From the NCBI RefSeq assembly GCF_000341395.1, contig NC_020304.1, positions 1,350,001 to 1,382,000 of the forward strand: DNA of 32,000 nucleotides, written 5' to 3'. Within the stretch, counting starts at the first letter, position 1. Each line of letters begins with the position of its first letter. Below the pieces are notes generated by a model that searched no databases, had not been told where the DNA came from, and saw only the letters and a list, made by a program, of their open reading frames with translations. The DNA comes from Desulfocapsa sulfexigens DSM 10523 (lineage in GTDB: Bacteria; Desulfobacterota; Desulfobulbia; Desulfobulbales; Desulfocapsaceae). The position numbers were made by a program, and so were the translations under genes. This document shows, piece after piece, positions 1 through 32,000 of the stretch.

Positions 1-766
1 AAGAGAGTCTGACGTCAAAGGTAATACAGGGAACATTTCGTTCGACCATCGCCTTGACCAGTCGTTGGGCCGTCGGGATGTGATTGGTATGGGCCTCGAG
101 TACACCGGAGCCAAAGTTCAACACATAGTCGGTGTTATCAAAATCCCAGTTATCATAATGATTTCCCCAAGTCAATTCCTGGGCAACCCATTTGCCACCT
201 TCACAGATAGAAGTATGGCCGGAAATTGTTTTGCTTCCATAGGTTCCCATAAATACGGTTTTTGGCAAAGATGAGGAACTTCCCTTGGCTCGTCCGTAAT
301 GGTACATCAGCTTTTCCGGATGTCCGTCGTCTCTGAGTTTTTTCATACGAGCGGCAAGATCGGTCAAAGCTTCATCCCAGGAAATACGTTTATATTTTCC
401 ATCTCCACGTTTGCCTGCGCGTTTCAGGGGATAGAGAATTCTGTCCGGGAAATAGACCTGATTGACCCCAGCCTGACCCTTGGCGCAGATCTTTCCCAGG
501 CTACGGATAGAGTTCGGTTGGCCCTCGATCTTAACCACTCTGCCATCTTCGACAAAAGCGATCTTCGGATCACGTGTTACACAACTGTAACAGACAGTGG
601 GTACGGCTTTGCGTTCCTTGCCAGTGTCAGGGTTGAAATCTCTGCCTCCCATGGCAAGCTCGACCGAACCGGCCAGGGCATTGCCCACCATTCCTTTGCC
701 GGCGGTTAGTAAGGCACCGCTGGCCGCAGCCAGTTTTAAGACGTTGCGGCGGCTGATTTTTTTCAT
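1..766 (-). CDS. Molybdopterin (bis-MGD) oxidoreductase catalytic subunit, PsrA/PhsA/TtrA-like; N-terminal 255 codons only, gene runs off the window start
   Basis: Absent from the supplied ORF track because it has no stop in the window. Hand translation of the minus frame gives ATG at 766-764 preceded by GGAGGA (revcomp of 775-780). The product starts MKKISRRNVLKLAAASGALLTAG, a twin-arginine signal. It continues with a CYSC...GKICAKGQAG N-terminal Fe-S cluster region and GHTSICEGGKW, a Cys Mo-ligand context. I checked every codon down to nt 2 and found no stop. Confidence 0.85.
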   Translation of the reverse strand, partial: MKKISRRNVLKLAAASGALLTAGKGMVGNALAGSVELAMGGRDFNPDTGKERKAVPTVCYSCVTRDPKIAFVEDGRVVKIEGQPNSIRSLGKICAKGQAGVNQVYFPDRILYPLKRAGKRGDGKYKRISWDEALTDLAARMKKLRDDGHPEKLMYHYGRAKGSSSSLPKTVFMGTYGSKTISGHTSICEGGKWVAQELTWGNHYDNWDFDNTDYVLNFGSGVLEAHTNHIPTAQRLVKAMVERNVPCITFDVRLS

Positions 767-807
767 TGTTCTAGTCCTCCTGTATGTACAAAAGATTATG
801 AGTTGTA

Positions 808-1674
808 TTATTCAACGATGTCCCGATACTCTGTGAGTTTGTCTTTGTCTTCATAAGAGTAATCAGCCAGCACTTCATCGGGATCAATGTAGTAGATGTT
901 TGGCATGGTTTTGGCTTCAGGCTTCATTGTTGTTTTGTTACGATTTTCCAGAAGGTTGAACTCCTTGGCGAGTTTGGCTACATCACTGTTGGGATCGTTG
1001 AGATCACCAAAGATACGGGCACCAGGAGCACAGGTATTAACACACGCCGGAGTTATGCCTTCATCCAGGCGATGAACACAGGAGGAGCATTTTACGATGG
1101 CATTTTTACTCTTATCCTTCCCTGACAGCTTTCGTTTGTTGAACGTACGAGCACCATAAGGACAGGCATCGATACACTTCCCACAACCGGTACATGCGTC
1201 ATTATCGATAAGAATCAATCCATCTGGACGTTTATAGGTGGCACCACCGCGGTAGCGAATCTTTTTCCCTTCTGCTGTGACGAAGACACGGCGATCTTTT
1301 GGGTATTCGGGGCAGGCCTTGACACAGGGCGGTACGGTCATGTCTCCTACCTTCTCGGTTCCCTCGCAGTGATTGCAGCGACGGGGAATAAGGGTGCGCC
1401 TGGTATCAGGATACTTACCTGTAACTACCTGTTTAATTACGGTTTTAAAAGCTCCGAGTGGTACGTCATACTCTGCTTTGCAGGCCACTGTGCAGGCCCG
1501 ACAGCCGGTGCAGCGGCGCAAATCCATTATCATCACCCACTGCGGTGTTTTGACTTCGGCGGCTTCTGCTTCTTTTGGTTGCAGCAGGCTTACTGATGCG
1601 AGTCCGGCCGCAGCCAAAGATACTCCGGTGACCCGAAGCATTTCCCTGCGATCATCTCTTGTGTTAGTGGTCAT
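808..1674 (-). CDS. 4Fe-4S ferredoxin-type electron-transfer subunit (PsrB/PhsB/DmsB-like) with Tat signal
   Basis: 288-aa ORF. N-terminal RREMLRVTGVSLAAAGLAS resembles a Tat leader. It carries multiple Cys clusters (CTGCRACTVACK, CNHC, CTGCGKCIDACP, CSSCVHRL...C..C). It lies directly upstream of the Mo subunit on the same strand. Confidence 0.9.
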   Translation of the reverse strand: MTTNTRDDRREMLRVTGVSLAAAGLASVSLLQPKEAEAAEVKTPQWVMIMDLRRCTGCRACTVACKAEYDVPLGAFKTVIKQVVTGKYPDTRRTLIPRRCNHCEGTEKVGDMTVPPCVKACPEYPKDRRVFVTAEGKKIRYRGGATYKRPDGLILIDNDACTGCGKCIDACPYGARTFNKRKLSGKDKSKNAIVKCSSCVHRLDEGITPACVNTCAPGARIFGDLNDPNSDVAKLAKEFNLLENRNKTTMKPEAKTMPNIYYIDPDEVLADYSYEDKDKLTEYRDIVE

Positions 1675-1817
1675 GACCTCCTCCTCGATTCTCTGTTTCT
1701 GTTATGGCTTGTATGATGCAAGCCCGTTTGTATGTCCCTGATATTTCAGGTGCTACATTCTACAATTGAAAGTTTTTTCTTTTCTGACTGCCTACAAAGC
1801 CCAGCCATTTTTATTCG

Positions 1818-3218
1818 TCATTCCTGCTTTTCTGCTTCAGCCTCTTCGGCAAGAGGTTCCAGTTCATCAAGAACGGTGTAGACACTATTGAGTCCCTCAT
1901 CAATCAACATGATTGAATACTTCTTGTTATGAACGCCGTTACCAAATTCCACGAGATCCAATGCCTTTTGTCCCGTTGCAAGAGTCTTTATGAACTCGGC
2001 TATCTGCTCCTCACTGAGCTGATCTTTGAGCTTGACGATCAGGCCTTCAGCACGTGCTTTTTCTTCTTTGGCAAAGCTTACCTCGGTCTGAACTTCTTTG
2101 ATCCAGTCGGCCAACAATTTTTCATGATCCTTGGTGTGACAATCCACACAGGATTTAGCTGAACCACGGAGGATCTTTTCACCCTTATGTATTTCAGGTT
2201 TGTCATGGCAACCCTGACAGTTAGTCTTAACCGGATTCATCAAGCTTGGTGTTTCTGGAACTCCGCCATATGCTGCACCAAGGAGGAGGGCCTTCTGGAG
2301 ACTATGATGGTCTGGATGACAGCTGGCACAATTGATACGGGCGGCTTCAATGAAATCACCTTCCTTATGGATAAGGGGCTGGTGGCAGTCAGCACACTGG
2401 GCCTTCTGTTTGGCCACATGCTCCGTATGCATGAGTTTCATCTCATATCTTTTTTCGAGCACCATCTTGTCGCTGTGGCACTTCTCGCAGGATCCGGGAA
2501 TGAGATCCGTTTCACCGGTGATTACCTGGTAGTGACAGGACTCACAGGAAACACCAGCCTTCTCAAGACTCTGATGAGTAATTACTGCCTGGTCAGGATC
2601 GAGTGGTGCATCTTTTTTCTGTGATTGCAGAGGAGTGGTTGGGATTTCGTGGCAAAGATTGCAGGCAGCGCGACCTTTATTGAATTCCGTATTTCTGAAA
2701 TGACAGACGTAGCATTGCTCTTTGGGAACTTCGAAATGCTTCTCATCACTGGCCTTGATATGGCAGGTTGTGCAGTGCATCTCCTGGCCGGGGATGGTCT
2801 TCTCATAATGGGCCTTATGGGTAAACTTGACTTTTTTCTCCTTTCCATAGGTCAGCTGCTTATCCATAAATTTTTCAGATGGATGACACTGGGCCGTTGA
2901 ACAGGAAATATCTGCAATATGAGTAGCCCTGCGAACTTCTTTGTCATCGGTGGAGAGATAGGTGAAGAGTTGCCCAAGGCCTTTGAACTTGGCATGGAGG
3001 GTCATCTTTTCTCCGGGTGCATAATGGCAGACGACACAGGAAATTTCTTCTTTACCAGCCTTGCCATGTTTATCTGCCTGCCAGCTCTTGTAAGGTTTAT
3101 CCATGATATGGCAGCTGGTTCCACAGAATTGCGGTCGCGCCGTATAGGATTCAACGGAAAAGACCATAGCAGCGCTTATGGCAGCAATTACAACAATGAT
3201 CAGTACTATTTTCTTCAT
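1818..3218 (-). CDS. Membrane-anchored multihaem cytochrome c (11 CxxCH plus one Cx4CH site), NapC/NirT/NrfH-like N-terminus
   Basis: The track ORF is 1818..3263. I prefer the ATG at 3218 (MKKIVLIIVVIAAISAAMVF, a TM anchor), which is preceded by GGGGAGA. Haem motifs are CGTSCH, CVVCH, CSTAQCH, CTTCH, CYVCH, CNLCH, CESCH, CEKCH, CADCH, CASCH, CQGCH and CVDCH. The C-terminal ~100 aa are haem-free with an acidic tail. Confidence 0.9.
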   Translation of the reverse strand: MKKIVLIIVVIAAISAAMVFSVESYTARPQFCGTSCHIMDKPYKSWQADKHGKAGKEEISCVVCHYAPGEKMTLHAKFKGLGQLFTYLSTDDKEVRRATHIADISCSTAQCHPSEKFMDKQLTYGKEKKVKFTHKAHYEKTIPGQEMHCTTCHIKASDEKHFEVPKEQCYVCHFRNTEFNKGRAACNLCHEIPTTPLQSQKKDAPLDPDQAVITHQSLEKAGVSCESCHYQVITGETDLIPGSCEKCHSDKMVLEKRYEMKLMHTEHVAKQKAQCADCHQPLIHKEGDFIEAARINCASCHPDHHSLQKALLLGAAYGGVPETPSLMNPVKTNCQGCHDKPEIHKGEKILRGSAKSCVDCHTKDHEKLLADWIKEVQTEVSFAKEEKARAEGLIVKLKDQLSEEQIAEFIKTLATGQKALDLVEFGNGVHNKKYSIMLIDEGLNSVYTVLDELEPLAEEAEAEKQE

Positions 3219-3269
3219 GCAGATATTCTCCCCTTGTATACAAAATGATACTATGAACCTCACATCTAA

Positions 3270-3285
3270 TGCACAAAGGGTGCCA
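3270..3285 (-). promoter_or_regulatory. Sigma-54 (-24/-12) promoter for the cytochrome / Fe-S / Mo-enzyme operon
   Basis: The minus strand reads TGGCACCCTTTGTGCA, with GG-N10-GC spacing and a match to TGGCAC-N5-TTGCA at all key positions. It sits about 52 nt upstream of the ATG at 3218 and immediately downstream of a sigma-54-dependent activator gene. Confidence 0.6.
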
Positions 3286-3336
3286 AGAAAAAGGGGTTGG
3301 AATTACAGGGAAAAACGAATTGTACGGAGGGGGATT

Positions 3337-3374
3337 GCTTAAAGAATAGACAGGCTGCTGTCTATTCTTTAAGC
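3337..3374 (-). terminator. Perfect 17-bp stem / 4-nt loop hairpin overlapping the response-regulator stop codon (terminator/insulator, or activator binding site)
   Basis: GCTTAAAGAATAGACAG-GCTG... pairs perfectly over 17 bp; I paired it by hand. It lies between the regulator stop (3369-3371) and the sigma-54 promoter. No clear U-tract follows on the minus strand, so the function is ambiguous. Confidence 0.4.
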
Positions 3375-4751
3375 AGAAGGAAGTTTTTTTCTCAAGGTCA
3401 TCCGATTGATGCCAAGGAGATTGGCGGCCTGAACTTGATTACCGTCACAGAGATCAAGGGCCTTTTTAATCAGGATCTGTTCGACTTCGGATAAGAGGTG
3501 GCGATAGGGACGTGATTCGTCACCCTTGATCAGTTTGTCGATCTGGCTGGATACAACCTGCTCAAAATCACCTGCAGTCTCAGTAGGGTTCTGAAGAACA
3601 CAATCCTCTGCCGTAAGAACCCTGGCCTTTGCTAAAACAATGGCTCTGCGAATGGTGTTTTCCAGTTCACGAATATTGCCGGGCCAGGAGTGGTGAGAGA
3701 GTTTCGCAAGGGCTTTATCACTGATCCCTTCCACTGCTGGAGATACCTGACGACCGTAACGGGAGAGAAAGTAGAGGATCAAATCCGGCAGGTCTCTTAT
3801 CCTCTGCCTCAGTGGTGGTATGGTGATGGTCAGGACGTTAATTCGGTGTAACAGGTCAAGGCGGAACAAACCATTCTCTGCCATTTTCTCAAGATTTCTG
3901 TTACTGGCAGCGATAAGTCGCACATCGGTTGTTAATTGTTTGTTGCTGCCCAATCGTTCAAAAGTTCCATCCTGGAGAACCCGTAGAACTTTAGCCTGAG
4001 ATCCAAGTGGTAGTTCCCCGATTTCATCAAGAAAGAGAGTTCCCTGATGACACTGTTCAAAGCGACCGATCCGCTGTTTGCTGGCACCGGTAAAAGCACC
4101 TGTTTCATAGCCGAAGAGTTCACTTTCCACCAGTTCATCGGGCAGGGAGGCGCAGTTTACCACCATAAACGGGCCATCTTTACGAGAACTGTGTTGGAGA
4201 ACGGCCCGGGCAGTCAGCTCTTTCCCCACTCCGGTTTCCCCGGTAATAAGAACCGGCAGATCAGATCCAGCCATCTGGCCAATCTTTTTGCACATGTCCA
4301 AAACCTCAGGGCTGGAACCGACAATGCATTCCTGAGAGGTTCTCATGTCCTCCCACTCTTTACCACAGCCACAATGCAGTTCCGCTTGGATTCTGCAGGA
4401 TATCAGGGCTGTGTCGATCACCTGACGCATCTCATCATTATCGAAAGGCTTGGTAACATAGTCAAAGGCACCGTCTTTCATTGCCTGCATAGCGGAAGCG
4501 GAGTCGGCAAAGGCGGTCACCATGATAATTGGAAGATGGGGGTGCAGTTTTTTGATAATCGTAAGTGCTTTCAGCCCATCCATACCCGGCATGCGGATGT
4601 CCATGAGCACCACATCCGGCATCTCTCTGTCCACCGCTTCAATAGCCTCTTTACCGTTTTCAGCGGTACGAATGGTATATTCGTCACTAAAGGTCCGTTT
4701 AAAGGCGTAACGGACTGCTTTTTCATCATCAACAATGAGCAGAGTTGTCAT
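3369..4751 (-). CDS. Sigma-54-dependent two-component response regulator (NtrC family enhancer-binding protein)
   Basis: 460 aa. It has a receiver domain (VVLMDIRMPGMDG). Its AAA+ domain carries GETGVGKE, the GAFTGA loop (ESELFGYETGAFTGA) and an RxxxR region. The C-terminal Fis-type HTH reads NQVQAANLLGINRMTLRKKL. Confidence 0.95.
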   Translation of the reverse strand: MTTLLIVDDEKAVRYAFKRTFSDEYTIRTAENGKEAIEAVDREMPDVVLMDIRMPGMDGLKALTIIKKLHPHLPIIMVTAFADSASAMQAMKDGAFDYVTKPFDNDEMRQVIDTALISCRIQAELHCGCGKEWEDMRTSQECIVGSSPEVLDMCKKIGQMAGSDLPVLITGETGVGKELTARAVLQHSSRKDGPFMVVNCASLPDELVESELFGYETGAFTGASKQRIGRFEQCHQGTLFLDEIGELPLGSQAKVLRVLQDGTFERLGSNKQLTTDVRLIAASNRNLEKMAENGLFRLDLLHRINVLTITIPPLRQRIRDLPDLILYFLSRYGRQVSPAVEGISDKALAKLSHHSWPGNIRELENTIRRAIVLAKARVLTAEDCVLQNPTETAGDFEQVVSSQIDKLIKGDESRPYRHLLSEVEQILIKKALDLCDGNQVQAANLLGINRMTLRKKLPSA

Positions 4752-6168
4752 AGGGCAAGATTAGTAAGAGTGAGGTCCCTTCGCGTTCACGAGAGATGAT
4801 GTCAAGACGGCCACCATGCTGCTGGGCAATATTCCAGGCTACAGCCAGACCCATGCCGGTACCGTCCTCCTTGGTGGTAAAGAAGGGATCAAAGATATGT
4901 TTGAGATTTTCTTCTGATATCCCATCACCTGTATCAGTAATTGTGCAGTTCAGAGCGCCATCGATGAGAGAGGTGCTTATTGTCAGTTTTCCCCCGGATG
5001 GCATTGCCTGCAAGGCATTCAAGATTCCATTCATCAGGATCTGCTTGATACTTGGCCCGTCTACTTGTATTGGCTCGAGTGTATCTTCCAGTATTTTTTC
5101 AATATGAACCCCAGATTTTTCTATTTTTGGCCCGGTGATGGCCAGTACATCTTCAACCAGACCATTTATATCAGTATCAGCAAAGGCCATTTCAGACCGC
5201 CGGGCAGAACGAAGAAAACGACTGACAGTAGAATCAATCCTGTCCAGTTCCTCTACTATAACCTCAAGATCTTCCCCTTGTAGTGGCTCTTCCTGTTCTT
5301 CGGCTCTTTGGATCAACATCTTAATTGAGGTCAGGGGATTTTTGATCTCATGGGCGAGACCTGTGGAAAATTCTCCAAGGGCGTAAAGTTTTTCAGTACG
5401 AACCAGATTTTCCTGAGCTGACCTGATTGCAGTTACCAGCTCTTTGAGTTGGCGGGACATGGTATTAAACGTGGTCGCCAGTTCGCCTATTTCTCCGACG
5501 CCTTTTTCAGGAATTGCCGTACCAAAATCACCTTCACCAACTTTATGAGCGGCACGATTAAGGAGCAGTATGGGAGAGATTAACTGTCTTGCCATCCATA
5601 GTGCAGCCAGAATGCCTATAACCAAAATGATACCAGTAATTGCCCATACTTTTTGTCTGGAAGTCTGCAAGGTATTGAAGAGTGGTTGTACAGAGATACC
5701 CAGACGAAGATATCCCGCAACACCAAGTTGTCTGGAACTAATGGGAATAAGAAGATCCAGGGGTTTTTTTCTGTCTGCCTCCGTAACGTCCCGGAGGAAA
5801 ACTGCACGTTCCATGGCGGGATCAAAAAAAGCTATGGGAGGGCGTACGATGGGTTCCCGCTCTCGCGCAAGAATAAGTTCTCCCTGATCATTATAAATCT
5901 CACCATAGACAAGAAAACGCTCCTTTGATTCCAGGTAGGATTGGAGGTGACTATAGAGTGTATAGTCCTCATCATAGAGCAGTGGCTCAAGAAGCTGCTG
6001 AGGCATGATTTCACCCAGCTGTAAGGCTCGAATACGAAGATCTTCCTGTAAAATACGTTTTTCATCACGCAGGACAAGGCTTGCAACGGACAAAGCTGTC
6101 ACCACAACAACGGTCACTATCGATACGGAGAGACGTACCGCAATGCGATTATACCAATGCAATACCAT
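4729..6168 (-). CDS. Sensor histidine kinase (2 TM, periplasmic loop, HAMP, HisKA, HATPase_c)
   Basis: 479 aa. H-box GLAHEIKNPLTSI; N/G boxes (NALQAM, DTGDGI, GTGMGLAV). It overlaps the regulator start by 23 nt, consistent with an operon. Confidence 0.9.
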   Translation of the reverse strand: MVLHWYNRIAVRLSVSIVTVVVVTALSVASLVLRDEKRILQEDLRIRALQLGEIMPQQLLEPLLYDEDYTLYSHLQSYLESKERFLVYGEIYNDQGELILAREREPIVRPPIAFFDPAMERAVFLRDVTEADRKKPLDLLIPISSRQLGVAGYLRLGISVQPLFNTLQTSRQKVWAITGIILVIGILAALWMARQLISPILLLNRAAHKVGEGDFGTAIPEKGVGEIGELATTFNTMSRQLKELVTAIRSAQENLVRTEKLYALGEFSTGLAHEIKNPLTSIKMLIQRAEEQEEPLQGEDLEVIVEELDRIDSTVSRFLRSARRSEMAFADTDINGLVEDVLAITGPKIEKSGVHIEKILEDTLEPIQVDGPSIKQILMNGILNALQAMPSGGKLTISTSLIDGALNCTITDTGDGISEENLKHIFDPFFTTKEDGTGMGLAVAWNIAQQHGGRLDIISREREGTSLLLILPYDNSAHC

Positions 6169-6200
6169 AGTTCTACCTGCTTCCCCTCATTATAAAGCCC

Positions 6201-7076
6201 CTATTCTTTCAGCTGTTTCTGCAGCAAAAGTGCAGAACGGTACAGCCCGGGTGTTGCGATGGCAAAGCCATCCATTTCAAGGTGTTGTAGCACAATCTTA
6301 CCTCGGGGATCAGTAGCCATGCCAAGCAGTATTTTCAGCAGAGTTCGTTTGGTCTCCTTGTCAAGAGTTGGAGTTACGACCACGGGAGGCATACCAAATT
6401 CCTCGGATTTGTGAATAACACGAACTTCTTTAGCAAAAGAATGCGGCAATTTATAGAGCGAATCAAAAATAAGACTGTCCACAGCCGCACCATTCGCAAT
6501 CCCTGTTGCAACAGCCTCAATGGATTTGTCATGACTTTCTGTATAAAATGTTTTTTTAAAGAATTGTTTTGTCATATGTCCAAGACTGTTCAGTGTTGCC
6601 ACAGGGTAGATACGCCCACTGAACGATAAGGGATCAGTGAAAGCAAAAATCTGGCCCTGAAGCTCTTCAAGTGTGCTTGCCGGGTTGTCTTTGGCGGTAA
6701 TGATATATGACTGATAGGCGGTTTTTCCGTTGACGACTGGTACTGCCAGGACTTCCAGACCAAAGGACTTTCGGCCGGCAAGATATCCACCTGTGCAGGT
6801 AAATGCCATCTGCACGCTTGCATCATAAAGCAGCGTGTTGATTTCTTGGTAGGTACGGCGCTGTTTCAGGTGGACGTGGATTCCCAGTTTTTCTTCCAGG
6901 TACTGGCGAAACTCGGCAAAGTGGATCAGGGTTTGGGCCGGAGAAGCCATTGCTGAAACGGCAAAGAAGAAATGATCAGCGTGCTCATCTCCTTCTGGCT
7001 GAGCTGACGCCTGGCCAGGAAACAGCATGAAGAGCAATAAACCAACAATAAGAGAACTGTATTTAATTTTCAGCAT
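6201..7076 (-). CDS. PhnD/SsuA-like periplasmic substrate-binding protein (phosphonate-ABC-type SBP fold), likely co-sensor of the adjacent kinase
   Basis: 291 aa with a signal peptide (LLLFMLFPGQASA). The pattern resembles PhnD-family SBPs (FAVSAM...Y..L...LG, GG.LAG). No ABC permease or ATPase gene is nearby; it sits directly upstream of the HK-RR pair. Confidence 0.75.
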   Translation of the reverse strand: MLKIKYSSLIVGLLLFMLFPGQASAQPEGDEHADHFFFAVSAMASPAQTLIHFAEFRQYLEEKLGIHVHLKQRRTYQEINTLLYDASVQMAFTCTGGYLAGRKSFGLEVLAVPVVNGKTAYQSYIITAKDNPASTLEELQGQIFAFTDPLSFSGRIYPVATLNSLGHMTKQFFKKTFYTESHDKSIEAVATGIANGAAVDSLIFDSLYKLPHSFAKEVRVIHKSEEFGMPPVVVTPTLDKETKRTLLKILLGMATDPRGKIVLQHLEMDGFAIATPGLYRSALLLQKQLKE

Positions 7077-7317
7077 AGAAAGACACCATTGGGCATTTCA
7101 GCCCTTTGCAAGAAAAAGAATCTGAAACTGAATTCTATGAGAAATTTCGAGACAAGTATACAAATAATAACTAGGTGTCACTGTTGTCTCTCAAATTCTA
7201 CTGGTACCAAAATACATTACCCAGTCAGATAATTCTTGGCTACGCTGACATGTTTGCGGCCATAATTCATTAGACCCTCCACTCCTGATAATGGCTTCAG
7301 TGGCAATAATTTAAGTC

Positions 7318-7355
7318 AAAAAAAAAACGGGTAATTGCACTGATACAATTACCCG
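7318..7355 (-). terminator. Rho-independent terminator downstream of the hsp20 pair
   Basis: CGGGTAATTG (7328-7337) pairs with CAATTACCCG (7346-7355) across an 8-nt loop. On the minus strand the hairpin is followed by a run of 10 T (revcomp of A-run 7318-7327). Confidence 0.7.
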
Positions 7356-7414
7356 ATTTTGCTTTACCTCGTATTTTCTAGAGGTTTCTGGCAAAGCTCT
7401 GTTGTCCGTATTCG

Positions 7415-7801
7415 TTATGCTGATCGTATTTCAATAGTTCTGGGCATAGCAGCCTCGGCCTTTGGTAAATGAAGTTTAAGGGTTCCGTCTTTGAGTTCAG
7501 CATTTACTTTTGCAACATCGATTGTTTGAGGTACCGAAAACACTCGTTTGTATTCAACATCATAAAACTCTTGCCAGGTTTCGACTCCCTTCCTTTGCAG
7601 GTTTCTGACACCTGAAATTTCCAGTTTTCCATTATCTACATTTACTGAAATTTTATCTTTCGTTACACCTGGCATATCAGCATGGAGCAATATCTCTTCA
7701 TCATTTTCATATATATCCACTACAGGGGCAATAGTCGCCAGATCTTGCTGTTTTTCGACCATATTCTCTGTTCTTTTTGTGATTTCCATGTTTTTATTCA
7801 T
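7415..7801 (-). CDS. Small heat-shock protein, Hsp20/alpha-crystallin family
   Basis: 128 aa. The alpha-crystallin domain pattern is present (DIYENDEEILLHADMPGV.KD.I.V.V..G.L.ISG ... F.R.F.VP..ID...V.A.LKDGTLKL.LPK). GGAGG RBS. Confidence 0.9.
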   Translation of the reverse strand: MNKNMEITKRTENMVEKQQDLATIAPVVDIYENDEEILLHADMPGVTKDKISVNVDNGKLEISGVRNLQRKGVETWQEFYDVEYKRVFSVPQTIDVAKVNAELKDGTLKLHLPKAEAAMPRTIEIRSA

Positions 7802-7844
7802 TATTTTACCTCCAATAACTCATGATATAGATAAAATGAACTCC

Positions 7845-8273
7845 TTAGTTGATAGTAATCTGTTTGGGTTTAGCAGATTCTGCTTTAGGAAGTACCAGCG
7901 TTAACAGACCATCTTTCAAGACTGCGTCAATCTTATCAGCGTCAACGTCAGCGGCAAGAGTAAAACTACGCGTAAATGTAGATAAATTACGCTCGACTCT
8001 ATGAGTTTTATATCCTTCAGGGGCATCGGATTTTCGGGTGCCGCTTATTTCGAGGTAGTTACCTTGGATCCTGATATTTAGATCTTCTTTATTGACCCCA
8101 GGAACCTCTGCAATCATCTGAAATGAATCCCCATTGTCATACATGTTCGTTTTAGGGAAGCCGCCTGCAACCCTCCAGCCTGAACTTTCACCATAGGACC
8201 GGTCAGAGTTAATTGAACGAAGCAGATCCATAGCGGAAAACATACGATCAATATCATTCATTCTTGTCCACAT
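7845..8273 (-). CDS. Small heat-shock protein, Hsp20/alpha-crystallin family (second, tandem copy)
   Basis: 142 aa: ...FQMIAEVPGVNKEDLNIRIQGNYLEISGTRK ... F.RSFTL...VD.DKI.A.LKDGLLTLVLPK. GGAGG RBS 7 nt upstream of the ATG. Confidence 0.9.
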   Translation of the reverse strand: MWTRMNDIDRMFSAMDLLRSINSDRSYGESSGWRVAGGFPKTNMYDNGDSFQMIAEVPGVNKEDLNIRIQGNYLEISGTRKSDAPEGYKTHRVERNLSTFTRSFTLAADVDADKIDAVLKDGLLTLVLPKAESAKPKQITIN

Positions 8274-8307
8274 AACTGTACCTCCTTTTTCAGTTGCTCT
8301 TTTTTGC

Positions 8308-8325
8308 CGCTGCTTCTAAGCAGCG
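8308..8325. promoter_or_regulatory. 18-bp near-perfect palindrome CGCTGCTT-CT-AAGCAGCG in the hsp20 leader/promoter region
   Basis: 8+8 complementary bases with a 2-nt centre, 35-52 nt upstream of the hsp20 ATG (8273). It does not match the CIRCE consensus. The function is not established. Confidence 0.3.
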
Positions 8326-8496
8326 CAGGTGTTTACATTTTATAGCTTATGTTTTTAATGAAATACCAAGCTCATGTGGCATTGTTCTTACACTATCATT
8401 GCTCTTTGACCCAAAAATAAATACGGTGAGTTTCTGTGTCAATACTGTGGAAAATATTTTTTGCATTAACCTTAAAAATTACTTTAAAGGCTGCAG

Positions 8497-8525
8497 TTGA
8501 CAAAGTAATATCCGCTCGGTATTTT
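8497..8525 (+). promoter_or_regulatory. Candidate sigma-70 promoter for the 195-aa ORF
   Basis: TTGACA (8497-8502), a 17-nt spacer, then TATTTT (8520-8525). AAGGAGG follows at 8533-8539 and the ATG at 8546. Confidence 0.4.
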
Positions 8526-8545
8526 TGTAAGAAAGGAGGTTTGAA

Positions 8546-9133
8546 ATGAATGACAAGAGCAAATTAAGTCTTTTGGAACAGTCGAGGATTTCTTTTGAAG
8601 ATCTAAGGATGAAACAATCTGTTCGGACTACATTCAAATTGCCAGAGGAAGTTATTGCCTTACTTGGCATAATTGCAGCTCAGTTGGGTATTAAACAGAA
8701 ATCTCTTCTCGACCAGTTAACTGAAGATTCCAGATTGCTCTTTAAGTTAGCCAAAGAGGTGAATACAACCACCAGTGGCAAAGAAAAGCGCCAGGCGAAG
8801 ACGTTTGTAATCAGTAGAAGTTCTCTGAACTCAATTAACGAGGTGGCTAAAAAGCAGAAGGTTCCTCGAGATATACTTGTGGAAATATCTATAAAACGAT
8901 TGTTGCCAATTATTGAAGGAGAACTCGAAAAACACATTAAGAGAAAGCAGATCCTTGAGGAAATGAAAGAGTTCGTTGAGCAAGGTGAAACACTTCGAGA
9001 TCAAGCCAGACAGGCGCTAGGTGAAAATGACGATATTTATGAGATGATTGATGGACAGATCCAATTGGCTAAGAAAAATCTCACGACAGTCAAAGGTATA
9101 ATAAAGAAAGGGATGCCCATGGAAGATTGGTAA
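8546..9133 (+). CDS. Hypothetical protein; two ribbon-helix-helix-like segments followed by a charged helical tail (putative DNA-binding regulator)
   Basis: 195 aa with a strong RBS. Two segments have a strand-helix-helix pattern: VRTTFKLPEEVIALLGIIAAQLGIKQKSLLDQL and KTFVISRSSLNSINEVAKKQKVPRDILVEISIKRL. The fold assignment comes from reading the sequence only. Confidence 0.6.
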   Translation: MNDKSKLSLLEQSRISFEDLRMKQSVRTTFKLPEEVIALLGIIAAQLGIKQKSLLDQLTEDSRLLFKLAKEVNTTTSGKEKRQAKTFVISRSSLNSINEVAKKQKVPRDILVEISIKRLLPIIEGELEKHIKRKQILEEMKEFVEQGETLRDQARQALGENDDIYEMIDGQIQLAKKNLTTVKGIIKKGMPMEDW

Positions 9134-9217
9134 GATTTGGCGTGTTGCTCTTGATAGCCAGTGATAGGGTATAGTAATACAAAATTAAACTATACGATAC
9201 TTTTCCATTATGTTATA

Positions 9218-9244
9218 AATCAATAATTTAATTGATTATATAAT
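9218..9244 (+). promoter_or_regulatory. Palindromic operator-like site abutting a perfect -10 box upstream of the giant helicase gene
   Basis: AATCAAT (9218-9224), a 6-nt spacer, then ATTGATT (9231-9237), followed by TATAAT at 9239-9244. No good -35 is present. The ATG is at 9281 with an AAGGAA RBS. Confidence 0.35.
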
Positions 9245-9280
9245 GCCTGTTTTGGTTACGATGATTTCCAAGGAATAGGG

Positions 9281-12200
9281 ATGCCCAACAATAGCCAGGA
9301 ATTTCTTGCCCGTTGTCTCTTGTTTGATATTGAAACAAATGAGAACGGTGAGATATATGCCTTGGGCGCGTCTTTTAGTGGCAAAAAGTTTAATACCCGA
9401 CAAGGGCAGAAGGTAACGCTCCACCAACTGGCAGAGTTTGACGATTTTGGTCGCAATGCTGAGTTTGTTGTTGGCCACAATGTCCTGGCACATGATATCC
9501 CATTTCTTCGTGAACAAGATTCTTCACTGTCAATCCTGCAGAAGCCGGTAATTGATACTCTTTATCTTTCCCCTTTGGCTTTTCCAGAAAATCCCTATCA
9601 TCGATTAGTTAAAAATTACCAGATAGTCAGAGACAGTATCAACGATCCTGCAGAAGATGCTGTGCTGGCTGGCAGGGTCTTTACTGAACAGTGGGATGCC
9701 TTTTCTCAGCGGCTTAAGAGTGGATCTGATGCCCCGTTGATTTACAGAAGTTTTTTTCAAAAGGACGAAAAGTTTGTCGGCACATCTGATGCTCTTGGAG
9801 CAATGGGTGTGCCTCTTATTGAGGAAGATGAACTTTATGAAGTTTTTTCCTGGTTGGTTCAGAAGGATGTCTGTGGGGAAGCTTTGGAAAGACTTGTTGA
9901 TCAACTCGTTGATCAACGAATTGAGCATCCTCCATTAGCCTATGTCACTGCCTGGTTGACAGTTTCCGGGAGTAATTCGGTTCTTCCACCATGGGTCCGG
10001 CATCATTTTCCTGTAGTACCCACTCTCATCCATCAGTTACGAGAACAGCCTTGCAAGAATTCTCAATGTATCTATTGCAGCACAAATCATAACCCCCAGT
10101 TATTTCTAAAGAATTATTTCGGTTTTGAAGATTTCCGGTCACAACCCGCAACCGAGGATGGTCAAAGCCTGCAAGAGGCTATTGTAACAACTGGTGCTCG
10201 CAATTCTACTCTTTTTGCTACGTTACCTACGGGTGGCGGGAAGACTCTTTGTTATCAATTGCCTGCATTGATGCGGTATCGTCGAAGCAATGCATTGACT
10301 GTCGTCATCTCACCTTTGCAGGCCCTGATGAAAGACCAGGTGGACAACTTCACAAAACAGACTGGTAGTACATTGGCCACAGCCATAAATGGTATGCTGA
10401 CCATGCCTGAAAGAGGCGAGATTATGGACGGGGTCAGATTGGGTGATGTGGGGATTCTGTACGTCTCGCCGGAACAGCTGCGCAATAAATCGTTTGTCCA
10501 AACCATTAGTCAACGTGAGATCGGTGCCTGGGTCTTTGATGAAGCGCATTGTCTGTCCAAGTGGGGCCATGACTTCCGTCCTGATTATCTCTACTCTATT
10601 CGTTTTATCAGGGAATTTTCCCAGCAGGAAAAAACGAAAATCCCACCTGTTCAGTGTTTTACTGCCACAGCCAAGAAAGATGTACAATCAGAGATTATCG
10701 ATATTATTGGGCGAGAACTTGGCCTGCGGGTCATTCAATTTGCTGGAGGGCATGAGCGACAGAATCTCCACTATGAAGTATGGCCAGTAGATACCTATGA
10801 AAAGAATCAAACCATCCTGACGCTACTCAAAACCCGGTATGATAACAAAGGTAGTGTGGTCATCTACTGTGCTACCCGTAAGAACACTGAAAACCTGGCT
10901 GAGTTTTTGGCTAATGCAGGCTATACGGTGGAGGCTTTTCATGCTGGCCTTGAACCCTTTGTCAAAAAACGCATCCAAAACGATTTCATTGCTGGCGAAA
11001 TTCCCATTATCTGTGCCACTAACGCCTTTGGTATGGGCATTGACAAAGATGATGTCCGATTGGTCATCCATGCCGATATACCAGGCTCTTTAGAGAACTA
11101 TCTTCAGGAAGCTGGGCGTGCAGGACGAGACCGCAATGAGGCTGAGTGTATCCTGATTTTCACAGAGCAGGACGTTGAGGGCCAGTTTCGCATGAGCAGC
11201 AACTCGCGTTTGACTCAAAGGGAGATCGGTCAGATTTTACGTGGCCTGCGCCATTCTGCCAAGGAAGATGGAAAAGTAGTGTTGACCTCCGGGGAAATTC
11301 TCAGGCTCGGAGTTGTGGACATCGATGAGGATGAATTTGGCCAAGATAGGGATACCAGAGTTAAGACAGCAGTTTCTTGGTTGGAGAGGACAGGCTTTCT
11401 GAATCGAGATGAGAATAACACCAGGGTGTTTCAGGGAAAGCCTCTTGTCCGCAATATTGAAGAAGCCAGGGAGAAGATAGAAGAACTTGATCTTTCCAGC
11501 AGACAACAGAAACGTTGGCTTGCTATTCTTGCTACCCTGATGGAAAGCCCTCCCAGTCAGGGGTTTAGTGCTGACGATCTGGCCTGCCTGACTTCCTTTG
11601 CTCGCACTTCCGATGATCCTGAAAGCGAAACCGAAACTCAACGTGTGTTGCGTACTCTCAACGATATGGCAGAACAGGGCCTGCTCTCAAAAGAGACTAT
11701 CCTCTCAGCCTATGTCCGTTATAAGGTTAAAGGGAGCTCTGAGAAACTACTCAAACGTTTTTGTCAGGTGGAAAAAGATTTTCTGAAAATACTCGAGGAA
11801 ATATCACCAGATGTAGATCTTGATAAAAACCTGGTGATAGATCTCCGGCAGGTCAATCAGCGTCTTATCGACTTGGGCCATGACTATAGTACACCAAGCA
11901 GTTTAAGCCTGGTGCTCCGAGGTTTGAGCCGTGACGGTAAGGGCTTGGCAGGTCAGAGGGGGAGTATCAGTATTAAATCCAGAGGGAATAATCTCTTTTC
12001 CATCATGCTCCACCGGGATTGGGAATCTTTGAAAAAGACGGTAGCCATCCGGCAGCAGGCAGCCCATGTGGCTCTGCAGATTATTCAGGCCCCTTTGACA
12101 GATAAGATCTCTCCCAATGCCTCTCTTCTTTTGGAATTCACTCTTGAGGCAATTGTTGAAGGATTAAAAAGAGATCTGGTCCTCTTTTCTGCACTCAAAG

Positions 12201-14452
12201 ATCCGTTGGCTGCAGCGGAACGAGCTTTAACCTTCATGCATGAGCAGGGGGTGATTGAACTGCAACAAGGGCTGGCGGTGTTCAGGCAGGCTATGACTAT
12301 CACCATCAATCCAGAGTCCAAGGGTAAGCAATACACAAAGGCTAACTTTGAACCGTTAAAGACTCACTACTCAGAAAAGAACTTTCAGGTCCACGTAATA
12401 AATGAGTATGCCAGGTGTGCCATAAATAAGATCAGCGTGGCTATGAACCTGGTGCACTCATACTTTAATGATGAAAAGGAAGAATTTGTAAGCCGCTTTT
12501 TTCCTGGTAAGGAGGAGTTACTGGAAAGAGCTACCAGTGAACAATCGTATCAGCGAATTGTGGAGGATTTAAACAACCGAGCGCAAGAGGAAATTGTCTC
12601 CGCACCAACTGATAATAACGTCTTGATATTGGCTGGACCGGGAGCTGGTAAAACCAGAACAGTGGCACATCGAGTAGCCTTTTTGCTGAGAGTCAAAAGG
12701 GTTCGACCTGAGGCTATTCTAGTGCTCTGTTTTAATCGGAGTGCAGCGATGGGTCTACGCCGAAGACTGCGGGAACTGGTTGGGAAAGAGATGGCTTGGG
12801 TCACAACGCTAACTTTCCATGGTCTGGCCTTGAGACTGACTGGTAGGTCTCTCGTCAGGCAGACAACCGAGGTACCTCAAGAAGGAATTGACTTTTCTCA
12901 AGTCATCCAAGATGCCATTGCCTTACTCAAGGGAGAGTGCGATGTCCTTGGTTTTGTAGATGGTCAACCAAGAGATGAGCTGATGTCCAGATTCAGTCAT
13001 ATTCTTGTAGATGAGTATCAAGATATTGACGAGGAACAGTATGAGTTGGTTTCATTGTTGGCAGGAAGGACTTTAGATGAAAAGGAACAGAAACTGACTA
13101 TCTTGGCAGTTGGGGATGACGATCAAAATATCTATCGATTTCGGGGGGCAAATGTTGATTTTATTCGACGTTTCAAGGCAGATTACAAGGCGAATGTCCA
13201 CTATTTGACCGAAAACTACAGATCCTCGGTGAATATCATAGCAGCAGCCAATGGACTCATTGTTCACAACCAAGATAGGATGAAGACAGAGCATCCTATT
13301 CAAATTAACAGGGCAAGGGCTACATTACCTCCAGGTGGAAACTGGCAACTCAGTGACCAGGTTGGGCAGGGGAAGGTTCAGTGTCTTCATGTCAAAAATA
13401 AGGTCACACAGGCCCTTGTCCTTTTCGAAGAGTTGCAGCGTTTGCAAAGCCTCAGTAGTGATTTTGATTTGAATGGATGTGCAATATTGGCCAGGGAATG
13501 GCAGGAGTTGGATGTCATCCGCTCGGTCTTTGAGGCAGAGGGAATTCCTGTAAGTCTTAATTGGGGCAGGAGTGCCTTCCCAGGTTTGGCACGTATTAGA
13601 GAAAATGCTGACTTATTAACCTTTCTTCACAATTGCAGCTTAGAACAGATTACGGCAAAATCACTTTTGGATCTTCTGCCCGAGAAAGGATTAAACGAAA
13701 ATATTTGGCAGGCGAACTTGAGGACCTTGATTGGTGAGTGGCTGGATGAAACAAACAATACTCCGCAACCGATTGGACGAGTAGAGAGCTACTTTTATGA
13801 GGCTTTGGCGGATCAGCATCGCTCAAGAAATCTGGATAATGGTATCTTTCTTTCCACGGTTCACTCAATAAAGGGATTGGAGTTTGACCATGTCTTTGTT
13901 CTGGATGGCAGTTGGCAGAATAAACTTGGTCCAGAGATGGAAGAAGAGCGCAGGCTTTATTATGTGGCCATGTCCAGAGCCCGAGAGACCTTGCAACTTT
14001 TTGCAATTGAGAATTCGCAGAATCCACATATCAAAACTCTGGATGGTGATTTTCTGATTTCCAGAAGGGTCGTTCCTTCTCACAAGGTTCCGCGAATGGT
14101 TCCGCATTATGAATTACTGGGTATGAAAGATCTTTTTATTGATTTTGCGGGGTTTAAAAAAGAAAATGACCCTACCTGCAGGGTCATTAAGGAACTTAAG
14201 ATGGGAGACAGTCTGACAGTAAGGAGGGGAAACAAGTATCTGCACCTTTTTAATCATGTAGGAATCCCGGTGGCCCGTCTTTCGAAAACGGCCCAGGAAA
14301 GATGGCAAAATCGTTTGAATAGTGTCAGCCAAATAAAGGTTGTTGCTTTGGCCAGACGGTACAAGACGGACATCAAGGATCAGGAATATCAAAAAAGATG
14401 TCAAAGTGACAGTTGGGAAGTACCTATTGTTGAGCTCAGTTATTTTGATTAA
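9281..14452 (+). CDS. Giant multidomain protein: DnaQ-like DEDD 3'-5' exonuclease + RecQ-family helicase core + UvrD/PcrA-family helicase + unassigned C-terminal ~100 aa
   Basis: A single uninterrupted 1,723-aa ORF. Exonuclease motifs are LLFDIETN (nt ~9320-9340), VVGHNVLAHDIPFL and NDPAEDAVLAGRVF. RecQ motifs are LPTGGGKT (nt ~10224-10247), VISPLQALMKDQV, VFDEAHCLSKWGHDFRPDY (DEAH at 10538-10549), CFTATA, ATNAFGMGIDKDDVRLVIH and QEAGRAGRD. UvrD motifs are AGPGAGKT (12635-12655), VDEYQDID (13007-13024), AVGDDDQNIYRFRGA, TENYRSS, STVHSIKGLEFDHVFV and YYVAMSRARETL. Confidence 0.9.
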   Translation: MPNNSQEFLARCLLFDIETNENGEIYALGASFSGKKFNTRQGQKVTLHQLAEFDDFGRNAEFVVGHNVLAHDIPFLREQDSSLSILQKPVIDTLYLSPLAFPENPYHRLVKNYQIVRDSINDPAEDAVLAGRVFTEQWDAFSQRLKSGSDAPLIYRSFFQKDEKFVGTSDALGAMGVPLIEEDELYEVFSWLVQKDVCGEALERLVDQLVDQRIEHPPLAYVTAWLTVSGSNSVLPPWVRHHFPVVPTLIHQLREQPCKNSQCIYCSTNHNPQLFLKNYFGFEDFRSQPATEDGQSLQEAIVTTGARNSTLFATLPTGGGKTLCYQLPALMRYRRSNALTVVISPLQALMKDQVDNFTKQTGSTLATAINGMLTMPERGEIMDGVRLGDVGILYVSPEQLRNKSFVQTISQREIGAWVFDEAHCLSKWGHDFRPDYLYSIRFIREFSQQEKTKIPPVQCFTATAKKDVQSEIIDIIGRELGLRVIQFAGGHERQNLHYEVWPVDTYEKNQTILTLLKTRYDNKGSVVIYCATRKNTENLAEFLANAGYTVEAFHAGLEPFVKKRIQNDFIAGEIPIICATNAFGMGIDKDDVRLVIHADIPGSLENYLQEAGRAGRDRNEAECILIFTEQDVEGQFRMSSNSRLTQREIGQILRGLRHSAKEDGKVVLTSGEILRLGVVDIDEDEFGQDRDTRVKTAVSWLERTGFLNRDENNTRVFQGKPLVRNIEEAREKIEELDLSSRQQKRWLAILATLMESPPSQGFSADDLACLTSFARTSDDPESETETQRVLRTLNDMAEQGLLSKETILSAYVRYKVKGSSEKLLKRFCQVEKDFLKILEEISPDVDLDKNLVIDLRQVNQRLIDLGHDYSTPSSLSLVLRGLSRDGKGLAGQRGSISIKSRGNNLFSIMLHRDWESLKKTVAIRQQAAHVALQIIQAPLTDKISPNASLLLEFTLEAIVEGLKRDLVLFSALKDPLAAAERALTFMHEQGVIELQQGLAVFRQAMTITINPESKGKQYTKANFEPLKTHYSEKNFQVHVINEYARCAINKISVAMNLVHSYFNDEKEEFVSRFFPGKEELLERATSEQSYQRIVEDLNNRAQEEIVSAPTDNNVLILAGPGAGKTRTVAHRVAFLLRVKRVRPEAILVLCFNRSAAMGLRRRLRELVGKEMAWVTTLTFHGLALRLTGRSLVRQTTEVPQEGIDFSQVIQDAIALLKGECDVLGFVDGQPRDELMSRFSHILVDEYQDIDEEQYELVSLLAGRTLDEKEQKLTILAVGDDDQNIYRFRGANVDFIRRFKADYKANVHYLTENYRSSVNIIAAANGLIVHNQDRMKTEHPIQINRARATLPPGGNWQLSDQVGQGKVQCLHVKNKVTQALVLFEELQRLQSLSSDFDLNGCAILAREWQELDVIRSVFEAEGIPVSLNWGRSAFPGLARIRENADLLTFLHNCSLEQITAKSLLDLLPEKGLNENIWQANLRTLIGEWLDETNNTPQPIGRVESYFYEALADQHRSRNLDNGIFLSTVHSIKGLEFDHVFVLDGSWQNKLGPEMEEERRLYYVAMSRARETLQLFAIENSQNPHIKTLDGDFLISRRVVPSHKVPRMVPHYELLGMKDLFIDFAGFKKENDPTCRVIKELKMGDSLTVRRGNKYLHLFNHVGIPVARLSKTAQERWQNRLNSVSQIKVVALARRYKTDIKDQEYQKRCQSDSWEVPIVELSYFD

Positions 14453-14483
14453 AAATGGGACTGCATCAGGACCTTTTTTTTAT

Positions 14484-14512
14484 AACCTGATTACCATCGA
14501 AACTCAGCTTTG
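14484..14512. repeat. Left arm of a perfect 29-bp inverted repeat (AACCTGATTACCATCGAAACTCAGCTTTG)
   Basis: It is the exact reverse complement of 16273-16301, compared by hand. A T8 run lies just upstream. Confidence 0.95.
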
Positions 14513-14684
14513 CAACCCGGAGCTGTTCCGTGCCCATATAATCAACACGAAACAACTCTTCCTCAGGCGGGTAGGCTGAGGATCAGTGGCAATTGGGTTT
14601 TATAATGTAGAAATGGTTCTCTTCGTATGAACAGTATCTTTTGTTTCTTAAGTGGAATCGCTACTGTTTTCTTACTCTAGCCAT

Positions 14685-16235
14685 TCAGCTCCTTTTCTTG
14701 CCCCCGGAAGCGAGCGTCTGAAACTCAGGACTCGTGATGTCGGTGCGGCCGAGGCACTCTCGCATGTCCTGCACCAGCCGGCGGACGAGTCCCATGGTCG
14801 GGATGGCATTGGCCGCCAGCAGTGATTTTCTGCGTTTGGGAGAGACGACGATGTCGTAAACATCCGCATCCCAACCGCGCTTGGCGTGGATGCTTACGAT
14901 GTCCGCAGCGAGGATGTCGCTGTGCTTTGTTGGGCGCAGGAATGCTTTCTCCGTAATTGCGATTCGCTCCTTTGAAACGAGTGTTATAATTCGGCGCGTG
15001 AAAATTCCTGGGAGGATGGCGGCATTGAAAAGAAAGCCGCTGCCTAAGACGATCCACACAAATACCGTCTTTATATCGAGATCGATAAACAACGTTGCAA
15101 CGAATCCTGCGCCAAGCGCAAAGGTGACAAAGGATTGCCATGCAAGTTTTCTTGCGTTGCGCGCAGCTGGAAAGTGGTATTCGCGACTGCCATCCGCATG
15201 GTCGATGACGTCGATGCGATGGCCATGGAACTCCTCCTTAGTTCCTTGCCTGGAGGGGTGAAAAAGATCGCGTTCAAATGCAAATTCTTTAACGATGATG
15301 GGTTTTTCGTCCGTTTCGAAGATGGGGACCCCAAATGAAGCGCTGTATGTGTGATCCGTTTGAGCTGAGCTAAGTGTCAACGTCCAGCGAATTTCCGTAC
15401 TTCCTGCATTGCCGCTGTTGTCCTGCGTTGCATCTTTTGGGATGTCAAAGAGAACCGGGATCGTGCTTTCGTGAGGATTGTTGGAAGCGATATCCGTGTA
15501 GATCGTTTTTGTCTCTTCCCAAAGAACACGGTAGGAGCCGAGCGATATGCGGTGAGCCTGGTATCCGGATGAGTGATTAAATTTCGAGCAGCGCAGGGTG
15601 AGTGTAAAGCCCATGTCGCTTGCGAGCTTTTGGGAGACGTTGATAAGGCCCATCAGTTCGTCCCCGGGACTTATGGGAATCTGGTTGAGGACAAGGTTGG
15701 ACGATCCTGTCTTTCGTGCACGGAGTGTGTTCTTCAGAGCATCGAATGTAAGGTACAGCGCTCCGAATCCAAAGCCGATTGACATGAGGATGAGGGCGAT
15801 CATAGGATCAACCGGTGGATCGGTAAGGAGTATGCGCGATGATTGAGAAAATGAGTAGCTGTACAGGATAACAGCAGTAGCGCAAATATTGATAACGCTT
15901 GCGTAAAACCAGTATCCCCGCAGGCTGATCGCTTCGTTTTGACGCGATCGGTTCTCGTTCCAATCGACGCGCCAGCGCCACGGTAAGGCGGGGTGAAGGC
16001 GCTTAAGCTCAGCGTTTTTCCGCCTCTCACGGCGCATGGCGATGAATCCCTTGCGCGAAAAAATTACGGCCAGTGCGCACATGATACTTAAGTAGCCAAA
16101 CGTCGCCATGCTTACGAATTGCCCCGACAGCATTGTCATGAGACATGCAATAGCGGAGGCGATGGAGATCCCTGCGAGGATGATAAGGTAGAGGATGTAG
16201 AAAAAGGTGGAGAGGACGATCATCATATGATCCAT
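14685..16235 (-). CDS. Polytopic membrane protein of unknown function (N-terminal TM bundle, central soluble domain, 2 TM + PH-like C-terminal domain)
   Basis: 516-aa ORF, far more GC-rich than its neighbours. Hydrophobic segments sit at about aa 5-60, 105-125, 145-170 and 375-420. The C-terminus (2 TM followed by RRIITLVSKERIAITEKAFLRPTKH...IVSIHAKRG...DIVV) resembles membrane-flanked bacterial PH (DUF304-type) domains. There is no obvious Shine-Dalgarno sequence. Confidence 0.7.
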   Translation of the reverse strand: MDHMMIVLSTFFYILYLIILAGISIASAIACLMTMLSGQFVSMATFGYLSIMCALAVIFSRKGFIAMRRERRKNAELKRLHPALPWRWRVDWNENRSRQNEAISLRGYWFYASVINICATAVILYSYSFSQSSRILLTDPPVDPMIALILMSIGFGFGALYLTFDALKNTLRARKTGSSNLVLNQIPISPGDELMGLINVSQKLASDMGFTLTLRCSKFNHSSGYQAHRISLGSYRVLWEETKTIYTDIASNNPHESTIPVLFDIPKDATQDNSGNAGSTEIRWTLTLSSAQTDHTYSASFGVPIFETDEKPIIVKEFAFERDLFHPSRQGTKEEFHGHRIDVIDHADGSREYHFPAARNARKLAWQSFVTFALGAGFVATLFIDLDIKTVFVWIVLGSGFLFNAAILPGIFTRRIITLVSKERIAITEKAFLRPTKHSDILAADIVSIHAKRGWDADVYDIVVSPKRRKSLLAANAIPTMGLVRRLVQDMRECLGRTDITSPEFQTLASGGKKRS

Positions 16236-16272
16236 TTACATTTAGAGAAATGCAATTGGGCTAAAAAAGGAA

Positions 16273-16301
16273 CAAAGCTGAGTTTCGATGGTAATCAGGT
16301 T
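16273..16301. repeat. Right arm of the perfect 29-bp inverted repeat (CAAAGCTGAGTTTCGATGGTAATCAGGTT)
   Basis: It is the exact reverse complement of 14484-14512 and is followed by a T7 run. Confidence 0.95.
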
Positions 16302-16410
16302 TTTTTTGCCTTCCCGCTTTGCCAGGGGCAATCGACTTTTAATTCATAACGAAATCTCTTTTTCCACCCTACCTCATAGCACCTCTATTTTACCAGAGAA
16401 AGCAGCATGA

Positions 16411-18801
16411 CTAAAGTGTTGATCTCTTTTTTGATGATGTCGATTTCTTCTTTGTGTAAACAAGAGACAGGATAGCCGGGGCCAGTAAGAAATCGGTAAT
16501 AAGGGCAATCAGTATGGTGGCGGCAACAAGTATCCCTGTGTTCTTATTGAGAGTTAACTTGGATAACATGTTACAGAGAAATCCTCCGGCAAGGACAAAG
16601 GAGGTCACCATCATGGCTCTACCAACACTCTTCAATGTTCTCGCGGTAGCCAAAGCCGGATCGCCGAGCTGATCAAAATATTTTCCGAAGTTGTGAAGAA
16701 AATGAATGGTATCGTCAACCACCAGGCCGATGGTGATACTTCCAATCAGCACCGTTCCCAGATCAAGTGGAATACGAAGCCATCCCATTAACCCTATAAC
16801 CACGATAATCGGAAACAGGTTGGGGATCATACTGAGCAACCCCATACGAAGCTTGCCCAGCATGATAATCATCAGCAGGGAAATCAGTATCAATGCAATA
16901 CTATAGCTGCGGATCATGGTGCTCATGACATTATTGAGTATTTCAACAAAGAGAGCATTGATACCGGTAATCGTTACCGTGCAATCTGGAAAATTCTTGT
17001 GTAATTCCATTTCGATGTCGGCCATAAAATTTTTATATTTTGACGTGTCTCTGTAAGGGACGTGCATGGTAAGTCGTGTCTTGGAAAACTGTTGGTCAAC
17101 AAGTTCATCCAGATCGTCGGAACCACTCAGTTGAAAAAGAAACAATTCCTGGGCTATAAGTTTTCGGTCATCCGGTACGGTGTACATCTCTTGACTGTTC
17201 TCATGTAACGCACGATTGGTTTCTTTAAGGATGGTGATCAGGGACAGGACTTTTCCCACATACAAATCTTCCGTTGTATAATCGGAAAATTTAATCACCG
17301 TCTTTTCAAGTGCCTTGATAAATTCTGAATCGTAGAGACCATCAGCTCTTCCTGTGTCGATAACCACATCAAAAGAGACTGTTCCCCGCATCTGCTGATC
17401 AATAAGTTCGGTGTCTTTTCTGAGTGTAGAATTTTCCGGGAACCATTTCAGGGCATTATGTTCAAAACGTACCTGACTCACACCAATTGCTGCCACGAGC
17501 AGAACGATTGCAAACAGACTTATAACCAAACCCTGACGACAACAGGTCAGCCTGGCGATTCTTTCAAATAGGAGATCGAGCTTCTCTGTGCCACTGCCAT
17601 GAGTCTCTCTTCTTTTTACCGGAAAAATAGCAAACAGGGCTGGAATAAGGAGGATAGTATAAATGAGTGCGAGAAAAACTGCCACGGGAGTCACCACTCC
17701 CAGATCTGCAATTGGGGCGACTTTGGCAGCCATAAATGACACCAATCCCCCAGCTGTTGTCAGAGAGGTCATCAGAATGGGCAACCCGGCATGTTTCATG
17801 GCATGCACTATCGCCTCTTTTTTATCACCTGTCTTGTGATATGCCGGATAAAACAGGGCCATGATGTGCACCGCATCACTGATACTGACAACCAACAAAA
17901 ATGATGGCAGTATGGTGGTGATATTGTTCATCGGGATGTTTAAAAAGCCCATGACCCCGACCGCTGAGAGCAAAGATAAGATAAAGATGAGAAGGGGATA
18001 CATAACCCCTGATATTCTGCGAAAAAGGAGGATGAGAAAGAGAAGCACTATGACAAAGGTGGCCGGGATGATAATTCCAAGATCTTTTTCCAAGGCGAGA
18101 TTTAAGTACTCGATAACTACCGGCATACCTGAAATTGCGATGGAAAAATCCTTTGCGTTGTATTTTTCAAGAATCGGCGTAATGCTTGTTACCATCTCAC
18201 GATTCTGGACATTGGTCATGGGCTGACAAGTTCCCTCTTCAATCAGCCCTGCAGTAATATCCGGATCACACGGTAGAGGCTTGATAACAATAGCTGTCAT
18301 GTCAAGGGCCTCGGTGAGGATGAAATTTTTATAGAGGCTGTTCTTTTGTGCCCGAGCCGTCAGCGTATCCAAGTCGGTTTGATTTTGCGGCCATGTTTCC
18401 AGGAAGTCTTCAACAATAAGCTCATCAGTCTCCCCCCTGGTGTTTCGAATATTTATCAGACTGGTCACTTCATCCAGATAGGGAACATCTGTTTCCAATT
18501 CATGGTGCAGATCTTTTAATCTTGCCAGAAACTCCATGTCAAAAATATTCGGAGTTTGTATTCCAATAACAATAAATTCATCCTTACCGAACTGGTTCCT
18601 GAAAGTATTGTAATCAATCAGCACCCTGTCATCGGGCCTGAAAAATACCTCATTGCTAGTGTCCAACTTGAGGCGTGGAATTTGCGAAATAAGAGGCAAG
18701 ACGATCGTCAGAATCAGAATAAGTGCCAGCCACTTGTTTTCATACGCCCAGCGTGCAATTTTTCCAAACCCTCTTTCACACTTTCTTTTTATCATTTTCA
18801 T
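16411..18801 (-). CDS. MMPL/RND-superfamily transporter (two 6-TM bundles with sterol-sensing-like domain; HpnN/MmpL-like lipid exporter)
   Basis: 796 aa. It shows a duplicated architecture: a TM helix, a large loop and a 5-TM bundle, twice. RND/MMPL-type segments are present (GMPVVIEYLNLALEKD, SISDAVH, GLVVDDTIHFLHNF). Confidence 0.85.
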   Translation of the reverse strand: MKMIKRKCERGFGKIARWAYENKWLALILILTIVLPLISQIPRLKLDTSNEVFFRPDDRVLIDYNTFRNQFGKDEFIVIGIQTPNIFDMEFLARLKDLHHELETDVPYLDEVTSLINIRNTRGETDELIVEDFLETWPQNQTDLDTLTARAQKNSLYKNFILTEALDMTAIVIKPLPCDPDITAGLIEEGTCQPMTNVQNREMVTSITPILEKYNAKDFSIAISGMPVVIEYLNLALEKDLGIIIPATFVIVLLFLILLFRRISGVMYPLLIFILSLLSAVGVMGFLNIPMNNITTILPSFLLVVSISDAVHIMALFYPAYHKTGDKKEAIVHAMKHAGLPILMTSLTTAGGLVSFMAAKVAPIADLGVVTPVAVFLALIYTILLIPALFAIFPVKRRETHGSGTEKLDLLFERIARLTCCRQGLVISLFAIVLLVAAIGVSQVRFEHNALKWFPENSTLRKDTELIDQQMRGTVSFDVVIDTGRADGLYDSEFIKALEKTVIKFSDYTTEDLYVGKVLSLITILKETNRALHENSQEMYTVPDDRKLIAQELFLFQLSGSDDLDELVDQQFSKTRLTMHVPYRDTSKYKNFMADIEMELHKNFPDCTVTITGINALFVEILNNVMSTMIRSYSIALILISLLMIIMLGKLRMGLLSMIPNLFPIIVVIGLMGWLRIPLDLGTVLIGSITIGLVVDDTIHFLHNFGKYFDQLGDPALATARTLKSVGRAMMVTSFVLAGGFLCNMLSKLTLNKNTGILVAATILIALITDFLLAPAILSLVYTKKKSTSSKKRSTL

Positions 18802-18937
18802 GTGTGTCTCCCTTGGTACTCTTTAATGAGCGCGCTCATATTAAACACAGGGAAAGTGTCAGTCAAGTTTAAAGTGGACGTGTTCATTTGAATGGCTGAA
18901 TGGTCGCGGTTTTTTAATAAATGGAAAGGGACAAATA

Positions 18938-20284
18938 TTAGGAGAAGTGCTTCATTTCCGTAAGATACAAAGATGAGTAATCAAATTTACAACGAAGGCG
19001 GTACATGAGGGAACGATGACCCAGCAGGGCCCTGTTGCTCCAGTTATAAAATGGATCAGTCCGGACATGCCCTTTTACGAGGCTTTCTATCAGTAGATCA
19101 GCTCCTTGTTTCACATATTCCGTTTTTGCAAAATCAAAAGGGCCTGCTGCCAAAACCGGGGCAATGACCCAATGGATTTGGCGTAAAAACAGATCCACCC
19201 ATTCAGGGTCAAGATCAGCTGGAGTTTTATGCATGGCGAGCTTGGTCAGATAGTAGTTCAAAGAATCCCGATCCTCTCGAAACATGGCGAGTTCACTATC
19301 GACCTGGAATTTCCACCGCTCCTCATCGAATTGACGGTAACAGCCAAAATCGATAAAACCCAACCGGCCATCCTGCATAAGGACGAAATTACCGGGGTGT
19401 AAATCAGCATAGATAGTTCGTAAGCAGAACCAGGAGTGAACAAGTGAGTAGGAAATGAGTTCAGCAAAATGATTTCGCCGGGAAAGAGGAGGGTCTGTTG
19501 CGAGAAAACTCTGCAGGTGTTGACCGGGAAGATACTCCATGGTGAGTATCCGTTTTGTGGTGAACTCCGGGTACAAACGGGGAACAACAATCCTGCTGCC
19601 CTTGAAAAGTCTCCTGTTTTTCTCCATAAACGCCGCTTCTGCCAGGTAGTCCACTTCACTTAAGAAGACAGATCTGGCATCCTGAACATGATTGACCATG
19701 TAGTTGAAGTCTTTTTTGAAGCGCATGGTCTGCAAAAGCAATCCCAGCGTTCTCATATCTGCTTCAATGGTTTCGGCAATATTCGGGTACTGAATTTTTA
19801 CAGCGACTTCCTGGCCATTGTGGAGGGTCGCACGATGAACCTGGCCCAGTGATGCAGCCGCGAATGCATTTTTTTCAAAAGTGGCGAAAACCTCCTCTGG
19901 TTCTTGGCCCAGTTCATCAAGGAACATCTCTCTTATAAATGCGTAATGCATGGGAGGCGCTTCAAACTGGAGTGATTCAAAAATTTCAACCAGTTCATGC
20001 GGTAGAATCTGCGGGAGATTGCCAAGGAACTGACCGATCTTCATTATGGCTCCGCGCAGATAGCCCATGGTCCCAAGTAACTGGAGGGCTGATTGCAGTT
20101 GAAAATGACTGAAAAGATCTTTTCTCTTTTCGTCTTCAACAAAGTGTTTTCGGACTGAGTAGGAAAAATAACGGGCGGCGATTTTTGCCTGGCTGCTGCC
20201 AAGGGTCCAGCTGCGAACAAAGGAATTTGATGGAATTTTTTTGGTCTGAACCCTGCTTAGAATAGGATCAGTCAATTTATTCAT
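18938..20284 (-). CDS. ABC1/UbiB (AarF) family atypical protein kinase
   Basis: 448 aa. Hallmark ABC1 motifs are AAASLGQVHRA, VAVKIQYP, ADLHPGNF and IDFG. It overlaps the TetR gene by 8 nt. Confidence 0.9.
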   Translation of the reverse strand: MNKLTDPILSRVQTKKIPSNSFVRSWTLGSSQAKIAARYFSYSVRKHFVEDEKRKDLFSHFQLQSALQLLGTMGYLRGAIMKIGQFLGNLPQILPHELVEIFESLQFEAPPMHYAFIREMFLDELGQEPEEVFATFEKNAFAAASLGQVHRATLHNGQEVAVKIQYPNIAETIEADMRTLGLLLQTMRFKKDFNYMVNHVQDARSVFLSEVDYLAEAAFMEKNRRLFKGSRIVVPRLYPEFTTKRILTMEYLPGQHLQSFLATDPPLSRRNHFAELISYSLVHSWFCLRTIYADLHPGNFVLMQDGRLGFIDFGCYRQFDEERWKFQVDSELAMFREDRDSLNYYLTKLAMHKTPADLDPEWVDLFLRQIHWVIAPVLAAGPFDFAKTEYVKQGADLLIESLVKGHVRTDPFYNWSNRALLGHRSLMYRLRCKFDYSSLYLTEMKHFS

Positions 20285-20900
20285 TGGAGACGGCTTGTTC
20301 TACTCCACTATTTGCGGAAATAGTATTGGCAAATGTCTGCATGGAGTAATCGATCAGTCCAAGTGTTTCGGCCTGATTATGTGTGTCGTCGTTTGACCAG
20401 TGGGCCAGGATACCCAAATACAGCGACCAATAAAGGGTGATGACAATCGAGTCGTATTCCATTTCGAAGCCGTGGTTGGCAAGAATCTGGCCAACCGTTT
20501 TTAAATGATTATGTTTGGCCTCTTCTCCGGCGGGGCAGATAGATTTCTTTGAAAAAACGGACATGCAGCTCTCAAGTACCGGGCCGATGTATTTCCGAAA
20601 CGGTTTTAAGGCGCGTAACTCAGAGGCGACAAATAAAAACAGCTCTTCGACCAGACCCTCTTCTCCTGTTTTACGACGCTCATACTGCTTTCTACCGGAT
20701 TCCATGGCACCGTTCACCAAAGTCATTGCCAGGGTTTCCTTGCTCTTGAAATAGTTAAAAAGGGTCCCTTTGGCAATCCCGCTTGCTGCAGAAATATCCC
20801 TGGTGGTGGTTTGTTCAAAACCCCTCTCAGCAAAGAGTTTTTCTGCCACTTCAAGGATTGTTTTTTTTGTTTTTTCTTTAGCTTCTTGTGTGATTCGCAT
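20277..20900 (-). CDS. TetR/AcrR family transcriptional regulator
   Basis: 207 aa. N-terminal TetR HTH: ILEVAEKLFAERGFEQTTTRDISAASGIAKGTLFNYFKSKE. AGGAG RBS. Confidence 0.9.
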   Translation of the reverse strand: MRITQEAKEKTKKTILEVAEKLFAERGFEQTTTRDISAASGIAKGTLFNYFKSKETLAMTLVNGAMESGRKQYERRKTGEEGLVEELFLFVASELRALKPFRKYIGPVLESCMSVFSKKSICPAGEEAKHNHLKTVGQILANHGFEMEYDSIVITLYWSLYLGILAHWSNDDTHNQAETLGLIDYSMQTFANTISANSGVEQAVSNE

Positions 20901-21126
20901 GCAGGCTCCTGATCTTTGTGACCATGCCCATATTAATCGATCGTACTCGTAAGGTATAGATAAAAAATGTAGATACTAAAAGAGAAGAGTACTTCTTCAA
21001 ATGGGAATCATGGGAAAGATCTGTCTGTCTAGTGCTGTTAGGGTTAGGTTAGAAGCTAATCTTGCAGTGAATACTATAATTATACAAGGGCTTGTGGCCC
21101 GATAATATTTCGCGAAATTTAGTTTA

Positions 21127-22305
21127 TCACACCAATTTTTTAAGTATTTTTAAAACAAATGAATATGAGATTCTCTCCTGTTCAAGCCTTAAAGCATCCC
21201 GGAGAAGGTTTTTTACCAGAAACTCATAAATGCCTAGTTCCTTTTCATCAAGGCGAGTCAGGCTCCGTCTTGTAGGTTTACTCTCTTGGCCCCAAAGTGA
21301 TTCATGAGCCATTAGTGTTTCTCTATCCATCAAAAAAGAACTGGCCTGAGGAAAGTAAGAGCGGAGCTGGTCAAGCATTACGTAGCCGTGTGTATCAATA
21401 TCACCCCAGTAATGGATTTTTTTACCCAGTAGCCATTGAATATTGGCCAAACGATCCAGTCCGAACCCCAGTCCAAAGATGATAATTGCGTTTTTCACAT
21501 TTGGAAACGCTAAGCCATTGATTTCATTTTCAGTAATGAAGACATGATCAACTTCCAGGTTCAATGCACAAAACTCGGATACCGGTACATGAAGATCCGA
21601 CAATCCATGAAGATATAGATCAGGATCGAGGATTCGAAAGCGGACCTGAACCGGTTTAGAGAGGAACCCATAACGTTCCTCAAACCTTTTTGCTCCGGTT
21701 GCACTACTCTCGATCATTTCTTTCGACAGAATAAGATCCAGCAACTCACTTAGGGGTTTTTTATGTTTTTCAATGAACTTGGTATCAACTTCAGGAATTT
21801 CCAATTGACGTACATAAATTCCTGGACGAGGATTACTCTTAAGATACTTCAACACAGCCAATAGTCTTGGCCACTGTTTTTGATACTGGAGAGCAACAAG
21901 CGGACGCTTTTCCAGCCAGGACCTCAGTTCTGGGAAATCAGCAAGAATCTGACAGCATAACTCGTCAAATATTCGGGCCGCACTCAGTTTTCCAATGAAC
22001 GAAAGAATGGACTCGTCCGTCTTAAAAAGAACTGCTTGGGGAAAGCTGTTTCGCCCTAACTGACGATGGTTCACTTCCTGTGACTCTATTGTGAAAGCTC
22101 CATGTGTTTCTGCCTCAATCAGTTCATCCACCCATGCCTTTGCAGTATCCCACTTCTCAGCCCACTCATTTCCAAGTGGTCTTTTCAATGTGATTCGCCT
22201 GGGACAGAGATCTTCACCACGTAACCGGGCCGAAAGCAACTTGCCCTGCTCCCACTCCCGCTCGAGCTTCTTTCGTAAATCTTTAATGCTGCTCCAGTTG
22301 CTCAA
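21127..22305 (-). CDS. jetD: Wadjet JetD (DUF3322 + DUF2220/Toprim-like nuclease subunit)
   Basis: 392 aa. The C-terminal HYWGDIDTHGYVMLDQLR is the Toprim-like DxD signature of the JetD/MksG family. It is last in a jetABCD-ordered operon. The apparent TTG start at 22305 overlaps the jetC TGA stop by 4 nt. Confidence 0.85.
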   Translation of the reverse strand: MSNWSSIKDLRKKLEREWEQGKLLSARLRGEDLCPRRITLKRPLGNEWAEKWDTAKAWVDELIEAETHGAFTIESQEVNHRQLGRNSFPQAVLFKTDESILSFIGKLSAARIFDELCCQILADFPELRSWLEKRPLVALQYQKQWPRLLAVLKYLKSNPRPGIYVRQLEIPEVDTKFIEKHKKPLSELLDLILSKEMIESSATGAKRFEERYGFLSKPVQVRFRILDPDLYLHGLSDLHVPVSEFCALNLEVDHVFITENEINGLAFPNVKNAIIIFGLGFGLDRLANIQWLLGKKIHYWGDIDTHGYVMLDQLRSYFPQASSFLMDRETLMAHESLWGQESKPTRRSLTRLDEKELGIYEFLVKNLLRDALRLEQERISYSFVLKILKKLV

Positions 22306-25300
22306 GCCGTCCGTGCCTCTCGAGCGGCTCTCTCTTGCCGATACTCTTCTATGGTGAGGCTTCGTAACTGGGATTCCTGTCCACCCTTATTGTGGACAAA
22401 GCCAACCGAGGAAACATATGGCTCAATGATATGAATTTTCTGCAGAGGAGTGACAATCAGCAATTGTAAATTCAGCTCTTTAAACAACTTAAGGGCGTAT
22501 CTCGTTGACTCATCTGAGCCACGGCCAAAGGCTTCATCAATCACCACGAAACGAAAACTCCTCGATTTTATCTCTCCACGCTCAAGGCCAAATTGATAGG
22601 CAAGACTCGCCGCTAGAACCGTATACGCGAGTTTCTCTTTCTGACCACCGGATTTACCACCGGTATCGGTGTAATGTTCATATTCACTACCATCCTCCTG
22701 ATAACGTTCAGAAGCTGCAAATGTGAACCAGTTACGAACATCCGTAACCTTTTTCATCCACTTTCTATCTAAGTCTATCGAATCAGCTCTGCCCTTAAAA
22801 CGATCTATGAGCTTACTCACCTCAACAAATTTCTTCTCAGCGTACTGCTCGTCCTCAGAACCAGTAACAGTACCCTCAATACAGATACGAAGCTGCTGCT
22901 GAAATTCGCGAATCTCCTGATCTACAGTCTTGGCATTCTCCAACTCTATATACCGTCCAGGGTTGTACTCAATGGTAGCAAGAGACTGGTTAATCTGTTC
23001 AATCCGTTCCTTAATTGTTCGGTTCTGTTTCTCCAGCTGAGCTTGAAATTGAACCACCTCGCGGATCGTATTCTGGTTGAGTAACTCCTTAAACTTCTGT
23101 TCATATTTTGGAAGGTTATCAGCTCTAAGTGCCTCCAGCATCTTTTCATATTCAAAAGCGGCCTCAATGGTTTTATCAACTTCTTGAGTCTCAGCAGGGA
23201 AATCATTGCAATAGGTATGCATCGCCGAAGTGATCTTGACTTCCAGACGCTTGAACCGCTCTGCATTATCATCGATGTGCCGCTTGAACCAAAAACGCAT
23301 CTCCTGTTCATGGTTTTGGCAGGACTCCACGGTTAACTTATGTGGTCCCAGAGCCTCTTCCCTTACCGACTCCAGATAAGAAAACAGCTCCGACCTGACT
23401 GATTCGTCTACACGTTCTATATCTTGTAAACATTGCTTGAGTTCATTCTCTGCCTGGGTCTGCTTTTCTGCAAGAGTAGCCTCCTTGCGAATCAATTCCT
23501 GGTGGTCTCGTTCGGTAGAACGGAGTTCAATCTCCAACTTTTTCAACTGGTCGGTCAGTAGTGCTAATTTGTCAGATGTCGACTCCAGAGCTATCTTCTC
23601 TTGTTTGAGGTTCTCGGCCTTACGTGCATCGCTCTGCCAATCCAGCTCACTGAAATTTGGAAACTCCTCGAGGCGATGCAACTTTTCCAGGACGGTATCA
23701 ACTTTTCTTTTCAACTTTTCAGTTTGAGCAATGTCTCCACCAATATTCTGAATAACCTTTTCACATTTTTCAACATCAACAGTGATGGCTTTAATCTTCT
23801 GCCTGTTATCCCACCCAAGAATATATCGGCTTCGATCACTGAGAAGGTGGCGATCATCTTTTTCATGTCGCCGGCCGCCTGATTTAATCTGTCCAGCCTG
23901 CGTAACAGCCTGCTTTTCTCGACGAAACTGAGAAACATCCTCACAACAAATATAATTAAACCGGTGCACTATTTCATGCTCCAGCCACGAGTAAAACTCT
24001 GACTGTGGCTTAATTGCTATCTTATTTACTAATGATTGTTGTCCACAATCGACTGTCCCAGGAATCTGTTCCGGACGAACCCTATAGTAAACTAACCTGC
24101 CCTTAAGGTGGGTGCTATCAACATACTCGGCCACTCTGGCATAGTGAATCTCCGGGACCAATAATGACAAACCGAAATTGTGGAGAACTCTTTCCGCAGC
24201 ACCTTCCCACTGTTTTTCTTCCTCTTTTATCTGCAGTAACTCACCAATAAAAGGTATATTCTCTTCATCAAGCTGCAGGGCACCACATAAGTCTTTTCGA
24301 ATGCTGATAAGGTTTGCGCTGATATTACTTTGCCTCTGGCGTAATGAATCCAGTTCACGACTGAGCTCCCGATGCTCTTCTCTCTTACGATCAAGTCGTA
24401 CCGCATCTTTTGTTATCGCGTCCTGCAGATCCTTACTTTCCGTATCTTTATCCTTCAATATATCCGGCAGGTGGGAGTTGTTCTCCAGGAATGCCTCTAA
24501 AGATTCAGCCTGTGACAATCCCACGTCAATCACGAGACTTTTGTAACGATCTGACTTCTCTTTTCTTGACCTTTTTCGCTCAAGGACAGCATCGATCTCT
24601 CTTGCAAGTTGCGCCAAACGGTCACCACCGTTTTCAGCGATCGCTTTTGTGAGGGCATCCCGGTTGTTCGCCTGTTCAATTTTTGTCTTTTCGGCCTCGC
24701 CAATCCTATTCTCCAGCCATTTCTTTTCCTCGGAATGTTTCTGCAATCGGGTTTTAAGAAGCTCTGTTTTCAAAGAAGCGAAATAGCCATGCAGCGCCTC
24801 CCGGCAAGAGCGCAGATGTTCATTTTTTTTAACTACCTGCTGATACTCTGTATAATTTTCTACCAGTGGGGAAAGTTGCCGTATCTGCTCCTTGGCCTTA
24901 ATCACCGCATCATGGGCCCGGTTAAGATCATCGTAATGTCCTATAAGGGCGGTGATATCCGACTCTACATCGAATGATTCAAGCATATGTTGACGAACAA
25001 ATTCGGTAAGATTTCCCACTGATTTCATCGAAACAGTTTGATGAAAAAGATCCAAAGCCTGTTCATTCTTAATTCCGAACTGTCTTCTGAATTCGGCACT
25101 ATAGAGAGTGAAGCTATCAAAGATTTCTACACCGCTTTCCTCACGGAGACGTTTGCGCAGGTTGCCAAGATCCGATCCAAAGCCTGAAAAATTATGGGAA
25201 ATTGTCAGTGGCTGCTTAGAAACCACATAATACCTCTCCGGTTGCCCCTGCTTATCCTTGCACCAAAAAACTTGTGCCAGGGTGATTTTCTGATTGTAGC

Positions 25301-25679
25301 CTTTATTAAAAAATACTCCCAAAATTACGGAATAGGAATTGTGGTCCCGCAGAGCAACCGGGGTGGCGGAGCCTCCAAAATCGCTTCGCTCGGTCTTGTA
25401 AAAACCAAGCACATATGAACGCAGGGACCGTTCTTTCTTTTCAGCTCCTGCTGCTTTATTAAATGCAATTCTATGTGCAGGCATAAAAAGGGTGGTAACC
25501 GCATCAACGAGGGTAGATTTACCGGAGCCGATGTCACCAGTCAGCAGACAGGTATCTCCATTTGGTTGTAAGGCCCAGACCTTTTTGTCAAAAGTTCCCC
25601 AGTTATAGACTTCTAACCTCTCAAGGCGAAACCCTGCATATGTATCGCTGCCGGCAAAATCAAAAAGAGGAGCTTGCAT
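22302..25679 (-). CDS. jetC: Wadjet JetC (SMC-like ABC ATPase, MukB/MksF-like)
   Basis: 1,125 aa. Walker A is LTGDIGSGKSTLVDA at the N-terminus. About 600 aa of coiled coil follows. Signature and Walker B sit at the C-terminus (SGGQKEKLAYTVLAASL, FRFVVIDEAFGRGSDES). Confidence 0.9.
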   Translation of the reverse strand: MQAPLFDFAGSDTYAGFRLERLEVYNWGTFDKKVWALQPNGDTCLLTGDIGSGKSTLVDAVTTLFMPAHRIAFNKAAGAEKKERSLRSYVLGFYKTERSDFGGSATPVALRDHNSYSVILGVFFNKGYNQKITLAQVFWCKDKQGQPERYYVVSKQPLTISHNFSGFGSDLGNLRKRLREESGVEIFDSFTLYSAEFRRQFGIKNEQALDLFHQTVSMKSVGNLTEFVRQHMLESFDVESDITALIGHYDDLNRAHDAVIKAKEQIRQLSPLVENYTEYQQVVKKNEHLRSCREALHGYFASLKTELLKTRLQKHSEEKKWLENRIGEAEKTKIEQANNRDALTKAIAENGGDRLAQLAREIDAVLERKRSRKEKSDRYKSLVIDVGLSQAESLEAFLENNSHLPDILKDKDTESKDLQDAITKDAVRLDRKREEHRELSRELDSLRQRQSNISANLISIRKDLCGALQLDEENIPFIGELLQIKEEEKQWEGAAERVLHNFGLSLLVPEIHYARVAEYVDSTHLKGRLVYYRVRPEQIPGTVDCGQQSLVNKIAIKPQSEFYSWLEHEIVHRFNYICCEDVSQFRREKQAVTQAGQIKSGGRRHEKDDRHLLSDRSRYILGWDNRQKIKAITVDVEKCEKVIQNIGGDIAQTEKLKRKVDTVLEKLHRLEEFPNFSELDWQSDARKAENLKQEKIALESTSDKLALLTDQLKKLEIELRSTERDHQELIRKEATLAEKQTQAENELKQCLQDIERVDESVRSELFSYLESVREEALGPHKLTVESCQNHEQEMRFWFKRHIDDNAERFKRLEVKITSAMHTYCNDFPAETQEVDKTIEAAFEYEKMLEALRADNLPKYEQKFKELLNQNTIREVVQFQAQLEKQNRTIKERIEQINQSLATIEYNPGRYIELENAKTVDQEIREFQQQLRICIEGTVTGSEDEQYAEKKFVEVSKLIDRFKGRADSIDLDRKWMKKVTDVRNWFTFAASERYQEDGSEYEHYTDTGGKSGGQKEKLAYTVLAASLAYQFGLERGEIKSRSFRFVVIDEAFGRGSDESTRYALKLFKELNLQLLIVTPLQKIHIIEPYVSSVGFVHNKGGQESQLRSLTIEEYRQERAAREARTA

Positions 25680-26299
25680 TACTCCACCTCTTCTTCATCG
25701 CAGGAATTTTCACCCTGCAGGTGGGTCTTATACTCCTTCAGGCGTTGATCCATTTCATTGAGCCAATGTGCATTGATATACGCCTTGAGTATACGTTTCA
25801 CTTCTATCATATTTTCTTTCCCGGGAAGCCTGCGAATAAAACCCAGTTCAACCACCTTATTGATATGGGCATCGATTTTATCAACAAATTTGGCCTCGTT
25901 TACCCCCGACGGCAGAAACGTGCTCACCATATCCACCACATCATCCCGGCTCATAATCAAACGAGTATCGTCCCCTGATGCATCAAATTCGGCAAGTCTA
26001 TAGCGAAAAAGAGCAAGTAGCAGACTGACGGGATAGGATAACTGCCTCCGCCCCACCAACCGGGGAAGAGGCTCCTCCTCGCCCTCCGGTTCTTTATACT
26101 TTAAAAAGGCATACCCCTCCGACTCATCGAGCAGAAGGAATAACCCAAGGACAGATACATATTCAGAAACCGCAGTCTGTACGGTAAGTAAATGCTGCCA
26201 AAGTGCAGGGTCAGCCTCCTGATACACGACTCCTTTCAGCAGGTTGATGACTATTTTTGAAATTCCTGGTTCTGGATTGCTCATATTGGTCATGCTCAT
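25679..26299 (-). CDS. jetB: Wadjet JetB (DUF4194, MukE/MksE-like)
   Basis: The track ORF extends to 26332. I prefer the ATG at 26299 (MSMTNMSNPE...), which forms an ATGA overlap with the jetA stop. LLKGVVYQEADPALWQHLL is typical of DUF4194. Its stop, TAA, shares one base with the jetC ATG (TAATG). Confidence 0.85.
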   Translation of the reverse strand: MSMTNMSNPEPGISKIVINLLKGVVYQEADPALWQHLLTVQTAVSEYVSVLGLFLLLDESEGYAFLKYKEPEGEEEPLPRLVGRRQLSYPVSLLLALFRYRLAEFDASGDDTRLIMSRDDVVDMVSTFLPSGVNEAKFVDKIDAHINKVVELGFIRRLPGKENMIEVKRILKAYINAHWLNEMDQRLKEYKTHLQGENSCDEEEVE

Positions 26300-27735
26300 C
26301 TGCTGAAAATTATTCTGGGTATGTGTACGCATTTTCTGCTAGAGTCCTGCTCCAGCCAACTGATTTCTTCCTGCCGCTCCTCATCAAACACCGCCCCTCT
26401 GTCAGCAGCAATTGCAAAATAGGTGACCAGCTCAGCAAGCCCCTTTTCCACAGGGTATACCTTGGTAACCTCATGGAGTGAAACCTGCTCGTTCTGCTGC
26501 AAAAGTTGATTGACCTGACTCTCCAATTTTAATCGGTCCACCACAAATTGTTCAAACAGCACATCAGCATTCATGTCTGAAATATCTGCATCGACCACAT
26601 CTGCGGCTATTACCGGCTTTACCGGAGGTGAAAACAAGGGTCTTTCAAACGGCAGGGCAATTGTGGCGGCAGCCTCATCCACCTCCATAAAAAATCCCGC
26701 AGGCATGTTGTCTCGTACTTCTATGGCAGTGGCTTGTATCTTCTGCAAGATATCAATAATGCGTTTATTTTCAAGATAGGCTTTGTCATCAAGGTAACGA
26801 CGCAACTGATGGGACAACTTTGCTACTGTCCTCTGGGTATGGTTACTGGCCTCAAGCCAATCATAATGGATCCGTTTGAGGCGGGGATCTATTTTTAATT
26901 CTTTAACCGCTTCAAACCCCAGAACCTTTGTCAGCATTTCAGTCAGTTCTGCCTGTCTGCTGAGTGACATGAGGAAATTCCAAAAGGCCTGGAAGCTTCT
27001 TCCCTGGTCCGAACTCGATATGGCATCCCGCTCGCTGAGAATCTCCTCCAATAATTCACCTTTCCGGCCATCCCAGAGAGCAATCCTTTCTCGCACTTCT
27101 TTATCCAGCTGGCGAAAATTATTCTCAACTTCACGGAAGTCCCGCAATAAATCCCTGGCTGTACTTTCCACCTGTTGAATGCGATCTCTCAAAGCAGTAT
27201 TGCTCATACGGCTGACATCGCCATTTCGGATGTTGTCTATCTCCGCATCTATTTCACGTTTCTTTTTCTGCAACTCGACAATTCGTTTTTCGGGATCAAC
27301 CTCAGTCCCCTCAATCATTTGCCGCAAAAGTTCAAACACCATCATAAGCCTGGACTCGGTACCGACAAACTTCCTGCTCGTTAAGCTCTCCAACCAGCCA
27401 ATGACCTTTTCCGTTGCCGAGGTGATATCAAAGGAGGGTTCATCTGACCCCGCTGGATAAAACTTTCTCAACCAGCCTTTATCGTTTTGAGCCCATTCTT
27501 CAAGGTAATCAGCGGCAGAGCGAGGATATTTTTCTTCACCTTCAACCTCTCTGAGAAAAAAAAGCTCATCCTCAAGTTTTGAGATAAGTTCAATCTGGGA
27601 TATGTTGCGAACATTCTCGCTGATATAGACACGATAGAGGAAACTCACGATCAAAGGTGCAAGGGCAGCATCAAGGAGTCGCCAGGCGGGATGCACCTTC
27701 TTTAAAGAGGAAAGAGTTTCGTAATCAAGATTCAT
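26296..27735 (-). CDS. jetA: Wadjet JetA (DUF3375, kleisin MukF/MksB-like)
   Basis: 479 aa. The N-terminal HPAWRLLDAALAPLIVSFLYRVY is characteristic of DUF3375 proteins. It is the first gene of the four-gene operon. Confidence 0.85.
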   Translation of the reverse strand: MNLDYETLSSLKKVHPAWRLLDAALAPLIVSFLYRVYISENVRNISQIELISKLEDELFFLREVEGEEKYPRSAADYLEEWAQNDKGWLRKFYPAGSDEPSFDITSATEKVIGWLESLTSRKFVGTESRLMMVFELLRQMIEGTEVDPEKRIVELQKKKREIDAEIDNIRNGDVSRMSNTALRDRIQQVESTARDLLRDFREVENNFRQLDKEVRERIALWDGRKGELLEEILSERDAISSSDQGRSFQAFWNFLMSLSRQAELTEMLTKVLGFEAVKELKIDPRLKRIHYDWLEASNHTQRTVAKLSHQLRRYLDDKAYLENKRIIDILQKIQATAIEVRDNMPAGFFMEVDEAAATIALPFERPLFSPPVKPVIAADVVDADISDMNADVLFEQFVVDRLKLESQVNQLLQQNEQVSLHEVTKVYPVEKGLAELVTYFAIAADRGAVFDEERQEEISWLEQDSSRKCVHIPRIIFSR

Positions 27736-28101
27736 TTATGTTCCAAGTTGTGGTTATAGACACCGTATTAATCGAGAGAATCGGATATATTGGCATCAAC
27801 CAGAGGCAGACCTCGGTTGCGTTAAAAGTCTACCTGTTTCCAATCAGCATTTCCAGGGACAGGGGAGATATCTTTACTTTCGTTATGGTTAAGCTGCCGG
27901 TAACACGTACTATCCAGCTAGAGCTAGGGCATGAAAGAGACCTTTTTAATGTCTGATTCAAATTTTGAAAACTTGCTGGATGCGCTATTACTTGGACAGC
28001 ATACGGGTGTAAGAAAAATTGCAAGTAACAGCTGAGCCCACTAAGGCAATCTGGAGGCGATCTCAGTGATATCTCAAAGAGGACTGTGTTTTTTCTTACT
28101 A

Positions 28102-28676
28102 TCAGACCTCCCCTTGGATATTTTTGTTATCTAAATCACTCGCTATCTCTTGGAATTGCAGCAAAGCGGCCTCAAGGTCTTCGACTATTTCGGCGGCGAT
28201 GATGCCTGGATCAGCGGGTGCGGGGTGAAATACTGGCCAGCGCCGGACTTGGTATCCTGGGCATTCTTTTCCAGCAAGCCCTCATAGGCATCGCCCTTGA
28301 CATCAGCGCTCATCACCGACCAGTTTTCCTTGCCGATCAGATCGACCAGCAGACGGCGCAGTTTGGCCGGGTCCTGAAACTTGTTCTGGGATTTGTTAAA
28401 GATCAGCCCCAGCAACCCTTTTTCCTTACCTAATTGATCCAGGAGATGGCGATAATGATCAAACAGCTCATCGCCATCCTTGCTGATCAAGCTCGGCCAG
28501 TCGTACCCTGCCGGCACACCACTCGGCTTATTATAAGGGGCCTTGGTCCGCTCATCCGACATCTTGAGAAACAGCAGATACGTCAACTGTTCGACGTAAT
28601 CACCATAGCTCATCCCGTCGTCCCGCAAGACGTTACAGTAGTTCCATAGTTTTTGTACGATATTGGCTGAGGTCAT
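28102..28676 (-). pseudogene. hsdM: Type I restriction-modification methyltransferase HsdM remnant with a large internal deletion and frameshift
   Basis: The N-terminal ~155 aa are intact HsdM_N (MTSANIVQKLWNYCNVLRDDGMSYGDYVEQLTYLLFLKMSDER ... GDAYEGLLEKNA...GQYFTPHPLI). Near nt 28209 the frame then runs into a stop at 28185. A different frame from ~28211 to 28102 reads PGIIAAEIVEDLEAALLQFQEIASDL, a typical HsdM extreme C-terminus. The catalytic middle (~1 kb) is missing, and no hsdS or hsdR follows. Confidence 0.8.
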
Positions 28677-28678
28677 AA

Positions 28679-29383
28679 TTATCCTAAAGCAACTATTTCT
28701 TGCATCCGTTCCATAATCATCGGCACCCTGGCCTGACTTGCTTCATCAGGTGGCATATTGCCGGGTAAGGCCTCCCGGAAGCTTTGATTGTCGATGAGTG
28801 TTTGAAATCTTTCTGCTAAATGTGCCTTCAAGGCATCAGGCGAGTTCCTTATTTCTTCTATCAACTCTGGTCTGCCATCCACAACAGCCACAATATCTTC
28901 CATATCGTGACTCATCATGTAATCCTCATTCCCTCGATTATCAAAGGCGGCAAATTTGCACGCCAGGAAATACGGAGCTGTGATCATCCTGATCTGGTTG
29001 CCCGATGGTATCTCCTGAGTAGTTGAATTATCCAGAGCTTCTTGGTACCAGGGACTACCAAATCCCAAAAGCGCCTGATCCGTCGGCATCACATCTAAAA
29101 TAACACTCTCAGATCTCCAGCGACAGATCGGTGCATCTTCTCCCGTATCTTCATTAAATCCTCTTTCCCGAAGCTGATCAGCAAATAGATAATACTCAGC
29201 CATACTTGCTACTTCAATAATCACATCGACATCAATAGTAGCGCGAATAGGTGGTGCAGCCGTATCGGTAAGCAATAAACCGGTTGCGCACCCACCCAGA
29301 AATACTAATCGTCCAAGCAGATCATCAAGCTGATGGGCAGCTAATTCAAGTATTTCAATATTGGGATTTACTATACGATGCAT
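28679..29383 (-). CDS. Putative nucleotidyltransferase, AbiEii-like (candidate toxin/effector)
   Basis: 234 aa. The N-terminal FLGGCATGLLLTDTAAPPIRATIDVDVII fits the GG...R.T.D.D minimal NTase pattern seen in AbiEii/DUF1814-type proteins. Its stop lies 2 nt before the hsdM ATG (TAATTATG). Confidence 0.55.
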   Translation of the reverse strand: MHRIVNPNIEILELAAHQLDDLLGRLVFLGGCATGLLLTDTAAPPIRATIDVDVIIEVASMAEYYLFADQLRERGFNEDTGEDAPICRWRSESVILDVMPTDQALLGFGSPWYQEALDNSTTQEIPSGNQIRMITAPYFLACKFAAFDNRGNEDYMMSHDMEDIVAVVDGRPELIEEIRNSPDALKAHLAERFQTLIDNQSFREALPGNMPPDEASQARVPMIMERMQEIVALG

Positions 29384-29903
29384 ATTTATCCAGTCTGTCT
29401 CTTAATTCATTAATGGCAATCTCACGCTCTCTGGCTCGACCTGCCCGAATAGCATCCACTAGAGCCAACAACTCGTAAAACTCAGGATCTTGCCGAGCAG
29501 CCTTTGGTGCCTTTTTATAAAGCGGCATTAAGGCCAGACCTCTGACTTCTCCTTCCGGATCCGGCCAAACCAGAGGAGGGTCTTGAGAAGACCATCTGGA
29601 AGCAATCATCTTATCTAACGGTGGTGCCGCATAGGCAGTTAAGAAGCCCCTCGTCATTTCACCAGGTTTTGCCCAAAAAACATATTTGAGACCATGGACC
29701 AGAAATTCTTCAAGATTACGATACTGGGGTGCAATCTGGTCATAATACTTGACTGCAAGCTGTGCCTCGAGGGCCCTCTTAACTGATGCGTGTACTTGAG
29801 AGGGGCTAACCCCCAATTCAACTGCCAAATCAGCGTACGACCATGGCCGCTCACCATTCACAACCAACTTTAGCAATACATATATATCTTGTGGTTTCAA
29901 CAT
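29355..29903 (-). CDS. Winged-HTH protein, AbiEi-like (candidate antitoxin/regulator)
   Basis: The track ORF starts at 29963. I prefer the ATG at 29903 (MLKPQDIYVLLKLVVNGERPWSYADLAVELGVSPSQVHASVKRALEAQL, a wHTH). It overlaps the NTase gene by 29 nt. Confidence 0.55.
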   Translation of the reverse strand: MLKPQDIYVLLKLVVNGERPWSYADLAVELGVSPSQVHASVKRALEAQLAVKYYDQIAPQYRNLEEFLVHGLKYVFWAKPGEMTRGFLTAYAAPPLDKMIASRWSSQDPPLVWPDPEGEVRGLALMPLYKKAPKAARQDPEFYELLALVDAIRAGRAREREIAINELRDRLDKYASYSKSQY

Positions 29904-29988
29904 AACGCCATTCCCTATTCTAGATTCCAGAATAAAGAATAGACTTATATTAAAAAAACTCAACCCCTTATTTAAAAGCCCTTTTAAA

Positions 29989-30016
29989 TCCGTTCATTCG
30001 ACATCTTGAGAAACAG
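29989..30016 (-). pseudogene. 28-nt scrap of a second hsdM copy at the truncation junction of the IS3 remnant
   Basis: 29989-30016 (TCCGTTCATTCGACATCTTGAGAAACAG) aligns with 28547-28574 inside the hsdM N-terminus at 26 of 28 positions. Of these, 18 consecutive positions are identical (29999-30016 = 28557-28574). It encodes LFLKMSNE versus LFLKMSDE. Confidence 0.6.
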
Positions 30017-30779
30017 TGTGTATTATAGACCCAAATCGGTCAGCGAAAAAGACCTGCTGCTGATGCGGCAAATTGATGAGCTTCATTTGGAGCATCCATT
30101 TATGGGAGCACGGATGCTCCGAGACCAATTGAACCGAGATGGTCTTTCAATTGGTCGCAAACATGTTGGAACCCTGATGAAGCGCATGGGAGTTGAGGCA
30201 TTATACAGGAAACCTGGCACAAGTAAAAAGCATCCAGGTCACAAAATCTATCCCTATCTGCTGCGAGGAAAGATTATCGACCAATCCAACCAGGTTTGGG
30301 CTCTGGATACGACATATATCCCAATGGCCAAGGGATTTGTCTATCTTACTGCTGTTGTTGACTGGGCAAGCCGGAAAGTATTGGCTGCTAAACTTGCAAT
30401 AACCCTTGAAGCTTGCCATGCAGTTGATGTACTCAAGGAAGCCTTTACCCATCATGGCACCCCAGAAATTGTCAACACTGACCAGGGGAGTCAGTTTACC
30501 GCAGAAGAGTTTGTCAAGGTAGTACAAGAGAGAGGCTGTAAGCTCAGTATGGATGGACGTGGGGCTTGGCGGGACAATGTATTCGTTGAAAGATTATGGA
30601 GATCAGTAAAATACGAACGGGTCTATTTGCATGCTTATGATACAGTTAAAGAAGCTCGGAGGTCTATCATGCAGTACTTTGACTGGTATAACCGCTCAAG
30701 ACCTCATTCCCAGTTAGGAAAAAGAACACCAGATGAGGCCTACAACATGATGCTACAGGCAGTTGAGAACGCAGCTTAA
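30006..30779 (+). CDS. IS3-family transposase OrfB (DDE/rve integrase core), 5'-truncated; no OrfA
   Basis: 257 aa: YYRPK...HPFMGARMLRDQL...GRKHVGTLMKRMG (HTH_21-like), then the rve core with WALDTTYI, VVDWASRKV, VNTDQGSQFT and NVFVERLWRSVKYE. The TTG 'start' lies inside the hsdM scrap, so it is not a real initiation site. Confidence 0.85.
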   Translation: MRNSVYYRPKSVSEKDLLLMRQIDELHLEHPFMGARMLRDQLNRDGLSIGRKHVGTLMKRMGVEALYRKPGTSKKHPGHKIYPYLLRGKIIDQSNQVWALDTTYIPMAKGFVYLTAVVDWASRKVLAAKLAITLEACHAVDVLKEAFTHHGTPEIVNTDQGSQFTAEEFVKVVQERGCKLSMDGRGAWRDNVFVERLWRSVKYERVYLHAYDTVKEARRSIMQYFDWYNRSRPHSQLGKRTPDEAYNMMLQAVENAA

Positions 30780-30822
30780 TCAAAGGCAGAGGCTCCACTT
30801 AAAAATGACAGAATACTGTTCA
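30017..30822 (+). mobile_element. IS3-family insertion-sequence remnant (left IR, orfA and frameshift region deleted)
   Basis: The left boundary is the junction with the hsdM scrap. The right end is proposed at ...GTTCA (30822), giving an outer end TGAACAGTATTCTGTCATTTTTAAGTGGAGCC with the TG...CA termini expected for IS3-family IRs. The right end could lie as far as 30847. Confidence 0.5.
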
Positions 30823-31540
30823 AACAAACTGAGCCACCTCTCTGGTCATACTCTATGGAAGTATCTACAATCCATGGATGAATGTTAATAGCATCTTTCT
30901 GATCCGAAAGTTTGAGCTTTGCTTGTAGATTAGCATCATTTACGATGGCCTGAGCCATTGCGTTTTCTTTCTGTCTGAGCTGCTGTGAAGCCTTTCTCAA
31001 CGTTGTGGTTCGATGGATCCAGGCATCCTGTTTAGTCTTTCTGATATATGTCGATTTTACCTCTAAGACTAGAAGATGATTATCCATATAGCAAAGGAGA
31101 TCTACTTCACCTGGATCTTTACCGTTTACCAGATCTGGCTGATAGGAATGAACCACAGCAAACCCTTTGCTTCTAAAAAGATCGCCTAAACGTGACTCGA
31201 TACGATCAGTCTCGCCTTTCCGACCTTTGCGTCGACAGCCAATTCTACGTAAATTATTGATGGCAGCGGTTGAGTTGTTCTGGGATGCCATCAACCATGG
31301 TAGCTGAAAACCATATTTCCCGAGTTTAATGATCGGATTTTCATTTAATTCAGGTGTTGGTGAGTTAGGTGATTTTTTTAAGAATATCGGAAAGTTCTTG
31401 AAGATCGTTAGTCCAGAAATCCAATATAGCCTCAGCCATCCTGATATCACCATCTGGATCCGAATCGGTAACCATCCATGACTTGATTCTCTGTGCTTTT
31501 TCCTTTGGTCCCGCCCATGTAAGAGGGAAACGATTCTCAC
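30776..31540 (-). CDS. C-terminal portion of a large frameshifted gene: PD-(D/E)xK-type nuclease-like domain
   Basis: GFAVVHSYQPDLVNGKDPGEVDLLCYMDNHLLVLEVKSTYIRK fits a D...(D/E)xK nuclease core (NERD/restriction-endonuclease-like). The frame is continuous with the upstream ORF if one A of the A7 tract (31373-31379) is removed. The last ~15 codons appear to be read from the IS3 end. Confidence 0.5.
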   Translation of the reverse strand: MRIVSLLHGRDQRKKHRESSHGWLPIRIQMVISGWLRLYWISGLTIFKNFPIFLKKSPNSPTPELNENPIIKLGKYGFQLPWLMASQNNSTAAINNLRRIGCRRKGRKGETDRIESRLGDLFRSKGFAVVHSYQPDLVNGKDPGEVDLLCYMDNHLLVLEVKSTYIRKTKQDAWIHRTTTLRKASQQLRQKENAMAQAIVNDANLQAKLKLSDQKDAINIHPWIVDTSIEYDQRGGSVCLNSILSFLSGASAFD

Positions 31541-32000
31541 CGGTTTTTAGGCCTTCTATCATAAGCTGAGAAAGAGCACTGAGCCAATGACCTGAGTCCT
31601 GCTGAAACTCTTGGAACCTTCCAATGTATGAAACATTAAAAAAAGCTGTCATGAGCTCAAGAGAGTGTATAGCCTTGAACAGGTCTACCTGCGTACCATC
31701 CGGTAATGAAATAACCGGATCCATACCGTATATCTCATCCAATTGAAGATACACCTGAATAGCCTTGATGTGCGCCAAGCGATTGGACATTTCATTTTCA
31801 GGCAATCCAGATGGTTGACTCGGCAAATCAGAATTGAAATATTGGATTACTGCCCTGTTGAACCAATAACGATGCAGTGCTGATAATTTTCTGCCATTGA
31901 AATCCCATTCTGACTCCTCAGGTATTTCAATAGGGTATAGCGTTAAATGCTCGCCATCAAATTTATAGCGGTAATCATCGTCCAGACAAAACTCAAAAAT
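31365..32000 (-). CDS. N-terminal/middle portion of the same large gene (unknown function), open to the window end
   Basis: I translated 31827-32000 by hand in the frame of track ORF 31365..31826. It is open (…IFEFCLDDDYRYKFDGEHLTLYPIEIPEESEWDFNGRKLSALHRYWFNRAVIQYFNSDLPSQPSG…), so the gene starts beyond nt 32000. Confidence 0.6.
   Translation of the reverse strand: MFEFCLDDDYRYKFDGEHLTLYPIEIPEESEWDFNGRKLSALHRYWFNRAVIQYFNSDLPSQPSGLPENEMSNRLAHIKAIQVYLQLDEIYGMDPVISLPDGTQVDLFKAIHSLELMTAFFNVSYIGRFQEFQQDSGHWLSALSQLMIEGLKTGENRFPLTWAGPKEKAQRIKSWMVTDSDPDGDIRMAEAILDFWTNDLQELSDILKKIT

Follow-up and report, generated by a model that had tools for sequence, protein, structure and literature searches.

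The window analysed here, a stretch of 32,000 nucleotides from Desulfocapsa sulfexigens DSM 10523, contains a 1,723-aa open reading frame in which an exonuclease-like domain is joined to two helicase cores, and it raises the question of what such a protein does in the cell. A first-pass annotation, made from the sequence alone, treated the gene and a 195-aa gene directly upstream of it as a candidate two-gene module for defence or genome surveillance. Here, we describe a computational dissection of the protein, its family and its genomic surroundings. The reading that we favour, to which we give about an even chance, is that the protein serves genome maintenance as a stand-alone machine, built from one polypeptide, for the processing of DNA 3' ends.

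Architecture and conservation of the 1,723-aa protein

The reading frame is uninterrupted, and the unusual fusion of three enzymes proposed by the first-pass annotation is genuine (Table 1): Pfam and NCBIfam models recognise the helicase cores, a structural model and weak profiles the exonuclease, and none of the catalytic residues of the DEDD site or of RecQ and UvrD motifs I-VI varies among 70 complete proteins drawn from several phyla.

Table 1. Positions of the features discussed, numbered from the first letter of the window
Feature	Residues	Position	Strand	Basis
195-aa gene, outside the helicase unit; conserved heat-shock locus (Hsp20/Hsp20 divergent from the 195-aa gene, with or without DnaJ)		8546..9133	+	tblastn, homologue loci
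Upstream spacer, conserved solely in the window's own lineage		9134..9280	+	
Complete gene, Exo-RecQ-linker-UvrD-HIRAN-like protein	1-1723	9281..14452 (stop codon included)	+	ORF list, full-length homologues, dN/dS
DnaQ/DEDD-type 3'-5' exonuclease fold	1-150	9281..9730	+	AF2 model, Foldseek, weak profiles, motif conservation
All-helical domain attached to exonuclease	151-257	9731..10051	+	Helices 151-254 in model
C-x4-C-x2-C-x3-H cluster, putative zinc knuckle, before RecQ core	258-270	10052..10090	+	Residue conservation
RecQ-family SF2 helicase core	275-645	10103..11215	+	Pfam DEAD and Helicase_C, TIGR00614, invariant motifs
Family-specific linker	646-1095	11216..12565	+	Negative profile searches, phmmer, dN/dS
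UvrD/PcrA/Rep-type SF1A helicase core	1096-1590	12566..14050	+	Pfam, invariant motifs
C-terminal beta-barrel, tentatively HIRAN-like fold, putative DNA 3'-OH-end binder	1608-1722	14102..14446	+	AF2, Foldseek
Wadjet JetABCD		21127..27735	-	

The AlphaFold (AF2) model of the N-terminal domain has a pLDDT of 92.6, and its best PDB matches in Foldseek are all DnaQ-fold exonucleases, among them the exonuclease domain of S. aureus DinG, a TREX1 homologue, and the proofreading domains of Pol II and T7 polymerase. The suggested RNase_T/DnaQ assignment holds at the level of this fold and of weak matches to polymerase exonuclease subunits (PHROG) and to PolC and epsilon exonucleases (NCBIfam); no Pfam model reached threshold. 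The acidic residues D16 and E18 (Exo I), D72 (Exo II, H66-N67...D72) and D126 (Exo III, N121-x4-D126) are present in 70/70 proteins. Position 121, usually His or Tyr in such enzymes, is Asn in 68 of the 70 and His in none, so that the atypical N-x4-D motif remarked on earlier is a conserved trait of the family. The missing His or Tyr is a point against reading the protein as one that trims 3' ends.

The helical domain, with conserved W225, G230, S233, P236 and W238, leads into the cysteine-histidine cluster, whose C258, C263, C266 and H270 occur in 70/70 proteins and may bind zinc. Profile searches bear out both helicase assignments. The RecQ core matches Pfam DEAD (297-469) and Helicase_C (508-617) and exceeds the cutoff of NCBIfam recQ_fam (295.5 bits against 219.8); its motif 0, Walker A (GGGKT), DEAH, aromatic-rich loop (SKWGHDFRP) and motif VI are invariant. 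A match to TIGR01389 is confined to profile positions 4-344 of 591, and neither an RQC Zn/WH domain nor an HRDC domain is detectable. The second core matches UvrD-helicase/AAA_19 (1102-1303; 146 bits for UvrD-helicase) and UvrD_C (1511-1575), with invariant Walker A (GPGAGKT), DEYQD and motifs III-VI, and lies far below the NCBIfam equivalog cutoffs for uvrD, pcrA and rep.

The two regions previously left unassigned, a linker of ~450 aa and a C-terminus of ~130 aa, are real and conserved. The linker has no internal repeats and no match in Pfam, NCBIfam, PHROGs or PDB sequences; complete family members found by phmmer carry it at ~640-1130. The C-terminal domain (pLDDT 91.4) contains an invariant W-E-x-P-x-x-E motif, and its model matches 3k2y, Rad5 and HLTF HIRAN in the PDB (E 0.014-0.4, TM 0.35-0.5) and a 'HIRAN domain' protein in BFVD (E = 4.9e-3); Pfam HIRAN gave no match in 38 members. 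These weak fold scores tentatively suggest a domain that is HIRAN-like at the level of fold, and it may bind 3' ends. The CCCH motif, the linker and this putative HIRAN-like domain are new in this analysis.

The ~1,720-aa architecture is common to more than 120 protein clusters and to 80 genome loci in at least eight phyla; phmmer recovers 781 clusters at 50% identity, with complete members of ~1,700-1,790 aa. Full-length homologues share 46-88% identity. The identical architecture is found in isolate genomes (Desulfogranum, Desulfofustis, Desulfosediminicola, Methylomonas subterranea), on complete plasmids and in hundreds of metagenomes. Strong purifying selection acts on the gene: compared with the closest strain, dN/dS is 0.10 overall, 0.05 for RecQ, 0.08 for UvrD, 0.11 for the exonuclease and 0.13 for the linker. 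The least conserved part is the C-terminal domain, for which the value of 0.42 derives from just 16 substitutions.

Processing of DNA 3' ends as the favoured function

A 3'-directed polarity is common to DEDD exonucleases, RecQ, UvrD/PcrA and the HLTF HIRAN domain, and this shared polarity of all the modules supports a machine that works on 3' ends. The HIRAN-like barrel would anchor the enzyme at a free 3'-OH end, for instance at a break, in a D-loop or gap, or where a nascent strand ends at a fork that has stalled or regressed. The UvrD-type SF1A and RecQ-type SF2 motors, both moving 3'->5', would then unwind the duplex, strip bound proteins, or both, and the DEDD exonuclease would trim the released 3'-ended strand; events may follow in this order. 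Overall, such a protein would combine a WRN-like Exo-RecQ unit, a UvrD/PcrA-like unit and an HLTF-like end sensor. WRN is a precedent for an exonuclease-helicase in repair. Further precedents are MrfAB (10.1101/426304) and the Firmicute DinG, a bacterial protein that also fuses an exonuclease to a helicase and has been implicated in replication stress (PMC12525004).

Within the Desulfobulbales, identity (56-88%) roughly tracks taxonomy, and full-length proteins from different phyla are 46-50% identical, which makes the protein look more like a repair enzyme than a fast-evolving immune gene. Several observations count against the 3'-end, genome-maintenance reading. It is not obvious what a single chain would gain mechanically from a second motor of identical polarity, and no SOS or other damage-responsive operator lies upstream of the gene. 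The gene occurs patchily across phyla, and its copies in Alphaproteobacteria and Gammaproteobacteria are carried on plasmids or chromids, which points to accessory status and not to membership of the core genome.

Genomic context and competing explanations

A possible but clearly less probable explanation is that the single gene encodes an effector of anti-mobile-element defence or genome surveillance, in which the C-terminal domain would sense 3' ends or replication intermediates of phages or plasmids and the enzyme would then unwind and degrade them, functioning like RecBCD, Gabija or the Nhi/Hna-type helicase-nucleases. Helicase-nuclease giants are common among defence effectors. The patchy, partly plasmid-borne distribution fits this explanation, as does the fast evolution of the C-terminal domain, which would be expected of a specificity module, although its dN/dS comes from so few substitutions. 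The two cores match the PADLOC models DpdF, PsyrT and GajB, and the best such matches to the RecQ core are DpdF and PsyrT, RecQ-like helicases that belong to the Dpd and PsyrTA defence systems respectively. However, these alignments cover only the generic helicase core, the DpdF equivalog reaches 201.8 bits where its cutoff is 550, and GajA, PsyrA and the Dpd cluster, which would supply the partners, are all absent.

The Wadjet system placed about 7 kb away by the first-pass annotation lies 6.7 kb downstream, and a truncated HsdM, an IS3 transposase and a NERD protein follow at 28.2-31.5 kb of the window. Unrelated genes intervene before Wadjet, and the gene order shared with the closest strain (L094) stops at ~16.3 kb, short of it. 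In 4/14 annotated contexts a defence system (Wadjet, R-M or CRISPR I-D) lies no more than 10 kb away, and TA modules, IS elements and integrases are among the nearby genes; these contexts and the frequent TA and IS neighbours also count against genome maintenance. Yet the 149 nearest neighbours from 76 loci include no recurrent defence family. Their recurrent PADLOC matches all come from five generic SNF2 ATPases. In five Desulfobulbales loci a gene for an SNF2 ATPase directly adjoins the helicase gene. Most contexts are metabolic or housekeeping, and the genes that recur nearby are of ordinary chromosomal kinds (RNase PH, TRAP transporter, DctP, pseudouridine synthase, ValRS, and ParE/ParC-like genes, which lie 66 bp upstream of the helicase gene in one lineage). 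The gene is absent from phage records, and of 2.9 million viral contigs a single one has it, at the contig edge. Strong purifying selection and the high identity across the order likewise speak against an immune effector. The association with defence is weak, and the proposal of a defence module is not supported as it was put forward: there is no enrichment of defence genes around the homologues, no linkage to the RHH gene and no partner or neighbour conserved across loci. Conserved housekeeping synteny is also absent, and synteny varies even among close relatives, as a defence gene would allow.

It is unlikely that the protein is a dual-motor remodeller whose exonuclease-like domain lost hydrolysis through the Asn-for-His replacement in Exo III, with the DnaQ fold merely binding 3' ends or regulating the motors of a pure translocase/helicase that might clear RecA or RNA polymerase or reverse forks. 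The near-universal loss of the general base favours such a protein, as do the absence of a Pfam exonuclease model at threshold and the poorly ordered loop at residues 105-120. Degenerate exonuclease domains, on the other hand, usually lose the metal-binding acidic residues, and here all four are invariant across phyla; the domain is under purifying selection, and an invariant Y106-H107 pair within the flexible loop could provide the missing base. We infer that the Asn-variant exonuclease is active.

Far less probable is a two-gene module in which the 195-aa protein, as an RHH regulator or antitoxin, would control the helicase as effector. The genes lie on the same strand 147 bp apart, no terminator separates them, and their adjacency is preserved in the closest strains. 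The spacer contains a palindrome, ATCAATAATTTAATTGAT, at 9219-9236 beside a TATAAT-like hexamer, and the frequency of this motif across loci is not above background. The tandem RHH structure ascribed to the protein did not hold up: residues 22-57 alone have weak RHH-type support (BrnA, E = 3.4e-4; phrog_3887, E = 5.7e-5), the second segment has a very weak YlxM-type match (E = 0.16), and the two segments show no detectable similarity. Searched by tblastn against the 80 homologous helicase loci, the protein was found in none (best E = 1.1; 10 kb of upstream flank covered for the closest relative). It belongs to its own family of 321 relatives, and look-ups of three homologues recovered five loci, all of which pair the gene with two divergent Hsp20 genes across a conserved divergent promoter region. 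The window has the same arrangement, and a DnaJ-domain gene follows in two other genera. In Desulfopila sp. IMCC35006 the two homologues lie on different contigs. A conserved module is refuted, and a lineage-specific regulatory link is the sole remaining possibility. The negligible chance that separate recQ and uvrD genes were joined by misassembly or sequencing error, which only the unusual size would favour, is refuted by the recurrence of the full-length architecture in hundreds of independent assemblies.

Relation to known systems

WRN, the eukaryotic Werner syndrome protein, likewise places a DnaQ-fold 3'-5' exonuclease N-terminal to a RecQ core in one chain of 3'-directed polarity. WRN is a DEDDy enzyme with RQC and HRDC domains, whereas the bacterial protein has the Exo III Asn and neither domain is detectable; it adds the CCCH cluster before the core and the linker, UvrD-type helicase and putative HIRAN-like domain after it. 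The likeness is one of arrangement and does not imply a common origin of the two fusions. The Firmicute DinG (S. aureus/B. subtilis) supplies the best structural match to the N-terminal domain (9ii8) but couples its DEDD exonuclease to a single, 5'-3' motor of the XPD/DinG SF2 family and has no HIRAN-like domain. UvrD, PcrA, Rep and the defence paralogue GajB share the complete SF1A set, which here forms the C-terminal third of a larger chain with no GajA-type partner.

In HLTF and Rad5 a HIRAN barrel, which directs fork remodelling by binding 3'-OH ends, is joined to a DNA motor; the resemblance of our protein to them is weak and at fold level, its domain is C-terminal, and it has RecQ and UvrD motors where they have SNF2. 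RecBCD, AddAB and AdnAB also bring two helicase-type motors and a nuclease to DNA ends, but they are multi-subunit enzymes with RecB-family (PD-(D/E)XK) nucleases, and the RecBCD motors have opposite polarity; the present protein unites in a single polypeptide a DEDD nuclease and two 3'-5' motors that belong to different superfamilies.

The family is large, deeply conserved and uncharacterised, labelled in RefSeq simply as 'RecQ family ATP-dependent DNA helicase'. If its members process DNA 3' ends as we propose, their cellular role would probably lie in repair or in the handling of replication stress.

The exonuclease-RecQ-UvrD polypeptide and its distribution

The 1,723-aa large protein is encoded by a single unbroken ORF that begins 147 bp beyond a 195-aa ORF on the same strand. 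The first-pass annotation described it as a fusion of three enzymes, and this description is correct: both helicases are recognized by Pfam models, the RecQ core also by an NCBIfam family model, and the exonuclease by a structural model and weak profile matches. Full-length homologues of 60-88% identity fall into more than 120 protein clusters, and a scan limited to a single genome for each species yielded 80 loci encoding full-length homologues (46-88% identity) in Desulfobulbales, other Thermodesulfobacteriota, Methylococcales, Oceanospirillales, Myxococcota, Verrucomicrobiota, Planctomycetota, and Kiritimatiellota. In GTDB, at least 571 species have a homologue. The linker (aa 646-1095) as sole query retrieved 781 clusters at 50% identity; in complete family members, whose length is consistently 1,700-1,790 aa, it spans approximately residues 640-1130. 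The gene is also carried by 20 plasmids or chromids of Rhizobium, Cereibacter, Paracoccus, Croceicoccus, Thiothrix, Allochromatium, and Bacteroides, and is labelled 'RecQ family ATP-dependent DNA helicase' in every annotated record of these replicons. The recurrence of one architecture in these clusters, loci, and plasmids effectively excludes an assembly chimera of recQ and uvrD. No account of an Exo-RecQ-UvrD protein turned up in full-text literature searches; the architecture is genuinely unusual, widespread, and unstudied.

Features of the window and of the large protein (aa, residues of the large protein; other coordinates, nucleotides of the window)
Feature	Coordinates	Strand	Remarks
Hsp20	7415-7801	-	
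Hsp20	7845-8273	-	
Hsp20/195-aa intergenic region	8274-8545		two conserved TTGACA-N17-TATTTT promoter-like sites
195-aa ORF	8546-9133	+	
Palindrome	9219-9236		ATCAAT-AATTTA-ATTGAT
Large protein ORF	9281-14452	+	1,723 aa
DEAD	aa 297-469		Pfam
Helicase_C	aa 508-617		Pfam
UvrD-helicase/AAA_19	aa 1102-1303		Pfam
UvrD_C	aa 1511-1575		Pfam
Multi-pass membrane protein	14685-16235	-	516 aa
Complete Wadjet	21127-27735	-	JetA (DUF3375), JetB (DUF4194/MksE), JetC (SMC-like), JetD (DUF3322 + JetD_C)
Truncated HsdM N-terminal fragment	28185-28676	-	162 aa
IS3-type rve transposase	30006-30779	+	
NERD-domain protein	30776-31540	-	

Profile searches for the domains named in the first-pass annotation placed both helicase cores with Pfam models, found no RecQ zinc-binding or winged-helix region, and left the exonuclease below threshold. 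The RecQ core passes the NCBIfam model recQ_fam (TIGR00614; 295.5 bits versus a cutoff of 219.8), and GGGK[ST], DEAH, SKWGHDFRP, and QEAGRAGRD are found in 70 of 70 complete proteins. RecQ motifs I-VI, including the aromatic-rich loop (SxWGHDFRxxY), are invariant or nearly so in this set, and the RecQ-specific motif 0 (FGFEDFRSQ) was seen directly in the sequence. The score for the RecQ equivalog (TIGR01389) is 347 bits versus a cutoff of 640.2, with profile positions 4-344 of 591 covered; RQC, RecQ_Zn_bind, and HRDC do not match the large protein even at E <= 10, and a single Cys follows motif VI. An invariant C-x4-C-x2-C-x3-H cluster, absent from the first-pass annotation, lies N-terminal of the RecQ core at residues 258-270. 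The UvrD-helicase (146.2 bits) and UvrD_C (88.9 bits) matches both exceed their cutoffs, and UvrD motifs I-VI (GKT, DEYQD, VGDDDQNIY, ENYRS, HxxKGLEF, and VAMSRAR) are invariant among the 70 complete proteins. Scores for the UvrD, PcrA, Rep, and helicase IV equivalogs are 129-186 bits versus cutoffs of 543-1144, and for the DpdF equivalog 201.8 bits versus 550. Judged by its sequence, the large protein belongs to the RecQ family under the NCBI threshold and possesses a bona fide SF1A core, but it is orthologous to none of RecQ, UvrD, PcrA, Rep, DpdF, and GajB.

Every module is under purifying selection, as indicated by regional dN/dS values relative to the closest strain (locus L094): 0.10 for the whole gene, 0.11 for Exo, 0.05 for RecQ, 0.13 for the linker, and 0.08 for UvrD. 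The C-terminus is the least constrained, with a value of 0.42 that is based on only 16 substitutions. In the same comparison, synonymous divergence jumps at approximately 7.1-7.4 kb, from 0.015-0.025 in the genes at positions 808-7076 to 0.10-0.16 in the Hsp20-to-helicase block, which looks like a recombination tract. Homology with this strain stops entirely at approximately 16.27 kb, where the window has an MMPL gene and L094 a RhuM gene. No Pfam, NCBIfam, or PHROGs profile matches the multi-pass membrane protein encoded downstream of the helicase gene, which is conserved in the closest strain alone (92%).

The upstream gene and the genomic setting

The 195-aa gene had been proposed to form, together with the helicase gene, an undescribed two-gene defence or genome-surveillance module. 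A tblastn search with the 195-aa protein in the 80 homologous loci, including the 10 kb upstream flank available for the closest helicase relative (88% identity), found nothing (best E-value 1.1). The 195-aa protein has 321 relatives, nearly all of exactly 195 aa, and look-ups of three homologues revealed the same two Hsp20 genes as in the window, divergent to the 195-aa gene, in 5 of 5 loci. The gene that follows in Desulforhopalus sp. 52FAK and Desulfopila sp. IMCC35006 encodes a DnaJ-domain protein rather than the helicase, and in the latter strain the 195-aa and helicase genes reside on separate contigs. Adjacency of the two genes is limited to the immediate lineage of the window. Co-occurrence in none of 80 loci, together with the linkage to Hsp20 and DnaJ genes, effectively excludes the 195-aa gene as a partner of the helicase.

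Window positions 7415-9133 constitute a conserved Desulfobulbales heat-shock unit, in which two Hsp20 genes are divergent to a gene encoding a putative DNA-binding protein, and the intergenic region contains an invariant 17-mer, AAAAATAAATACGGTGA. The tandem RHH arrangement attributed to the 195-aa protein was not confirmed: residues 22-57 have weak RHH-type support, the second segment is a marginal YlxM-type match, and the two halves are dissimilar. A so far undescribed role in regulating the Hsp20 locus is possible for this protein. Assignment of the small upstream gene to a heat-shock locus removes a false lead to the function of the helicase.

The perfect palindrome upstream of the helicase gene lies 62 nt 5' of its start, beside a TATAAT-like hexamer. 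Five related loci have similar sites between -74 and -98, at an overall frequency not above background, and ATCAAT-N6-ATTGAT recurs in one subclade only. The spacer between the 195-aa gene and the helicase gene is lineage-specific. Palindrome and k-mer searches of 66 upstream regions for a shared operator, SOS or other, never exceeded shuffled or background levels.

All-against-all clustering of flanking ORFs from the 80 loci revealed no conserved neighbour or operon partner; genes for an SNF2 ATPase, DctP, RNase PH, a pseudouridine synthase, and SbmA recur within subclades only. The helicase neighbours in the window encode Hsp20, the 195-aa protein, the membrane protein, MMPL, an ABC1 kinase, and TetR. 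The last four of these are unrelated genes that separate the helicase from Wadjet, and synteny with L094 is gone by approximately 16.3 kb. Positions 28185-31540 of the window contain the remnant of an R-M locus broken by an IS element.

A single-gene defence effector is an unlikely reading of the large protein, though one to be taken seriously. Of 14 independently annotated contexts, a small and taxonomically skewed sample without a genome-wide background, four have a bona fide defence system no more than 10 kb away: Wadjet in the window, R-M in L083 (a second Desulfobulbales locus) and in Allochromatium, and CRISPR I-D in Thiothrix. TA modules are present in 5 of the 14 and IS elements or integrases in 3, and the remainder contain ordinary genes. 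The 4/14 figure is suggestive of placement in the flexible genome and is not evidence for a defence role. Among 149 nearest neighbours from 76 loci there is no recurrent defence family; the recurrent PADLOC matches are generic and come from five SNF2 proteins only, and the Pfam content is otherwise heterogeneous. The two-gene defence system is thus unsupported on this count as well as by the missing linkage to the 195-aa gene. The large protein stays below the DpdF cutoff, and no partner genes of Gabija, Dpd, or PsyrTA were found. The gene is absent from 50,697 phage records, and one IMG/VR contig carries it, at the very edge of the contig.

Several associations are confined to particular lineages. 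An SNF2-family ATPase of approximately 1,014 aa, which reaches no named family threshold, adjoins the helicase gene in five Desulfobulbales loci, upstream in L019, L027, L043, and L072 (two overlapping) and downstream in L037, and SWIM zinc-finger proteins are encoded near it. An SNF2 motor beside a HIRAN-like domain is reminiscent of HLTF/Rad5, but here the combination is subclade-confined. One Desulfobulbales lineage has ParE/ParC-like type IIA topoisomerase genes (L091/L092, 6094-9935) followed 66 bp on by the helicase gene on the same strand, and on a Microvirga plasmid a DNA topoisomerase gene (L102, 4099-6546) lies 2 kb upstream of it; these two cases may reflect a helicase-topoisomerase association. 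In Desulfogranum marinum (L082, 20586-23689), three near-identical tandem gene pairs encoding a 101-aa DVU_0533-like and a 64-aa protein lie approximately 5 kb downstream. A DUF6880 protein (~440 aa) is encoded upstream of the helicase in two unrelated Desulfobulbales contexts (L082, 1-644; L083, 6691-8007), and Fic-domain genes lie just downstream in two (L083 and L089); both recurrences may be coincidence.

Exonuclease, linker, and C-terminal domains

No Pfam exonuclease model reaches threshold on the large protein. An AlphaFold model of residues 1-275, built with 67 diverse sequences as input, has a pLDDT of 92.6, and its best PDB matches in Foldseek are all DnaQ-fold 3'-5' exonucleases: the S. 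aureus DinG exonuclease domain, a TREX1 homologue, and the proofreading domains of E. coli Pol II and T7 polymerase. Weak PHROG and NCBIfam matches to PolC/epsilon-type exonucleases agree with this fold. The DEDD residues D16, E18, D72, and D126 are present in 70 of 70 complete proteins, which places the domain in the DEDD class by its DnaQ RNase H-like fold and four invariant acidic residues in Exo I-III. The fifth catalytic residue is neither the His of DEDDh (H-x4-D) nor the Tyr of DEDDy (Y-x3-D) enzymes. The N-x4-D form of Exo III pointed out in the first-pass annotation proves to be a family-wide trait, with Asn in 68 of 70 proteins and Ser in 2, and an invariant Y106-H107 pair lies in a flexible loop near Exo III. 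The domain is a putative nuclease; a purely motor role for the protein, with two helicase motors and an exonuclease-like domain that does not catalyse, for which the substituted fifth residue would speak and against which the four invariant acidic residues would count, is improbable.

The linker has no relative in Pfam, NCBIfam, PHROGs, or PDB sequences, though it is conserved. Our impression is that it is a candidate winged-helix array; hhalign detected no internal winged-helix-type repeats. The C-terminal domain likewise has no sequence relative in PDB, Pfam, NCBIfam, or PHROGs. Its approximately 120 residues were modelled as a beta-barrel (pLDDT 91.4), whose best annotated structural matches are HIRAN domains, namely 3k2y, Rad5, and HLTF from the PDB, to which BFVD adds a phage protein labelled 'HIRAN domain'. 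Since these matches are weak (TM 0.35-0.5, E 5e-3 to 0.4) and the Pfam HIRAN model (PF08797) matches none of 38 family members at E <= 10, the domain is probably HIRAN-like at the level of the fold only. By analogy with HIRAN, the modelled barrel may bind the 3'-OH ends of ssDNA.

A model for the handling of DNA 3' ends

In textbook accounts, the helicases RecQ and UvrD work as separate enzymes. DEDD exonucleases, RecQ, UvrD/PcrA, and the HIRAN domain of HLTF all target DNA 3' ends or move in the 3' to 5' direction. Because this holds for every identifiable module of the large protein, we favour a 3'-end-capture model, in which a WRN-like Exo-RecQ unit, a UvrD-like unit, and an end anchor would be joined in one chain. 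Such a stand-alone enzyme would catch 3' ends and then unwind and trim them in the service of genome maintenance, an order of events that we infer. A stand-alone 3'-end-processing maintenance enzyme is the most economical model, and we consider its chances of being correct to be about even. The closest characterised analogues of the large protein are WRN, HLTF/Rad5, the RecBCD/AddAB class, Firmicute DinG (PMC12525004), and MrfAB (10.1101/426304).

More speculatively, these proteins could represent an unrecognised and widespread class of bacterial single-chain 'end-capture' machines, in which a HIRAN-like 3'-end sensor would steer two 3'-5' motors of distinct mechanism, RecQ SF2 and UvrD SF1A, and an atypical Asn-type DEDD exonuclease. 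They might then act either as a functional counterpart, in bacteria, of WRN and HLTF combined at stalled forks or in immunity, as a new kind of single-gene effector for which free 3' ends are the point of attack in destroying invading DNA.

A conserved family in at least eight phyla joins RecQ and UvrD with a proofreading-type exonuclease, a 450-aa domain that lacks relatives, and a probable 3'-end-binding domain, and it has been hidden by a generic name. Its existence points to an unstudied pathway for DNA 3'-end handling that is directly testable, as homologues are present in the tractable hosts Cereibacter sphaeroides and Rhizobium leguminosarum. The family also offers a natural system for the cooperation of two motors of the same polarity in one polypeptide, and would be a bacterial parallel to the biology of WRN and HLTF in eukaryotes.

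Follow-up and report, generated by a model that had tools for sequence, protein, structure and literature searches.

Among the described systems that come closest to the locus reported here are the bacterial MITEs, of which the Correia elements of Neisseria and the RUP elements of Streptococcus pneumoniae duplicate TA, and the IS1595 family (DDE_Tnp_IS1595, PF12762), which is related to the eukaryotic Merlin elements and includes members with passenger genes. REP elements, which are not known to have target-site duplications or a two-ended element structure, provide a further point of reference. Members of the IS1595 family usually carry flanking 8-bp duplications (PMC8101967).

We analysed a 32,000-nt stretch of the Desulfocapsa sulfexigens DSM 10523 genome (hereafter the window), in which a preliminary description had singled out an exact 29-bp inverted repeat with a single ORF inside it. 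Both observations were borne out: 14484-14512 (AACCTGATTACCATCGAAACTCAGCTTTG) and 16273-16301 are exact reverse complements over 29 nt (100% complementary), they lie 1760 nt apart, and they enclose one long ORF, 14685-16235, on the minus strand. With up to three mismatches allowed, the 29-mer has only these two copies in the window and was found in none of 100 shuffles. Very likely, the two arms derive independently from copies of an IS1595-type MITE end that is abundant in Desulfocapsa and other Desulfobulbaceae. Each arm represents the conserved terminal repeat (CCTGATTACCATCGAAACTCAGC...) that bounds the members of a dispersed MITE family; the two do not belong to a single element as its ends. 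The portion shared with the family is 27 nt in each arm (CCTGATTACCATCGAAACTCAGCTTTG); the remaining 2 nt are flanking A/T, and the agreement of these two extra bases in each 29-mer is chance. The features of the locus are as follows.

14478-14485, no strand: left copy of the 8-bp target-site duplication TTTTATAA, identical to 14598-14605
14486-14597, plus strand: complete non-coding MITE of 112 bp, subfamily 1, matching the 178-bp consensus
14486-14512, plus strand: 27-nt left terminal repeat of the MITE, with the same sequence as the ends of dozens of copies at other loci
14575-14597, plus strand: right terminal repeat of the MITE (GCTGAGGATCAGTGGCAATTGGG), an imperfect inverted copy of the left end
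14598-14605, no strand: right copy of the target-site duplication TTTTATAA, a perfect 8/8 match to the left copy
14685-16235, minus strand: the single long ORF between the arms, coding for a 516-aa membrane protein whose family is uncharacterised
16273-16299, minus strand: solitary 27-nt MITE/IS1595-type end, inverted, consensus positions 1-27, with nothing more of the element following
16300-16441, no strand: junction zone of T8 (16300-16307) and then about 130 nt of orphan sequence, which supplies the last MMPL codons

The left arm is part of a complete element in its own right. The 178-bp consensus aligns through its positions 1-47 and 112-178 with 14486-14532 and 14531-14597; compared with the 178-bp form, the 112-bp MITE has lost 66 bp from its interior (consensus positions 48-111/112). 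It is bounded by CCTGATTACCATCG...CTCAGC and GCTGAG...GGCAATTGGG, contains no ORF and, when folded from 14487, forms a single long hairpin (-37.9 kcal/mol, z = -3.4). At an orthologous locus (L041), the MITE, which at 155-332 provides the 178-bp consensus, has ends that pair by eye at 19 of 25 positions, and this copy shares with the one in the window a right-end variant, ...AATTGGG, where the consensus has ...AATCAGG. The preliminary description had found no flanking direct duplication, which holds for the 1.8-kb unit bounded by the arms but not for the 112-bp element, which has TTTTATAA perfectly duplicated on both sides; the last two bases (AA) of the left TTTTATAA copy are the first two of the 29-nt left arm. 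None of 870 unrelated flank pairs drawn from other copies reached such an 8/8 match. The right TTTTATAA copy opens the 87 bp that separate the element from the ORF. We also weighed a 9-nt direct repeat, GCAATTGGG (14589-14597 and 16252-16260), as a candidate for the second end of an element; L041 and a further orthologous locus, L001, both of which lack the right arm, carry it in conserved form.

A census of the 22-nt arm core yielded 68 copies in 66 loci of Desulfocapsa/Desulfobulbaceae (43 metagenome and 23 MAG loci, with the D. sulfexigens DSM 10523 genome itself left out). A single Desulfobulbaceae MAG contributes 13 of these copies, and a Desulfocapsa MAG another 11. The exact 29-mer had no match in the genome-contig collection, which does not include the D. 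sulfexigens genome. Each census copy has its own outer flank together with a conserved inner sequence, and 16 of the 68 stand at contig ends. Complete copies (38 of the 68, 82-373 bp long) have 8-bp flanks that match at 6 or more of the 8 positions; single elements measure 82-203 bp, and the 373-bp copy is a nested MITE in L065. The target duplications are 85% A+T, with A or T at positions 7 and 8 in 30 of 30 copies. At least five subfamilies have common 23-27-nt ends and unrelated interiors, which indicates that these ends have repeatedly come to flank new DNA. The preliminary description had reasoned that a dispersed, high-copy 29-mer would make the flanking pair coincidental, and this is precisely what the search of relatives turned up. 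Rfam contained nothing relevant to the MITE, a plasmid search gave no match, and a search of the literature on MITEs in Desulfobulbaceae found nothing; the family is apparently undescribed.

The 8-bp length of the duplication fits ends of IS1595 type, and the link to this family is drawn from transposase relics and one IMG/VR contig. At locus L076, a DDE_Tnp_IS1595 fragment (PF12762, 43.4 bits) ends in ...KLAEIRW*, encoded within GCTGAGATTCGATGGTAATCAGG, which differs from the arm by a single mismatch. In L076, L078 and L079, PF12762 transposase genes or fragments have the same end sequence at their termini, and transposase relics in Desulforhopalus terminate in GCTGAGGATTGGTCGTAATCAGA. The identity of the two arms can be put down to an end that is nearly invariant in the family, probably in part because it encodes ...KLAE-x-RW-stop in autonomous elements, and this double use as code for the transposase C-terminus may account for the strong conservation of the end. 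The CCTGATT with which these ends start is presumably the ISfinder consensus for the IS1595 subgroup; a literature search for the end consensus 'CcTGATT' gave no match. A full-length autonomous IS1595 element bounded by exactly these ends was not recovered from Desulfocapsa. Among the loci examined, a search for inverted ends that are spaced by more than 300 bp and flanked by a duplication returned only the nested MITE in L065. Transposases that lie beside some copies belong to other insertion sequences inserted into the MITE (IS110-like in L043, IS21 in L031) and were rejected as its partner.

Comparison with orthologous loci separates the two arms. Both L041 and L001 are 94% identical in DNA to the window, carry the same gene with a MITE adjoining it, and have no right arm. 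In L041, which comes from the 24.8-kb contig JGI11705J14877_10000485, the end of the helicase gene is followed at the same site by a MITE of 178 bp, whose duplication matches at 7 of 8 positions, and then by the same gene, upstream of which stand genes for RhuM, PRiA4_ORF3, DUF6880, NOV_C, a methyltransferase and HsdS. L001 is like L041 on this side, so that the place held by RhuM and type I restriction genes in these two loci is taken in the window by the MMPL operon. The preliminary description had asked whether relatives carry the gene without the repeats and without orientation or occupancy polymorphism: one of the two repeats is indeed absent and no such polymorphism was seen among the window, L041 and L001, but the MITE is kept. 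Searches for inverted repeats flanking homologues of the 516-aa gene found none that were relevant (L001-L004 and L041). A degenerate right arm in L001 or L041 was also considered and rejected, the similarity being at chance level.

The protein encoded by the enclosed gene is predicted to have four transmembrane helices at its N-terminus, followed by an arrestin-like beta-sandwich, a further pair of helices and, at the C-terminus, a beta domain; the structure model built from 40 sequences was good, while one built from 4 sequences was unusable (pLDDT 41). Searches of Pfam, PADLOC, NCBIfam and PDB sequences with the protein gave no match, and an exact-sequence look-up returned no record. The gene has a GC content of 0.522 and a GC3 of 0.611; the 22 remaining ORFs in the window average 0.455 +/- 0.034 and 0.458 +/- 0.077, which puts it about 2 SD above them. 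To call it compositionally foreign was therefore an overstatement of what is a moderate GC-richness, since two further ORFs (299-709 and 28185-28676) are as GC-rich; the three 60-mer G+C counts given in support (39, 21 and 26) are exact. The gene is a resident bystander between the arms rather than the cargo of an element, since it is found in L041 and L001 at 94% DNA identity without the right arm.

The right arm is a stub that sits 37 bp upstream of the 516-aa protein gene, in the orientation opposite to that of the left copy. Homology between the window and both L041 and L001 stops at about 16268-16272, which is the inner edge of the stub. From the other side, homology with the MMPL genes of relatives (74-87% identical) ends at about 16441, after which other genes follow in the relatives: a TP_0789-like partner gene is full-length in L073 and L074, present as a 58-aa fragment in L072 and absent in D. 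sulfexigens. Beyond the stub, a short stretch of orphan sequence leads in D. sulfexigens to an MMPL gene whose 3' end has been replaced. A full MITE that might be the progenitor of the stub was sought downstream of the relatives' MMPL genes without success, homology stopping within the last MMPL codons, and no relative with a full element at the stub position was found among the loci compared. Within the junction zone, 16302-16356 shows a weak, borderline similarity to L001 6970-7025 (64%, E = 0.024), which, if real, would argue for a more complicated history. Truncated ends occur elsewhere, with about 23, 40 and 65 nt retained in L033, L054 and L028, respectively. The end of the stub in the window coincides exactly with the boundary of the module common to all subfamilies; that a random deletion should hit this boundary exactly is luck only, and it counts against a history of truncation.

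In light of these comparisons, the history of the locus can be sketched as follows. By analogy with the family, the gene-less MITEs would be mobilised by an IS1595-family DDE transposase made elsewhere, which would recognise their ends of about 25 bp and insert them into AT-rich 8-bp targets that are duplicated in the process. The complete left copy inserted in the T-rich spacer between the convergent helicase and 516-aa membrane-protein genes, and this insertion predates the split of D. sulfexigens from the L041 organism. The second copy survives as its outermost 27 nt only, exactly at the point where collinearity with relatives stops; deletion or illegitimate recombination would have cut it after position 27 and joined it to the upstream region of the gene.

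There is a small chance that 14486-16299 is instead a composite non-autonomous transposon, in which the membrane-protein gene would travel as a passenger, moved by a transposase supplied in trans. The two arms are true transposase-type ends, identical and facing outward, the subfamilies show that the same 23-27-nt ends can enclose unrelated interiors, the gene exceeds its neighbours in GC by about 2 SD and is preceded by different genes in the three genomes, and passenger genes are known within IS1595. Against this, the outer flanks of the unit, TTTTATAA and TTTTTTTT (16300-16307), agree at only 5 of 8 positions, a level that 19% of unrelated pairs also attain; the left MITE has a second end and a perfect duplication of its own, so that its insertion was a separate event; L041 has the identical helicase/MITE/gene junction without a right arm, which L001 lacks as well; and the homologue loci are free of flanking inverted repeats. 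No duplication encloses the whole unit, nor was the unit seen to be present at one locus and missing from another, or to occupy several sites. The preliminary description, which had proposed as one of three readings a non-autonomous element with terminal inverted repeats and a passenger gene, was right that the arms are terminal repeats of such a family; its treatment of the 1.8 kb as one unit is not supported. Equally improbable, in our judgement, is that we have caught a new cargo-carrying IS1595-type element at its birth, whose whole 1.8-kb segment the cognate transposase could move; if true, the same route may explain how the family has repeatedly gained unrelated interiors.

Two further readings also concern the arms as a pair, and to both we assign even lower probability. 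A perfect inverted repeat with arms 1.8 kb apart has the geometry of an invertible segment, and the gene could be flipped by a site-specific recombinase acting on the repeats, or by homologous recombination between them. This is highly unlikely, because the repeat belongs to a dispersed transposon whose ends recur at dozens of unrelated sites and is not a dedicated recombination site, the window, L041 and L001 all have the gene in one orientation with respect to the MITE, and there is no obvious promoter for inversion to switch. The 23 long ORFs of the window include no recognisable invertase or tyrosine recombinase, and the sole mobile-element enzyme among them is an IS3-type integrase-core protein (30006-30779). 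The least probable reading takes the arms to be the halves of a terminator-like hairpin or REP-type palindrome 3' of the helicase gene, split by an insertion. The arms would pair without the insert and T-runs stand outside both, T8 at 14475-14482 and T8 at 16300-16307 (the latter had been counted as T7 because two T lie inside the right arm). These runs can be explained by the preference for AT-rich targets, to judge from the invariable A or T at target positions 7 and 8. Copies at other loci measure 82-373 bp, have two unlike ends and 8-bp duplications, and are not simple hairpins without duplications; a repeat found at dozens of unrelated sites is not a local terminator, and a terminator scan found nothing at either arm. 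If the MITE is excised precisely at its duplication, the helicase gene and the ORF already adjoin, and L041 has the left arm and the gene without the right arm. The split hairpin is already refuted by L041 and the target duplication. All three readings of the preliminary description fail to find support for the same reason, in that each treats the 1.8 kb as a single unit bounded by the arms.

Taken together, these data describe a new but ordinary MITE family and a truncated copy at a rearrangement junction, not a new type of gene cassette. Their main value is one of correction: a striking perfect inverted repeat round a gene, once said to match no standard annotated feature type, is made of ordinary transposon ends, and both MITEs and IS remnants are standard types. 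No new gene-mobility biology is implied. The family breaks metagenome assemblies and marks rearrangement junctions in a region rich in defence genes, and its annotation would aid strain comparisons of sulfur-disproportionating bacteria.

When set beside known systems, the locus resembles composite transposons and insertion sequences with passenger genes in that two inverted transposase-type ends bracket a gene; it differs from them in that there is no duplication round the 1.8-kb unit and no second copy of it, one arm belongs to a complete smaller element, and the gene in relatives is without the second arm. As with REP/BIME sequences, the repeat is short, conserved, high in copy number and intergenic, has dyad symmetry and often lies by gene ends; unlike them, the MITE copies have target-site duplications and a two-ended structure. 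The 8-bp target duplications (PMC8101967), the closing of PF12762 genes by the same end and presumably the CCTGATT with which the ends start are shared with the IS1595 family, whereas the MITEs in and around the window are without a transposase. The Desulfocapsa family differs from Correia and RUP in its sequence and in its 8-bp duplication, and is otherwise like these bacterial MITEs: its members are small, non-coding and numerous, with terminal inverted repeats, a target duplication of fixed length, a capacity to form hairpins, AT-rich intergenic sites, and several variants of length and interior that have their ends in common.

The 29-nt inverted repeat of the preliminary description is exactly as reported: 14484-14512 (AACCTGATTACCATCGAAACTCAGCTTTG) and 16273-16301 are perfect reverse complements of each other, at a spacing of 1760 nt. 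No other long perfect inverted repeat with distant arms occurs in the 32-kb window, and shuffling the window never reproduced this one. The single ORF said to lie between the arms was likewise confirmed (516 codons, 14685-16235, minus strand), and the three GC counts offered for this region were all exact on recount. The claim of foreign composition held in part: the ORF does stand out, but the contrast is moderate and two other ORFs of the window are as GC-rich. The genome average is 45.4% (PMC3739170).

Base composition of the ORFs in the window
Enclosed ORF: GC 0.522; GC3 0.611
Remaining 22 ORFs: GC 0.455 +/- 0.034; GC3 0.458 +/- 0.077

The arms belong to a family of MITEs (small non-coding mobile elements). 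The middle 22 nt of the arm (CTGATTACCATCGAAACTCAGC) were found in 43 metagenome-contig stretches and 23 stretches of Desulfocapsa/Desulfobulbaceae MAGs. Once all copies are turned the same way, the sequence beyond ...CCTG differs each time and the inward sequence is conserved, which identifies the arm as the end of a repeated element. In its commonest form this is a 178-bp element (CCTGATTACCATCGAAACTCAGCTTTGCAACCCGGAG...GCTGAGGATTAGTGGTAATCAGG) whose terminal inverted repeats are imperfect and whose 8-bp direct target duplication is perfect (for example TAATAATT in comparison locus L005, TAAAGAAA in L015, TTTCCCAA in L017, TAGAGGAA in L022 and AAAAAGAA in L047). In a census of 68 copies, 38 were complete with a flank match of at least 6/8 and 16 ran off a contig end, as expected because the repeat breaks assemblies; the other 14 fit neither class and include some that are truncated or split by another IS. 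At least five subfamilies, 82-203 bp long, have their first 23-27 nt in common, whereas their interiors are unrelated. The A+T content of target sites is 85%, and both positions adjoining CCTG are A/T in 30/30 copies. Individual copies have been altered in several ways: an IS110-family element sits inside that of L043 and an IS21 element (IstA/IstB) inside that of L031, those of L057 and L061 look split by another IS (by eye only), part of the MITE end is duplicated in tandem in L056, L065 has a nested MITE pair, and truncated ends occur in L033, L054 and L028.

A transposase family could be linked to these ends through an IMG/VR contig (L076), in which a transposase frame (...YHSISKKYLPRYLAEFCFRFNWRF...LLKLAEIRW*) terminates within GCTGAGATTCGATGGTAATCAGG, one mismatch away from the arm. 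The peptide matches DDE_Tnp_IS1595 (PF12762) at 43.4 bits (cutoff 27), and its homologues are IS1595-family transposase fragments, including Desulforhopalus and Desulfopila relics that terminate in ...GCTGAGGATTGGTCGTAATCAGA, closely resembling the opposite end of the MITE. The motif CcTGATT is what we take to be the ISfinder end consensus of the IS1595 subgroup. Read in the transposase frame, the arm (AAA GCT GAG TTT CGA TGG TAA) encodes K-A-E-F-R-W-stop, which would give the conservation of the 27 nt a coding explanation in autonomous elements; no full-length autonomous copy with these ends was recovered among the fetched loci. Members of the IS1595 family usually have an 8-bp duplication at their borders (PMC8101967).

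The two arms differ in what they are part of:

14486-14597: complete MITE of 112 bp, the left arm being its first 27 nt
14575-14597: this MITE's own second end
14478-14485 and 14598-14605: perfect target duplication TTTTATAA
16273-16299: right arm, consensus positions 1-27 alone, inverted (the stub)

The left MITE retains consensus positions 1-47 and 112-178 of the 178-bp form, 66 bp (48-111/112) having been deleted internally, and folds as one long hairpin. It stops 87 bp short of the ORF stop codon, so the ORF lies outside it. The 29 nt originally noticed thus comprise 27 nt of element end and two flanking bases, AA on the left, within the 8-bp duplication, and TT on the right, within a T8 run; these agree between the arms because targets are A/T at those positions. 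A 9-nt direct repeat (GCAATTGGG) occurs at the right end of the MITE (14589-14597) and at 16252-16260, 12 nt inside the stub, the latter copy being conserved in the stub-less relatives L041 and L001.

The orthologous locus is found in the metagenome contig JGI11705J14877_10000485 (L041). Its helicase gene is 96% identical to the window over the final 150 nt, and a full 178-bp MITE with the duplication TTTTGTAA/TTTTATAA occupies the same site, followed by the ORF ortholog at 94%; where the right arm would stand, unrelated sequence leads into RhuM, PRiA4_ORF3, DUF6880, NOV_C, methyltransferase and HsdS genes. In the Logan contig L001 the gene is 94% identical to the window and 97.6% to L041, the shared MITE lies downstream of it, with the contig breaking within the MITE, and RhuM/YgjP/HsdR genes lie upstream. 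Neither homologous locus has a right arm. The MITE insertion between the convergent helicase gene and ORF predates the D. sulfexigens/L041 split, and the D. sulfexigens copy differs from its L041 ortholog by the 66-bp deletion. Upstream of the ORF, the second family end marks the exact point at which the window ceases to be collinear with the relatives.

The base directly inward of the stub already belongs to the ORF upstream region, and homology with L041 and L001 ends at 16268-16272, its inner edge. On the other side, homology between the window and the relatives' MMPL genes (74-87% identical) is lost at about 16441, within the final codons; the last ~10 codons (16411-16441) are unrelated to those in L071-L074. 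In relatives MMPL is followed by other genes, including a TP_0789-like partner that is absent in D. sulfexigens; L073 and L074 carry this gene at full length, L072 as a 58-aa fragment. Together, the unrelated codons and the missing partner indicate that the 3' end of the operon was replaced, and the breaks in homology on both sides make 16273-16441 a rearrangement junction with the stub at one edge.

The ORF product belongs to a large family: exhaustive searching with HMMER retrieved 1492 representative proteins at 50% clustering (512 at E <= 1e-10), mostly of 470-600 aa, and its family has no sequence match in Pfam, NCBIfam or the PDB. A confident AlphaFold model from a 40-sequence alignment (pLDDT 86.5, pTM 0.82) predicts four N-terminal transmembrane helices, a beta-sandwich, two more helices and a C-terminal beta domain. 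In structure comparisons the sandwich matches arrestin N-lobes best, those of ARRDC3, TXNIP and VPS26 among them (target-normalised TM-scores up to 0.61, E-values ~1e-4), so that the model would place an arrestin-like beta-sandwich between transmembrane helix pairs. Gene neighbours are defence-type genes in three genomes. The window itself holds a complete four-gene Wadjet-type system (21127-27735, minus strand):

26296-27735, minus strand: DUF3375 (JetA-like)
25679-26332, minus strand: DUF4194/MksE (JetB-like)
22302-25679, minus strand: SMC-like ATPase
21127-22305, minus strand: DUF3322 + JetD_C

The helicase gene (9281-14452, plus strand) encodes a 1723-aa fusion of a DEAD/DpdF-like (PADLOC DpdF, 1e-106) and a UvrD/GajB-like helicase, and is preceded by a 195-aa ORF of no family (8546-9133) and a low-GC stretch (7200-9400, ~0.37-0.39) with two HSP20 genes. 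An N-terminal fragment of the type I methylase HsdM (28185-28676, minus strand, 163 aa), an IS3-type integrase-core ORF (30006-30779, plus strand) and a 28-nt direct repeat linking them (93%; 28547-28574 and 29989-30016) suggest that an IS disrupted a restriction system. Between the multihaem cytochrome and sigma-54 response-regulator genes, at 3336-3375, there is a perfect hairpin (TGCTTAAAGAATAGACAG / CTGTCTATTCTTTAAGCA) with a stem of 18 bp and a loop of 4 nt.

What, then, does the pair of arms represent? The proposal of a terminal-inverted-repeat element with a passenger gene was right about the nature of the arms but not about the unit, since the left MITE is self-contained; moreover, the sequences bordering the 1.8 kb on the outside agree at only 5/8 positions, a level reached by 19% of unrelated pairs, and the relatives show the helicase/MITE/gene arrangement without a second arm. 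We consider it very improbable that the pair of ends has become a mobilisable cargo-carrying element. A gene caught in the loop of a terminator-like hairpin, suggested by the T-runs, is untenable: the helicase gene and ORF are already adjacent once the MITE is removed at its duplication, and the arm is a transposon end and not one side of a local hairpin. Target preference accounts for the T-runs, and the arms carry no predicted terminator. Nothing supports an invertible segment: three genomes have it in identical orientation, and a scan of the 23 long ORFs of the window revealed neither an invertase nor a tyrosine recombinase.

We favour a history in which the stub would be all that is left of a second copy, MITE or IS, truncated by deletion or illegitimate recombination; the same event or events may have removed the RhuM/restriction-island genes and replaced the MMPL 3' end and downstream partner. 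Some doubt is left by the cut of the stub, which coincides exactly with the edge of the module common to all subfamilies, and by a borderline similarity (64%, E = 0.024) between the 55 nt outside the stub and sequence upstream of the gene in L001. The inverted repeat is thus real as sequence and ordinary in meaning: an apparently undescribed IS1595-type MITE family of a well-known kind, together with a solitary end at a rearrangement junction.
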